Shown: positions 1-64,000 of the stretch, in pieces | Position numbering within the stretch: the stretch's first letter is position 1 | Layout of the letters: the number at the start of each line of letters is the position of its first letter | DNA from: Octopus vulgaris | Lineage: Eukaryota | Length of the DNA stretch: 64,000 bases | Direction: 5' to 3' | Assembly (NCBI GenBank): GCA_951406725.2 | Contig: OX597817.1 | Span: 92,752,001-92,816,000, forward strand | Program-made: the position numbers and the translations under genes | The notes under the pieces: model-generated | What the model saw: the letters and a program-made list of their open reading frames with translations, nothing else | The model's database searches: none | Told to the model about the DNA's origin: nothing

Positions 1-231
1 TTTTGGAAAAACAAATAGGGACAGATATGCTCACACAAACGCACACCAAGCACACAGCTGCGCAGATTACACTTCTTATGACATTTTCACTACAGTTTAG
101 CGTGGAATAAAGAAATCTCACTTACGGTAAGGGGTATAAAGACATCATTAGCGGCTCTATAGACCAAAAGATCAGCATTTCTGGCTCTTTTTCGGAACCG
201 CTGATGAAGCTGTTAACTAGCATTTACTGCT

Positions 232-1140
232 GTATTACCTCCGCCTTCGCTAAGGCGGAGGTATTGTTTTCAGTCGTGTTGGTTTGTTTCTTTACCCGTG
301 AACAAAGTATCTCAAGAAACGCTGGATGGATTCGAACTATTTTCGATTTTGTGATCGATCCGGTACCGGACAAGGATTCTGGATTATTTGTTATATTTAC
401 TTTACGCTACATGATGTATTACGATCTTACACTGACTTTCAAGTCTGGCTCTTTCCAAAGTTTTATTTTCATTTATCTATTAGCAATTTTACTCGCGTCC
501 CTGTCTAAGTGGAAACATGGATAAAGAAATCAAACTACATAAACAAACGGCAGCAAAACCGTTGAGAAATTAAATAGCACTAACACATTCGGTAACAATA
601 ATAAGTTTAATTTATTCTCGTCAATTTTTAGTTTTACCAGTTTTGAATATATCGCTCCTGTTTAAAACCTCTTACTTGCTTGAAAATTGCATTTCTTGGG
701 CTCACCTTTTTGTGCGCAACGGTGTTGTTAAACCTCCGTTAGCTGCACCGTGTGCAGGTCCTTTCCGTTTTCTATCATGCACAGATAAATTTTTCCCTAT
801 ACACCTTAATGGTCGTAAAGACACTATACCAGTGGATAAACTTTAAAAAAGGCCTTCATAGAGAAAACTGTCCCTGTTACCACCTCAGACGACAAACACG
901 GCTCGCACACCCACCTTCACATTCCATGACAACCACTGGGATCGATTAGGTACCGGACAAGGATTCTGGATTATTTTTCCGGTTTTTCTACTTAATTTTT
1001 GAGAGCAGTTGGGTTCATTGTTAGTATTCTCGTTTTTGAGAGCAGTCGAGTTTATTTCTAAAAATCATCTTCGGCTTATCGTTGGGAGGACGGTGGTATT
1101 GACTTGGCGAATGTTTGCGCTCTCTGAGTGCTCTTGTTAT
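232..1140 (+). mobile_element. Non-autonomous Helentron/HINE-like element
   Basis: Starts TATTACCTCCGCCTTCGCTAAGGCGGAGGTA (hairpin) and ends GGCGAATGTTTGCGCTCTCTGAGTGCTCTTGTT. Internal duplication GGTACCGGACAAGGATTCTGGATTATTT at ~362 and ~949. Confidence 0.55.
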
Positions 1141-1376
1141 ACAAGATTTTTTTCAGTTCACGATTACTTCCCTTTGGTATCCGTTACTAAAGACGGCAAA
1201 AGAACTAGTGATCTACAGAGAGTGCTTTAAAACTTTTACCATAAGTGAGGAATTTTGTTCCACGGTAAACTGTACAAAAATTGCTTTAAGATGTTTCAAG
1301 CATATTTGAAGCAAAATTTATGTATGTATGAATGTTTGTGTTTAGACATACATATATACATACATACATACATACA

Positions 1377-1412
<36 letters not shown>

Positions 1413-1493
1413 TATTCGTACGCGAATGAGAGGATTTGCATCCCCAACCAAGAATTTTTGATGTAATACATGTCCTTGAAGAAGTAGTTGTGC

Positions 1494-1571
1494 GCGGCTG
1501 AAGAAGGCCACAGACGCACATTATGCATTGTTATAAATCCGTCTAATAAAGGCCCGAAACATATGTACCGC
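1494..1571 (+). ncRNA. Type I hammerhead ribozyme with long stem II insertion (Penelope-like 3' end remnant between TA tracts)
   Basis: GCGG-CTGAAGA-AGGCC...GGCCC-GAAAC-ATAT-GTA-CCGC. Stem I is GCGG/CCGC and stem III is the palindrome ACATATGT. Confidence 0.75.
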
Positions 1572-1869
1572 TGAATCCTTGGCATCATGTTTTTATTTTG
1601 ATTAATTTATATATATATATATATATATATATAAATGCGTTTGTCTGTATATGTGTTTGTGTATGCGTATACACAGAAACGCACACACGCACCCATACAC
1701 CTATACACGTATATACCCACATATACATACATATGGACATTCTAATAAGCATATGGCTCAAGGGTACGACAAAGGAACATACAGAAAAACATGCGCAGAA
1801 TGGACGTGGATATGCTCAATTTCTCATCAGACCAAATATCATCACAATTTTGACAACTTTCGATTTGCG

Positions 1870-2400
1870 TCAAAGGGTTAATTTGAACGACCGATATAAT
1901 ATGATCAAGAATAATTTTACTAATTCTACCCAGATCCGACATGGAAGGCAGATTAACTTGATGGAGGTGTTAGTTAGAAAGACTGGTTTGTGGTCTTTCA
2001 AGCCAAATTGTGGGGTGCTTAGTGCATAAGGTTCCAGCTTTTGAGCCGCCCCGAACAAGTCTTTTGGAGAAGTTGACTGCTCATTCTAATAATATTTATG
2101 TATCTCATTAAATATAAATCCATTATAAGCGTCGGTATTCATTCTGTAAATTTACTGGTTCTATCGAAATGGATATCTACTCTCTCATAGTTCCAGATGT
2201 CCGATATCTGCTTAGATAGTCGTCGAAGGATTTCGCTCGTATATTTTCTTAATTTGATATTCATAATTAAGTTGAGCATATCTTTCTCAAACTGGTCGAA
2301 CACTGGTTTGTGTGGAGAGTTGCTGATAATTTTTAGCCCGTAGAAATAGTTAGAATTAAACTTTCATGCTCAGTTATTTGTTTGTTTTCGAAATAGAATG
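1870..2400 (-). pseudogene. Degraded Penelope-like RT N-terminal fragment
   Basis: Frameshifted peptides LKDHKP.FL.N and SDLGRISKIILDHI resemble the region preceding the RT in PLEs. Confidence 0.5.
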
Positions 2401-2429
2401 TTTTCTATTGAATCCTAGAAATAAGGATA

Positions 2430-4440
2430 TTGAAATGTAAATCATGTTTTGTCCACGAGTTTCTCGCTCGCACTAAACAACATAAACTCCACTCACTCCA
2501 TTTTCCCCAGCCGATGCCACTACACCCACGCCTTCCTCATCCTCATCCCCCATACTCATCCCCACCCTTCCATTACTCTAATCCCCAAGCACTTACTTTC
2601 CCTCTCTCTCCTCCCAGCTTTCTACTGCCACGCCACCCCTTCCACATCTAACTCATCCACCCACTCCCGACTTCAGTCTGTTGTTACTATTCCTCCTAAT
2701 CTTCCCCTCTCTGAAACGGAGCGCTCTCTTCTCAGTAAGGATCTGCGCTTCATCTCCCTCACTTTATCCAGTAACGAATTTCAGACCCGTGCTGGTATCC
2801 ATAGCTTTGTGCGTCGCATCAGGCTATATGCACTATTCCACAACACTTCACCTGCATCTAATGAAGAGGACTGCTTCACTGACCTGGGCCACCGACCATC
2901 CTACTGGACGCCAGCTCCTTGCCAGTTCCAAGCAGTTGAACATTTTGCTTGCATCTGCCAACGTGTGTGGACCGGTTTAACTTTCGCAGCAATCCCCAAC
3001 ATTTTAACATCTCCCCGGACGAACTCTCGACATTCCGATGTCTTCGAAGCCGCAAAGACATCATCACAAAGGCGACCGACAAGGGTGGAGCCGTGGTGGT
3101 GTAGCGCGCAGACCTCTACAAGGCTGAAGCTCTACGCCAACTTCAAGGCACCTCATTTTATTGCCCTCTGCCCTCCAACCCCAAGCCTAACTTCCAAGAG
3201 ACTGTGTCCACCACTATCTATGACCTCACTTCCTCCTCACATCTCCCTTTCACCACCTCCAACCTTATTATCTACACTCCACGCACCCCACCATTTACTT
3301 CCTTTCCCCAAATCCACAAGCCCAACAACCCTGGCTGCCCCATCGCCTCCGCCTCTAACTGCTCCACGGAATTTATTTCTAAATACTTCGATCGTGTCCT
3401 TGCCTCCTAGTGGCTTCCCTCCCCTCCCACATCCATTACACTAAACATGTGTTCCGTCTCTTTAACTCTTTCTCCTTCCCTTCTGGCCCTTCTAAACTTC
3501 TCTTCATTATTGATATCAAGGGTTTATATACGGTGATCCCATACAACGAAGGACTTCTTGCACTTAAACACTTTCTGGACCTTCGACCCAACCCCGAACC
3601 TTCGTCTGGCCGAACTTGTTCTCCCCCTCAACTGCTTCTCGTTCGCGGGTGATTTTTACCAACAGATCTCTCGGAAGTGGCTATAGCAACGAGAATGGGC
3701 CCCAACTACATGAACTTGTTCATTGGCTACGTTTCACTGGTCCCACTCACGAACTATACGGTCGCTATATCGATGACTCTGTCGGTGCGACCTCACTCTC
3801 CCGCGAAAAACTAGACTCCTTCGTCTCTTTTGTCTAATCCTTCCAGCCTGCCATCGAATTCTCCTCAATTATTTCCAACACTTTCGTCGAATTTCTCGAC
3901 ATTTCGGTTAGAATATACCACTCCTCTCTCACTGTCTCCATCCACTACAAACACACTGACTCATGTTCATACCTCAACTTTTCCTCCTTCCACCCTACTC
4001 ACATCAAGCTCTCCATTCCCTACTCTCAATTCCTCCGTCTGTGCAGGCTCTGCAGTAACAACCATGACTTTGAGACTCAGTCTCAACACATGGCTCAACA
4101 ATTCGTCCTTCGTGAATATCTCTTCACCACTATCCACATAGCCCTTGCCAAGGCATGCTCCGTGGACCTTACCTCTGCTCTCTCCCCCACACCTGCCCCG
4201 CCGTTGCTCATCTCCCGTTTCCACACACCCCTCTAACGCATCATTTTCCGAGACTTCCGGTGACTCCTATCCGTCCCCTCCACTTCGCACATCTTCCCAA
4301 CCTACCCCTTCCCTCCTTCAAAGAGCCCACAACAGCGTGACCTCCTGGTCCACAGTTTCTTCCCTAATCCCACCTCCCAGCCTGGATCATAGCCCTGCTC
4401 TTGCCCACGCTACCGTGCTTGCCCCTACATCTCCAAAACC
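2430..4440 (+). mobile_element. Degraded Penelope-like (Neptune-type) retroelement, same family as 48351-52030
   Basis: Frameshifted RT motifs KATDKGGAVVV, PQIHKPNNPGCPI, DIKGLYTVIP, YGRYIDD, IPYSQFLR. Clear nucleotide similarity to the minus-strand copy. Confidence 0.85.
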
Positions 4441-4837
4441 AATATTTTCTTTTCTTTATTTTATGAATATCCTTATATATATATATATTTACATACCCAC
4501 ACCTATTTTGAATATCTTTCTATATACCTTTATATACTCACATGTAAAGCCTTATTCTTTATATTTTTCTAATTTACCTTATTTCACACACTTTCTAATT
4601 TATCATGTGCACAGGACTTGCCCTTTATGGCCATCCACTATATTTTTCTATTATTCCATTTCCTATCCACCGTAATTTAAAGATTTAAAAACGCTACGTC
4701 AAACATATACACGTATATTCAAACAAACATGTATCCTTATCATGTTTTTCCCTTCTGTCTCTATTTTCCAATTTTCTCCTCTTCCTCTCTCAGTTGAAAT
4801 TTTTCTCGCTCTTTTTCTCTCACACCAACTTCCTTCA

Positions 4838-5467
4838 TCTATATATATAAAAGTGAAGTTGTGTGAGTGTCTGTCTCCTACGATTTAGATTCCTAACTAC
4901 TCGTAAAGCGTTGTCAAGGAGACCAGCGTTCTTTTAGAACAACGACTTCATGGCTTGAAGTCGCCAAAACAGAAATCGCTAAAAAAGCTGAAACAGATCC
5001 ACAAAAACGGCAAAAACCGCCACATAGGGCAGGTTTCCTGTGCAAACAATTTGCACAACCGAATGTTTTAGTTGTTTATATATAAAAGTGAAGTTGTGTG
5101 TCTGTCTCCTACGATTTAGATTCCTAACTACTCCCACATTTTGCGGTGCAGTTTAACCAAAACCGGGTATCTTATAGTCGTGATTCATATCGAGCCCTTC
5201 TGACTATTAGCGCGCGTCTACGATGAGTCTACGATTTTAAAAATAATTTACCATCATTTTTTTCCCATTTTAATGCATTTTTTTGCTATTATATAAGGGA
5301 AGTAACTCTCTAAAAATGTCTACGATGAGTCAACGATTTAAAAAATTTACTATAATTTTTTTTCCATTTTTAATGCATTTTTTTGCTATTTTTTGGCTAT
5401 AATTCTCTAAAAATGCTTTATAGTTATTTCCCTTACAAACCCGAGCAACACCGGGCGATACTGCTAG
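4838..5467 (+). mobile_element. Non-autonomous Helitron with duplicated 5' end
   Basis: A|TC start, 3' hairpin CCCGAGCAACACCGGG followed by CTAG|T. The 5' ~60 bp is repeated at ~5077. Confidence 0.75.
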
Positions 5468-6199
5468 TTTTTATATATACATATTATATATTTATTTATC
5501 GTACCCTTTATTATTGTTATTTTCTGTTTGGAACATATTCGCCCTTAATTTTTACTATCCCATTAATTTTTAAAATCGTTTATTCAACTCATTTCAATTT
5601 TCCATTATTTTAAAATATGTTGGGACCTTGCATCGCCTTGCCTGAAATTTGAAACCAAATCCACCAGCTTGTTGTTTGTCAAAACGAGCTACTGTCCTTT
5701 CAACTACCTGTCGGGCAAACGAATATATATATATGTAAATAATATTTCTTCTTGATGTTGATTCTTCAATGTTCAGTGGGGACTCCGACGCGAAGGCCTT
5801 TAAGCGTTACATCTATACGCTACATTCGGTAGTGGGCTACATCATATCGACATGATATGGCATCTCACATTCAGCTCACTACAAATACTTCAAGTTATCT
5901 TCTTATTCCGAATACTTACGACTGTCTGACAAACGGTTACATTGAACAACTTGGTAAAAATTTTTGCAGCCTCAATATAAGATTTTATTCTTCTTTTGGT
6001 CTTAAAGTATTATTTTCTCAACCTTGTTTTTGCACTTACCTGCTCACACGTGTAGTGTGTGTGTATAAATACATAGACATACATTCGTACATACATACAT
6101 ACATACATACATACATACATACATACATACACACATACATACATACATACATACATACATACATACATACATACATACATACATACATACATAACCTTA

Positions 6200-7372
6200 A
6201 ATACCTACCCAAAGAAATCTCTCGACTCTACCGCATTGTATTAACAGATAAAAGGATGAGCATATATGAGCAGAAGACTATGCATGGATACGTTAGTAGA
6301 AAGCTCCTAGATGATAGTAACATTGATCATCATCCAAACAGTCTAACATGAACCAACAACCGGATTACTACTTCCCGCTTTGAAGGGTATGCGTTTGCAA
6401 TCCAAGAACAGGAAATATCAACGAAATACCTGATGCATAAAAGGGACAGAGAAGCAGGAAAAGCATTAAAATTAAAATGCGACAATCGATGCAGACTTTG
6501 TGGAGTTAACACCGAAGATATCAGCCACAAAATAAGCAGGTGTCCGGAAATGTCATCACGGTGTTATCTACCGATGAGACATGATGTTGTAGCTAGGACG
6601 CCCTATAACGTATCCGTCGAAAGGATGAGCCTGGAGTCAAAGAAGCAAGAACCTACAGTATGGTGGAAGCCATAGCCACTCATAAGGCGTACTGTTGGAA
6701 TGTCCCAGTGAAAATCTCAATTTAATGTGAACACAATGGACTTGATATACTAATTTGGAATAGAGAAGTGAAACTGTGTACAGTTGTAGAAACCAGCTGC
6801 CCAGGGGATGTTAGCAAAAAGCTGAATATCAGTGAGAAAGAGAATTCCTACGCTGAACTATTGAGAAATATGCAGTTACTCTATCCAGATTACAAGTTCA
6901 TATTTATACCTGTAATTATTGGGGTACTGGGATATGTAAGACATTTCCCAAATAACAATCTTGAGAAATTAGGCTTCACAAAACCAGGAAGGAGATAGCT
7001 GATTCGAAGATTACAGATCCAATCCATTAGGAATTTAAAAATCTGTAAAACTTTCCAGAAGTTTATCATTTAAATATATATGAGTATGTCTACATATGCA
7101 AGTATATGCAAGTATATGACATACATGAAACAAAATATACAAATCTGTACGTATACATTTATACATACATACATACATATATACATACATACATGCATGC
7201 ATACATACATACATACATACATACATACATACATACATACATACATACATACATACATACATACATACATACATACAAACAAAATATCCTGTTGTTGATG
7301 TTGAAATTGGCTATAGTTTAGAAGCCGAATCTTCCTCTATTGGCAAGACATCTTGAAATAAAACTGAATAAT
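6200..7372 (+). mobile_element. 5'-truncated RLE-type non-LTR retrotransposon (R4/Dong-like) in (TACA)n
   Basis: CCHC knuckle CRLCGVNTEDISHKISRC, then RHDVVAR and a restriction-like endonuclease tail (VVETSCP...EK...Y..L...PVIIGVLG). Flanked by (TACA)n. Confidence 0.75.
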
Positions 7373-7400
7373 GACACACATACAAATATACATACATACA

Positions 7401-7431
<31 letters not shown>

Positions 7432-7814
7432 TTGTGTATACATGTATATACATATATGTAAAAGGGCAGATAGAAACGATTAAAAAGCATGCATTAGAGA
7501 TATTGAGAGAGGAGAGAAAAGGTCAAGTGTGGAAGTAGGGGATAAAGCAATTATGTACAACTTGTCGGGCACAACGAAAAGAGAAACAAAGCAGAAGCAG
7601 TCTCACAATAAAAAAAAGAAACTTGTCAAAAGATACAGGCGAAATACGATTTGAAATGTATTAGAGGACGCCCAAAGAATTCAAACAATTCAAACAAAGG
7701 GCGATAATTTAAAGTGTAAATAATAATATCAAACTTAGAGGATCTTCGGCAAAAACTATATAAACACATATCTATCTATTATTTAGCTCTCTCCATCTCT
7801 CTCTCTCTTTCTAT

Positions 7815-7870
<56 letters not shown>

Positions 7871-8299
7871 ACATACACACACACACACACATATATACAT
7901 ATATATATATATTAGCTATAGAGGTAATATTTACTCCCACTTATACGCGGAAGTTCTGTTAGAACAGACTTTACTATGGTAGAAACCATAAGAGAAACTC
8001 TTCTATAGGTTTTATATTGCTAGCTTGGAGTTGAACCCCCACGAATTGCAACGCCAAGACTGCCGGATCACATGATTTTGGCCTTCCTTTGTCTCGTCGG
8101 TGATGGACGCTCGACCGCTAGGGATAGCGTCGACTCACCTCTCCGCCAGCAATATATTGAAAATTAGTGTTTAGCCATATTCAGATGGCAAATATACCTC
8201 ACATTGTTGTACAGTTACTGTTTATACCTCGTTCAGAGATTTATTATTGCTTGTATACACTTTTTCAAGATCAGTGATGAAAAGTTACTGGAAAAAGGG

Positions 8300-8307
8300 T
8301 ATAAATA
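8300..8307 (+). promoter_or_regulatory. TATA box 28 nt upstream of the Tx1 target site
   Basis: TATAAATA followed by an Inr-like TCATC at 8326-8330. Confidence 0.5.
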
Positions 8308-8341
8308 ATTGCATTGGGACTCCTTTCATCGAAAACCGGTG

Positions 8342-11300
8342 TTTTGACTCGTCTAGGGACCCCTCTTTCATCTGCGTATTGAGAAGTTAGCTGCCTATTT
8401 TGTTGAGTGAGTTCGTTTTTTGTTCGTCGTTGTTTGTGTTTGCTCGTGAATTGAACAGTTGTCCGTTGTGTGACAGTAACAAAGAGAAAAAAATAATGGA
8501 CGTGAAGAACGAAATAGTAGAGAAGTGCTTGTCCCCGGTGTGGAGCAAAATTCGCTACGTCGGTCGAGGTGCCCGCAGCGCTACCGTTGAAGTACATTTC
8601 GACTCGGCTGATGTGGCAAGAGTGATTTCATCGATGACCTTAAAAAGTGAGGACATCATGTTACTACCTACCTATATGGGCAAAAGAACTGCGAAACTAT
8701 ATGTGGAAGACATACCAAGAGGATATGATATAATGTGAGTAGCAGCGGCGGTTCTGCACGACGTAGAGCAGAAAGTCTCAATTCTGCAGATAAAAAGGAA
8801 AGAGAAGGTAAACTGGAAGGGACAAGCGCTCGAACTCCTCGTTCAAGCAGAAAATAATGTGCTAGAAAACTTACCCGATAGGGTATTTATTGAGGAGGGA
8901 ATTACAATGAGAGTGTCAGTGGAGGGGCGCAGACCTAGGTGTTTCAAATGTGGTGAAAAAGGTCACGTCCACTCGAACTGCATAAAAAAAAAGAAAAACA
9001 GCGAAGCCCCTCCTCAAAGTGCTTCAAACACAGAAAAAGAAAAGGCGGAAAAAGACCCCAAGACTGCGACAAGGAAGGGAATCGAAACGGTAGATAAAAA
9101 TGAACAAATGGAATTTACACAGGTGACACGCAAAAGAAAAAAAGAAAATACCCTGGACTCTCCTCCCCAAACAAAGAAAAAATCAGCAAACACCGCAGAG
9201 ATACATACAAAACAAATTCTTCAGCCCTACCCCCACGGCACTGTATTCATTGGAACACAGTTCGCCAAGCCCCTCCCCATAAAACAAGATTGGAAAAAAT
9301 TGATTTAAAAAAATGAAAAGAGTGTAGCATTCGACGAGAGGAACGATAGAGTGTTTAAGTATTTAAAATTTTCAAAACTGAAATTATTCAGTAAGTCTGC
9401 AGACTTACTCGTTTTGCAAAAATAAAGGAAGACGAGTGGAAGGAAAAAACACTCCAAGAACATTTTAAAAATAACCTTAACGAAATACTGGAGGGCAAAC
9501 TTACTATAACCCCGGCAACCACACCTACCCAGAGCCCGATGGCAACGCCGGTTAAGAGCCCTGCAGCTACGACCACAAGGGAGGAAGAAGGGGAAGCATG
9601 CAGATTTAAACTGTCATGCTCCCTGTCCCAACCGTAAGTTTTTTTTTTCTCTCTCTCCGACAATGGCAAAGCTGGGTTGTGTGAATGTGCGTAGAATGGG
9701 GTCGAAATGGAAACAAATTTGTCTCCTGAACGACCTCACGACACACGGAGTGGACGTAGCTATTGTAACCGAGTCCAAGATGAACGGGACCCAAGCGTTC
9801 ATCTAAATGGTTTCGAGAAATTTATTTCTCCTAGCCGAGGAGGAGGAAGGGGCGTGGCAGTCCTTATCAGGAAGAGCTTGGATTGCAGGTAAGTACTGTC
9901 TTTCTGGACCCAGAAGGCAGGCTGGTCGTTCTGGATGTGACCCACGTAAGTAAACAGTCCTTCAGGTTGGTAGCTGTCTACGCTCCAAATGAGTGTAGGC
10001 AGTCGGGTTTTTCTCAGAATCTGGAGCACTTTTTAATGACGTCGAAAACGGTAGTCTTAGTAGGGGACTTTAACATTGTCCTCGAAGCGCGCGTCGACAG
10101 TGTTGGCTCAACCAATAGGAAGGGGAACCCTAGCCTCAAGGGTCTACTAGAGAGCTTTAATCTAGTAGACCGTTATCGACTGGATGAGCCGAGCGTTCCA
10201 CAGTGGACGTGGAGTAACAACTACGGCTCACGCAGATCGTATATAGATAGGATATTCGTTAGGAAAAGAGATAAGGATACGTTTAGTTGTCCACAGTTTC
10301 ACATTGTGCCTTACACGGATCACAAATTTGTGACTTGTAGGGTGCAATTAGATAAATGCCATAGACAGGGACCCGGGTACTGGAAGCTGAACAAGTCTAT
10401 TTTGAATTGTGAAGACTTCCGTACCCGGATTAAGGTGTTAGTACAGAGGGCATTATGTGGCACCATCATTAACAATAGATGGTGGCACTCCCTCAAAAGA
10501 GCCATTCGTTCAGAGTCCATCAGATTTAGCAATCAGCTAAGGTTAGATAGGTCTAGGATAGAGGACGATTTAGTTAAGAATCTAAACGAGGCAATGGAAT
10601 CTGGCTCTGCATCCGGAGTGATGGCTGCAAGGACGGTATTGTACCGTCACCTTAACTCCAAACACGAAGGTTGCAGAGTTAGATCTAAGCTACGCGCAGG
10701 GAAACGAGAAGGTATTAACGTTGCCAGATGGGCCTGTCGAGTGGAGAGTCAGAGAGGTAACAAAGCTTCAATCAAGTCTTTAACTGACGAACAGGGACAC
10801 AAGATCTATGGACAGGAGGAGATGCAAAAGTTTCTTCACCAGCATTTCGCCCGCATGTTCGGGTGGAGGGTCGCTGGAGCGGGGGAGGGCCTTAAAGGAC
10901 TTCCTAGCCGGCGGACCGCGGCTCTCAGGGCGTGAGGTGGAGTGCTGTGAAGGAGCGATCACTCCCGCGGAGATAGATGGGTTACTGGCCGGATGCGCCG
11001 GGGAGAAGTCGCCGGGGTTGGATAGTCTGACCTACGAGTTTTATCAAAGTATGCCGGACTTGTTCGGGGGAATACTGGCAGGCGTCTACGCGAACTGGCA
11101 GCAGAACGGGAGAATTCCCACTTCTGTAAGCCGGGGAGTGGTGACGCTAATCCAGAAAGACCCGAGCAAGGGGGATAACATTAGTAATTACAGGCCCATA
11201 ACTCTACTTAATGTAGAGTTAAAGATTTTGGCCAAGGTGTTGGCAAAAAGGTTGACGACTGTCGTGGAGAAACTTGCAGGGAAAGCACAGACATGTGCAA

Positions 11301-13271
11301 TTCCAGGCAGGTCGATCCAGGACAATCTTCACCTTATACGCTACACCTTAGATAGGGTGGGTAAATTAACCGGCATTTAGACCAAAGTAAAGCGTTCGAT
11401 TGGGTAGACCATAAGTACCTGTCGACGGGCCTCGAAGCGGCTGGACTGGGCCCTGAATTTCGCGGGTGGATCTCCGCTATGTATAGCGGCATCACGTCCA
11501 CCGTCCAGATAAACGGTTACCTAACGGAACCGTTTACGATTGAATGTTCAGTTCGTCAAGGGTGCCCCTTGTCACCACTTTTGTACGTGTTGGCTCTCGA
11601 GCCAATGCTGCGAAAGATGGAGAGGCTGGGAAGTAACCCGGATGAGATCGGAGGCGGGAGGACGGTTTCTGCTTATGCGGATGACGTCACCCTCATCGTG
11701 TCCAATGAGGCTCAGCTACCTTGTGTAGAAGATGCTATCAGAGGATACGAGGCGGTGGCAGGAGCAAAAGATAACAAGGACAAGTCGATTGGCTTACGCC
11801 TCGGCACCTGGATGAGCAAGTCGATATCGTCCAGTGCCGTGGGACACTGGACAGATTGTCCTGTTAAGTTGCTATGAGTTTGGTTGGGGCCGGACTCCCA
11901 AACGGAGAGGAATTGGAGTGAGGTGACGGACAAGGTGGAGGCCATAGTACGGACCTGGTCCGGAAAGTTTCTGTCCTTGAAAGGAAGGACGGAGGTGGTA
12001 CAGATGTTCATTGCATCTGTAATCACTTACCGCCTGACCGTTGTCCCTTGCCCGATTCATGGCTTAGCAAATTGGAGTGAATCCTTTTCCGCTTTTTGTG
12101 GAAGGGAGGAAAGCCACTTGTAAGGCGCTCCGTTTGCTGCCAGGAACCGTTAAAGGGTGGGTTAGGAATGCCTTGGTTGATGATGCGCAGACATGCGCTG
12201 AGGCTGAAGCATCTCTGGCACCACCTGGAGGGTGTTAAGGTGTGGAGTCCGCTGGCAGGGGAATTTTTCCCGAGACCGGCTTCCTTAGTGAATTTTAAAC
12301 CCTGTTGCATCAAAAGACGGTATCTGACTTTATGGCAAAAGGAGTGCAAACAGGCACTCACGCTGATCCACAAGGCGGGCAAGGCCGGCTGCGGAAATAC
12401 CACCTCGGTATTTTATAGCAGGCTGGTAGAGGCAAAGAACGACGTCGTCCTTGGAGGGGCTATTGGGTTTGACGAGGACCAGCTTACCAACCTGTTTAAA
12501 AAGACTTTCAGGACGGGGTATTTGGATAATTACCAAAGATCCCTGGCCTGGCAGTGTTATAGGAATGCTTTACCTGTTCGCGAGAAGTTATCGCGGCACG
12601 GAATTTCAGTGTCACCGACGTGTCCAAGATGCGGGTTGGAAGATGAAACCGTCCAGCACGCTTTTGTACACTGTCGGCAGTTGTCAGACTTGATAAGTTA
12701 CGCAGAACACGTGTTATCGCATCTGGGACGAGTACAGCTGTCGGCTGAGTCTATGATTAAGATGATACCGCCAATTGGACTCTCGAAGGAAGGTGAGGCA
12801 TGTTTTCACTGCACGGTTGCAGTAGTAAAAGAATGCATGTGGCGTACAAGAATGGAAGGAGTCGCAATAGGATCCTTTGTCTCAGGCCCCGGCTTGCTCA
12901 CTTACTTCAGATATCATCTGAAGAGCAAAATAGGGCTGGAAAAGAAGACCTTACCACGAGGTGTGTATGAAAAAAGATGGAAGGAAGTGACGAAAAAGGT
13001 GGGTGTCAGAAACCCAGTTTAACTATGGATGGAGAAGAGGAAAGGAAAGCTGCGGGGCCTTATAGGTTGCCGGGGTTTAAAATATATCGGTAAGATTTCA
13101 ATCTAATGTAATGTTATATTAGTCAATGCAAAGGACAATTTAAATACAGTTTTTTGTATAATGAATAATCCATATATTGTGGAAATTTTAAAACGAACCA
13201 CTTAACTGTTTTGTATGTATGTCCTGTATTGTTCTTCTATGTACTGATTTTATAATCGTAATAAAGAATTA
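8342..13271 (+). mobile_element. Tx1-clade LINE A (near full-length, disrupted ORF1 and APE-RT ORF2)
   Basis: ORF1 has an RRM-like region and CCHC (CFKCGEKGHVHSNC). ORF2 runs ~9663-13022 with APE (GDFN, IDR, TDH), RT (QGCPLSP, YADD) and a C-terminal CPRC..ETVQH knuckle. TSD ATCGAAAAC(C/T)GGTG at 8328-8341 and 13272-13285. Confidence 0.93.
9663..13022 (+). pseudogene. ORF2 of Tx1 LINE A (APE endonuclease, RT, Zn knuckle), several frameshifts and stops
   Basis: ORF fragments 9883-10935, 10808-11380, 11479-11877 and 12096-13022. Confidence 0.9.
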
Positions 13272-13285
13272 ATCGAAAACTGGTG

Positions 13286-16200
13286 TTTTTTTAATTTTTC
13301 CTCGGAGTATATCAAATATTTTTCTGTTGCTGCAAATCGTTGTGTGACTTCGTTTCCGTTTGTCTGCTTTGTTGTGTTACACGTAATATAATTGTTGAAT
13401 TGTTTTTGACCCAGTAATTTTCGCCCTTCGGGGTAGAAATTTTCTGTGTGTTTATTTTTTGTGTGAACTCTTAACCTGTATAGGTTATTTTTGAAAAAAA
13501 TTCTCTTGTCATTTGTGACAAGTTTGTGTTGTCTAATATGGAATTAGACTTAAGTTCGTGAGGGCGCGTGGCTTAGTGGTTAGGGCATTCGGCTCATGAT
13601 CGTAAGGTTGTGAGTTCGATTCCCGGCGACGCGTTGTGTCCTTGAGCAAGACACTTTATTTCACGTTGCTCCAGTCCACTCAGCTGGCAAAAATGAGTTG
13701 TACTTGTATTTCAAAGGGTCAGCCTTGTCACTCTCTGTGTCACGCTGATTATCCCCGAGAACTACGTTAAGGGTACACGTGTCTGTGGAATGCTCAGCCA
13801 TTTGCACGTTAATTTCACGAGCAAGCTGTTCCGTTGATCGTATCAGCTGGGACCCTCGTCGTCGTAACCGGCGGAGTCAAAGAAGACTTAAGTTCAAAAA
13901 AAGACTTTCCCGAGATGGGAGAAGGTATAACAACTGTTAAACAAAAGGAAACACAGGCAAAACCCAGTTTTTCAGAAGCCGTAGGTGGCGAAGTGGAAGA
14001 AATGGAGGTGTCAATGACTATTCAAGTTCAGACCGCTTGTGCAAAAAAGTGAAGAAACACGATTGGTACCGCCCCCTGAAACTTTACAGGCAATAAGGGA
14101 AAAAATGGTCACCTACAAGGTGTACAATATGACCGACGTAAAAAACGAAATGGTCGAAAAGTGTATGGCACCAATATGGAGTAAAGTTCGTCATGTCAAC
14201 CGAGGTGCAAGAAGCGCTACAGTGGAGGCGCATTTTGAGACGGCGGAAGAAGCAAGGCAAATTTCGACGCAAACGTTGAAAAACGAGAATATAATACTGC
14301 TACCCTTATATTTAGGGTGCAGAACAGCAAAAGTGACCCTAGAAGATATACCAAGGGGCTACGACGTGATGTGGGCGGCAACAGCGGTCATTTTTGATGT
14401 TGAATCAAAATTGACAATTTTGAGTATGAAGAGGAAAATTGCAAAACACTGGAGAGACCAGCAGCTGGAGATGATTATCCAGGTGGAAAATGCGACGCTG
14501 GAAAGCCTACCAGACAGAGTCTTCGTGGGGAGGGGCACTCCATACGAGTTTCGGTGGAAGGACGCAGGCCCAGATGTTTTAAGTGCGGACAAAAGGGCCA
14601 CGTTCGCTCCGTTTGCACAAAGAAAAATAATACGGGCAACGCACCCCCACACAAAACGCTGTGAAGAACGCAGAAAGCAGCAAAGTGGTGAACAAAGTAA
14701 CGACTGGCGAAAGCAAGGAGGAAAAAAAATAGGTCGAACTCCAAAAAGGAGGAAGACAAGAACGAAATGCAAAATGAGAAAGGAAAGGAGGAGGAAATTA
14801 ATACAACAAAAACAAATATAGAAGAAGAGATGGAATTCACGAACGTGTCGAACAAAAGGAAAAAATCCATCACCCCAGACTCCCCACCCGTAACAAAAAA
14901 AAACAACGCAGACGAACAAATTAAAAATATTCTCCAATCCCACCCCGGCGGTACTACATTTATAGGCCAGCACTTTAACAAACCCCAGCCCCCAACTGTA
15001 AAAGGGTTTAAGCCCAATGAAAAAATTATAGGATACACCACAAGGAACGAGAGAGCAGTAAAATTTGTGCAAGCAAGTACGCAGATCAGGTGCTACAAAG
15101 TGACCGAGAAGGAAGCGGAGTGGCGATATGCAAGGGTCGGCGAAAAAAGATGGAAAGGAAAAAACTTACAAGACCTCGTAAAAGCCGGCTTCATTAAGGA
15201 TGTCACCCAGGAGGTGACAACTGGGAAATTATACGTCAGCCCGGCAGCCACACCAACCCAGAGCCCGGTGGCAACGCCGGTGAAACGCCCAGCAGCAACG
15301 GCGAGTGTGTGGGAGACAGGCAGAAGGAATCTGTCAGGCTCCCTCTCGCAACCGTGAGTAAATAATTATCTTTTTTTTCGATGATTAAGTTAGGTTTATA
15401 AATATGCGTGGAATGGAATCGAAATGGAAACAGGCTTGTTTTCGGGACGACCTCATTTCACATAGAATCGATGTAGCTATTATTACCGAGTCCAAGATGA
15501 AAGGACCCCAAGCGTTCTCACCACTTGGACTTACAGGTAAGTACTGTCTTTCTGGACCCAGAAGGTAGGTTGGTTGTCCTAGATGTGACGCACGTGAGTA
15601 AGCAGTCCTTCAGGTTGGTGGCTGTCTACGCTCCTAATGGACGTGGGCAGACCGGTTTTTTTCGGGAACTGGAGCACTTTCAAGTGACGTCGAAAACGGT
15701 AGTCTTGGTAGGGGATTTCAACACCATTCTCGATGCGCGGGTGGATGGTGTAGGCTCGAGCGATAGGAAGGGGAATCCTGGCCTCAAGGCTCTACTAGCG
15801 AGCTTTAATCTAGTAGACCGTTTTCGACTGGATGAGACGAACGTTCCACAGTGGACGTGGAGTAATATCGACGGCTCACGCAGATCGTACATAATTAGAG
15901 TATTTGTTAAGGAACGAGATAGGAATAGTGTTAGCTGTCCACAATTCGCTGTTGTGCCTTACACGGATCACAAACTTGTGACGTGTGAGGTACAGGTAGA
16001 TAAATGCCATAGACAAGGTCCCGGGTACTGGAAAATGAACAAGTCTATTTTGACTTGTGAAGCTTTCCGTACCCGGATTAAGAAATTAGTACAGAGGGCA
16101 TTATGTGGCACCATCATTAATAATAGATGGTGGCTCGCCCTCAAAAGAGCCATCCGTTTGGAGTCCATTAGATTTAGCAAGCAGCTAAGTTTAGATAGGA

Positions 16201-19020
16201 CTAGAATAGGGGGCGAATTAGTTAAGAACTTAGACGAGGCTATGGAATCTGGCTGTGCATCCGGAGTGTTGGCAGCGAGAGCGGTATTGTACCATCATCT
16301 CAACGCCAAGCACGAGGGGTGTAGAGTCAGCTAAGTTACGTGCAGGAAAACGAGAAGGTATTAACGTTGCCGGATGGGCCCGTCGTGAGGAGAGTCAGAA
16401 GGGCAAAAAGTCCTGTATTATGTCCTTAACTGACGAGCAGGACCGCAAGATCTATGGACAGGAGGAGATGCAGAAGGTCCTTCACCAGCATTTCGCACGG
16501 CTGTTTGGGGGCGGTGGTCCGCTCGAGCGTGGGGAGACCTTAAAGGACTTCCTAGCTGGTGAGCCTCGATTCTCGGCAGGTGAGGCGGAGTGCTGTCAAG
16601 GATCGATCTCTCCCGCGGAGGTAAGAGGGGTTATGGCCGAGTGCGCCGGGGAAAAGTTGCCGGGGTTGGATGGTCTGCCCTATGAATTTTATTGTTGTAT
16701 GCCGGACTTTTTCGGAGACATACTGGCAAGCGTCTATGCAAACTGGCAACAGAATGGGAGGATTCCCAGCTCTGTGAGTCGGGGAGTTGTGACGCTTGTC
16801 CAGAAAGCAAGGGGGACAGTATTAGTAATTATAGGCCCATAACTCTACTTAATGTAGAGTTTAAGATTTTGGCCAAGGTGTTAGTAAAAAGGCTGACGGC
16901 TGTCGTGGAGAAACTTGTCGGGAAGGCACAGACATGTGCAATCCCAGGCAGGTCGATCCAGGATAATCTTCATCTTCTTCGCTACACTATAGATAGGGTC
17001 GGGAAATTAGACGGCAAAGGAGGGGCATTGGTCCATTTAGACCAAAGTAAAGCGTTTGATAGGGTAGACCATCGGTACTTGGCGGCGGGTCCTCGAAGCG
17101 GCTGAGCTGGGCCCTGGCTTCTGCGGGTGGATCTCAGCTATGTACAGCGGCATCAAGTCCACAGTCCAGATAAACGGTTACCTAACGGAGCCGTTTTCGA
17201 TCAAGCGTTCAGTTCGTCAAGGGTGCCCCTTGTCCCCGCTCCTGTATGTTTTGGCTCTTGAGCCATTGCTGCGGAAGCTGGAGAAGTTAGGAGGCAACCC
17301 TAATGAAATCGGATGCGGTAAGCCTGTTTCTGCCTATGCGGATGACGTCACCCTCATCGTGTCCAACGGAACACAGCTACCTCGGGTAGCAGGTGTTCTC
17401 CATGGATACGAAGCGGTGGCAGGGGCAAAAGTTAACAGGGACAAGTCCATCGGTTTGCGCCTCGGCACCTGGAGGAACAAGCCGATACCGTCCAGTGTTG
17501 TTGGACACTGGACGGATGGTCCTGTTAAATTGCTCGGAGTCTGGTTTGATCCAGACTCCCAGACGGAGAAGAATTGGAGCGAGGTAACGAGCAAGGTGGA
17601 TGCCATAGTACGGAAGTGGTCCGGAAGGCATCTTTCCTTGAAAGGGAGGGCGGAGGTGGCACAGATGTTTATAGCCTCTGTCGTCACCTACCGCCTGACC
17701 GTCGTGCCTTGCCCCGATTCGTGGTTAAACAAGTTGGAACGACTCCTTTTTCGCTTTTTGTGGAAAGGAGGAAAGCCGCTTGTGAGATGCTCCGTGTGTT
17801 GCCAGGAACCGCTAAAGGGTGGACTGGGGATGCCTTGGCTAATGATGCGCAAGCATGCGTTGAGGCTGAGACACCTCTGGTGTTACCTGGAGGATGATAA
17901 GGTGTGGAGTTCGCTGGCAGAGGAATTCTTCCCGCGACCGGCCTCTATGGAGGGATTTACACCCGGTCTCATTAAAGGACGTAACCTGACTTTATGGCAG
18001 AAGGAGTGCCGACAGGCACTCTGGCTGATCCACAAGATGGGCAAGGCCGGCAGCGGGAATACCACCTCGGTGTTCTATAAAGGGCTGGTAGAGGGGAAAA
18101 TGATGACGTCCTAGGAAGGGCTCTGGGGTTCGATGAGGATCAACTCTCCAACCTGTTTAAGAAGACTTTCAGGTCGGGGTATTTGGATAATTACCAAAAA
18201 TCCCTGACCTGGCAGTGCTATAGGAATGCATTACCTGTTCGCGAGAAGTTATCCAGGCACGGAATGTCAGTGCCACCGACGTGTCCAAGATGTGGGTTGG
18301 ACGATGAAACCGTTCAACACGCTTTTGTACAATGTCGGGAGCTGTCAGGCTTGATAAGTTACGTGGAACACGTGTTGTCGCATCTGGGACGAGTACAGCT
18401 GTCGGCTGAGTCTATGATTAAGATGATACCGCCAACTGGACTCTCAAAGGAAGGTAAGGCCTGTTTTTACTGTACGGTGGCAGTATTGAAAGAGTGTGTA
18501 TGGAGAACTAGATTGAAAGGTCTTGTGAAAGGGTCCTTTATCTCTGGCCCCGGTTTGTTAAAATACTTCGAATATCATCTGAAGAGCAAGATGGGGTTGG
18601 AGAAGAGGAGCCTGCCACAGAAAGAGTATATGGAACGTTGGAAGGATGTGATGAGAAAGGTGGGTGAGAGTAACCCAGCTTAATCATCGAGGAAAGGAAA
18701 AATCAGCTGCTGGGATTTATAGGCTGCCGGGTTCAAAATTGAAACTGGTACCTCCCATTCCCTTTCCCTGTACATAACTGTTTAAAATAAAGAAATAATA
18801 AAAAAAAACATACGCAGTAAAAGTTCTCGTGATAAAGGCAAAAGTAAGCCATGGTTTCGTTTCAAGGCAAAGCAAGCCAAGTTTTCGTTCAATTTACATA
18901 AAATTTTATTTTTGTAATTTTTATAATTTCATTCGAACTCGCATAGCATTTTTGTAATTGTTTTGTCCTGTAATGTACCCATTCTATGTCAGATCACTTG
19001 ATCATAATAAAGATAAACTC
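13286..19020 (+). mobile_element. Tx1-clade LINE B (full-length, disrupted), related to A
   Basis: ORF1 starts at ATG 13538 (MELDLSSKKDFPEM after removing the SINE) and ends 15357. ORF2 runs ~15381-18683. TSD at 13272-13285 and 19021-19034. Confidence 0.93.
13558..13883 (+). mobile_element. tRNA-derived SINE inserted in ORF1 of LINE B
   Basis: A box TGGCTTAGTGG and B box GAGTTCGATTCC. 12-bp TSD AGACTTAAGTTC at 13546-13557 and 13884-13895. Confidence 0.9.
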
Positions 19021-19030
19021 ATCGAAAACC

Positions 19031-19091
19031 GGTGATTGTCGTGCGCTGATGACGGGTCAATACCCAGAAACTGCAGTCCGTGCGCATCACT
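19031..19091 (+). ncRNA. Type I hammerhead ribozyme (minimal, palindromic stem III)
   Basis: CGTGCG-CTGATGA-CGGGTCAATACCCA-GAAAC-TGCA-GTC-CGTGCG. Distal stem I is GGTGAT/ATCACT. Predicted cleavage after C19078. Confidence 0.8.
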
Positions 19092-19440
19092 TAGGTTGAC
19101 GAGGGAAGGTTGACCTCCCTTTGCAAATACCAATAGGGCACAGAAAGTGTGCCTATAGCTAGCTGGAGGAGATGTTCTCCTACAAGCTACAGTAACACCC
19201 CATCCTTAGTGGTTAGCCATATTGAGATGGCAAATATACCTCATATATATATATATATATACAAGCATTAAAGACCCGTCGTTGCCGAGTCATAGTGCTA
19301 GTGCATGTATATATGTGTATATATATGTGTACATATTACATGTACATCTATATATATACATCTACACATAAAATGCAAAATTCAAAGTTATATCTTGATA
19401 TCGCTAGTGATTACAATACTCAAAATATATAACAGACTGG

Positions 19441-22400
19441 AATTGTTTTATTATTACCCACAAGGGGCGAACATAGAGGGGACAATACAACCTGATGTGA
19501 AGTCAGATATATGAATGGGTTTACACAAAAGGCGAATTTAAAAATTTACAAAAATTACAAAAATAGAAAAAATCGAATGGGGAACAGACCGGAAGACATT
19601 ACGGATGGAGTGGGAGCAGGTTCAGCTCGGACCCCACGAGCCCCGCCTCCCCACTGATACTTTGGTTTCGTCTAGTTTTACATTTATGTGGTATCATCCA
19701 CTCGCAACTTTCGTGCTACATCTTTCAATCGTTCTTCGTACACTCTCTTAGTCAGGCATTTTCTCCAGCCCTATCTTCCTTTTCAGGTGAAAGATGAAGT
19801 AATTCATCAAACCAGGGCCGGAGATGAACTTGCCTGACCGTAAACCTTTCATTCTCGTCTTCCATATCACCTCTTTCGAAATTGCTACTACAACGAGAAA
19901 ACAATTCTTACCTTCTTTCGCGAGGAAATCTGGTGGGTCAATTTCTGTAATAGACTCAGTCGACTGCTGTACTCTTCGTGTGCTTGACAACAGCTGTTCG
20001 GCATAAACCCACACCTCAGACACGACCGAACAATGAACAATAGCGTGCGGGACGGTTTCCCTATCCCGCTCGCATCTTGGACATATCGGACTGTCTTGGC
20101 CACCGTGCCTTGCGAGTTTATCCCGAACAGGTACAGCTCCTCTGTAGCATTGCCATGCCAGAGACTTCTGGAAGTTGTCCAGTGTCTTCGGCTCGAACGT
20201 ACGTCGGAACAGACTGGTCAGCTGATTATCGTCGAGACCTAGGGTTTCCCCCAAGGTATCTTCACATTCCGTCTCTACCAACCCTCTATAGAAGAATGTG
20301 GTGGAACCTCCACCGCAGGCGTTGCCCGAGTGACGGAATAGCAGGGGAGCCTTGCGACACTCCGTGTACCATGTGCCCAGTTTCGATCTACGATTTAGCC
20401 AGTTTTCCCATCCACCGAAACTAGTGAACTTGGTAAACATCAGTTTTGCTAGCGGAGACCACACCCGTTCACCATCCAGGTAGAGCCACAGATGTCTTAA
20501 CCTCAGCGCATGTCTGCGCATCATCAGCCAAGGCATCCCTAGCCCACCCTTTAACGGTTGTTGACAGCAAGTAGAGCGTTTCTCAAGTGGTTTCCTGCCA
20601 TTCCACAAGACGTAGAAGAGCAGTCTTTCCAACTTGATCAACCACGAATCAGGGCAAGGAACGACGGAAAGGCGGTAGGTGATAACCGATGCGATGAACA
20701 CATTGGCTACCTCCGCCCTCCCTTTCAGGGATAGCCACCGCCAACACCAGGTCTTGGTTACTGCAGCCACCCTGCTCGATACCTCGCCCCAATTCTTCTC
20801 TATTTGGAGGTCTGGACCGAACCAAACCCCTAGCAACTTAATCGGACCCTCCGTCCAACGTCCCACGACGCTGTCAGGAGGCATCGACTTGCCTCTCCAG
20901 GTGCCGAGTTGCAAGCCGACTGACTTTTCACGATTAACTTTTGCTCCTGTCACTGTCTCGTAAACCTCTATGGCCTTGCCTACCCTCTGTAGGTGATCCA
21001 TTTCGGTTACGATGATGGTGATGTCATCCGCGTACGCTGACACCGATTTTCCACTACCTGGCTGTCTCGGGATACCGCTCAGTTTTCGCAGTAATGGCTC
21101 AAGAGCCACCTCGTACAAAGCGGGGAGAGCGGACACCCTTGACGAACCGAGCGCTTGATGTTGAACGGCTTCTTGTCGAAGCCGTTCACCCGAACTACCG
21201 AGTCGATGTTGTCGTAAATTTGGATAATCCACCTGAGGAAGCCAAGGCCCAGCCCGAACTGTGCCAGGGCAGATACCAGGTAGCGATGGTCGACCCTATC
21301 GAATGCTTTAGATTGGTCTAAATGGACCAGTGCCCCACACTTGCTAGAATCACTATTAAACCCCTCTATAGTGTACCGAATAAGATGGAGATTATCCTGA
21401 ATGGTTCAGCCGGGAACGGCACATGTCTGTGCCTCCCCGATCAGTCCATCCGCGACACGCGCCAATCTTTTCGATAACACTTTGGCCAAAATCTTCAACT
21501 CTGTGTTTAGCAGAGTGATGGGCCTGAAATTATCAATGCACTCCCCCTTGCTCGGGTCCTTTCTGACGGGTGTCACTACTCCACGGCGCACAGATCTGGG
21601 TATGAACCCGTTCTGCTGCCAGATCGCATAGGTGCCCGAACAAGTCTGGCATACTCTTATATAACTCATAGGGTAGACCATCTAAACCCGGCGCCTTGCC
21701 CGCGCCGCAGTCCGCCATCGCCTCAACCACCTCCCCAGGCGTGATTGGCCCTTCACAGCCCTCCGCATCTCGCCCCGATAAGCGCGGCAGCCCGTCGAGG
21801 AGGTCCGTAAAGGCCCTCCTCCTATCCAGTCCTCCGCCCTCACCGAAAAGCTGAGCGAAGTGCTTCTGAAAGGCCTCACACATCTCCTCGGGCTTGTTTA
21901 TCAACTCATCTTGTTGGTTCGTCATAGATCGAATCGTGGCGTCGTTACCACGCTGAGCTTCCACCACTCGGGCCCATCTCACGGCGTTGATTCCTTCACA
22001 ACCCATTGCGCGGATCCTAGCCCTGATAATGCAGCCCATGTGTTTGGCCTCGAGGTGCTGGTTTAACGCCAGTCTCTTGGCCGTCACCTGAGCCACAGAG
22101 CCAGTTTTCAAGGTTTCCTCTAATTCCTTAACTAGAGTAGATTCCCTCCTAGCCTCTCTAGCCACTAATCCTATGCTATATTTAATAGACTCGAATTTGA
22201 TGGCTCGCTTGAGGGCATACCACCATTTGTTATTAATGATGGCACCAGATAGCGCCCTCTGAATTATAGTCCTAATCCGGTCTCTGTACTCCTTAATCGC
22301 CAAAAGGGACGTATTAAGTTTCCAATAACCGGAGCCTCTATTTTTAACCTTATCTATGTCAAGCTTACAGGTGACCATTTTATGATCACTGTAGCTGACC

Positions 22401-24522
22401 AGGTAAAACTGTGGACACTTAGCTATTTTTCTGTCTACTTTTCTAATTAGTATCCTATCTATGTATGACCTGGAAGATCCGTCGCTGTTTGACCATGTCC
22501 ACAATGGAGCGTTCGGAAATTCCAACCTATAAGGATCTGCTAGCTCAAAGCGGCTTAGCAGTTCCAGGAAGCCAATGTTACCTTTTCTATCTGGACGCAA
22601 GCCAACACAATCTACATCCGCTTTGCAAATTGTGTTAAAGTCTCCTAGCACAACTAATGAATGCGAAGTACCAAGAAAGTTTTCCAGTTCTCGAAAATAA
22701 TCACTTTGCCCTGTATGGTTGGGTGCGTAAATTGCAACCAGTCTGATAACTTTACAGTTACTGAATGTCAAATCCATGACGACCAGCCTACCTTCTGGGT
22801 CTGAAAAAATTAACCTTTTCTCAAAAACCCGGTTTCTTTTTAATAGGACCAACACTCCACCCCCGCCGGTAGGACTGGCCGGAGAGAAAAAACTCTCGTA
22901 GCCGTCAAACAGCGGGAGTAGACCTCTTGGCCCCTCTAAGCGGGTTTCTGTAGCAACAATAACATCCAAATTACGCGACCTGATATCATTAAGGAAGCGA
23001 CCTTGCTTCCGGCTTGATCCCAGGCCCCGCACATTTAAACAGCCAACATAAATGCAATCCATGACTTACCTTATATCAGTGGTTCGACTTGTTTTTCTTC
23101 TTCTTCTTCACTTTTATTTTTTTCCCGGGCTCGTGGGGGAGTCCGACGCAGGCCCTCGTATATATGGAGATATGTCCATTCTCAGAGGGCCCACGTCGTT
23201 AAAGAATTCGGATTTTATCCGTCCGTAATCCTTCCGGCCTATTCTATAAACAATACAGTCTTTTGTTTTTTTTTATTTTTTCCACCTTGGCCATGGCTGC
23301 CAAAACGTTAATTAGCCTGTTGTTGGCTGCCTTAATGGCCATAAATGTATTCGTCGCTTCTTTTCTCTTTTTTTGTCTCTCTTTCTGAGGGGTGGTTTCT
23401 GTTTTCCGTTTTTCTTTTTGTGATTTTTGACCACCCCTCCTCTTTTTCCTTTTCTTCGCCGCTTGTTGTTTCTGTTGCTTCTTTGGTTTCTGTTGATTCT
23501 TTATTTTCTGGTGTTTTCTCTTTTATTTTTTATTTTTCTGGCGGTGCTGCTTCCTGCGGTCTAGGTTGGCACTCCGCTCTCACGTGTCCCTTTTTACCGC
23601 AGCCGAAGCACCTCGGCTTTCTGCCCTCCACAAACACTATCACCATCTCCTCCTCGCTGATCCTCAATGTCTCTGGAATTTCTTCCAATGTCTGTACTTC
23701 CGTCTGTATCACTATTGAAATGCGTTGGCCTTGCCAATGCCCCTCCTCCTCTACTGTAGCCTGGAGGATATTGATTTTGTCCTCCAGGCCTAACATGACT
23801 GCCGCCACCAGGCATGTGGCGTCTGCCTCTGGGGGAATGTTTCTTATTTTGATTTTCGAGGTCCTTCTGCCTCTGTACAGGGGGAGGTGGACCATATTAT
23901 CGGCTTTTAGTGGTTCAGTTGATAGCTTTTCAGGTATCTCCTTCTGTCCTGAACCTCACCTTTACCGTTCCAAATTTTCTTCCACGATTTATATAAGTGA
24001 TTTCCTGCCATATTGTCTTTAGGCAACTCTCAATTTTCTTTTCTTCCACTCTTTGAATGGACTTCGTTGTTGAGTTGTACGTTTTATAAATAATCCTTCT
24101 TTTTTCCACTTCCTCTATCTTACTGACGTCCGGTGTTACTGATACTTCTGTACCTTCCTTTTTCAGACATGCCGTATATTTTTCCAGGTTGCTTCTTTCC
24201 GTATTAATTGTCTTCAGTTTCTTGCCCGCAACTTCAGAAAACTTCTTAGCTGGGGCTTCTTCTGCTTTCGGCGACACCGCCGGTGAGCTTTCTTCACCTG
24301 ACACAGGTGAATAGGAGATGAATAGATTTTTAAATGTGTTCCACACTAAATGTTCCACAGTAATTCCGCCCCGGGGGGGGGAGGGGAATTAAATACGTAG
24401 CCTTCGCGTGAAGGCTAATGACAGTCTTATACAGAAGACACTATATATCAATCAAAGTAACAGTAATTAAATTAACAAACCGGTATCAACAAAGTAGCAG
24501 CAAATGACAAAACAGACTGGCG
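19441..24522 (-). mobile_element. Tx1-clade LINE C (full-length autonomous type, disrupted)
   Basis: ORF1 ~24358-23070 (CFGCGKKGHVRAEC) and ORF2 23062-19748 (APE, RT YADD, CPRC knuckle). 13-bp TSD TATAACAGACTGG at 19428-19440 and 24523-24535. Confidence 0.93.
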
Positions 24523-24535
24523 TATAACAGACTGG

Positions 24536-26303
24536 AATGATTTTATTACTGTCCACAAGGGGCGAACATAAAGGGGACAATACAATAGGCGAACTTAAAA
24601 TCAGAAAGCGAATAAGAAAAGGAAAAAATAAAAGTAATAATGACATATGAAAGAATATTTACAATGAGATGTAAATGTCCACTCGATCTCCGGAATCAAG
24701 AGGTTACATTTTCGTCAGTTTTATCACAAATATTTCACCAAATTTTTTCTTTTTTTTTTCCTCTCACAATTTTACACATATTCTATGATTTTTTCTACTT
24801 CTCTGAAGTCCATCACTGAATCCTCAGGCAGCCGCTCTCTCACTCGAACCTTCGTGTAAAATATTACATTTTCCCCGGCAGCTCTGAAGAACTCGGCGAC
24901 TACTTCCTCGGGGATTAGGGCAGTCTCCTGCCACCGGTCGGTCATCCTGTTGATCCATACATGTCCCTCCGTTTTACTTGTTATGTCATTCATTACAGGG
25001 CAGAAATGGTAGGTTACTAACTTGTAGTAATAGTAATCTTGTTTCCGTCCTGCGTTTTCCTTCATCTTACTTTTCGGGCTTATTTCTTCCTTGTTCTCCT
25101 CTCTTTGTTTCTCTCTTTCTCTCTTTTTACCTTCTTTTCTTTCTCCTTCCTTCTCTTGTCTTTTTGGCTCTTTGTCTGTTTTCTCTCTTGTTTTATGTTC
25201 CTTTCCTGTATTTTCTTTTACCTTTTGTGTACCGTCCTTTCTTTTCGTTTGATTCTGATCCCTCTCTTGTTTTTTTCCTATTGTTTCTTTTTCCTTTTTT
25301 TTCCTGACTCTGTTTTCGTTCTATTTCTTTCTTTTCTTTTATTTCTTTTTCTTTCATTGACTTCTTATTTCCTTTCTCTTGTTGTTTTGTTTCCTTTTCT
25401 ATGCTTTCTTTCTCATTTACACTATTCTTCTTTTCTTCAAGTTCCTGCTCGCACTCCGCTACGAATTCATATAACGGGCACTGTTTTTTAATGTGCCCCC
25501 TTGTCCCACACAAGTAACAGTTTGGTTTTCTCCCCTCTACAATTACGCTGAGGGTTTTTTCCTCTTCAATTTCAATTCTGTAGGGAAACCTTTCAATATC
25601 CTCTTTTGTGGCCATCAGCCACAATTCTACCCCATATGCTCTCCAGTTTACCGCGTTGGACTCCTTAATTGATTCCACCTCCACTTCCTCTTCTGCTGCT
25701 CCTAGAATAGCTGTTGCCAGCCATTCTGTTTTCACTTCTGGGGGTATATTCGGGATTTTAACACGGACCCCTCTTCTTCCCTTGTATGAGGGCCACATTG
25801 TGAATTTTTGGGCTCTTAGTACGGTGGTAGCCAGTGAGGCCGCAATTTCCTCCGTTGCACATCTCACCTCCACCGTACCAAATTTCTTGCTTCTACTCAC
25901 GTAAGTTATTTTCCCCATTATGTCTCCCAGACATTTCTCAATTTCATCTATCTCCACTCTTGCCAGTTTCTTCGTATTCTTGTCTTGGGTTTTATATGTC
26001 ACCGTCTTGCTTTCTTTATCCTCTTTTGATTTCGCGGGGGGGATTAGCTTCACGCTATCACCCTCCATTTTGAAAAGCTTTTCATATTCTTTGAGTTTCT
26101 CCTTCTCAAGGAACACCTCCCTTACAATTAGCGACGAATCGCTATTTTTCCGGTGAACCCCGCGTAAGTCGCCATGATTAGAGGGTCAATTCACCTTCTT
26201 CGGAAGGTTTCCACACGTAGATGCAAACGCCTCACTCGATATCAAATCAAGTTACAAAGAAAAATTCACCGTCTTGTCACAACTAACAACACACACTCAA
26301 TGA
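24536..26303 (-). mobile_element. ORF1-only (HAL1-like) non-autonomous Tx1 element D
   Basis: ORF1 26175-24772 with frameshifts (RRM-like, CYLCGTRGHIKKQC, K/E linker, C-terminal domain). No ORF2. 3' terminus shared with LINE C. Confidence 0.85.
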
Positions 26304-26310
26304 AGGCTGG

Positions 26311-28294
26311 AATGCTTTTATTACTACCCACAGGTGCGAACATAGAGGGGACAGTACAATCGGGAAAAAAAATTAAATAATGAGATATGAAGTATGTGTA
26401 AATGTGGTGCAATGCCCCACCCGATCCCCGAAATCAGGTGGTTACATTTCGTCATTTTTAATTACATTTTACAATATTTTCAAAAATAACTAAGTACATT
26501 TTACAGCATTTCGCAATACATTCGACCGCAATACATTTCATAAGAGAATTTCCAAAATACATTATCAATTGAATATTTTACAGAAAAATTATTTTCCACA
26601 AATTCATATATAAAGCTTTCATAATACATTTTCAAGATTTCAAAATTCATTTGAAATTAACAAATGTCTTTTCTAATTCTTTTTTTTTCCTATAATTTTA
26701 AATCAGTTCCATTACCTTTGACAGGTCGTTGTAATTTTCCATCTCTCGTGGGTATCTTAGCAGTCGGCACTTCGCATGTCTTATTACGTTCATACCGGCG
26801 GCCTCGATAAACGCATCGGCGCTGTCTTCCTGGACCAGTGCACCCGTTTCCCTCCACTCCGTGCCCATCCTGACCCATGAATATCCCTCCGTTTCACTTA
26901 TTAATTCCTCCATCTCCCCACAGTGTCTGTAATGAACCAATGTTCCATAAAATTTATACCTTCTATTTGAACCTATGTTTTCTTTAGTTTTCCTCTTCGG
27001 ACTTACTTCTTCTTTACCTTCCTCTCTCGGTTTTTCTCTTTCTCTCTTTTTGCTTTCCTTTTCTTTTTCCTTCTCTTGTCTTTTTGGCTCTTTCTCTGTC
27101 GTATGTTCTTTTCCTGTTTTTTCTTTTTCTTTTTGTGTAACATCCTTTCCTTTCTCTTGATTCTGTTCCTTTTCTTGTTTTTTCCTGTTTTTTCTCTTTC
27201 CTTTATTTTACTTTCTTTTTCTTTCTCTTGATTTTGTTTTGGTTCTTTCTCTATTTCTCTATTACTTCTCTACCCTGTGACTTTTGTTCTTTTTCTATTA
27301 ATTTCTTCCCTTTGCTTTCATTTTCCTTCCGTGTGTTGTTTTTTCCTTTTACCGTTGATTCTTTTTCCTTGCTTTCTTTCTCCTTTAGAATATTGTTCCC
27401 TTCTTCGGGTTCTTTTTCCTTCTCTTTTTTGTTTTCCTCTGCTCTTTCACACTCCGCCATAAATTCGTATAGCGGACATTCTTTTTTATGTGTCCTCTTA
27501 TTCCACACCCGTAGCAGTTAGGTTTCCTCCCCTCCACAATTACGCTGAGGGTTTTTCCATCTTCTACTTCTATTTGGAAGGGAACCCGTTCTATATCTTT
27601 GTTTGTGGCTATCAGCCAGATCTCTACCCCGTATCCCTTCCATTTCACTATGTTGGTCTCCTTTATCGACCCAGTTTCTATCTCTTCCTCTGCTGACCCT
27701 AGGATGGCTGTTATCAGCCATTCTGTCTTCAATTCTGGGGGTATATTTGGGATTTTGACCCTTATCCCTCTTCTCCCTTTGTAAGTAGGCCACATGATGA
27801 AGTTTTCGGCTCTGAGTACGGTGGAAGCTAGCAAGGCCGCAACTTCTTTTGTTGCGCACCTCACCTCCACCGTACCATATTTCTTGCCTCTGCACACAAA
27901 GGTCGCCTTCTTCATTACGTCGTCCAGACATTTTTCGATCTCTTCTATTGCTATTCTTGATAGCTTTCTTGTGATCTTGTCTTGTGTTCTATAAATTATT
28001 GTCTTGTCTTCTTTTTCCTCCTTTGCTTCAGCAGGGGGGACCAGCCTCACGCTGTCACCCTCCCTTTCAACGAATTTCCCAAAATCTTTTAGCTGTTCTT
28101 TTTTAAAGAACACTTCTCTTACTGTCAGCGACGTATCGCTTTTCATTGCGGCGACACCCGCGTACGTCTCCATGACTTGAGGGTCGGCGCACCTTCTACA
28201 AAAAGGTTCTAACGCGCAGCGGCAAACGCCTCGCGCGATTCAATTTTCAATTTCTATACACAAAAAATTACTAACTACTTAACGCAATCAATGA
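26311..28294 (-). mobile_element. ORF1-only non-autonomous Tx1 element E (second family)
   Basis: ORF1 28173-26698 (METYAGV..., CYGCGIRGHIKKEC). Same 3' terminal motif. No APE or RT. Confidence 0.85.
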
Positions 28295-28301
28295 AGACTG
28301 G

Positions 28302-30542
28302 AATGATTTTATTATTACCCACAAGGGCGAACATAAAGGGGACAATACAATCGGGGAACTTAAAATAAAAAAGCGAATAAGAAAATGAAAATATAAAAGT
28401 AATAATCACATATGAAAGAATATTTACAATGAGATGTAAATGTCCACTCGATCCCCGGAATCAAGAGGTTACATTTTCGTCAGTTTTATCACAAATATTT
28501 CACCAAATTTTTTCTTTTTTTTTTTCCTCTCACAATTTTACACATATTCTATGATTTTTTCTACTTCTCTGAAGTCCATCACTGAATCCTTAGGCAGCCG
28601 CTCTCTCGCTCGAACCTTCGTGTAAAATATTACATTTTCCCCGGCAGCTCTGAAGAACTCGGCGACTACTTTCTCGGGGATTAGGGCAGTATCCTGCCAC
28701 CGGTCGGTCATCCTGTTGACCCATACATGTCCCTCCGTTTTACTTGTTATGTCATTCATTACAGGGCCGAAATGGTAAGTTACTAACTTATAGTAATAGT
28801 ATTCTTGTTTCCGTCCTGCGTTTTCCTTCATCTTCCTTTTCGGGCTTACTTCTTCCTTGTTCTCCTCTCTTTGTTTCTCTCTTTCTCTCTTTTTGCCTTC
28901 TTTTCTTTCTCCTTGGCTCTTTGTCTGTTTCTTATCTTGCTTTGTGTTCCTTTCTTGTATTTTCTTTTTCCTTTTGTGTGCCGTCCTTTCTTTTCGTTTG
29001 ATTCTGATCCCTCTCTTGTTTTTTTCCTATTGTTTCTTTTTCCTTTTTTTTTTCCTGACTCTGTTTTGGTCCAATTTCTTTTATTTCTTTTTCCTTCATT
29101 GACTTCTAATTTCCTTTCTCTTGTTGTTTTGTTTCCTTTTCTATGCTTTCTTTCTCATTTACAGTATTCTTCTTTTGTGGCCATCAGCCACAATTCTACC
29201 CCATATCCTCTCCAATTTACCCCGTTGGACTCCTTAATTGATTCCATCTCCACTTCCTCTTCTGCTGCTCCTAGAATAGCTGTTGCCAGCCATTCTGTTT
29301 TCACTTCTGGGGGTATATTCGGGATTTTAACCTGGACCCCTCTTCTTCCCTTGTATGAAGGCCACATTGTGAATTTTTGGGCTCTTAGTACGGTGGTAGC
29401 CAGTGAGGCCGCAATTTCCTCCGTTGCACATCTCACCTCCACCGTACCAAATTTCTTGCCTCTACTCACGTAGGTTATTTTCCCCATTATGTCTCCCAGA
29501 CATTTCTCAATTTCGTCTATCTCCACTCTTGCCAGTTTCTTCGTATTTTGTCTTGGGTTTTATATGTCACCGTCTTGCTTTCTTTATCCTCTTTTGCTTT
29601 CGCGGAGGGGATTAGCTTCACGCTATCACCCTCCATTTTGAAAAGCTTTTCATATTCTTTGAGTTTCTCCTCCTCAAAGAACACCTCCCTTACAATTAGC
29701 GACGAATCGTTATTTTTCTCGGTGACCCCCGCGTAAGTCGCCATGATTAGTGGGTCAATTCACCTTCTTCGGAAGGTTTCCACACATGGAGGCAAACGCC
29801 TCGCGCGATATCAAATCAATTTACACAGAAAAATTCACCGTCTTGTCACAACTAACAACACACACTATTTCTTTATTACCCACTAGGGGCGACGAAGAGG
29901 GGACATTACAAGACATGGGGACATAGAACATTATAATTAAATTTATGAAGGATGATTTGTTACATGAAAGAATGATAATATGAAAGCGATGCTAAAGGCC
30001 CCATCCGTTAGCATCACTTACCTGTCCTTTGGTTTTCACCGTCACTTGAATGTTCTTTCCCAATACGAAGACCATCCATATCCATTCTTACTCCGAAATA
30101 CTCCTCCATATTTTCCACGAATTCATCGCTCATTCTTATATCTTTCACCTCCCAATTCTCCCTTTCACACCTCACCATAAATTCATCTATTCTCTTCTTT
30201 TCAATCACAGCATACCTAGTCTCACCAACTTCATACCATTTATACTTTTCCATTAGCCTTTTAACTTCTTTCTGTTCTGTCATAGTACAAATGTTCAGCC
30301 TGGGCTCGATTTCAATCTCTTGTCTGTCTGTATTATTTTTTTCTTTTGTTTTCTTGTTGGAAGGGAGCGGGTGGGTTCACTGTCTGCAGGGATAGGGTGG
30401 GTCTCAGAGGGTGTGGGTGGTGTTGGGGTGGATTGGTGTTCTGTTATTTTCTTTTCCTCGTATTCTTCTCTTCCTCTTATTCACAGCTTCTTTCCATTCC
30501 TGTGAATTCTCTTCTACTGAACTAACAACACACACTCAATGA
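28302..30542 (-). mobile_element. ORF1-only Tx1 element F (same family as D, Zn knuckle deleted, G nested in its 5' end)
   Basis: Near-identical to D. ORF1 29744-28538 with an internal deletion at ~29170. Confidence 0.85.
29867..30519 (-). mobile_element. 5'-truncated ORF1-only-type element G nested in F
   Basis: 17-bp TSD AACTAACAACACACACT at 29850-29866 and 30520-30536. The C-terminal ORF 30283-30014 is followed directly by the shared 3' motif. Confidence 0.75.
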
Positions 30543-30859
30543 AGACTGGCATTGGCAGCTCTTCTTTTTTCTCTACATTGTATACTTTATAGACAATAGT
30601 CTTTTCTTTTCTTTTATTTTTTATTATCCATCTGGACTATTCCGTTTCTGCACGCTAATTATATTTTTAATTTATTCCCATTCATTTGAAACCACTTATT
30701 CAAGTTCAAATCATTGATGCAATTTTATACCAATTGTTATTTTTAATTTTGTATGTTACGATTATATTATACTTTAGTTTGATTTTAATTATTACTTACA
30801 ACATATAATTCAATTGTTATTATTATTTTTATTGTTAAAGTGAAAGCATCTGACATAAA

Positions 30860-31110
30860 ATAGAGAAATATTTTTGTTTCACTTTTAACACGTAATGCTG
30901 GAATAGTGAAGATATGATATTGCTATGGGCTCGCTCTAGGCAAGAAGTTGGACATTTTTTTGCCCGTAAAACTACATGAACCCTAAGTAAGTCATGTGTA
31001 AAATTTGAATGAAATCGGTTGTGTAGTTCTCAAGTTTTAGGGAAACACACAGACAGACAGACAGACAGACACACACACACACACACATTCTTAGTTTTAT
31101 ATATATAAAG
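30860..31110 (-). mobile_element. Helitron-like non-autonomous 5' fragment
   Basis: Minus-strand ATCTTTATATATATAAAAC start, (GTCT)n/(GT)n microsatellite and ACCGATTTCATTCAAATTT motif. Confidence 0.45.
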
Positions 31111-31339
31111 ATATATACTATGGATTTCGTGATATCCAACCGGTTTTCTCTATTTCAATTAGCTTCACAAGGGACATTGTGAAGTAATCATTTCTTATGA
31201 AAAAGATGTTTCGCTATTTTGGATACTTGAAAAGTAAGAATGAGTCTAGATAGTGGACAAACGGAGGCAACAGGTGGCAAGGGGTACAACTAACTCTTCA
31301 GTATAATTGTTGAAATAGAAATGTGTAAGGATCAGATGG

Positions 31340-31630
31340 TCAAGTTTCTATATGAAGGTGTTGTCTGTACTTTTCTATGAAGAGATTTTCCTTGTTTAGG
31401 CTTCTTGTAAGGAGATTGAATCTTTGCATTGGTATAATGGGAAAATATGAAAATTCGGTGATTTCTTTCTTGCGTATATGTCAATATGTTCGCTCGAGGC
31501 TATCTGCCTGTATTGAATGAAACAAATCTGTTCTTTATGCAGACTCATTACATTGTTCTTCTTCAGTCTTTCCCTTGTCTGCATTATCCTGTAAATTAAA
31601 GGTAAGTCCATATTGCAATACCGTTGTCAC
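31340..31630 (-). pseudogene. Degraded Penelope-like GIY-YIG endonuclease fragment
   Basis: LHKEQI...YRQI..SEHID.....FHIFPLY peptide. Confidence 0.55.
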
Positions 31631-31645
31631 CATTATATTGTTCTT

Positions 31646-32324
31646 TTTCAGTCATTTGATTGTGGCCATGCTAGTGCACAGCCTTTAGTCGAGCAAATCG
31701 ACCCCAGGAGTTATTCTTTGTAAGTCTAGTACTTATTCTATCGGTCAAGTGGGGGTTGTTGTCTGTGGCTTTATTTTTTACAAACAGGGAATCTTCACTG
31801 GATTCAGGATGTTGGTCGGCGTGCGGTGCATCAATATTTTTCACATTAAGTGAAAATTGTTTCTCATTGTGAGAAGTACAGTTTGGGGACGTATCCTTCA
31901 ACCAAAAGTTGTTCACTTTTTAATAGTGTGTGTTTTTACAACAACATTTACTATTTATTGGAAAGCTGTATTTCAAGTGTTCACATGAAGTGAAATTTTT
32001 TTCTCATTGTGAGAACTATAGTTTGGTAACGTATCTTAACCACCAAAAGTTGTCTGCTGTTTGTAAATAGAGTATATTTTTAAAAGTACGTTTACCAATA
32101 ATTGGAAAGCTGTATTTCAAGTGGAGCAGTCCAGGTTCTAATCGGAGCATCATAGGGCTTGGAGTACCTGAATGCCCAGAAGCTTTTTTGCTGTGTTTTG
32201 TTGAACTGTTGTTTTCTTCTTCTATTGGGACTTTCTTATTGAACTGTTTGCTTTTTCTCTTCTTCCCTTTTATTTCCTTTTGATTTCTCTCTTTTCTTTG
32301 AGGGTAAAGAAATTTTGTTTCTTC
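31646..32324 (-). repeat. ~680-bp composite segment with an inverted copy at 57595-58258
   Basis: Near-identical sequence. The same 81-aa spurious ORF (MNNFWLKDTSP...) appears at 31671-31916(-) and 57988-58233(+). Ends in a SINE tail. Confidence 0.9.
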
Positions 32325-32379
32325 CCACTTATTGTAGGAAAAAATTGACGAGTGCTTCGGTCTCTTGTTTACCATCTAG

Positions 32380-33270
32380 TGGATAGAGGATACACTTTGT
32401 CGGGGTCTGTGTGGCACACGGAGCCAGGTTCCTCAATGTGAAAATTCTTTCTGCGGCTGATTGGGTTGGGTCAAAAGCTGTTTTGACCCAGTGGATCCAA
32501 TCAGCCATGAATCTTGTTATGCCATATTTTATATAAATGGCCGTGTGCAGGTACCCGGTGATTCTTGAGGGTCACCACCCTCCAGGTGCCATAGGTGCCT
32601 GGAGCCTGACCATATAAAGAAAACGTTGATTGAGACCTCTGTAGAAGAAGGAGCGAAGGCGGCCAAGGAAACGGAGGACTTCTCAAACAAGGGCCTCAAG
32701 AGGAAGGAGGTGAGCAACAATGGGTGTTCACCGAAGGATCCTACGGATGAGGGAGGGGACGCGAATCTCCCGGTCATGGAGGAGACACATCCTCCCTCAG
32801 TTGAGAGAAAAGCAAGACGAAGAGGAAGAGAAACGGGACGTGTAGCCGGCAGTCGGTGACATAGCACCGGAATGTCCTGGAAACTTGCCGGTATGGGTTG
32901 TGCCACCGGCAGGGGAAGTGACACCGTTGGGGGGAATTGTGCTGCCAATGATAGAATTGACTGCCTCGAACCCGGGGAGAAAGGAACTATCGGTTTTCTT
33001 CTACAAAGGCGGAGAGGTACAAGAGGTTGTGGAAAAGCACCATAAGGGAGTACCTTTAGCCTTCACACAGATTCCCGAATGGCCTCCGCAGATAGCTGTG
33101 GAGGTCATAAAGTTGCCCGTGACGTATAGACTGCAGGGACTCAATGAGGAATAACGCTTGTGGCCGGGCGACGCCGACTCGGATCCTGCCTTGGTCTTGA
33201 ATGAGGCGTGGGTGATGGCGGAGTAAACGGGCACAAGCGATGTTGGGGAGGAATAGTGACAAGAGGTTGA
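32380..33270 (-). pseudogene. Probable decayed L1/Tx1 ORF1 remnant (GC-rich island)
   Basis: Frameshifted peptides HLLPLEA..EVLRFLGR and GTYGTWRVVTLKN resemble L1 ORF1 RRM motifs. Confidence 0.4.
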
Positions 33271-33584
33271 AAAGCCTCAGTGTTATAATGTTTATTGTAC
33301 AATGTTTAATGTTTATTGCATGTTGTTGTGTTTAAGAAGCTTAACGCTCCAATTCTTAAATGGACTATTAGTCCCAAAATTGTAAAACTCTAGTAAGAGG
33401 TTCATTACCTTGTTTTCTCTTTTTCTGTGAAAAAAGAAGGGAATAATGTTTTAGAGAAGCAAAAATCGTTGGGCGTGATTTCTTTTCTCCCATTAAAATC
33501 ATCCTTTTCATCATTCATCTCATCAATGTCTTTGTCCAGCTTTAAAGCTACTCTGTATCGTGCTTATATGGCAAATCATTTTGA

Positions 33585-33750
33585 AAAGTAGCTTGCTTAC
33601 TAACCACATGGTTCCGGGTTCATTCTCACTGAGTGGCACCTTGGGCAAGTGTCTTCTACAAGCTCGGGTCGACCAAAGCCTTATGAGTGGATTTGGTAGA
33701 CGGAAACCGAAAGAAAATGGTCTTATATATGTATAATATATATATATACA

Positions 33751-33805
<55 letters not shown>

Positions 33806-34000
33806 ATATGTTTGTGTGTCTGTGTTGCTCGCCCTAACATCGTTTGACAACCAATGGTGATGTGTTTACATCTACGTAACTTAGCGGTTCGGCAAAAGAG
33901 ACCGATAGAATAAGTACTAGGCTTACAAATAATAAATCCTGGGGTCGATTTGCTCGACTAAAGGCGGTGCTCCAGCTTGGCCGCAGACAAATTAAAACTG
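33585..34000 (+). mobile_element. Octopus-type SINE with internal (TA/TG)n
   Basis: GGCACCTTGGGCAAGTGTCTTCT core and a GACCGATAGAATAAGTACTAGG...GGCGGTGCTCCAGC tail. Another copy lies at 45000-45478(-). Confidence 0.8.
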
Positions 34001-35591
34001 ATTTCCGGTTAGGCGGGACTTCTCCGAAGCACGAGTTCACCGACGGCTCTCACCCTCATGTGTTTCATTAAATGTAACTACATAAATCTTTCACCCACAC
34101 ACTCTGGTTCCCCGTTGATTTCTTTTGTGTAAAGCTTAACTAAAGCCATGAATGTAAGATCCAATGATTGATGTGTATAAAGAAAGTGAGCTTGAAGCAA
34201 TCTGTCGAAGAACTGAACGATTGAAAAATCAGAGAAAACAAAGAGAGAAGATAATTGATATCCTCACCAACTTGTATCAAAATGTGTATGCTGAATAACA
34301 TGCTAAGTTCTGTGTGGGACATGAAGGCATGGATGTGCATGATCGCCAACTTTTGTAGGCATGGCAAATGAAAAGAGAGACGAAGACACAAGACAATATA
34401 CAAAATGGTCTTCATCTTGCTCAATGTTTACAACAGGCTAATAATGTAACGTTTAACACCCTAACTGCATCATCAGATATTTACAATACATAGTTATTGT
34501 AAACAGTATATAGTGATTATGTAGAGATATCAGAAACAACCTATGTCGAATATATAGAAGTATATCAATATTATATTGATGATAAGATATACAAAAGACC
34601 ATCACTAATGTAAAGGAAGACAAATGATTAAAAGGAAGTAAATGATTAACAATTTCGGAGATACTGGTCTCCCACATGGACATCTAATGGATATTGAAGA
34701 AATGTTAGGTATATTGAATACATGTTAGGTACTGAGGAAATGTTAGAAAATGTTAGTTATGAACCTATGCTCTATATACAGTTGTTTGGATAGATAGTAA
34801 AAGAAAAAATCCAGATGAGTTGAATTATATTCAAGAGAGAATAGTTTTAGTTAATAATCTCAGTACATGAGAAAACTAATGATTGAAACCTGGTTCAGTG
34901 TGTTCATAGAAAAAAAATGTAATTATTGAGAAAGGAAAGAATTCTAAACTAGCAGCATATATATTGGAATAATTTCTGAATCTGTTTCTGTGCAGTCACG
35001 CAGTCTAAACAAAAAAAGAAACGATTACCTACAAACTGACAGGGGATAGTGTAGAGCTTGAAACCTGAGAATATGGTACAAATCATGATGGCAATACAAA
35101 AAATATATCCTAGAATTCTATTTCAGAAGATGGTTTTAGGCACAATTATTGTTGATATAAAAGTGTTCAGTTAAAAATCTGTTCAACAAAAACAACATTC
35201 CTTAAAAATGAAACTGTTGTCTTTGATTTACTTGTGAAAAGACATTTGTACCTAAACTAAATTATTCTTTTCGAGTTGGGCGTGAGTTTTTAATGTCCGC
35301 AGTGTTTGAAAAAATATTCTCAGGAGTTGTATGAAAACTGTATACTTCAATAATTAACTTATAACCGCTTAACTGTCTGTGAACACATTAAGTAACACGT
35401 GAGTTTAACATCATTTAATATTGAATGCATTTGTAAAACATAACAAGGGAAAAGATCCACCCATTTTTAAATAGATTACCTTGGGTGGTGGGTAGATATG
35501 TTATTTTTATATATTGAATTTATGTGCATATTCAGCTAAATCATTTGTTGTTTTTCTTTTCTTCATGCAATTGATCACGTTTATTAAGCAT

Positions 35592-35600
35592 TATATAAAG
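35592..35600 (+). promoter_or_regulatory. TATA box of the VWC/pacifastin-like gene
   Basis: TATATAAAG ~95 bp upstream of the signal-peptide ATG. Confidence 0.5.
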
Positions 35601-35687
35601 AGTTTTTCTGAGACGTTTGTCAAACTTGTCCTTGTTTCGGAAAACAACTGTCACCAAACACCCGCAGGCTGAAAGAAACTGGCCGTC

Positions 35688-35745
35688 ATGCTGTACCAAT
35701 TGTTACTAGTAATAATAGCTCTTTCGTGTGTGAACAGCTACAAAT
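35688..35745 (+). CDS. Exon 1 (signal peptide MLYQLLLVIIALSCVNSYK) of secreted multi-VWC/pacifastin-like protein
   Basis: Kozak-like GTCATG, hydrophobic leader, and a phase-1 donor T|GTAAGT matching the phase-1 acceptor at 42684. Confidence 0.75.
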
Positions 35746-35858
35746 GTAAGTAAATTATACTGCTCTACATTTTTCATTTCTGGTACTTTCTAGTTAGTTA
35801 TTTTGTTAAATTTATCAACGGTTGGGTTAATGCAATTTACTTAAAATCACCAACACGA

Positions 35859-35949
<91 letters not shown>

Positions 35950-36290
35950 TGGAACTCCGTCGGTTACGACGTCGAGGGTTCCAGTTGATCCTAGTAACAT
36001 AACAGCCTCCTCGTGAAATTAACATGCAAGTGGGTGAGCACTTCACACAGACGTGTGGCCTCAACGTAGTTCTCGGGAAGATTCAGCGTGACACAGAGTG
36101 TGATAAAGCTGGCCCTTTGAAATACAGGTAAAACAGAAACAAGAAGGAAGTGTGTGAGAAAGTTGTGGTGAAAGAGTACGGAACGTCGTGGAGCTTTAGC
36201 TGTTTTCGCTCAACAAACACGCACAACGCCTGGAATCGAAATCGCGATTCTACGACCACGAGTCCGCTGTCGTATCCACAGGGCCATTGC
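35950..36290 (-). mobile_element. tRNA-derived SINE related to 13558-13883
   Basis: Shares the 3' tail (CCCTCGACGTCGTAACCGACGGAG) and has a degenerate A/B-box head. Confidence 0.75.
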
Positions 36291-36303
36291 ACATCTACGC
36301 ACA

Positions 36304-36346
<43 letters not shown>

Positions 36347-36950
36347 ACATATATATACAAAGGGGTTTGTATGATTGTGTATAGAAGAATAGATTACTCA
36401 AAGGAATTCCAACTCTGTCTATGTTTTATTTATATTCTTTTAATATTAATATAGGATATAGAATATATAGTAAGAAAGAAATGAAATGAAGTATTAATTG
36501 TCTGATTGAGCAAATGAAATATTGAAAGGTAAATATTAATAGAGAATAGTCATTTAATATTTAAAATATAGCACTGGCAAACTGGAGGTAGAGTAATATG
36601 ATTTAGTATTATTAAAGCTGCAAAAACAGCAGAAAAACCTGCTATTGAGAGTTTCACGTTCTCGCTCGTCTGACGGTTTAGACTGAGAATCTAATATTCT
36701 CAAATTCTCAAAGTAAACTAAGCGACGAACGTGTACATGAAACATTTGAGTAGCAGATAGTTTCTGATATTTTTCTGACGTTTTGCTGTTTAATAATAAT
36801 AATAATAATAATAATAATATTAATAATAATGATAATAATAATAATAGTAATATATGTGTGTATGTGTCCTTGTGTGTTACGTTTATCAGGATGGTGTGTA
36901 CGTGTGTGTGTGTATGCGTGTACATACTGTGCGTATTTATACTGGGTATG

Positions 36951-36988
<38 letters not shown>

Positions 36989-37294
36989 GGTGTGGTTCAT
37001 GTATTTTTCGGGTGTGTGTGCATGTGTGTGTCTATGTACATGTGTTATTTTTCTGTGCGGTGTGTGCGTCTATGTGCTGGTATATTTGTTTATGTGTGTA
37101 CCTGTGAGTTTTTGTTGTGATTGTTGGAATTGTATTGCGTGTGTATATGTGTGTGCTTCTTCTTTGTGTGTCTGTGTGTTTTACTGGGGAATGGGCATAT
37201 TGTGATCATTCCTCTAAAGTCCTTATAAATAATTATCATTTCTAATGAACTTTTGACAAAGCAATACACGCTTTCTCCTATCAAATAAAATAAA

Positions 37295-37520
37295 TGCGCC
37301 CATTTTAGGCCTAGCACGGCTCATGGACCCGGTTTCCCGGTTTCTATGGCGTATGTGTTACCCAGCTGGACGGGACGCCAGTCGATCACAGTGTTCTCCA
37401 TTTTTGCCAGCTCTGTTGACTGGACGCAACGTGAAATGAAGTGTTTTGCTCAAGAACACAACGCGTCGCCCGGTCCAGCAATCGAAACAACAATCTTACG
37501 ATCATGATGCTGTCACCCTA
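37295..37520 (-). mobile_element. tRNA-derived SINE
   Basis: Head CGCGTGGCTTAGTGGTAGGG...GTTTCGATT and core TGTGTTCTTGAGCAAAACAC. Confidence 0.8.
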
Positions 37521-37645
37521 CCACTAAGCCACGCGTTTCCAACTACTATCAAATACTGTCTACAAAATATTTCTGTATATATGCTACGATTTCTTTGAAC
37601 TTATAAAAAGTTATGATTTCTTATGAAATATAAACAACTATCTTA

Positions 37646-52049: not shown

Positions 52050-52240
52050 AAGGAGCTTAGCTATGTGTCCGCCATTATCACCGATAAAAGCTAATATATA
52101 CTTTGAGAATTTGGCTTTAGGATCAACACTACTAAAACCAACACTATGGCTGCGATATGTTGATGACACTTCTATACTCTGGCCCCACCAGGAAGATGTC
52201 CAAGTGCTGTTAGATCATGTGAACTCTTCAGGTTATCCAT
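52050..52240 (+). pseudogene. Penelope/Poseidon RT fragment (second copy at 53535-53870)
   Basis: LAM..PLSP..ANIY...WLRYVDDT. Confidence 0.75.
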
Positions 52241-52390
52241 AAAATTGTAAGTGTTTTGTTGGTCAATGAGTGTGAAAATTGTTCGCCAGTCCTTTGTAAT
52301 CCTCTCAGTGGCAGTAACTAATGTATCAGGCACTTTGTATTTATGTATGCGTGTACATATGTATGTAAGTATGTATGTATATATGTATGT

Positions 52391-53276
52391 TATTGCTCAG
52401 AACTCTTGCCAATAGAGAAAGATCCGGTTTCTAACCTAGATCCAAGGCTCCTTCATTGGAATTTCAACATCAAACACAGGGTATTTTTGTATGTATGTAT
52501 GTATGTATGTATGTATGTATGTATGTATGCATGCATGTATGTATGTATGTATGTATGCATGTATGTATGTATGTATGTATGTATGTATGTATGTATGTAT
52601 GTATGTATGTATGTAGGTATGTATGTATGCATGTATATATATGTGCAGATTTGTATGTTTTGTCTTATGTACACATTCTCAAGCATATAGTTGCATATCT
52701 AGACATGCTCATATATATTTAAATGATAAACTTCTGGAAATTTTTGCAGATTTTAAGAGTTCTAGTGATGGATTGGGACAGTAGTCTTCGAATTAGCTTT
52801 CTCCTTTCTGGTTTTGAGAAGCCTAATTTTCTCAAGACTGGTATTTAGGCAATGTTTTACATAGCCCAGAGCCCCAATGATTACAGGTATAAACCTGAAC
52901 TTGTAATCTGGATAGAGTAACTGCAGATTTCTCAATAATTCAGTGTAGGTATTCTCTTTTTTACTGATCTTCAGCTTTATGCTAACATCCGCTGGGCAGC
53001 TAATTTCTCCAACTCAACACAGTTTCTCTATCCCAAATCATTATATCAGGTGTGTTGTGCTTACAGTTCTATTGACTTCTTCACTGGGAGGTTCCACCAT
53101 TACTCCTATTTAATATGATTGGCTATGGCTTCTACCATATTGTGGGTTCTTATTTGTTTGTCCTCAGAGTTATCATTCTGACCGGTTTTAATATAGAGCG
53201 TCCTAGCTACAACATCATGTCTCATCGGTAGATAATACTGTGATGAAATTTTAGGACAACTGCTTATGATGTGGCT
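52391..53276 (-). mobile_element. Second R4/Dong-like RLE LINE 3' fragment
   Basis: Homologous to 6500-7372, including the 3' UTR (CATA)n. Adjacent to (TATG)n. Confidence 0.75.
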
Positions 53277-53384
53277 GAAGATTGCTTTACATTTTAAAAC
53301 TGATGTAATATTTACATTGTTTAATAAAATAAAGCAGCATGAAAAGATTGTACTACGTTACCTTGGATATCCATGTTGCTTATT

Positions 53385-53453
<69 letters not shown>

Positions 53454-53899
53454 ATGTGCAAGTGTCTCTCTTTGTATCTGCGCGTGTATAAGTTTATATG
53501 TGTGTGTGTTTGTATCTAAGGATACATGCATGTAACTTGGCTTTAGGATCAGCACCACTAAAACCATCCCTATGGCTGCGATATGTTGATGACACCTTAA
53601 TACTCTGGACCCACTAAGATCAATCGAACTCAATAAAATCATCTAAAGAGTTCACATTGGGAAAGGAAAAAGACAATCAGCTGGAATTCCTGAACGTATT
53701 AATAACACGCACCAAGTATGGATCCAGGACATTCGTATAGCGCAAGCCAACCTTCATTGGACGATACCTCGACATCAATTACCACCATCCATACGGTATA
53801 AAGAGAGGAATTGCTCAGTGCCTAAAACATCGAGCAAAGAATACAAGTAGTGATCGTGATACACACCATGTCCTAAAATTCACACCATAATTGCCCATG

Positions 53900-54247
<348 letters not shown>

Positions 54248-55129
54248 CAATATATATTTATATATTGTAAATAAATGAATATGCATGGCTTAGTATTTAA
54301 AGTTATTGACCTATTGTCTCTTTGAGTACGGCCCATAATGGCTCTGGTCTGCTCTACTGCAACAAGTGCCAACCAAATGGCCGGCGCAACTCTCTTTCTA
54401 GATGTTATATCCAGAATGCTTTGCAGGGTCAGAGCAGAGAATGTGGAAGTCATTTTGTATATGATCGCCCACAATAGTTGGCTATCATGCGCATCCATGC
54501 CTTCGTGTGCCATACACAACTTAGCTTGTTATTTAGCCACACTTTTTGATACCAGCTGGTGTGCATATCAATTATCTTCTCTCTTCGAATTCCCTAGATT
54601 CTATGACTGTTCTGTTCTTCAAGGCCCAATTGGTAGCCAAGATCAAGGTGTTCGAATGTTTTCCCGGGATATACTGAAGAACGCATGCGCTACTTTTCAA
54701 AGCTTCTTGAAGCCGTAGTGGAAGTTGATGACTACTACTTTGAGTAAACTATTGTATCCCAGCCCTAATCTAGTTGATAGATTTATATATTTAAAATATT
54801 TTATGTTTGGATGGGATGTTGTTTTCGTTTCCTATTGCTCAAACGCTCAAATGTAACCTGAACACGCTGTGTGCATGTGTGGGGGGGAGTGAGTGCGTGT
54901 GTGTATGTATTTGTGTGTGTGCGTCTGTGTAATAAAAACATACTTACGCTGAAGTTCACTACAGCTGTTTCAAACGTGTTTTTGTTGAGGAACAAATCAA
55001 CTACATCATACAGAAATGAACGTTTTGCTGAGGTTAAGATTAAATTCAAAATTTATCATTTAGGATATTTTACACAAAATGTATAGAATGTATTTTGACT
55101 CTTCCATCTCGGTACAAGTTGAGATTATA

Positions 55130-55158
55130 CACACACGCACGCACATGTATATATGTAA

Positions 55159-55207
<49 letters not shown>

Positions 55208-55421
55208 CATACACACATACATAGCATATACATACGGACATACCTACGTACACGAATGGTCGATTTTAGTTTCTGTCTACCAAATAACCTGACAAGATTT
55301 TCTCGACCCGGAGCTAGAAAAGAAGACACTTGCACAGGCTGCAATCGCACAGTGGAATTGAAACTGGAACCAAGTTGTTGGCAAGCAATTTTTTTATTAT
55401 ACACAAACACACATACACACA

Positions 55422-55454
<33 letters not shown>

Positions 55455-55483
55455 GTATGTATATATATATACATATATGTATG

Positions 55484-55540
<57 letters not shown>

Positions 55541-56845
55541 GTATACATATGTATATACATATATATATATATATGTGTGTGTGTGTACATATATACATAC
55601 ACACATACACACACACATACACACATACATACAAATATACATACATATACACACATACACACACATACACACATATACACATATATACACACACATACAT
55701 ACACACATACATAAATACATACATAGATACATACATACACACACACGCACATACATATACATACATACATACACACACACATGCACACATATACGCAGGC
55801 ACACATACATACATACACACACACATACATACACACACATACATACACACACATATACACACATACACACACATACACCCATACATACATACACACACAT
55901 ACATACATACATACATACATACGCACATATACACACACACACACATACATACATACACACACATACATATACACACATACATGCACATACACATACACAC
56001 ATACACACATACAAACATACATATACATACGTACACACATAGATACACAGATACATACATACACACACATACATGTACATACATACATACATACACACAT
56101 ACACACATACACGCATGCACACGTACATACATACATACACACACACACATACATGCACACACACACTTACACACATACACACATATACATACATACATAC
56201 ATACACACATATAAACATATAAACACACATATAAGCCTCTACATTGTACACACACACACATATATACATACATTCACTCGCACGCACATACACACACACG
56301 CACACACACACACACAGTTACATATATATACTATACACGTACGCACACATACACACGTACAAACACACAAACTCACATACACACCGACAGATATACATAC
56401 ACAATATACACCTACACTCACACACAAATGAACCCACACATACATCTCTACACACACACGCACGTATACACGCACATACATACACACTCACACAAATGAA
56501 CCCACACATACATCTCTACACACACACGCACGTACAAGCACACACGCACACATACACTAAGTTACTCGCCACACACCCAAACTCTACGCATACACACACG
56601 AACACACACATGCACACACACATGCTACAAACAACACACACACACGATACATATACTTACACGCACACACATATACCCCTTTGTTTTCGACCTGGTTTTG
56701 ACCTTGCTGGACACAAAAAAGTGCCACTCCTTTATGACAGCTGGCCTGCCATGCCTGTTATTCACCATACATACACACACACACACGCACGCATAAACAC
56801 ACTTGTCATCCTTGCACACACACACACACGCGCACCCACACACAT
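55130..56845. repeat. Compound (TA)/(CA)/(TACA) microsatellite field
   Basis: Direct inspection. Source of many spurious HTY/VCM ORFs. Confidence 0.95.
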
Positions 56846-56964
56846 TCCTTGTCTTTGAAACTCTCTTGTTTTTTAAAAATCATGATTCGTCTACCTTTCA
56901 ACTTCTGTTCATTCAACATGTGATCTCTTGAGCACCACCAGCAAAACGGGATCTTTCCTTCTCC

Positions 56965-57003
56965 TTTGCTTCCGACGAAGAGCTCCGCTCGAAACGTTAA
57001 ACT
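56965..57003 (+). ncRNA. Hammerhead-like motif (CCGACGA variant) in a solo PLE 3' end before (TA)n
   Basis: TT-CCGACGA-AGAGCTCCGCTC-GAAAC-GTT-AAA, followed by TTCCTGAGCG as in the 48.4-kb copy. Confidence 0.55.
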
Positions 57004-57094
57004 CTCCTTCCTTTCTTTCCTGAGCGTCAAATAATACTTTAAGTGTTCCACGTCCTCGCGTTGGTGTTTTTTTTCTGTGTTTTCTTGTTTGGAT

Positions 57095-57156
<62 letters not shown>

Positions 57157-57594
57157 ACTAATGTAGGATAAAATTTCTTCGAAAACAACACATTTTATCA
57201 ACGGCCAGCACATCAAAAAGTAACTTTAAAGGTTAATTTTATAAATAACTTATAAAATAAGGGCAAAAGAAAAATTCTAATGCCAAGTATGCCGAAAAAA
57301 AGACAAAATTGTCAATAATCATTATAATTTATGCGTCTCGAAACAAGCCGATAGAAATTTCTAAAAAATCCGTTATTACCGTATTGGTCCCAATTTCGGG
57401 GTTAATTCATAAGAATTTTCCCCTCCTCAGTGATAAATACATAAGACATAAATGAAATATTTACCCATGGACAAGCAAGCAGTAAGTCCTGAGACAAATA
57501 TATCCAAAAGTACGCCAAATATGTCCAAAATAGAAAATCTTCGGCACATCTCGAGAAAAGTGTGATTCGAACTAGAAACTTTCACAGAGTGAAA

Positions 57595-58258
57595 GAAGAA
57601 ACCAAATTTCTTTACCCTCAAAGAAAAGAGAGAAATCAAAAGGAAATATAGGGAAGAAGAGAAAACGCAAACAGTTCAATAAGAAAGTCCCAATAGAAGA
57701 AGAAACAACAGTTCAACAAAACACAGCAAGAAATCTTCTGGCCATTCAGGTACTCCAAGCCCTACGGTTCTCCGAATAGAACCTGGACTGCTCCACTTGA
57801 AATACAGCTTTCCAATTATTGGTAAACGTACTTTTAAAAATACACTCTATTTACAAACAGCAGACAACTTTTGGTGGTAGGATACGTTTTCTCACAATGA
57901 GAAAAAAATTTCACTTCATGTGAACACTTGAAATACAGCTTTCCAATAAATGGTAAATGTTGTTGTAAAAACACACACTATTAAAAAGTGAACAACTTTT
58001 GGTTGAAGGATACGTCGCCAAACTGTACTTCTCACAATGAGAAACAATTTTCACTTAACGATAAAAATATTGATGAACTGCACGCAGACCAACATCCTGA
58101 ATCCAGTGAAGATTCCCTGTTTGTAAAAAATAAAGCCACAGACAACAACCCCCACTTGACCGATAGAATAAGTACTAGGCTTACAAAGAATAACTCCTGG
58201 CGTCGATTTGCTCGACTAAAGGCTGTGCACTAGCATAGCCACAATCAAATGACTGAAA
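57595..58258 (+). repeat. Inverted copy of 31646-32324
   Basis: See partner feature. Confidence 0.9.
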
Positions 58259-58289
58259 CAAGTAAAAGAGTAAAAGAGCCGAAACGGTG

Positions 58290-58640
58290 GAACATGCCCC
58301 AGCCTACCGGAAGGCACGGCTTCCCTTTTCAAACGATGAAATAGGATCACGATTAAAACCAATTTTACTTGTGCCTATGAGAACTTAATTTATGACGTAA
58401 CCTGCTTGGTTGTGGTTATCACTATATAGGACGGACGTGTATGACATTGAGACGGAGAACCATTGTACATAGAGGGCAGATCCCATTCCCGCAATACAAA
58501 CAGGTTCTTTTAAGTAAACATATAGAGAGATGTGCAGGTAACATCAAACCAAATTACACAGTTTCTTCCTTCTACCACTGAAAAGATACAATCTCTTTGC
58601 AATAATGTTTAAATAGGAAAATCTATTCATCTAAAAATAC
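58290..58640 (+). pseudogene. Degraded PLE GIY-YIG endonuclease
   Basis: NFTCAYENLIY..TC / GCGYHYIGRT...LRRR...HRGQI...YKQ..LSKHIERC. Confidence 0.65.
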
Positions 58641-59162
58641 AGAAGACGACTAAATATGCACGCATAACCAACTTTGATGCCTATATATATTTTAATTCAC
58701 GATTACATACCCATCACTGTACATATTTCTCCCCCACTACTCTAGATTTTGTATTTTTGTGTATATATATATATATTTCTACCCACTCGAAAGATGAATA
58801 ATTATATTCCCTGTCCACAATAATAACGATTACCAATTAGCTCCCCTTAGATTTTCCTACTTGTTGAATCATTCATTCATAAACTCCACATACAACATGG
58901 ACAAAACAATTTTCTTAAGAGAATACGTGTTTAAATAAATCTTAATGTCATGTTTGCGAAAGTGAAACGGGTCGACAAAAATATGAGATATGTTAAAAAT
59001 TATATTAAAACGATGTAGTGTGTGCATTTTCCACCTTTAATTTCTTTCATATATATATATATATATATATAAATAATAATAAATATTAGGGAATAAATCC
59101 AAATTTACAGGGAAAAAATCAGATTTAGGATTAAATCCAATTTTATAGTAAAATATTATATA

Positions 59163-59316
59163 ATATTAATTCGAGACAAAACCACTATTTTGCAAAACAA
59201 ACAAGGAAAGACTTAATCAATACATAAAAATTTTTATTTCTTTATATTAAAAAAATTTTTATGTATTGATTAAGTCTTTCCTTGTTTGTTTTGCAAAATA
59301 GTGGTTTTGTCTCGAA

Positions 59317-59323
<7 letters not shown>
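59163..59323. repeat. ~73-bp perfect inverted repeat between (TA)n tracts
   Basis: Arms 59163-59235 and 59251-59323. Confidence 0.9.
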
Positions 59324-59355
<32 letters not shown>

Positions 59356-59733
59356 CTTTTTATATATGTATGTATTTGTATGTGTATATGTGTGTGAGTG
59401 TATACATAAGCGTGTGTACTTAAGTGCATATGCATATATAGGTATCCGTGTATGGGGGTATCAGCATGAATATGTGACTTTAGTTATATACATATGTATG
59501 GGGTATAGCCGTGGGCGTGTAGATACGTCTGTATGGGTACACACACATACGCACACACACACATATATTGGGTTGGCAACTAAATTCTACAAAAATAATT
59601 CTAACAAACTTGACGGGAATATCTTCGGGCGTATTCCTTCGTAAAAATCCATGTATTTTAAGAGTGTTTAGGCAGAGTTGTTACTCTTCGGTGAAAGCCT
59701 CGAAATTGTGCGAGCCGACCTGGTTATCGAGGT

Positions 59734-60307
59734 TGTAGTGATGCTACTGTGTGTGTGAATATATCTTCTCTTGTACTTTCGGGGGAAAAAGAGGCAATCA
59801 CTAGCCGTTGCTTTAATAATCCAGAATTCTACCAGTCAGAAACAACAAGACGCAGACGTAAATAATATATATACTACTTTATTCTCTAATGTGGTAACAG
59901 TAACAATAAGTGGTTATCTGGTATCCCTTTGGTATAAATGTGTCGTGCTGAACCTTATCTCTGTAAAATAAGAAAGTGTTCAAATGCAAAACGACACTGG
60001 TCAAAGATGGCGGCGAACAATGGAGACGATGTTGGTCTGCAACAATTTGGTTAAAGGCCTTTTGGTAAGGTGCTGCTAGAATCTAGTTCTGACGGAGAAA
60101 AAATATACGTGACCGTCGCCTTCAGTCGCTGCTGTCTCAAGTCGCTGCTTGCTGGACGCTGGTGGTCAACGTCTTACGATCCCCTTGCCTCGGCTAACTG
60201 CTACGTAGGCAAAAGGGTTCTTCTTCCGGTGGTGAAAGCACCAAACCGCACGCGCGAAATACAAATGGACGGTGCGCGAGCGCGCGCCGTTGTATAGGAT
60301 CACTACA
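59734..60307 (-). mobile_element. LTR type 2 (574 bp)
   Basis: TGTAGTGAT...ATCACTACA termini and AATAAA, preceded on the minus strand by the PPT GGGGTGGAGCTC. Confidence 0.7.
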
Positions 60308-61835
60308 GAGCTCCACCCCAGTGCGTAAGCACGACACAAAATTCCCTGTAGTGACTATAAAACTCAAGGTGGACACCAGATAACCAAACAGCACACAATA
60401 TAATAAAATGGCAAAATTTATAACATACACAAGAAATTTACTAAAGGAAAAAGAGAAAAAATACTCAATGAGCAAAAATCAAGAGTGCATGCATGAAAGT
60501 GTATACGTCCCAAAGTATAAACCCTTCCGCTGAAAGGAGCGGAGGGAAAGCAAAACTCACAGTTAATGAACCTAGGCGAAATTAAAATCCAACTTCTCTA
60601 AAGGTGGTTGGTCCTGCGAAATAGCAGTTAAATCAATTGCTGCAGGAGAGGAAATGGAATCGACAGATAGATCGCTAGTAACACAAACGGCAAAAGTGCA
60701 AGCATGCTGGTGTGATGCGCGACACAGATAATTTTCTCTGTTAATTACGTGACCAACAGGGGTCTAACAGGGAGAAATTACGCCTATACATGGCGCAGCG
60801 CATGTGAACATCCGACATTCTATGAGTCGGGAAAAGAATTAAGCTAACGCAAACGTGTTGCAAAAAACAAGGCAATACACGTGCGAAGCAAAGGCGCAGG
60901 AAATGCAATAGAGCTTGCCATACCGAAAAAACAGCAATGAATATGCCAGTGGTTGAGTGATTATATGCCTCGTTCGTACAGGAACAAAAGTATGGCATGC
61001 TGGCGCGTTATAATGGACAAACAACCCTCTCTATGTATACGTGACCGACCTAGGGTCTATAGAAATGAGGTGTGTCCACAAAAGGCAAATTTAGCATGGA
61101 AAAAAAAACAAGCGAGAAAAGCATGTGTGACGTATGTATGTGAGAGATAGCATTTATGTGTGTGTACGTGTGTGCGACAAAAATACATGCAAGGTGAAAT
61201 GCGAGCAAAAAAATAAATACAGCGCATAGAAAAAATGTCTCTCAGAGCTATTCCAGACAAGAGTTAATTTACCAGTCTGTAATAGCCTGATGCACAATAG
61301 CAGTTCGTTCTGTAACAGAATGTTGAGATCACAAATGCAGATGCCGATTGGACACATATCGTGTAACGGTTGTGGCTTCAATGCTGTGACAGGTTAACTG
61401 GAACAGAAGAATCTCGTAGATAGACGGTGCTGTTAATCCTTGGTGTGCATATGCACAAACAGCGTGCACGCTAAAGTTCCGCGAGTTGCTATGTACATCT
61501 TGTGGAGGTCGACGGTGTTGAAAGGCGACGGTAGTGGTGGCGACTGTAGTGGACTTGAGACAACATCGTTCTTAGTGATGATGGCGACGAAGATAACGAC
61601 GACGTGAAGTAGAAAGACGACGATGGCGATGACGAAGGTGGAGAAAAGGCATCGTTGATATGATGGCGTTCGTCATCATGGCTGTAGAATAAGAAAGAGG
61701 CTCCTTCTACAACTGTTTGTGGTGGCCGGAAACAAATCGTCGAAAGATGATGACTGCGTAGAGTTAAATCGTGTTCCGACTTCGCAGAAAAACTGGATTT
61801 TTTTTGTTGTTAAGTGATCTCTGGTTTTAGACCAG

Positions 61836-61854
61836 AATCACGTCGGGGTCACCA
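61836..61854 (-). other. Primer-binding site complementary to the tRNA-Trp 3' end
   Basis: TGGTGACCCCGACGTGATT, 3 nt downstream of the LTR end. Confidence 0.85.
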
Positions 61855-61857
61855 ATT

Positions 61858-62274
61858 TGTAACGTGAAAGGATCTATTATCGAAGCACTGGAAGGGTGTC
61901 GAGATCCTTTCTAGTCACATATAAAATTCTTCCGGAAAACAATACAGACGAACTCAGGTTAAAAGGGTGAACAGACAGTAGTTTGGTTTATTGATTTCAG
62001 TGTAGTACGTTGTCTGGTGGGGGAAAGACAGCCTCTGATATACTGCTCCGTGTTGGTCGTTGAAGTTGGTTGAAGTTGGTTGCTGGTCGTGTGGTGGTCA
62101 GAGCCGAGAATTCGTGACCGATCGCAATGCTGTCTTAGCCGAAGAGAGATTTGAGGTTCGCGGGCTCGAGGGACGTTTTCCCGCACATGCGCATGGGGAA
62201 GACTTCCGGTGGCCACCCGGAAGTAGTCCCATTCTGCGCATGCGCGCCGAACCCTACACAGTAGCATCACTACA
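61858..62274 (-). mobile_element. LTR type 1 (417 bp), 3' LTR of the Gypsy element
   Basis: TGT...ACA termini, PPT GGAGGGGAGCCC immediately upstream, AATAAA inside. Confidence 0.85.
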
Positions 62275-62400
62275 GGGCTCCCCTCCGAGTGCGAAGTACG
62301 GCAACAAGAATCTTGTGGTGGTGCTGCAGAAAACAGAAGGCTTGCCGATCCCCCAGAAGACTTGGTACATGATATACAACAAGAAACATTTTAAAGAAAG

Positions 62401-64000
62401 TTAAATGTAGATTGTTTTTGAAAGTTTCTTGGGCCAATGCACTGTTCTGCCCGATTTTGTAACATACGGTGTGCTCGGGGCACCCGTTGACGGCGAGGGT
62501 GGTGTTGTAGGAGCCGGTGAAGGCAAAGGCGTCTGTGCAGGTGAAGGTGTTTGTGCAGGTGAAGGCGTTTGTGCAGGTGAAAGTGTTGTTAAAGGTGCAT
62601 AGGTGGGTGTGTCAAGGTTGTCATCAAAAGATGAAGACGTCTCAAAATGTGCCTGTTTTAAACGGTCCACGGAAACGGTCTCCGAACGACCATTTATCTC
62701 AATCGTGAAAACCTTTGGTGTGCGAGAAAGCACACGAAAAGGTCCTTTATAGGGAGAAACAAGTGGGCCCTTCACAGAATCGTCCCGAACAAAAACATGC
62801 GACCAGGTGTTCATATCCGGTGGAAGATGGGACGGTGGAGATTGCTTTCTGGGAACCATGGGCGGAAGGTTCGAAAAACATGCCCGCAGTCTGGTGACAT
62901 AGGTCGCCGGATCATGGGGCTGGGAAGTGTCTGGCACCAACATCGTACCAGGAAATGCCAGTGTGGTACCATACAGCAGCTCTGCAGCAGAAAACCCCAG
63001 GTCTGCCTTGACAGCAGTCCGACAGCCGAGAAGCACAATGGGCAGAAATTCGATCCAGGACTGTGGGTCTGAAGAGGCACGAAGAGCGGCCTTGAGCTGT
63101 CTATGGAACCGCTCAATCAATCCATTAGACGCTGGATGGTAGCTTGTGGTGTGGATATGGTGCATACCCAAAATTCGCGACAATTCGCGAAATAGCGAGG
63201 CCTCAAACTGTCGTCCACGATCAGTTGTCAATCGGGACGGGACTCCGAAGCGAGAAATCCAGTTTGAAACGAAAGCTCGCGCAACAGTCTCAGCAGAAAT
63301 GTCTGCTATCGGAATGGCTTCTGGCCAGCGGGAGAAGCGATCGACACAAGTTAATAGATAAGAGAACCCGCGACTCACAGGCCATGGTCCAACCAGATCG
63401 ATGTGGACATGGCGAAAACGGGCCTCCGTGGGGGGAAATTGTCCAAGCGGGGCACGAATGTGCCGTTGAATCTTGGATCGTTGACACTTGGAGCAGGTGC
63501 GTGTCCAAGAAGTAATTGTGCGACGCATATTCGGCCAGAAAAACCGAGCAGTGATTAGTTTGAGGGTGGCAGTGATGCCAGGATGTGATAAGGAGTGCAG
63601 TGCTTCAAACACTGAGCGTTGATGGTTCTCAGGCACCAGTGGCCTGGGAGATCCAGTGGAAGTATCACAAAGAATGGTGCCTTCGGCTGACGGAAGCGGA
63701 AGGCAGGAAAACTGGCAACAGGAGAACTTGGGAGAAGTTAAATCTAACGACGCCAAAGGTGGCTGCTCCTGCGATATGGCATCTAAGTCGATAGCAGCAG
63801 GAGACGAAAGGGCGCAAACTGGAAGGCGAGGGAGAGCGTCAGCAGGAACGTTCTCTTTTCCTGGTATGTGTCGAATGTTGCTAGTGAATTGAGAGATAAA
63901 ATCCAGGTGCCGAAAAGCACGGGGTGAGAGTTTGTCCGTTTTTGAAAACAGGGCAAACGTAAGGGGCTTGTGATCCGTATAGATCACAAAATCTCGCCCT
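62401..64000 (-). CDS. Gypsy/Ty3 Pol C-terminus (RNase H end plus integrase), continues past the window end
   Basis: TDHKPL, HHCC zinc finger (H..SHPG...C..CQ), DDE core (HIDLVG, TDRG, ERFH) and GPF motif. Uninterrupted for over 528 aa. Confidence 0.95.

Follow-up and report, generated by a model that had tools for sequence, protein, structure and literature searches.

A head-to-tail array of L1/Tx1-type retrotransposons in Octopus vulgaris consistent with repeated insertion in one direction

Introduction

Directional arrays that mix autonomous retrotransposons with members encoding only ORF1 or Gag, and in which insertion takes place into or next to an element's own kind, are known from HeT-A/TART/TAHRE, whose arrays are telomeric, and from the subtelomeric or telomeric nested clusters of Zepp in Chlorella. 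Site renewal by target-site duplication has been published for P-element tandems. For HAL1 (half-L1), the reference is reportedly Bao and Jurka 2010. This mammalian non-autonomous derivative contains ORF1 only and was amplified as such, according to the account in PMC5753468.

Drosophila R1 forms tandems by insertion into the duplication, and both ISR junctions and target-derived tags at the 5' end have been described for it (Stage and Eickbush 2009, PMC2718515). In that description, the RNA carries target sequence at both ends and precise junctions are formed by annealing, while ISR junctions consist of the duplication, extra bases, and a second target copy; the target is 28S rDNA and the tag is upstream target sequence. 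For Drosophila double-insertion tandems, junctions holding the duplication were reported, non-LTR tandems arising by repeated insertion at one site; in most of them, the partner joined to the tail is a 5'-truncated member of its own family (McGurk and Barbash 2018, PMC5932611). Target-preferring elements of the Tx1 clade include Tx1L in Tx1D, Tx1-Mar, Tx1-9_AMi, and the tandem, Tx1-mobilised SINEU-3 (Kojima 2015, PMC4494074). The targets named in the available parts of that source are DNA transposons, LTR elements, small-RNA genes, and microsatellites, and a family is regarded there as target-specific when one sequence type is found in more than 20% of the flanks.

Here, we analyzed an array located in a 64-kb window of the O. 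vulgaris genome (contig OX597817.1, positions 92,752,001 to 92,816,000). Like R1, it contains APE-type non-LTR elements stacked via the duplication at the 5' end of the resident copy, and one of its 5' junctions resembles the ISR type (PMC2718515). In contrast to R1, it has no Rfam match, the bases that are repeated follow the nick, and one site serves several families. As in the Tx1 clade, the sites lie inside other mobile elements, sequential tandems sandwich the duplication, and non-autonomous partners are present (PMC4494074); here, however, elements seem to land in the heads of members of their own retrotransposon group, with partners that code for ORF1. Compared with the Drosophila tandems, the heads look complete and the families are mixed. 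Unlike HeT-A/TART/TAHRE and Zepp, the array has ordinary-DNA flanks and duplications. In titles and the starts of abstracts, no paper was found to describe preferred targets or tandem arrays for the L1/Tx1 elements of octopus, subscription papers, Repbase, and bioRxiv supplements being outside the scope of this search. The repeat annotation of O. vulgaris groups 80 families under L1-Tx1; the corresponding paper lists L1-Tx1 in tables only, and CCAGTCT does not occur in its one supplement. The stacking principle is already known; the locus contributes a further clear example of it and may represent a new class of target.

Composition of the array

The 11-kb array occupies the minus strand and consists of one full-length L1/Tx1-type element (C) and three elements with ORF1 only (D, E, and F), arranged head to tail, with a fifth element (G) nested in the head of F (Table 1). 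G carries the same tail and was absent from the element list of the original prediction. Apart from 41 nt that also occur in the region upstream of A, the array flanks matched no other repeat in the window. The organization supports the view that the stretch was built by repeated insertion in the same direction.

Table 1. Coordinates of the array and of related features within the window
Feature	Position	Strand	Remarks
Downstream duplication copy of C (CCAGTCTGTTATA) and start of non-element flank	19428..19440	-	
C, full-length L1/Tx1-type non-LTR retrotransposon	19441..24522	-	ORF1 (CCHC knuckle) and ORF2 (APE endonuclease, RT, zf-RVT)
APE-type endonuclease domain of C	22300..23062	-	aligned to L1 endonuclease
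CG and second CCAGTCTGTT, between duplication and head of C	24511..24522	-	ISR-like 5' junction
Upstream duplication copy of C, where the tail of D joins	24523..24535	-	
D, ORF1-only non-autonomous element	24536..26310	-	shared tail; zf-CCHC; head CCAGCCT-TCATTGAG, motif 26304-26310
E, ORF1-only diverged subfamily	26311..28301	-	head CCAGTCT-TCATTGATT, motif 28295-28301
F, D-family copy interrupted by G	28302..30549	-	head motif 30543-30549
G, short tail-bearing element	29867..30519	-	C-terminal ORF piece and diverged tail; 13 nt into head of F
17-bp duplication of G (AGTGTGTGTTGTTAGTT)	29850..29866 (downstream); 30520-30536 (upstream)	-	
Shared 3' tail of ~50 nt	19441..19490; 24536-24585; 26311-26359; 28302-28350; 29867-29911	-	
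Entire array	19428..30549	-	C, D, E, F head to tail; G inside F
Second L1/Tx1-type head-to-tail array	8328..19034	+	A 8342-13271, B 13286-19020; ORF matches

Element C gave Pfam matches to Exo_endo_phos (E 2e-14), RVT_1 (9.5e-08), and zf-RVT (1e-09), with no RNase H family listed, and human L1 ORF2p was the best match among solved structures (E 2.2e-22). The endonuclease motifs NVRG, ATET, IYAP, GDFN, IDR, and SDH were in place in comparison with the L1 endonuclease. C thus combines the characters of the L1/Tx1 group: an N-terminal APE endonuclease and RT in ORF2, zf-RVT without RNase H, a separate upstream ORF1, and a target-site duplication. Both ORFs are frameshifted in this copy. ORF1 was 59–81% identical to Octopus proteins P0009/P0010, and one weak match (P0049, E 3.9e-10) was named by its source "Transposon TX1 uncharacterized 149 kDa protein". 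Tx1 elements targeting small-RNA genes (Keno, Dewa, and kin) were considered and rejected: the flank is not an snRNA, tRNA, or 5S gene, and Rfam at the gathering score gave 0 matches in the window.

No ORF2 was present between ORF1 and the tail in D, E, and F; tblastn with pieces of the C ORF2 matched A, B, and C alone. E had 71% DNA identity with D. In F, both halves were 96% identical to D, and ~173 nt are deleted from within ORF1. Stretches of D were 91–96% identical to O. vulgaris proteins, and members of the G family in this species were 81–94% identical. The D-type proteins of O. vulgaris end at the same residue, and the 3' region of D was joined to the tail at depths of 4057, 3665, and 479 in three of four runs (~54–77x the one-copy proxy), which indicates that D was amplified as a unit rather than produced by a one-off deletion. 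With ORF1 present, ORF2 absent, and amplification as a unit, these elements are HAL1-like (PMC5753468); in contrast to mammalian HAL1, they occur in octopus as at least two, and probably three (D, E, and G), diverged families, which lack poly(A) and share a structured-looking tail. HAL1 proper, which descends from the L1 of mammals, was ruled out because relatives of ORF1 were found in Octopus only (14 of 14 matches): the elements work like HAL1 but are not HAL1. The C-terminal domain of the D-type ORF1 gave no usable feature match, and its structure matches were weak (TM 0.44–0.51). In all seven elements, A to G, AATAAA was located 5–9 nt before the junction and poly(A) was absent; in the ~50-nt tail shared by C to G, it ends 5–6 nt before the junction. 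Folding of the tail gave hairpins of -7 to -8 kcal/mol, which differed between copies and, having no shuffle control, are not claimed as a structure.

Junction sequences

In accordance with the original prediction, AG(A/G)CTGG was found on the plus strand at 19434, 24529, 26304, 28295, and 30543; a further match was located at 24514. Read in the sense of the elements, the motif directly follows the shared tail of C, D, E, and F, so that CCAGYCT stands after four of the five tails in the array; it also opens the head of F and is carried by the non-element flank at 19434. CCAGTCT was not found at the 3' junction of G. From base composition, the 7-mer is expected at any single position with a probability of ~4e-5, and its placement at the junctions is therefore not accidental. 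In the window as a whole, it had 22 matches versus 10.6 ± 3.2 in 100 shuffles. Since ~10 copies per 64 kb are expected by chance and 16 of the 22 matches lie away from the junctions, the 7-mer alone cannot be the address. The predicted common sequence of the D/E, E/F, and F/flank junctions was confirmed over 14 nt, exactly between E/F and F/flank and with one mismatch in D/E. The motif-bearing junctions of the array are one site re-used rather than independent samples, and so they do not provide independent evidence for an endonuclease preference.

The exact 13-bp duplication of C (24523-24535 and 19428-19440) was confirmed, as was the claim that the first bases of C repeat the target: 24511-24522 reads CGCCAGTCTGTT in sense, with 10 nt identical to both duplication copies. 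C consequently has the motif twice at its 5' end, in the duplication and in the extra CCAGTCTGTT. The latter includes GTT, which matches the locus flank and not the heads of D, E, and F; hence, it may be a local duplication. The duplications of A and B are 14 bp long, that of G is 17 bp, whereas merely 7 nt are common across D or F.

The CG preceding the second motif of C was also weighed as the ancestral CpG form of the TG in the upstream flank; the observed/expected CpG ratio was 0.8–0.95 in A–F, so CpG decay is weak.

The second array served as an internal control. Its 14-bp site, ATCGAAAAC(C/T)GGTG, was located at 8328, 13272, and 19021, and all three window matches at up to 2 mismatches sit at A-B junctions. 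This site differs from CCAGTCT, is apparently not a promoter, and is renewed by plain target-site duplication; thus, stacking requires no mimicry of the target by the element 5' end. The tandems of R1, P-element, and SINEU-3 lead to the same assessment. Mimicry as the cause of renewal, as originally proposed, is not needed, while the directional, repeated insertion with a site renewed each time was upheld.

Stacking elsewhere in octopus

Assembled contigs from four runs were searched for joints against 19270-28400, F, G, and the right flank lying outside this range; 15 of 379 joints and 24 of 4603 loose ends were listed. Among the joints listed, that from 28295 to 19436, present in three of four runs with one contig each, placed a C-type tail against an E-type head, with the motif, complete or in 6 of its 7 bases, after the tail. 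Another listed joint, from 26311 to 19442 with 21 other letters between, was present in two of four runs and showed a tail, a spacer of about duplication length, and a motif-bearing D head preceded by unrelated sequence, the D-head match through 26304-26311 being taken from the "from" coordinate without alignment. CCAGTCT was not present at the 3' junction of this joint. Of the loose ends listed (24 of 4603), none lay at a tail or a head.

Gene models of O. vulgaris point in the same direction: 15 of 25 D-type accessions had another D-type within 2 numbers, and for 12 of 25 the neighbouring D-type was of a different sequence (mean of 0.09 under a uniform null), although adjacent accessions do not show how the copies are oriented, how far apart they lie, or what sequence joins them, and might be due to tandem duplication, isoforms, or errors in assembly. 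Six of 25 G-containing proteins, on 5 contigs, continue into a D/E-type ORF1, and 5 of 25 run into another G copy. As G ends in a strong splice donor, the G-first order in these models is forced by the predictor. Together, these data support the recurrence of stacking of C/D/E/G-type families elsewhere in octopus. Outside octopus, DNA pattern scans of metagenome contigs and viral contigs gave no matches, and of 26 pattern matches in the protein scan of metagenome contigs, 0 were confirmed.

Proposed mechanism and alternatives

We propose that the array arose by successive target-primed reverse transcription by L1/Tx1-type machinery, with target-site duplication, a 5' tag on D and E, and a preference for the heads of family members; we give this combination an even chance of being correct. 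Autonomous C-type elements would supply ORF2, which the ORF1-only D, E, and G, judging by the shared ~50-nt tail, would borrow. Each insertion would duplicate the bases after the nick and leave the newest element with an intact site at its 5' junction, where the next one would land in the same direction. The RNAs of D and E may carry CCAGTCT as a short target-derived 5' tag, as in melanogaster-type R1, and probably read through into CCAGTCT at the 3' end because AATAAA stands just 6 nt before the junction. Annealing of the tag to the cut target would leave only 7 common bases at D and F, and the C junction (13-bp duplication, CG, and tag) would be the non-annealed outcome. For the tag, we draw on one locus and one contig joint; the 26311-to-19442 joint and the double copy in C suggest that the motif may ride on D-type heads, the part of the 5'-end claim that was retained. 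The D family could also simply make 7-bp duplications. The preference would concern the head region of resident family members (insertion offsets of about -20, 0, and +13) rather than a strict recognition site.

Plain re-use of the target site, with CCAGTCT as host sequence copied in duplications of 7, 13, or 14 bp, D, E, and F beginning at TCATTGA, and the extra 12 nt of C being a local duplication or a second, abortive insertion, would dispense with any element-borne tag. The A-B array needs nothing more, the extra copy in C extends into the flank-like GTT, and such re-use is published for R1, P-element, and SINEU-3 tandems. However, it demands 7-bp duplications in D and F next to four neighbours with 13–17 bp, and it explains neither G at +13 nor the joint in which a motif-bearing D head stands behind unrelated sequence with a tail 21 letters upstream; we regard it as somewhat unlikely. 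The strict form of the original prediction, with an endonuclease recognizing CCAGTCT genome-wide, 5' ends mimicking the target, and every copy seeding an array, draws on the motif or 6 of its 7 bases after the tails and at the 28295-to-19436 joint, on its presence in the non-element flank, and on the clustering of D-type genes. The supporting junctions, however, amount to one site and one head, the 7-mer is frequent by chance, and the two observed 3' junctions that were not copied from that site or head (G and 26311 to 19442) lack the motif. This makes strict targeting doubtful, CCAGTCT as a general target was not sustained, and the strict form as a whole appears improbable.

The offsets around D-type heads would also suit tethering of the RNP to Pol II start sites or family-promoter proteins, with CCAGTC as an initiator and insertions scattering around heads irrespective of sequence. 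CCAGTCT fits the initiator consensus YYANWYY, but such matches occur at 1% of window positions; upstream of F, the sole TATA-like word begins 42 nt ahead of the junction, which is not the usual TATA distance, and A and B use a different, apparently non-promoter site. We consider tethering quite improbable. That the array is a product of unequal exchange (tandem duplication) or of faulty assembly, rather than of repeated insertion, is highly improbable: it would account for the 96% identity of D and F and for the identical proteins under the consecutive accessions CAI9739099-101, but the units belong to different families (C, D, E at 71%, and G), a single E lies between D and F, and C and G are each bounded by a duplication of their own.

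Implications

If resident heads are the preferred landing zone, as proposed above, self-stacking would limit damage to host genes. A further reading, which we consider unlikely, is that octopus harbours a guild of L1/Tx1-type elements (autonomous C-type and ORF1-only D, E, and G families) in which the first bases of full-length copies combine the roles of start of transcription, tag for annealing, and favoured landing site, each new full-length copy nucleating a directional, mixed, intrachromosomal array irrespective of where it inserts; if true, this would be self-stacking of the HeT-A/TART kind without telomeres, with a built-in safe harbour. The ORF1-only families have an apparently intact ORF1, and one may ask what a non-autonomous element gains from it.

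With preferred landing in resident heads, arrays would also seed satellite-like blocks and spurious or real gene models. Relatives were found on many chromosome-sized contigs, and the protein annotation of O. vulgaris includes D- and G-type pieces, one of them joined to CFAP65 exons.

Structure of the array

The window consists of microsatellite-rich animal DNA. The array joined at CCAGTCT or CCAGCCT (element sense; AG(A/G)CTGG on the plus strand) is real, and the positions and motifs of the original prediction were all correct on recheck, except that its membership omitted element G. Five elements in a single orientation (minus strand) span 19441–30549. A tail (3' end) of about 50 nt is common to all of them. 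In all seven elements, these five plus A and B, AATAAA ends 5–9 nt short of the junction and poly(A) is absent. ORF1 and ORF2 of element C are each frameshifted; human L1 ORF2p was its nearest relative of solved structure. C is of the L1/Tx1 type, a group wider than the Tx1 clade proper. The two halves of element F each match D at 96% identity, and F carries a deletion of roughly 173 nt. Every one of the 14 relatives that were found for the D ORF1 was an Octopus protein.

Features of the array and of the remainder of the window
Feature	Coordinates	Strand	Description
C	19441-24522	-	Full element, L1/Tx1-type: APE endonuclease, RT, zf-RVT
D	24536-26310	-	ORF1 present, without ORF2 match
E	26311-28301	-	ORF1 present, without ORF2 match; 71% identical to D
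F	28302-30549	-	ORF1 present, without ORF2 match
G	29867-30519	-	Inserted 13 nt into F head; 17-bp duplication
Probable SINE	13558-13883	+	tRNA-like head; inserted in B 5' region
Long exon	42653-44077	+	Some ten cysteine-rich repeats of pacifastin/VWC type; Pfam Pacifastin_I, E 2.9e-58
Decayed RT-bearing element, two inverted copies	2434-4188; 49052-52060	+; -	74-80% identical; weak RVT_1
680-nt repeat, inverted pair	31646-32324; 57595-58258		94% identical; internal ~140-nt tandem duplication

The splice-donor consensus GTRAGT, present at 0.06% of positions in the window, was found at or beside the ORF1 stop of A, B, C, and G (9634 and 15354 on the plus strand, 23069 and 30021 on the minus strand); at this place D and F had only a weak GTGAGA and E had none. 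Splicing from such a donor might give rise to RNAs with ORF1 alone.

Renewal of the insertion site

Just upstream lie two plus-strand relatives, A and B, which together make up another head-to-tail array at 8328–19034. Its 14-mer, ATCGAAAAC(C/T)GGTG, flanks the pair on both sides and separates A from B; with up to two mismatches allowed, these three places hold every match in the window. This site was renewed by plain target-site duplication. Excerpts of published reports describe a new insertion into the 5'-end duplication of a resident R1, giving tandem R1 (PMC2718515), P-element and non-LTR tandems arising by double insertion (PMC5932611), and tandem copies of the Tx1-mobilised SINEU-3 around a duplication (PMC4494074). 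Thus, a self-renewing, directional array does not need a 5' end that mimics the target. The original interpretation is partly supported: the self-renewing directional array stands, while the 5' mimic falls as a requirement, since the A–B array renews by duplication alone. Target-site duplication ordinarily brings about such site renewal.

A hammerhead-core-like CTGATGA...GAAA (19046) lies 25 nt beyond the right 14-bp copy, and a 41-nt repeat occurs on both sides of the A–B array (8164–8204 and 19206–19246); together they suggest that its target was the end of a Penelope-like repeat. No Rfam family was matched at gathering score, this hammerhead-like stretch included.

A possible 5' tag

Duplications measure 14 bp in A and in B, 13 bp in C, and 17 bp in G, whereas the sequence common to the two ends of D, and likewise of F, is only 7 nt, a difference consistent with annealing of a 5' tag to the cut target. 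The 5' end of C reads as the 13-bp duplication, CG, and a second CCAGTCTGTT, the same layout as in R1 ISR junctions, which, according to an excerpt of PMC2718515, stem from target sequence at the RNA 5' end. Two joints (contigs of public sequencing runs linking positions not adjacent in the window) were absent from the window itself. Joint 28295->19436, found in three of four runs, connects the tail of a C-type element to an E-type head and leaves one base unexplained. Joint 26311->19442 (two of four runs, one contig each) contains a C-type tail, 21 other letters, and the D head including the motif, the alignment through the motif being read from the joint coordinate; this is the pattern expected of a tail followed by an ordinary duplication and then a head bearing the tag. 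Against a tag borne by the element, the second CCAGTCTGTT copy in C extends into GTT, part of the local flank, and D might simply make short duplications. On sequence grounds, we consider the chance that the elements themselves bear the tag a little better than even.

Target preference and proposed mechanism

Tails are followed by the motif in four of the five elements (C, D, E, F) and not in G; the four motif-bearing junctions are copies of one site and therefore a single datum on endonuclease preference. The 3' junctions independent of both the array site and the head junctions, those of G and of joint 26311->19442, lack CCAGTCT. Sixteen of the 22 motif matches in the window lie away from junctions. 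Insertions are offset from the D-type head (5' end) by about -20, 0, and +13, and closeness to this head, rather than CCAGTCT, is the recurring feature. No loose contig ends were found at the tail or head among the 24 listed of 4603, and pattern scans of metagenome and viral contig collections gave no confirmed match. CCAGTC would be a candidate transcription initiator; the initiator consensus, YYANWYY, fits 1% of positions in the window.

The elements inserted sequentially with duplications, have a common tail and ORF1-only partners, and recur in clusters. A C-type ORF2 would work in trans via the tail, the next element would insert at the site restored by the latest 5' junction, RNA ends would bear target bases, and the preference for resident heads would extend past the exact nick position. 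With AATAAA 6 nt away from the junction and cleavage normally 10–30 nt from AATAAA, 3' read-through is likely. Taken whole, this mechanism is in our judgement evenly balanced between right and wrong. Pure target-site duplication, by which the A–B site was renewed, is doubtful as the full explanation while retaining appreciable weight. Strict mimicry of CCAGTCT is improbable given the two independent junctions without it; promoter tethering is no more credible, and tandem duplication by unequal exchange or an assembly artefact is very improbable. It also seems rather unlikely that the first bases of the element serve as transcription start, annealing tag, and preferred landing site together, each copy seeding mixed arrays. 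Of most value here is the guild of octopus families with ORF1 only, which at many loci seem to stack on one another's heads, possibly aided by a 5' tag.

Stacking and abundance in O. vulgaris

D-type ORF1 proteins have many annotations in O. vulgaris. Among 25 accessions listed, 15 had another D-type accession at most two numbers away, and for 12 such a neighbour differed in sequence (uniform null, 0.09); these counts cover at most four accessions per sequence, clusters were found partly via D, and accession neighbourhood says nothing on orientation or junction. Four runs were present (CAI9715245-251, CAI9719596-597, CAI9729052-053, and CAJ1099379-380), with neighbours in the longest diverging by up to 8%. 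Of the 52 proteins examined, 25 contained a G-type piece; six of these run on into a D/E-type ORF1 (five contigs) and five into a further G copy, the G-only search giving 2/10 and 4/10, respectively. The G-first order is forced in gene models by the strong splice donor at the G end. The 10 matches of the G search included no G-type ORF1 of greater length. Models P0062–P0065 and P0094 (octopus proteins) contain two to three tandem copies of an 89-aa G-type ORF, which suggests G-only tandem arrays. G-type and G+D-type models (CAI9729171-174; P0067, P0079) were found amid CFAP65-like fragments in O. vulgaris, and an array may lie within this CFAP65-like gene.

The depth sum of the tail bin was ~2e5 in run X1 versus ~74 for long diverged contigs. 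The D 3' region with the tail reached ~54–77x the depth of the diverged-contig proxy in three of four runs, a proxy of 27 of the 32 listed pieces with five high-depth rows left out, and depth is not copy number. Contig depth suggests that tail-bearing families are abundant.

Comparison with known systems and other features

In its working, the octopus array resembles tandem R1 as well as those target-preferring Tx1 families that have non-autonomous partners; D and E resemble HAL1 in operation, as outlined in an excerpt of PMC5753468, yet are not HAL1. Excerpts report 80 L1-Tx1 families in O. vulgaris, 13 of them recently active (PMC13282606), and PMC8967140 also names such elements. Nothing on targets or arrays of octopus L1-Tx1 was found in the openly accessible literature covered.

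The probable SINE in B is flanked by a 12-bp duplication (13546–13557 and 13884–13895) and has related copies at 35954–36134 and 37399–37535. By eye, the decayed RT-bearing pair looks Penelope-like.

Follow-up and report, generated by a model that had tools for sequence, protein, structure and literature searches.

Within a window of 64,000 nucleotides of Octopus vulgaris DNA (contig OX597817.1), four short elements that lack ORF2, here called D to G, lie beside a two-ORF LINE, C. We think it probable that D and F, which belong to one family, and the related E represent long-lived non-autonomous LINE families that encode an ORF1 protein (ORF1p) only and obtain ORF2p from a C-like LINE; G is most likely a separately derived third family. 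The enzyme would most likely be borrowed from the complete relative beside the stack, and we infer that the elements are mobilised in trans and supply an ORF1 protein of their own.

Results

Elements C to G all lie on the minus strand, across positions 19441-30542 of the window (Table 1). C, D, E and F are stacked head-to-tail at a single CCAGTCT site with target duplications, the 7-bp core being present at every D/E/F junction, and duplication lengths in the stack are 7, 13 and 17 bp. An earlier note on this DNA had placed all the short elements in one stack with C; this stands for D, E and F, but G lies within the 5' tip of F, between 17-bp copies at 29850-29866 and 30520-30536. The positions and anatomy given there otherwise held up with small corrections. 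Within the window the CCAGTCT site took four insertions, the six heptamer copies outside 19-31 kb have no such junctions, and the same junction recurs in other public contigs, so that C to F display a target-sequence preference. Target duplications, the 5' truncation of G and a LINE-type shared 3' tail are the marks of retrotransposition present here. Neither an Rfam small RNA nor a tRNA was found at the target site, and the empty site, when reconstructed, occurs nowhere else in the window and contains no ORF longer than 68 aa. The elements finish in CATT or CAATT, which is similar to the CAATG of the native flank upstream. The flank upstream of the stack, at 30564-31030, is a very high-depth repeat and gave no single-copy baseline.

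Table 1. Features of the element cluster, in window coordinates
Feature	Position	Strand	Description
Target-site duplication of C, downstream copy	19428..19440	-	13 bp, CCAGTCTGTTATA; exact match to 24523-24535
3' tail of C	19441..19490	-	50 nt, common to D-G
Element C	19441..24522	-	two-ORF LINE (ORF1; APE-RT-zf ORF2), frameshifted copy, likely helper family
Target-site duplication of C, upstream copy	24523..24535	-	links 3' end of D with 5' end of C
Element D	24536..26303	-	full-length ORF1-only, 1768 bp; no ORF2; Pfam zf-CCHC
Junction copy of target core	26304..26310	-	CCAGCCT, one mismatch; between E 3' end and D 5' end
Element E	26311..28294	-	full-length ORF1-only, sister family, 1984 bp; UTR homology to D
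Junction copy of target core	28295..28301	-	CCAGTCT; between F 3' end and E 5' end
Element F	28302..29866, 5' tip 30520-30542	-	second D-family copy, 96% identical, ~173-bp deletion
Element G	29867..30519	-	5'-truncated; ORF1-type linker end, C-terminal domain, 3' UTR
17-bp duplication of G, upstream copy	30520..30536	-	part of F 5' UTR; second copy 29850-29866
First six bases of F and outermost target core	30537..30549	-	TCATTG + CCAGTCT; native flank ...GCCAATG before

The ORF1 of D (26175 to 24772) encodes RRM-like folds, one CCHC knuckle, a K/E linker and a C-terminal alpha/beta domain, and is flanked by a 5' UTR of about 128 nt that starts TCATTG and a 3' UTR of about 240 nt. That of E runs from 28173 to 26698 and is followed by a 3' UTR of about 390 nt. 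D has frameshifts close to codon 10 and within the linker, E has them in the knuckle and the linker, F is frameshifted too, and both ORF1 and ORF2 of C are broken. With every copy in the window frameshifted, C included, no intact copy exists there, and the copies are dead insertions. D and F are 96.1% identical (1500 of 1561 aligned positions, with 35 transitions and 26 transversions). The absence of a knuckle from F, noted previously, is confirmed but is a local matter: about 173 bp have been deleted at a TCTTTT microhomology. E is a family distinct from D, as proposed: the two are 67.6% identical overall, and their proteins share 69% of residues in the N-terminal part and 38% in the C-terminal domain. 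Their 5' UTRs are homologous (score 40, reached by 0 of 300 shuffles), as is a block of their 3' UTRs (score 80, again 0 of 300), and the context of the stop codon is also common to both.

The claim that D to G carry no APE or RT was borne out. Eight ORF2 pieces of B and C, A and B being LINEs adjacent to the stack with a different tail and a different target, were compared with the elements by tblastn. At E<=10 they matched none of D, F and G, and E only by chance (best E=1.0); A, B and C cross-match at E<1e-30. Among seven pieces from D-G searched with Pfam, zf-CCHC was found in D and neither APE nor RT in any. D, E and F are therefore ORF1-present non-autonomous LINEs, with an ORF1 homologous to those of autonomous LINEs (C, A and B) and no ORF2. 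Rfam and ARAGORN found no tRNA, 5S, 7SL or snRNA head in D-G, the feature by which a SINE would be recognised. A medium-confidence structure model of a D relative, P0001, contains two ferredoxin-like domains; the C-terminal domain of D had no usable match in the structure atlas. Atlas neighbours fell in CCHC and RRM clusters, which we treat as a lead only. A link to ZCCHC3 (atlas score 0.90) was set aside, being unsupported by Pfam or by literature search.

C itself matches Exo_endo_phos, RVT_1 and zf-RVT in Pfam, its best solved-structure match is human L1 ORF2p (E=8e-6), and its ORF1 is 76% identical to O. vulgaris P0170. This ORF2 layout, with APE, RT and a C-terminal zinc finger, assigns it to the L1 superfamily and not specifically to Tx1; the RT relatives listed, at least 120, bore no clade names. 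A Type I ORF1 (RRM plus CCHC) is consistent with Tx1 (PMC5203782) and is found here as a Pfam zf-CCHC and a modelled RRM/ferredoxin-like fold; we infer the Tx1 label for C and, by descent, for D-G.

All of the short elements end in the same terminal motif as C, as had been claimed. Identity to the last 50 nt of C is 44/50 for D, 44/50 for E, 46/50 for F and 39/50 for G (78-92%), and each of the 10 pairs among C-G beats 300 of 300 shuffles, with scores of 41-80; the 10 pairings of C-G with A or B reach 16-22. The rest of the UTRs shows no homology to C. The tail consensus forms a weak hairpin (-4.3 kcal/mol), with a two-sided change in one of nine pairs, and the tail pattern was found at 0 loci in metagenome and viral contigs. 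A tail common to D-G and C fits mobilisation in trans.

G is harder to place. Its 100-aa C-terminal domain, with a stop at 30014, is followed by a 147-nt 3' UTR with the shared tail, and it shows 85% identity with an ORF of 89 aa that is unchanged on 9 O. vulgaris contigs. The linker of G matches ORF1 P0199 (36 aa, 56%, E=1.6e-5 in a seven-element database), a knuckle-bearing ORF1, which ties the linker to such ORF1s, and one public contig continues G upstream, in frame, into K/E sequence. The copy in the window has two frameshifts; near one of these frame changes a 2-base insertion at 30441 occurs in contigs of all four runs and, in X15, accounts for 93% of the depth at that position. The C-terminal domain had no BLASTP match to that of E, and a profile comparison with the D/E domain gave only a weak match (hhalign probability 3.6%, with 1 of 60 shuffles equally high). 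No knuckle or linker was found upstream of the domain in the 30 G gene models. One of them, P0044, ends in an endonuclease-like fragment with no match to the APE of C. The fold model has a mean pLDDT of 49 and no structural match at Z>=5. A Pfam match to 'Ephrin' was rejected at 21.4 bits against a cut-off of 25. G was described earlier as an ORF1-only element; it is indeed without ORF2, 5'-truncated and endowed with the shared tail, but its putative link to ORF1 is indirect.

The evidence for further copies comes from contigs of four public runs (X1, X3, X8 and X15) and 336 fetched proteins. All four runs include contigs in which the 3' UTR follows the ORF1 stop too closely for an ORF2 to fit between them. 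Among the contigs listed, at least five bridge the stop and the 3' UTR, reaching 31 letters or more to either side: F-type crossings come from X1 (depth 287), X8 (58) and X15, and E-type crossings, from a different copy, come from X3 and X8. Single-contig depth is about 50-65 in X1 and 6-7 in X8. The junction was seen directly for some subfamilies, the commonest not among them, and as far as these go the contigs indicate a multicopy family with a fixed ORF2-less structure. Depth falls about fivefold in the bin with the stop of F and is low over the C-terminus and 3' UTR of E, dips that divergent subfamilies (71-79% aa identity in the C-terminal domain) would explain. At most 2 in 100 contigs aligned to the stretch continue into unlike sequence, and among 24 of the 1172 loose contig ends, the sequence of D appears as a loose end at 29171, in F, in two of the four runs. 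Summed depth is greatest for G, declining toward its 5' end; this depth is a sum of contig depths and gives rank order, not copy number. Other public contigs hold a different tail and CCAGTCT ahead of the E 5' end, or a G-type tail at the canonical site. The D/E ORF1 alignment gave 0 confirmed loci in metagenome contigs.

Among the 336 proteins, the D-type C-terminal domain occurs in 19, on 7 O. vulgaris contigs, with 18 ending at the same residue, and the G domain in 30, on 18 O. vulgaris contigs. These diverged multicopy families agree with the proposal that the ORF1-only state is not a one-off deletion. None of the 19 D-type and 30 G proteins also matches the APE or RT of C, a result that is weak alone, as an ORF2 may be skipped by splicing in a gene model and the two ORFs occupy separate frames. 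Ten of the 30 G models hold two or three G units, five continue from G into an ORF of D or E type, and in a run of seven consecutive accession numbers on one chromosome six are D-type. As to the suggested check for an intact ORF1, the window copies are frameshifted, the longest open D-type model has 380 of about 480 aa and begins at an internal Met, and no full-length intact ORF1 was found.

Two further checks proposed in the earlier note were for dN/dS below 1 and an ORF1 phylogeny, and the first gave a result in its favour. The N-terminal part of ORF1 in D and E has a dN/dS of 0.154 (95% CI 0.088-0.238) at a dS of 1.13, a value that indicates purifying selection on the D/E ORF1. Provided that ORF2 was lost a single time, it describes the ORF2-less lineage itself, and otherwise not. 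D against F is uninformative (0.55, CI 0.24-1.67). The ORF1s of D, E and F are 32-37% identical to that of C and are also homologous to those of A and B. Grouping D/E with the clade of C is rejected (p-AU 0.008, or 0.039 with one more neighbour) under a quick LG+G4 model on 22 of 37 tree rows, with groups picked after viewing the tree; the sister ORF1 of D/E is P0172 of O. bimaculoides. On this phylogeny the D/E ORF1 is not sister to that of C and, because it is not a recent derivative of it, C is the likely helper, rather than parent, of D/E. As D and E have a common stop context and UTRs, and an ORF1 dN/dS of 0.15 at a dS of 1.1, the loss of ORF2 in their lineage is probably old.

Discussion

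We propose a model where a full-length copy would be transcribed from its TCATTG start and its RNA packaged by its own ORF1p, a constrained protein whose RRM-knuckle region would bind RNA, by analogy with other LINEs. The ORF2p of a C-like autonomous LINE would bind the tail that the elements have in common, its endonuclease would nick beside CCAGTCT, and reverse transcription primed there would yield the duplications of 7-17 bp that we observe. As the duplication restores the core and the tail end resembles the flank, the site would be reusable, which may have produced the head-to-tail stacks. The D/E lineage would have lost ORF2 once, before D and E split, keeping a helper-matched tail with an ORF1 from another branch.

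It could instead be that autonomous D- and E-type LINEs with an ORF2 exist elsewhere and that the short forms are separate, younger deletions from the ORF1 stop to the 3' UTR, in which case the selection signal would belong to the autonomous parents, which would also be the helpers. The sister ORF1 P0172, whose context is not known, and the depth dips at the stop regions could be read in this way, as could the finding that ORF1-only families make up about 40% of the telomeric LINE families of Drosophila, the recent ones having the UTRs of their parents (PMC13534243). However, D and E match right after the stop and have a UTR block in common, so that the same breakpoint would be needed twice; few contigs run on into unlike sequence, and every stop-crossing contig among those listed is without ORF2. 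We regard such parents as unlikely. That the stacks arose mainly at the DNA level, a few old deletion copies being duplicated in tandem when junctions crossed over unequally, seems to us very unlikely: near-identical tandem G-G-G and D-D models do occur in O. vulgaris, and E could have come to separate D and F after these two had formed as a tandem pair, but the duplications differ in length, G is 5'-truncated, four families are mixed at one site, relatives are dispersed on 7-18 contigs and ORF1 is under purifying selection. A misassembly or segmental duplication behind the D/F pair, which their 96% identity at a distance of 1.7 kb might suggest, is hardly credible given 61 substitutions with a transition excess and both F-like and D-like sequence in public contigs; identity ends at the element ends and the flanks differ, in keeping with the independent insertion of near-identical copies that had been put forward.

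For G, the competing view is that its abundant form is a SINE-like 3' fragment, short and no longer open in frame, which would depend on other elements for ORF1p as well as ORF2p and owe its transcription to read-through within arrays. That view is compatible with our preferred explanation and, although doubtful, carries appreciable weight. The missing knuckle and linker in all 30 models, the two frameshifts and the highest summed depth, falling 5'-ward, speak for it; against it stand the contig that extends G upstream in frame, the 30441 insertion, with its presence in all runs and its share of X15 depth, the unchanged 89-aa ORF, and P0199, which connects the linker with a knuckle-bearing ORF1.

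Beyond the preferred reading of ORF1p-only families served by a C-like LINE, it is tempting to speculate, and we do so tentatively, that octopods harbour a guild of site-specific ORF1-only lineages of more than one origin (D/E and G) that acquired, by convergence or by capture, the 3' tail of a helper to which they are not related; this would be a community like that of HeT-A, but at an internal target. D/E may then have been without ORF2 since before the split of O. vulgaris and O. bimaculoides, some families may outnumber their helper, and G may have moved to the D-family 5' tip as a passenger on a passenger. Such a guild would combine ORF1p in cis with ORF2p in trans over long times.

LINE proteins prefer the RNA that encodes them, and elements that keep ORF1 under strong selection and borrow ORF2p would therefore be a natural test of the cis role of ORF1p. 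Passenger and helper ORF1s are only about one-third identical, whereas the 50-nt tail is about 90% identical, a contrast that points to the tail as the recognition element for ORF2p in an L1-superfamily LINE. Mammalian members of that superfamily depend on poly(A) (PMC3747384). The candidate cis-element is short, and C and A/B, side by side with different tails and targets, offer a natural swap pair. For annotation, elements without RT are missed when LINEs are surveyed by their ORF2, and in the O. vulgaris gene set these elements are entered as 'hypothetical proteins', dozens of them.

HAL1 was reportedly described in an original paper by Bao and Jurka in 2010. It is non-autonomous, encodes ORF1p only, has several origins and long-kept coding capacity, and is thought to pair its own ORF1p with ORF2p in trans (PMC5753468, PMC3627910). 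D and E resemble it in being ORF1-only and, putatively, in using ORF2p in trans, but the octopus ORF1 is of the RRM plus CCHC type, whereas HAL1 has Transposase_22 and a mammalian L1 origin. Unlike HAL1, the octopus elements stack at one site, end in a specific common 50-nt tail without a poly(A) run, and have in D/E an ORF1 phylogenetically distant from that of the helper. D-G as HAL1 proper were rejected, with no Transposase_22 match in Pfam, zf-CCHC present and octopod relatives.

Passengers of target-specific Tx1 elements are known from crocodilians, where SINEU and Tx1-Mar, both non-autonomous, are arranged in tandem about a single target duplication (PMC4494074). SINEU has no coding sequence and carries an snRNA head, whereas D-G have ORF1 sequence and no small-RNA head. 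In O. vulgaris, 80 consensus families of L1-Tx1 LINEs, 13 of them recently active, have been reported (PMC13282606), and C fits among them by domain layout. The accessible text of that paper does not describe ORF1-only forms or targets; its Zenodo library may already contain D-G sequences. Our search of the openly accessible literature found no earlier description, from cephalopods or other molluscs, of Tx1-type families reduced to ORF1.

Non-autonomous LINEs that encode ORF1 alone have already been described as a class, from three clades (PMC5786205), which limits the surprise. HeT-A and other Drosophila telomeric elements of the Jockey clade are likewise ORF1-only, head-to-tail and mixed with autonomous partners (PMC13534243), but they occupy chromosome ends, whereas the octopus elements insert at an internal sequence, with target duplications and an L1/Tx1-like partner. 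Ag-Sponge of Anopheles, in the CR1 clade, is an ORF1-present non-autonomous LINE formed by internal deletion (PMC5786205, PMC3414825); it belongs to another clade than the octopus elements, and site-specific stacking is not mentioned for it in the accessible text of these sources. The octopus elements are thus a site-specific variant of the class to which HAL1, HeT-A and Ag-Sponge belong.

Structure and insertion site of the stacked elements

The window is octopus-like in sequence, its named relatives belonging to Octopus vulgaris, O. sinensis, O. bimaculoides and Argonauta. D, E and F, the ORF1-only elements stacked with the two-ORF LINE C, have 3' UTRs of 240-390 nt. Eight ORF2 pieces of LINEs B and C matched nothing in D, F or the truncated element G (E<=10), and only by chance in E, bearing out an earlier note on this DNA, which had found no APE or RT in D, E, F or G. 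It had also described F as lacking the CCHC knuckle; this is right for the window copy, and the loss is a local deletion, since loose ends of public contigs at 29171 hold D's sequence.

Features of the stack and its surroundings
Feature	Coordinates	Length	Strand	Content
LINEs A and B	8335-19035		+	two-ORF, head-to-tail at a different repeated site
A/B site	8328, 13272, 19021			ATCGAAAAC(C/T)GGTG
A 3' end	13219-13270		+	tail contains TGTATTGTTCTTCTATGT
Insertion in B's 5' UTR	13563-13890		+	tRNA-headed, SINE-like (Rfam tRNA 25 bits, below cut-off)
Further pieces of this insertion	35954-36134, 37399-37535			
Core after A/B site	19045-19070			CTGATGA...GAAA
Five-element stack C-G	19441-30549		-	
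C		5082 bp	-	ORF1 and APE-RT-zinc-finger ORF2 (Pfam), both frameshifted
D		1768 bp	-	5' UTR from TCATTG, ORF1, 3' UTR
E		1984 bp	-	5' UTR from TCATTG, ORF1, 3' UTR
F		1565 bp + displaced tip	-	5' UTR from TCATTG, ORF1, 3' UTR
G		653 bp	-	ORF end, 147-nt UTR
Extra target core, C 5' end	24514-24522		-	CG, then CCAGTCTGTT; TCATTTG follows
Repeat adjoining stack	30630-31110			(GACA)n/(CA)n tract
Inverted pair	31646-32214, 57703-58258	~560 bp		95-97% identical, 25 kb apart

An exact 13-bp duplication, CCAGTCTGTTATA, lies on both sides of C. The core CCAGTCT recurs at the F/E junction and on the outer side of F, and the E/D junction has it with one mismatch; this heptamer is present 12 times in the window, and the real target is therefore longer. 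With CAATG at the end of the native upstream flank and CATT or CAATT at that of the elements, target likeness is regained on either side of an insertion, for which we infer a functional role. G sits 6 nt inside the 5' end of F with a copy of one 17-bp sequence on each side, and thus inserted later than F. The extra target core in the 5' UTR of C, followed by a motif resembling the D/E/F start, may be a captured target piece. The repeat adjoining the stack is of very high depth in public contigs, has an end motif that we take to recall Helentron-associated non-autonomous elements, and may or may not host the target site.

The stack shares a 3' tail. The last 50 nt match those of C at 44 positions in D and E, 46 in F and 39 in G, and all ten pairs among C-G score above 300 of 300 shuffles, confirming the common terminal motif claimed before. 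No homology was found between the remaining 3' UTR of C and those of D-G, the A and B tails reach scores of just 16-22 in comparison with the C-G tails, and the consensus hairpin in the C-G tail is weak. A tail common to a SINE and a LINE is a standard sign of borrowed LINE machinery (PMC3747384). The A tail carries a faint echo of the C-G motif (scores of 21-22 with C and G; 2 and 0 of 300 shuffles), hinting at a single ancestral tail.

Among the neighbouring features, the core after the A/B site resembles the hammerhead of a Penelope-like repeat; Rfam gave no hammerhead match in the window. The inverted pair is probably a young repeat.

Families, stacking and alternative origins

The ORF1-only elements are families and not one-off deletions, as the earlier note had held. 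The D-type C-terminal domain occurs in 19 O. vulgaris gene-model proteins on 7 contigs (18 share D's end residue) and that of G in 30 on 18 contigs. Stacking is recurrent outside the window: ten of the 30 G models hold two or three G units, and three run into a D-type and two into an E-type ORF in the window's order, although gene models can splice over long gaps and thus show order, not distance. On one chromosome, seven accession numbers in a row include six D-type proteins. Among the listed public contigs, those of two runs place another tail and CCAGTCT ahead of E's 5' end, and in one run the canonical site has a G-type tail.

The O. vulgaris gene set is contaminated by these ORFs: many 'hypothetical proteins' among P0021-P0049 represent ORFs of G or D elements, in some cases joined by splicing to other sequence (e.g. 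P0047, P0048). P0191, an ORF1 of another branch (with P0183 and P0187), lies six accession numbers from the D-type P0004 on the same chromosome and may be an additional family in a comparable stack.

The main alternative is that autonomous D- and E-type parents exist unseen. None of the 49 D- and G-type entries (46 proteins, three with both domains) matches C's APE or RT. On its own this is weak evidence, since the initial search was limited to 181-578 aa and ORF2 lies in a frame of its own. Public contigs of four of the 24 listed runs, one possibly the window's own source, were compared with 26298-31030. Among those listed, at least five contigs pass from the ORF1 stop into a 3' UTR and leave no space for ORF2: three are F-type (two of these at ~5x and ~9x single-contig depth) and two are E-type, both from a copy other than the window's E; at most 2 in 100 aligned contigs run on into unlike sequence. 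Of 1172 loose ends the listing covers 24, and of ~15,000 pieces 31. Summed contig depth, usable as an order only and not as copy number, runs G > D/F > E, all far above single contigs, but contig depth falls at the stop regions, which counts against families without ORF2. On balance, we regard hidden parents as improbable.

The ORF1 tree of 37 rows unites D, F, E and the octopod protein P0001 in one clade (support 100/99), joined in turn by P0172 and P0196 of O. bimaculoides (98/99); C falls with P0170 and P0173 (99/95), and A and B make up another group. Placing D/E and P0172 with C's clade was rejected (p-AU 0.008; 0.039 after adding P0179) and placing them with the G-like P0199 and P0195 gave p-AU 0.038, under a quick model with 22 rows and groups picked after the first tree. 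D/E therefore did not arise from C by recent deletion. G, whose tie to P0199 spans only 36 residues, may have a separate origin. Apart from this, G may be a short SINE-like form, which we hold to be less likely than not.

Selection on ORF1 and proposed mechanism

D and E have in common their 5' UTR, a UTR block of 120 nt and the bases that directly follow the stop, so that, most simply, ORF2 would have been lost once, before they split. Across that split ORF1 has been under selection, with D-E dN/dS of 0.154 in the N-terminal part (CI 0.088-0.238; dS 1.13) and 0.34 in the C-terminal domain (CI 0-0.75); the D-F comparison carries no information. The earlier note had proposed testing for an intact ORF1 with dN/dS below 1: the ratio is as expected, but no full-length intact ORF1 was seen among window copies and database relatives, where three O. 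vulgaris models stay open longest, through the homopolymer-rich linker for 379-380 aa. Two ferredoxin-like domains (47-132 and 291-360) are seen in the model of P0001 (mean pLDDT 54.5), for which Foldseek lists RRM proteins among the best rows, none at E<=0.001. G's C-terminal domain has a similar helix/strand order, in a poor model and with a weak profile match.

Beyond the established structure, duplications, common tail, multicopy state and ORF1 selection, we propose a model, which we consider likely, where ORF1-only elements combine their own ORF1p with the ORF2p of a C-like family. RNA would be transcribed from the TCATTG start and acted on by its own ORF1p; the C-like ORF2p would recognise the 50-nt tail and cut at CCAGTCT, and the target would be rebuilt at each insertion, giving rise to stacking. 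The observation is real, and the earlier reading of it is correct in the main.

Comparison with known systems

As a class, ORF1-only non-autonomous LINEs are already known. Kojima counts HeT-A (Jockey), HAL1 (L1) and Ag-Sponge (CR1) among the non-autonomous LINEs with ORF1 (PMC5786205), HAL1 kept its ORF1 over a long time (PMC3627910), and the telomeric elements of Drosophila frequently form ORF1-only families (PMC13534243). Target preference in Tx1 and tandem SINEU insertions around a single duplication are described in PMC4494074, and 80 consensus L1-Tx1 families of O. vulgaris in PMC13282606. C agrees with the L1 superfamily and with the pattern of Tx1, and is a candidate Tx1 element. We found no description of ORF1-only site-specific families in cephalopods in the literature searched; Repbase, Dfam and a Zenodo library could hold them. 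New here is the combination of ORF1-only structure, site specificity, a tail common with a distant helper and several families per stack. In their mode of action the octopus elements resemble HAL1 and HeT-A, yet they belong to neither.
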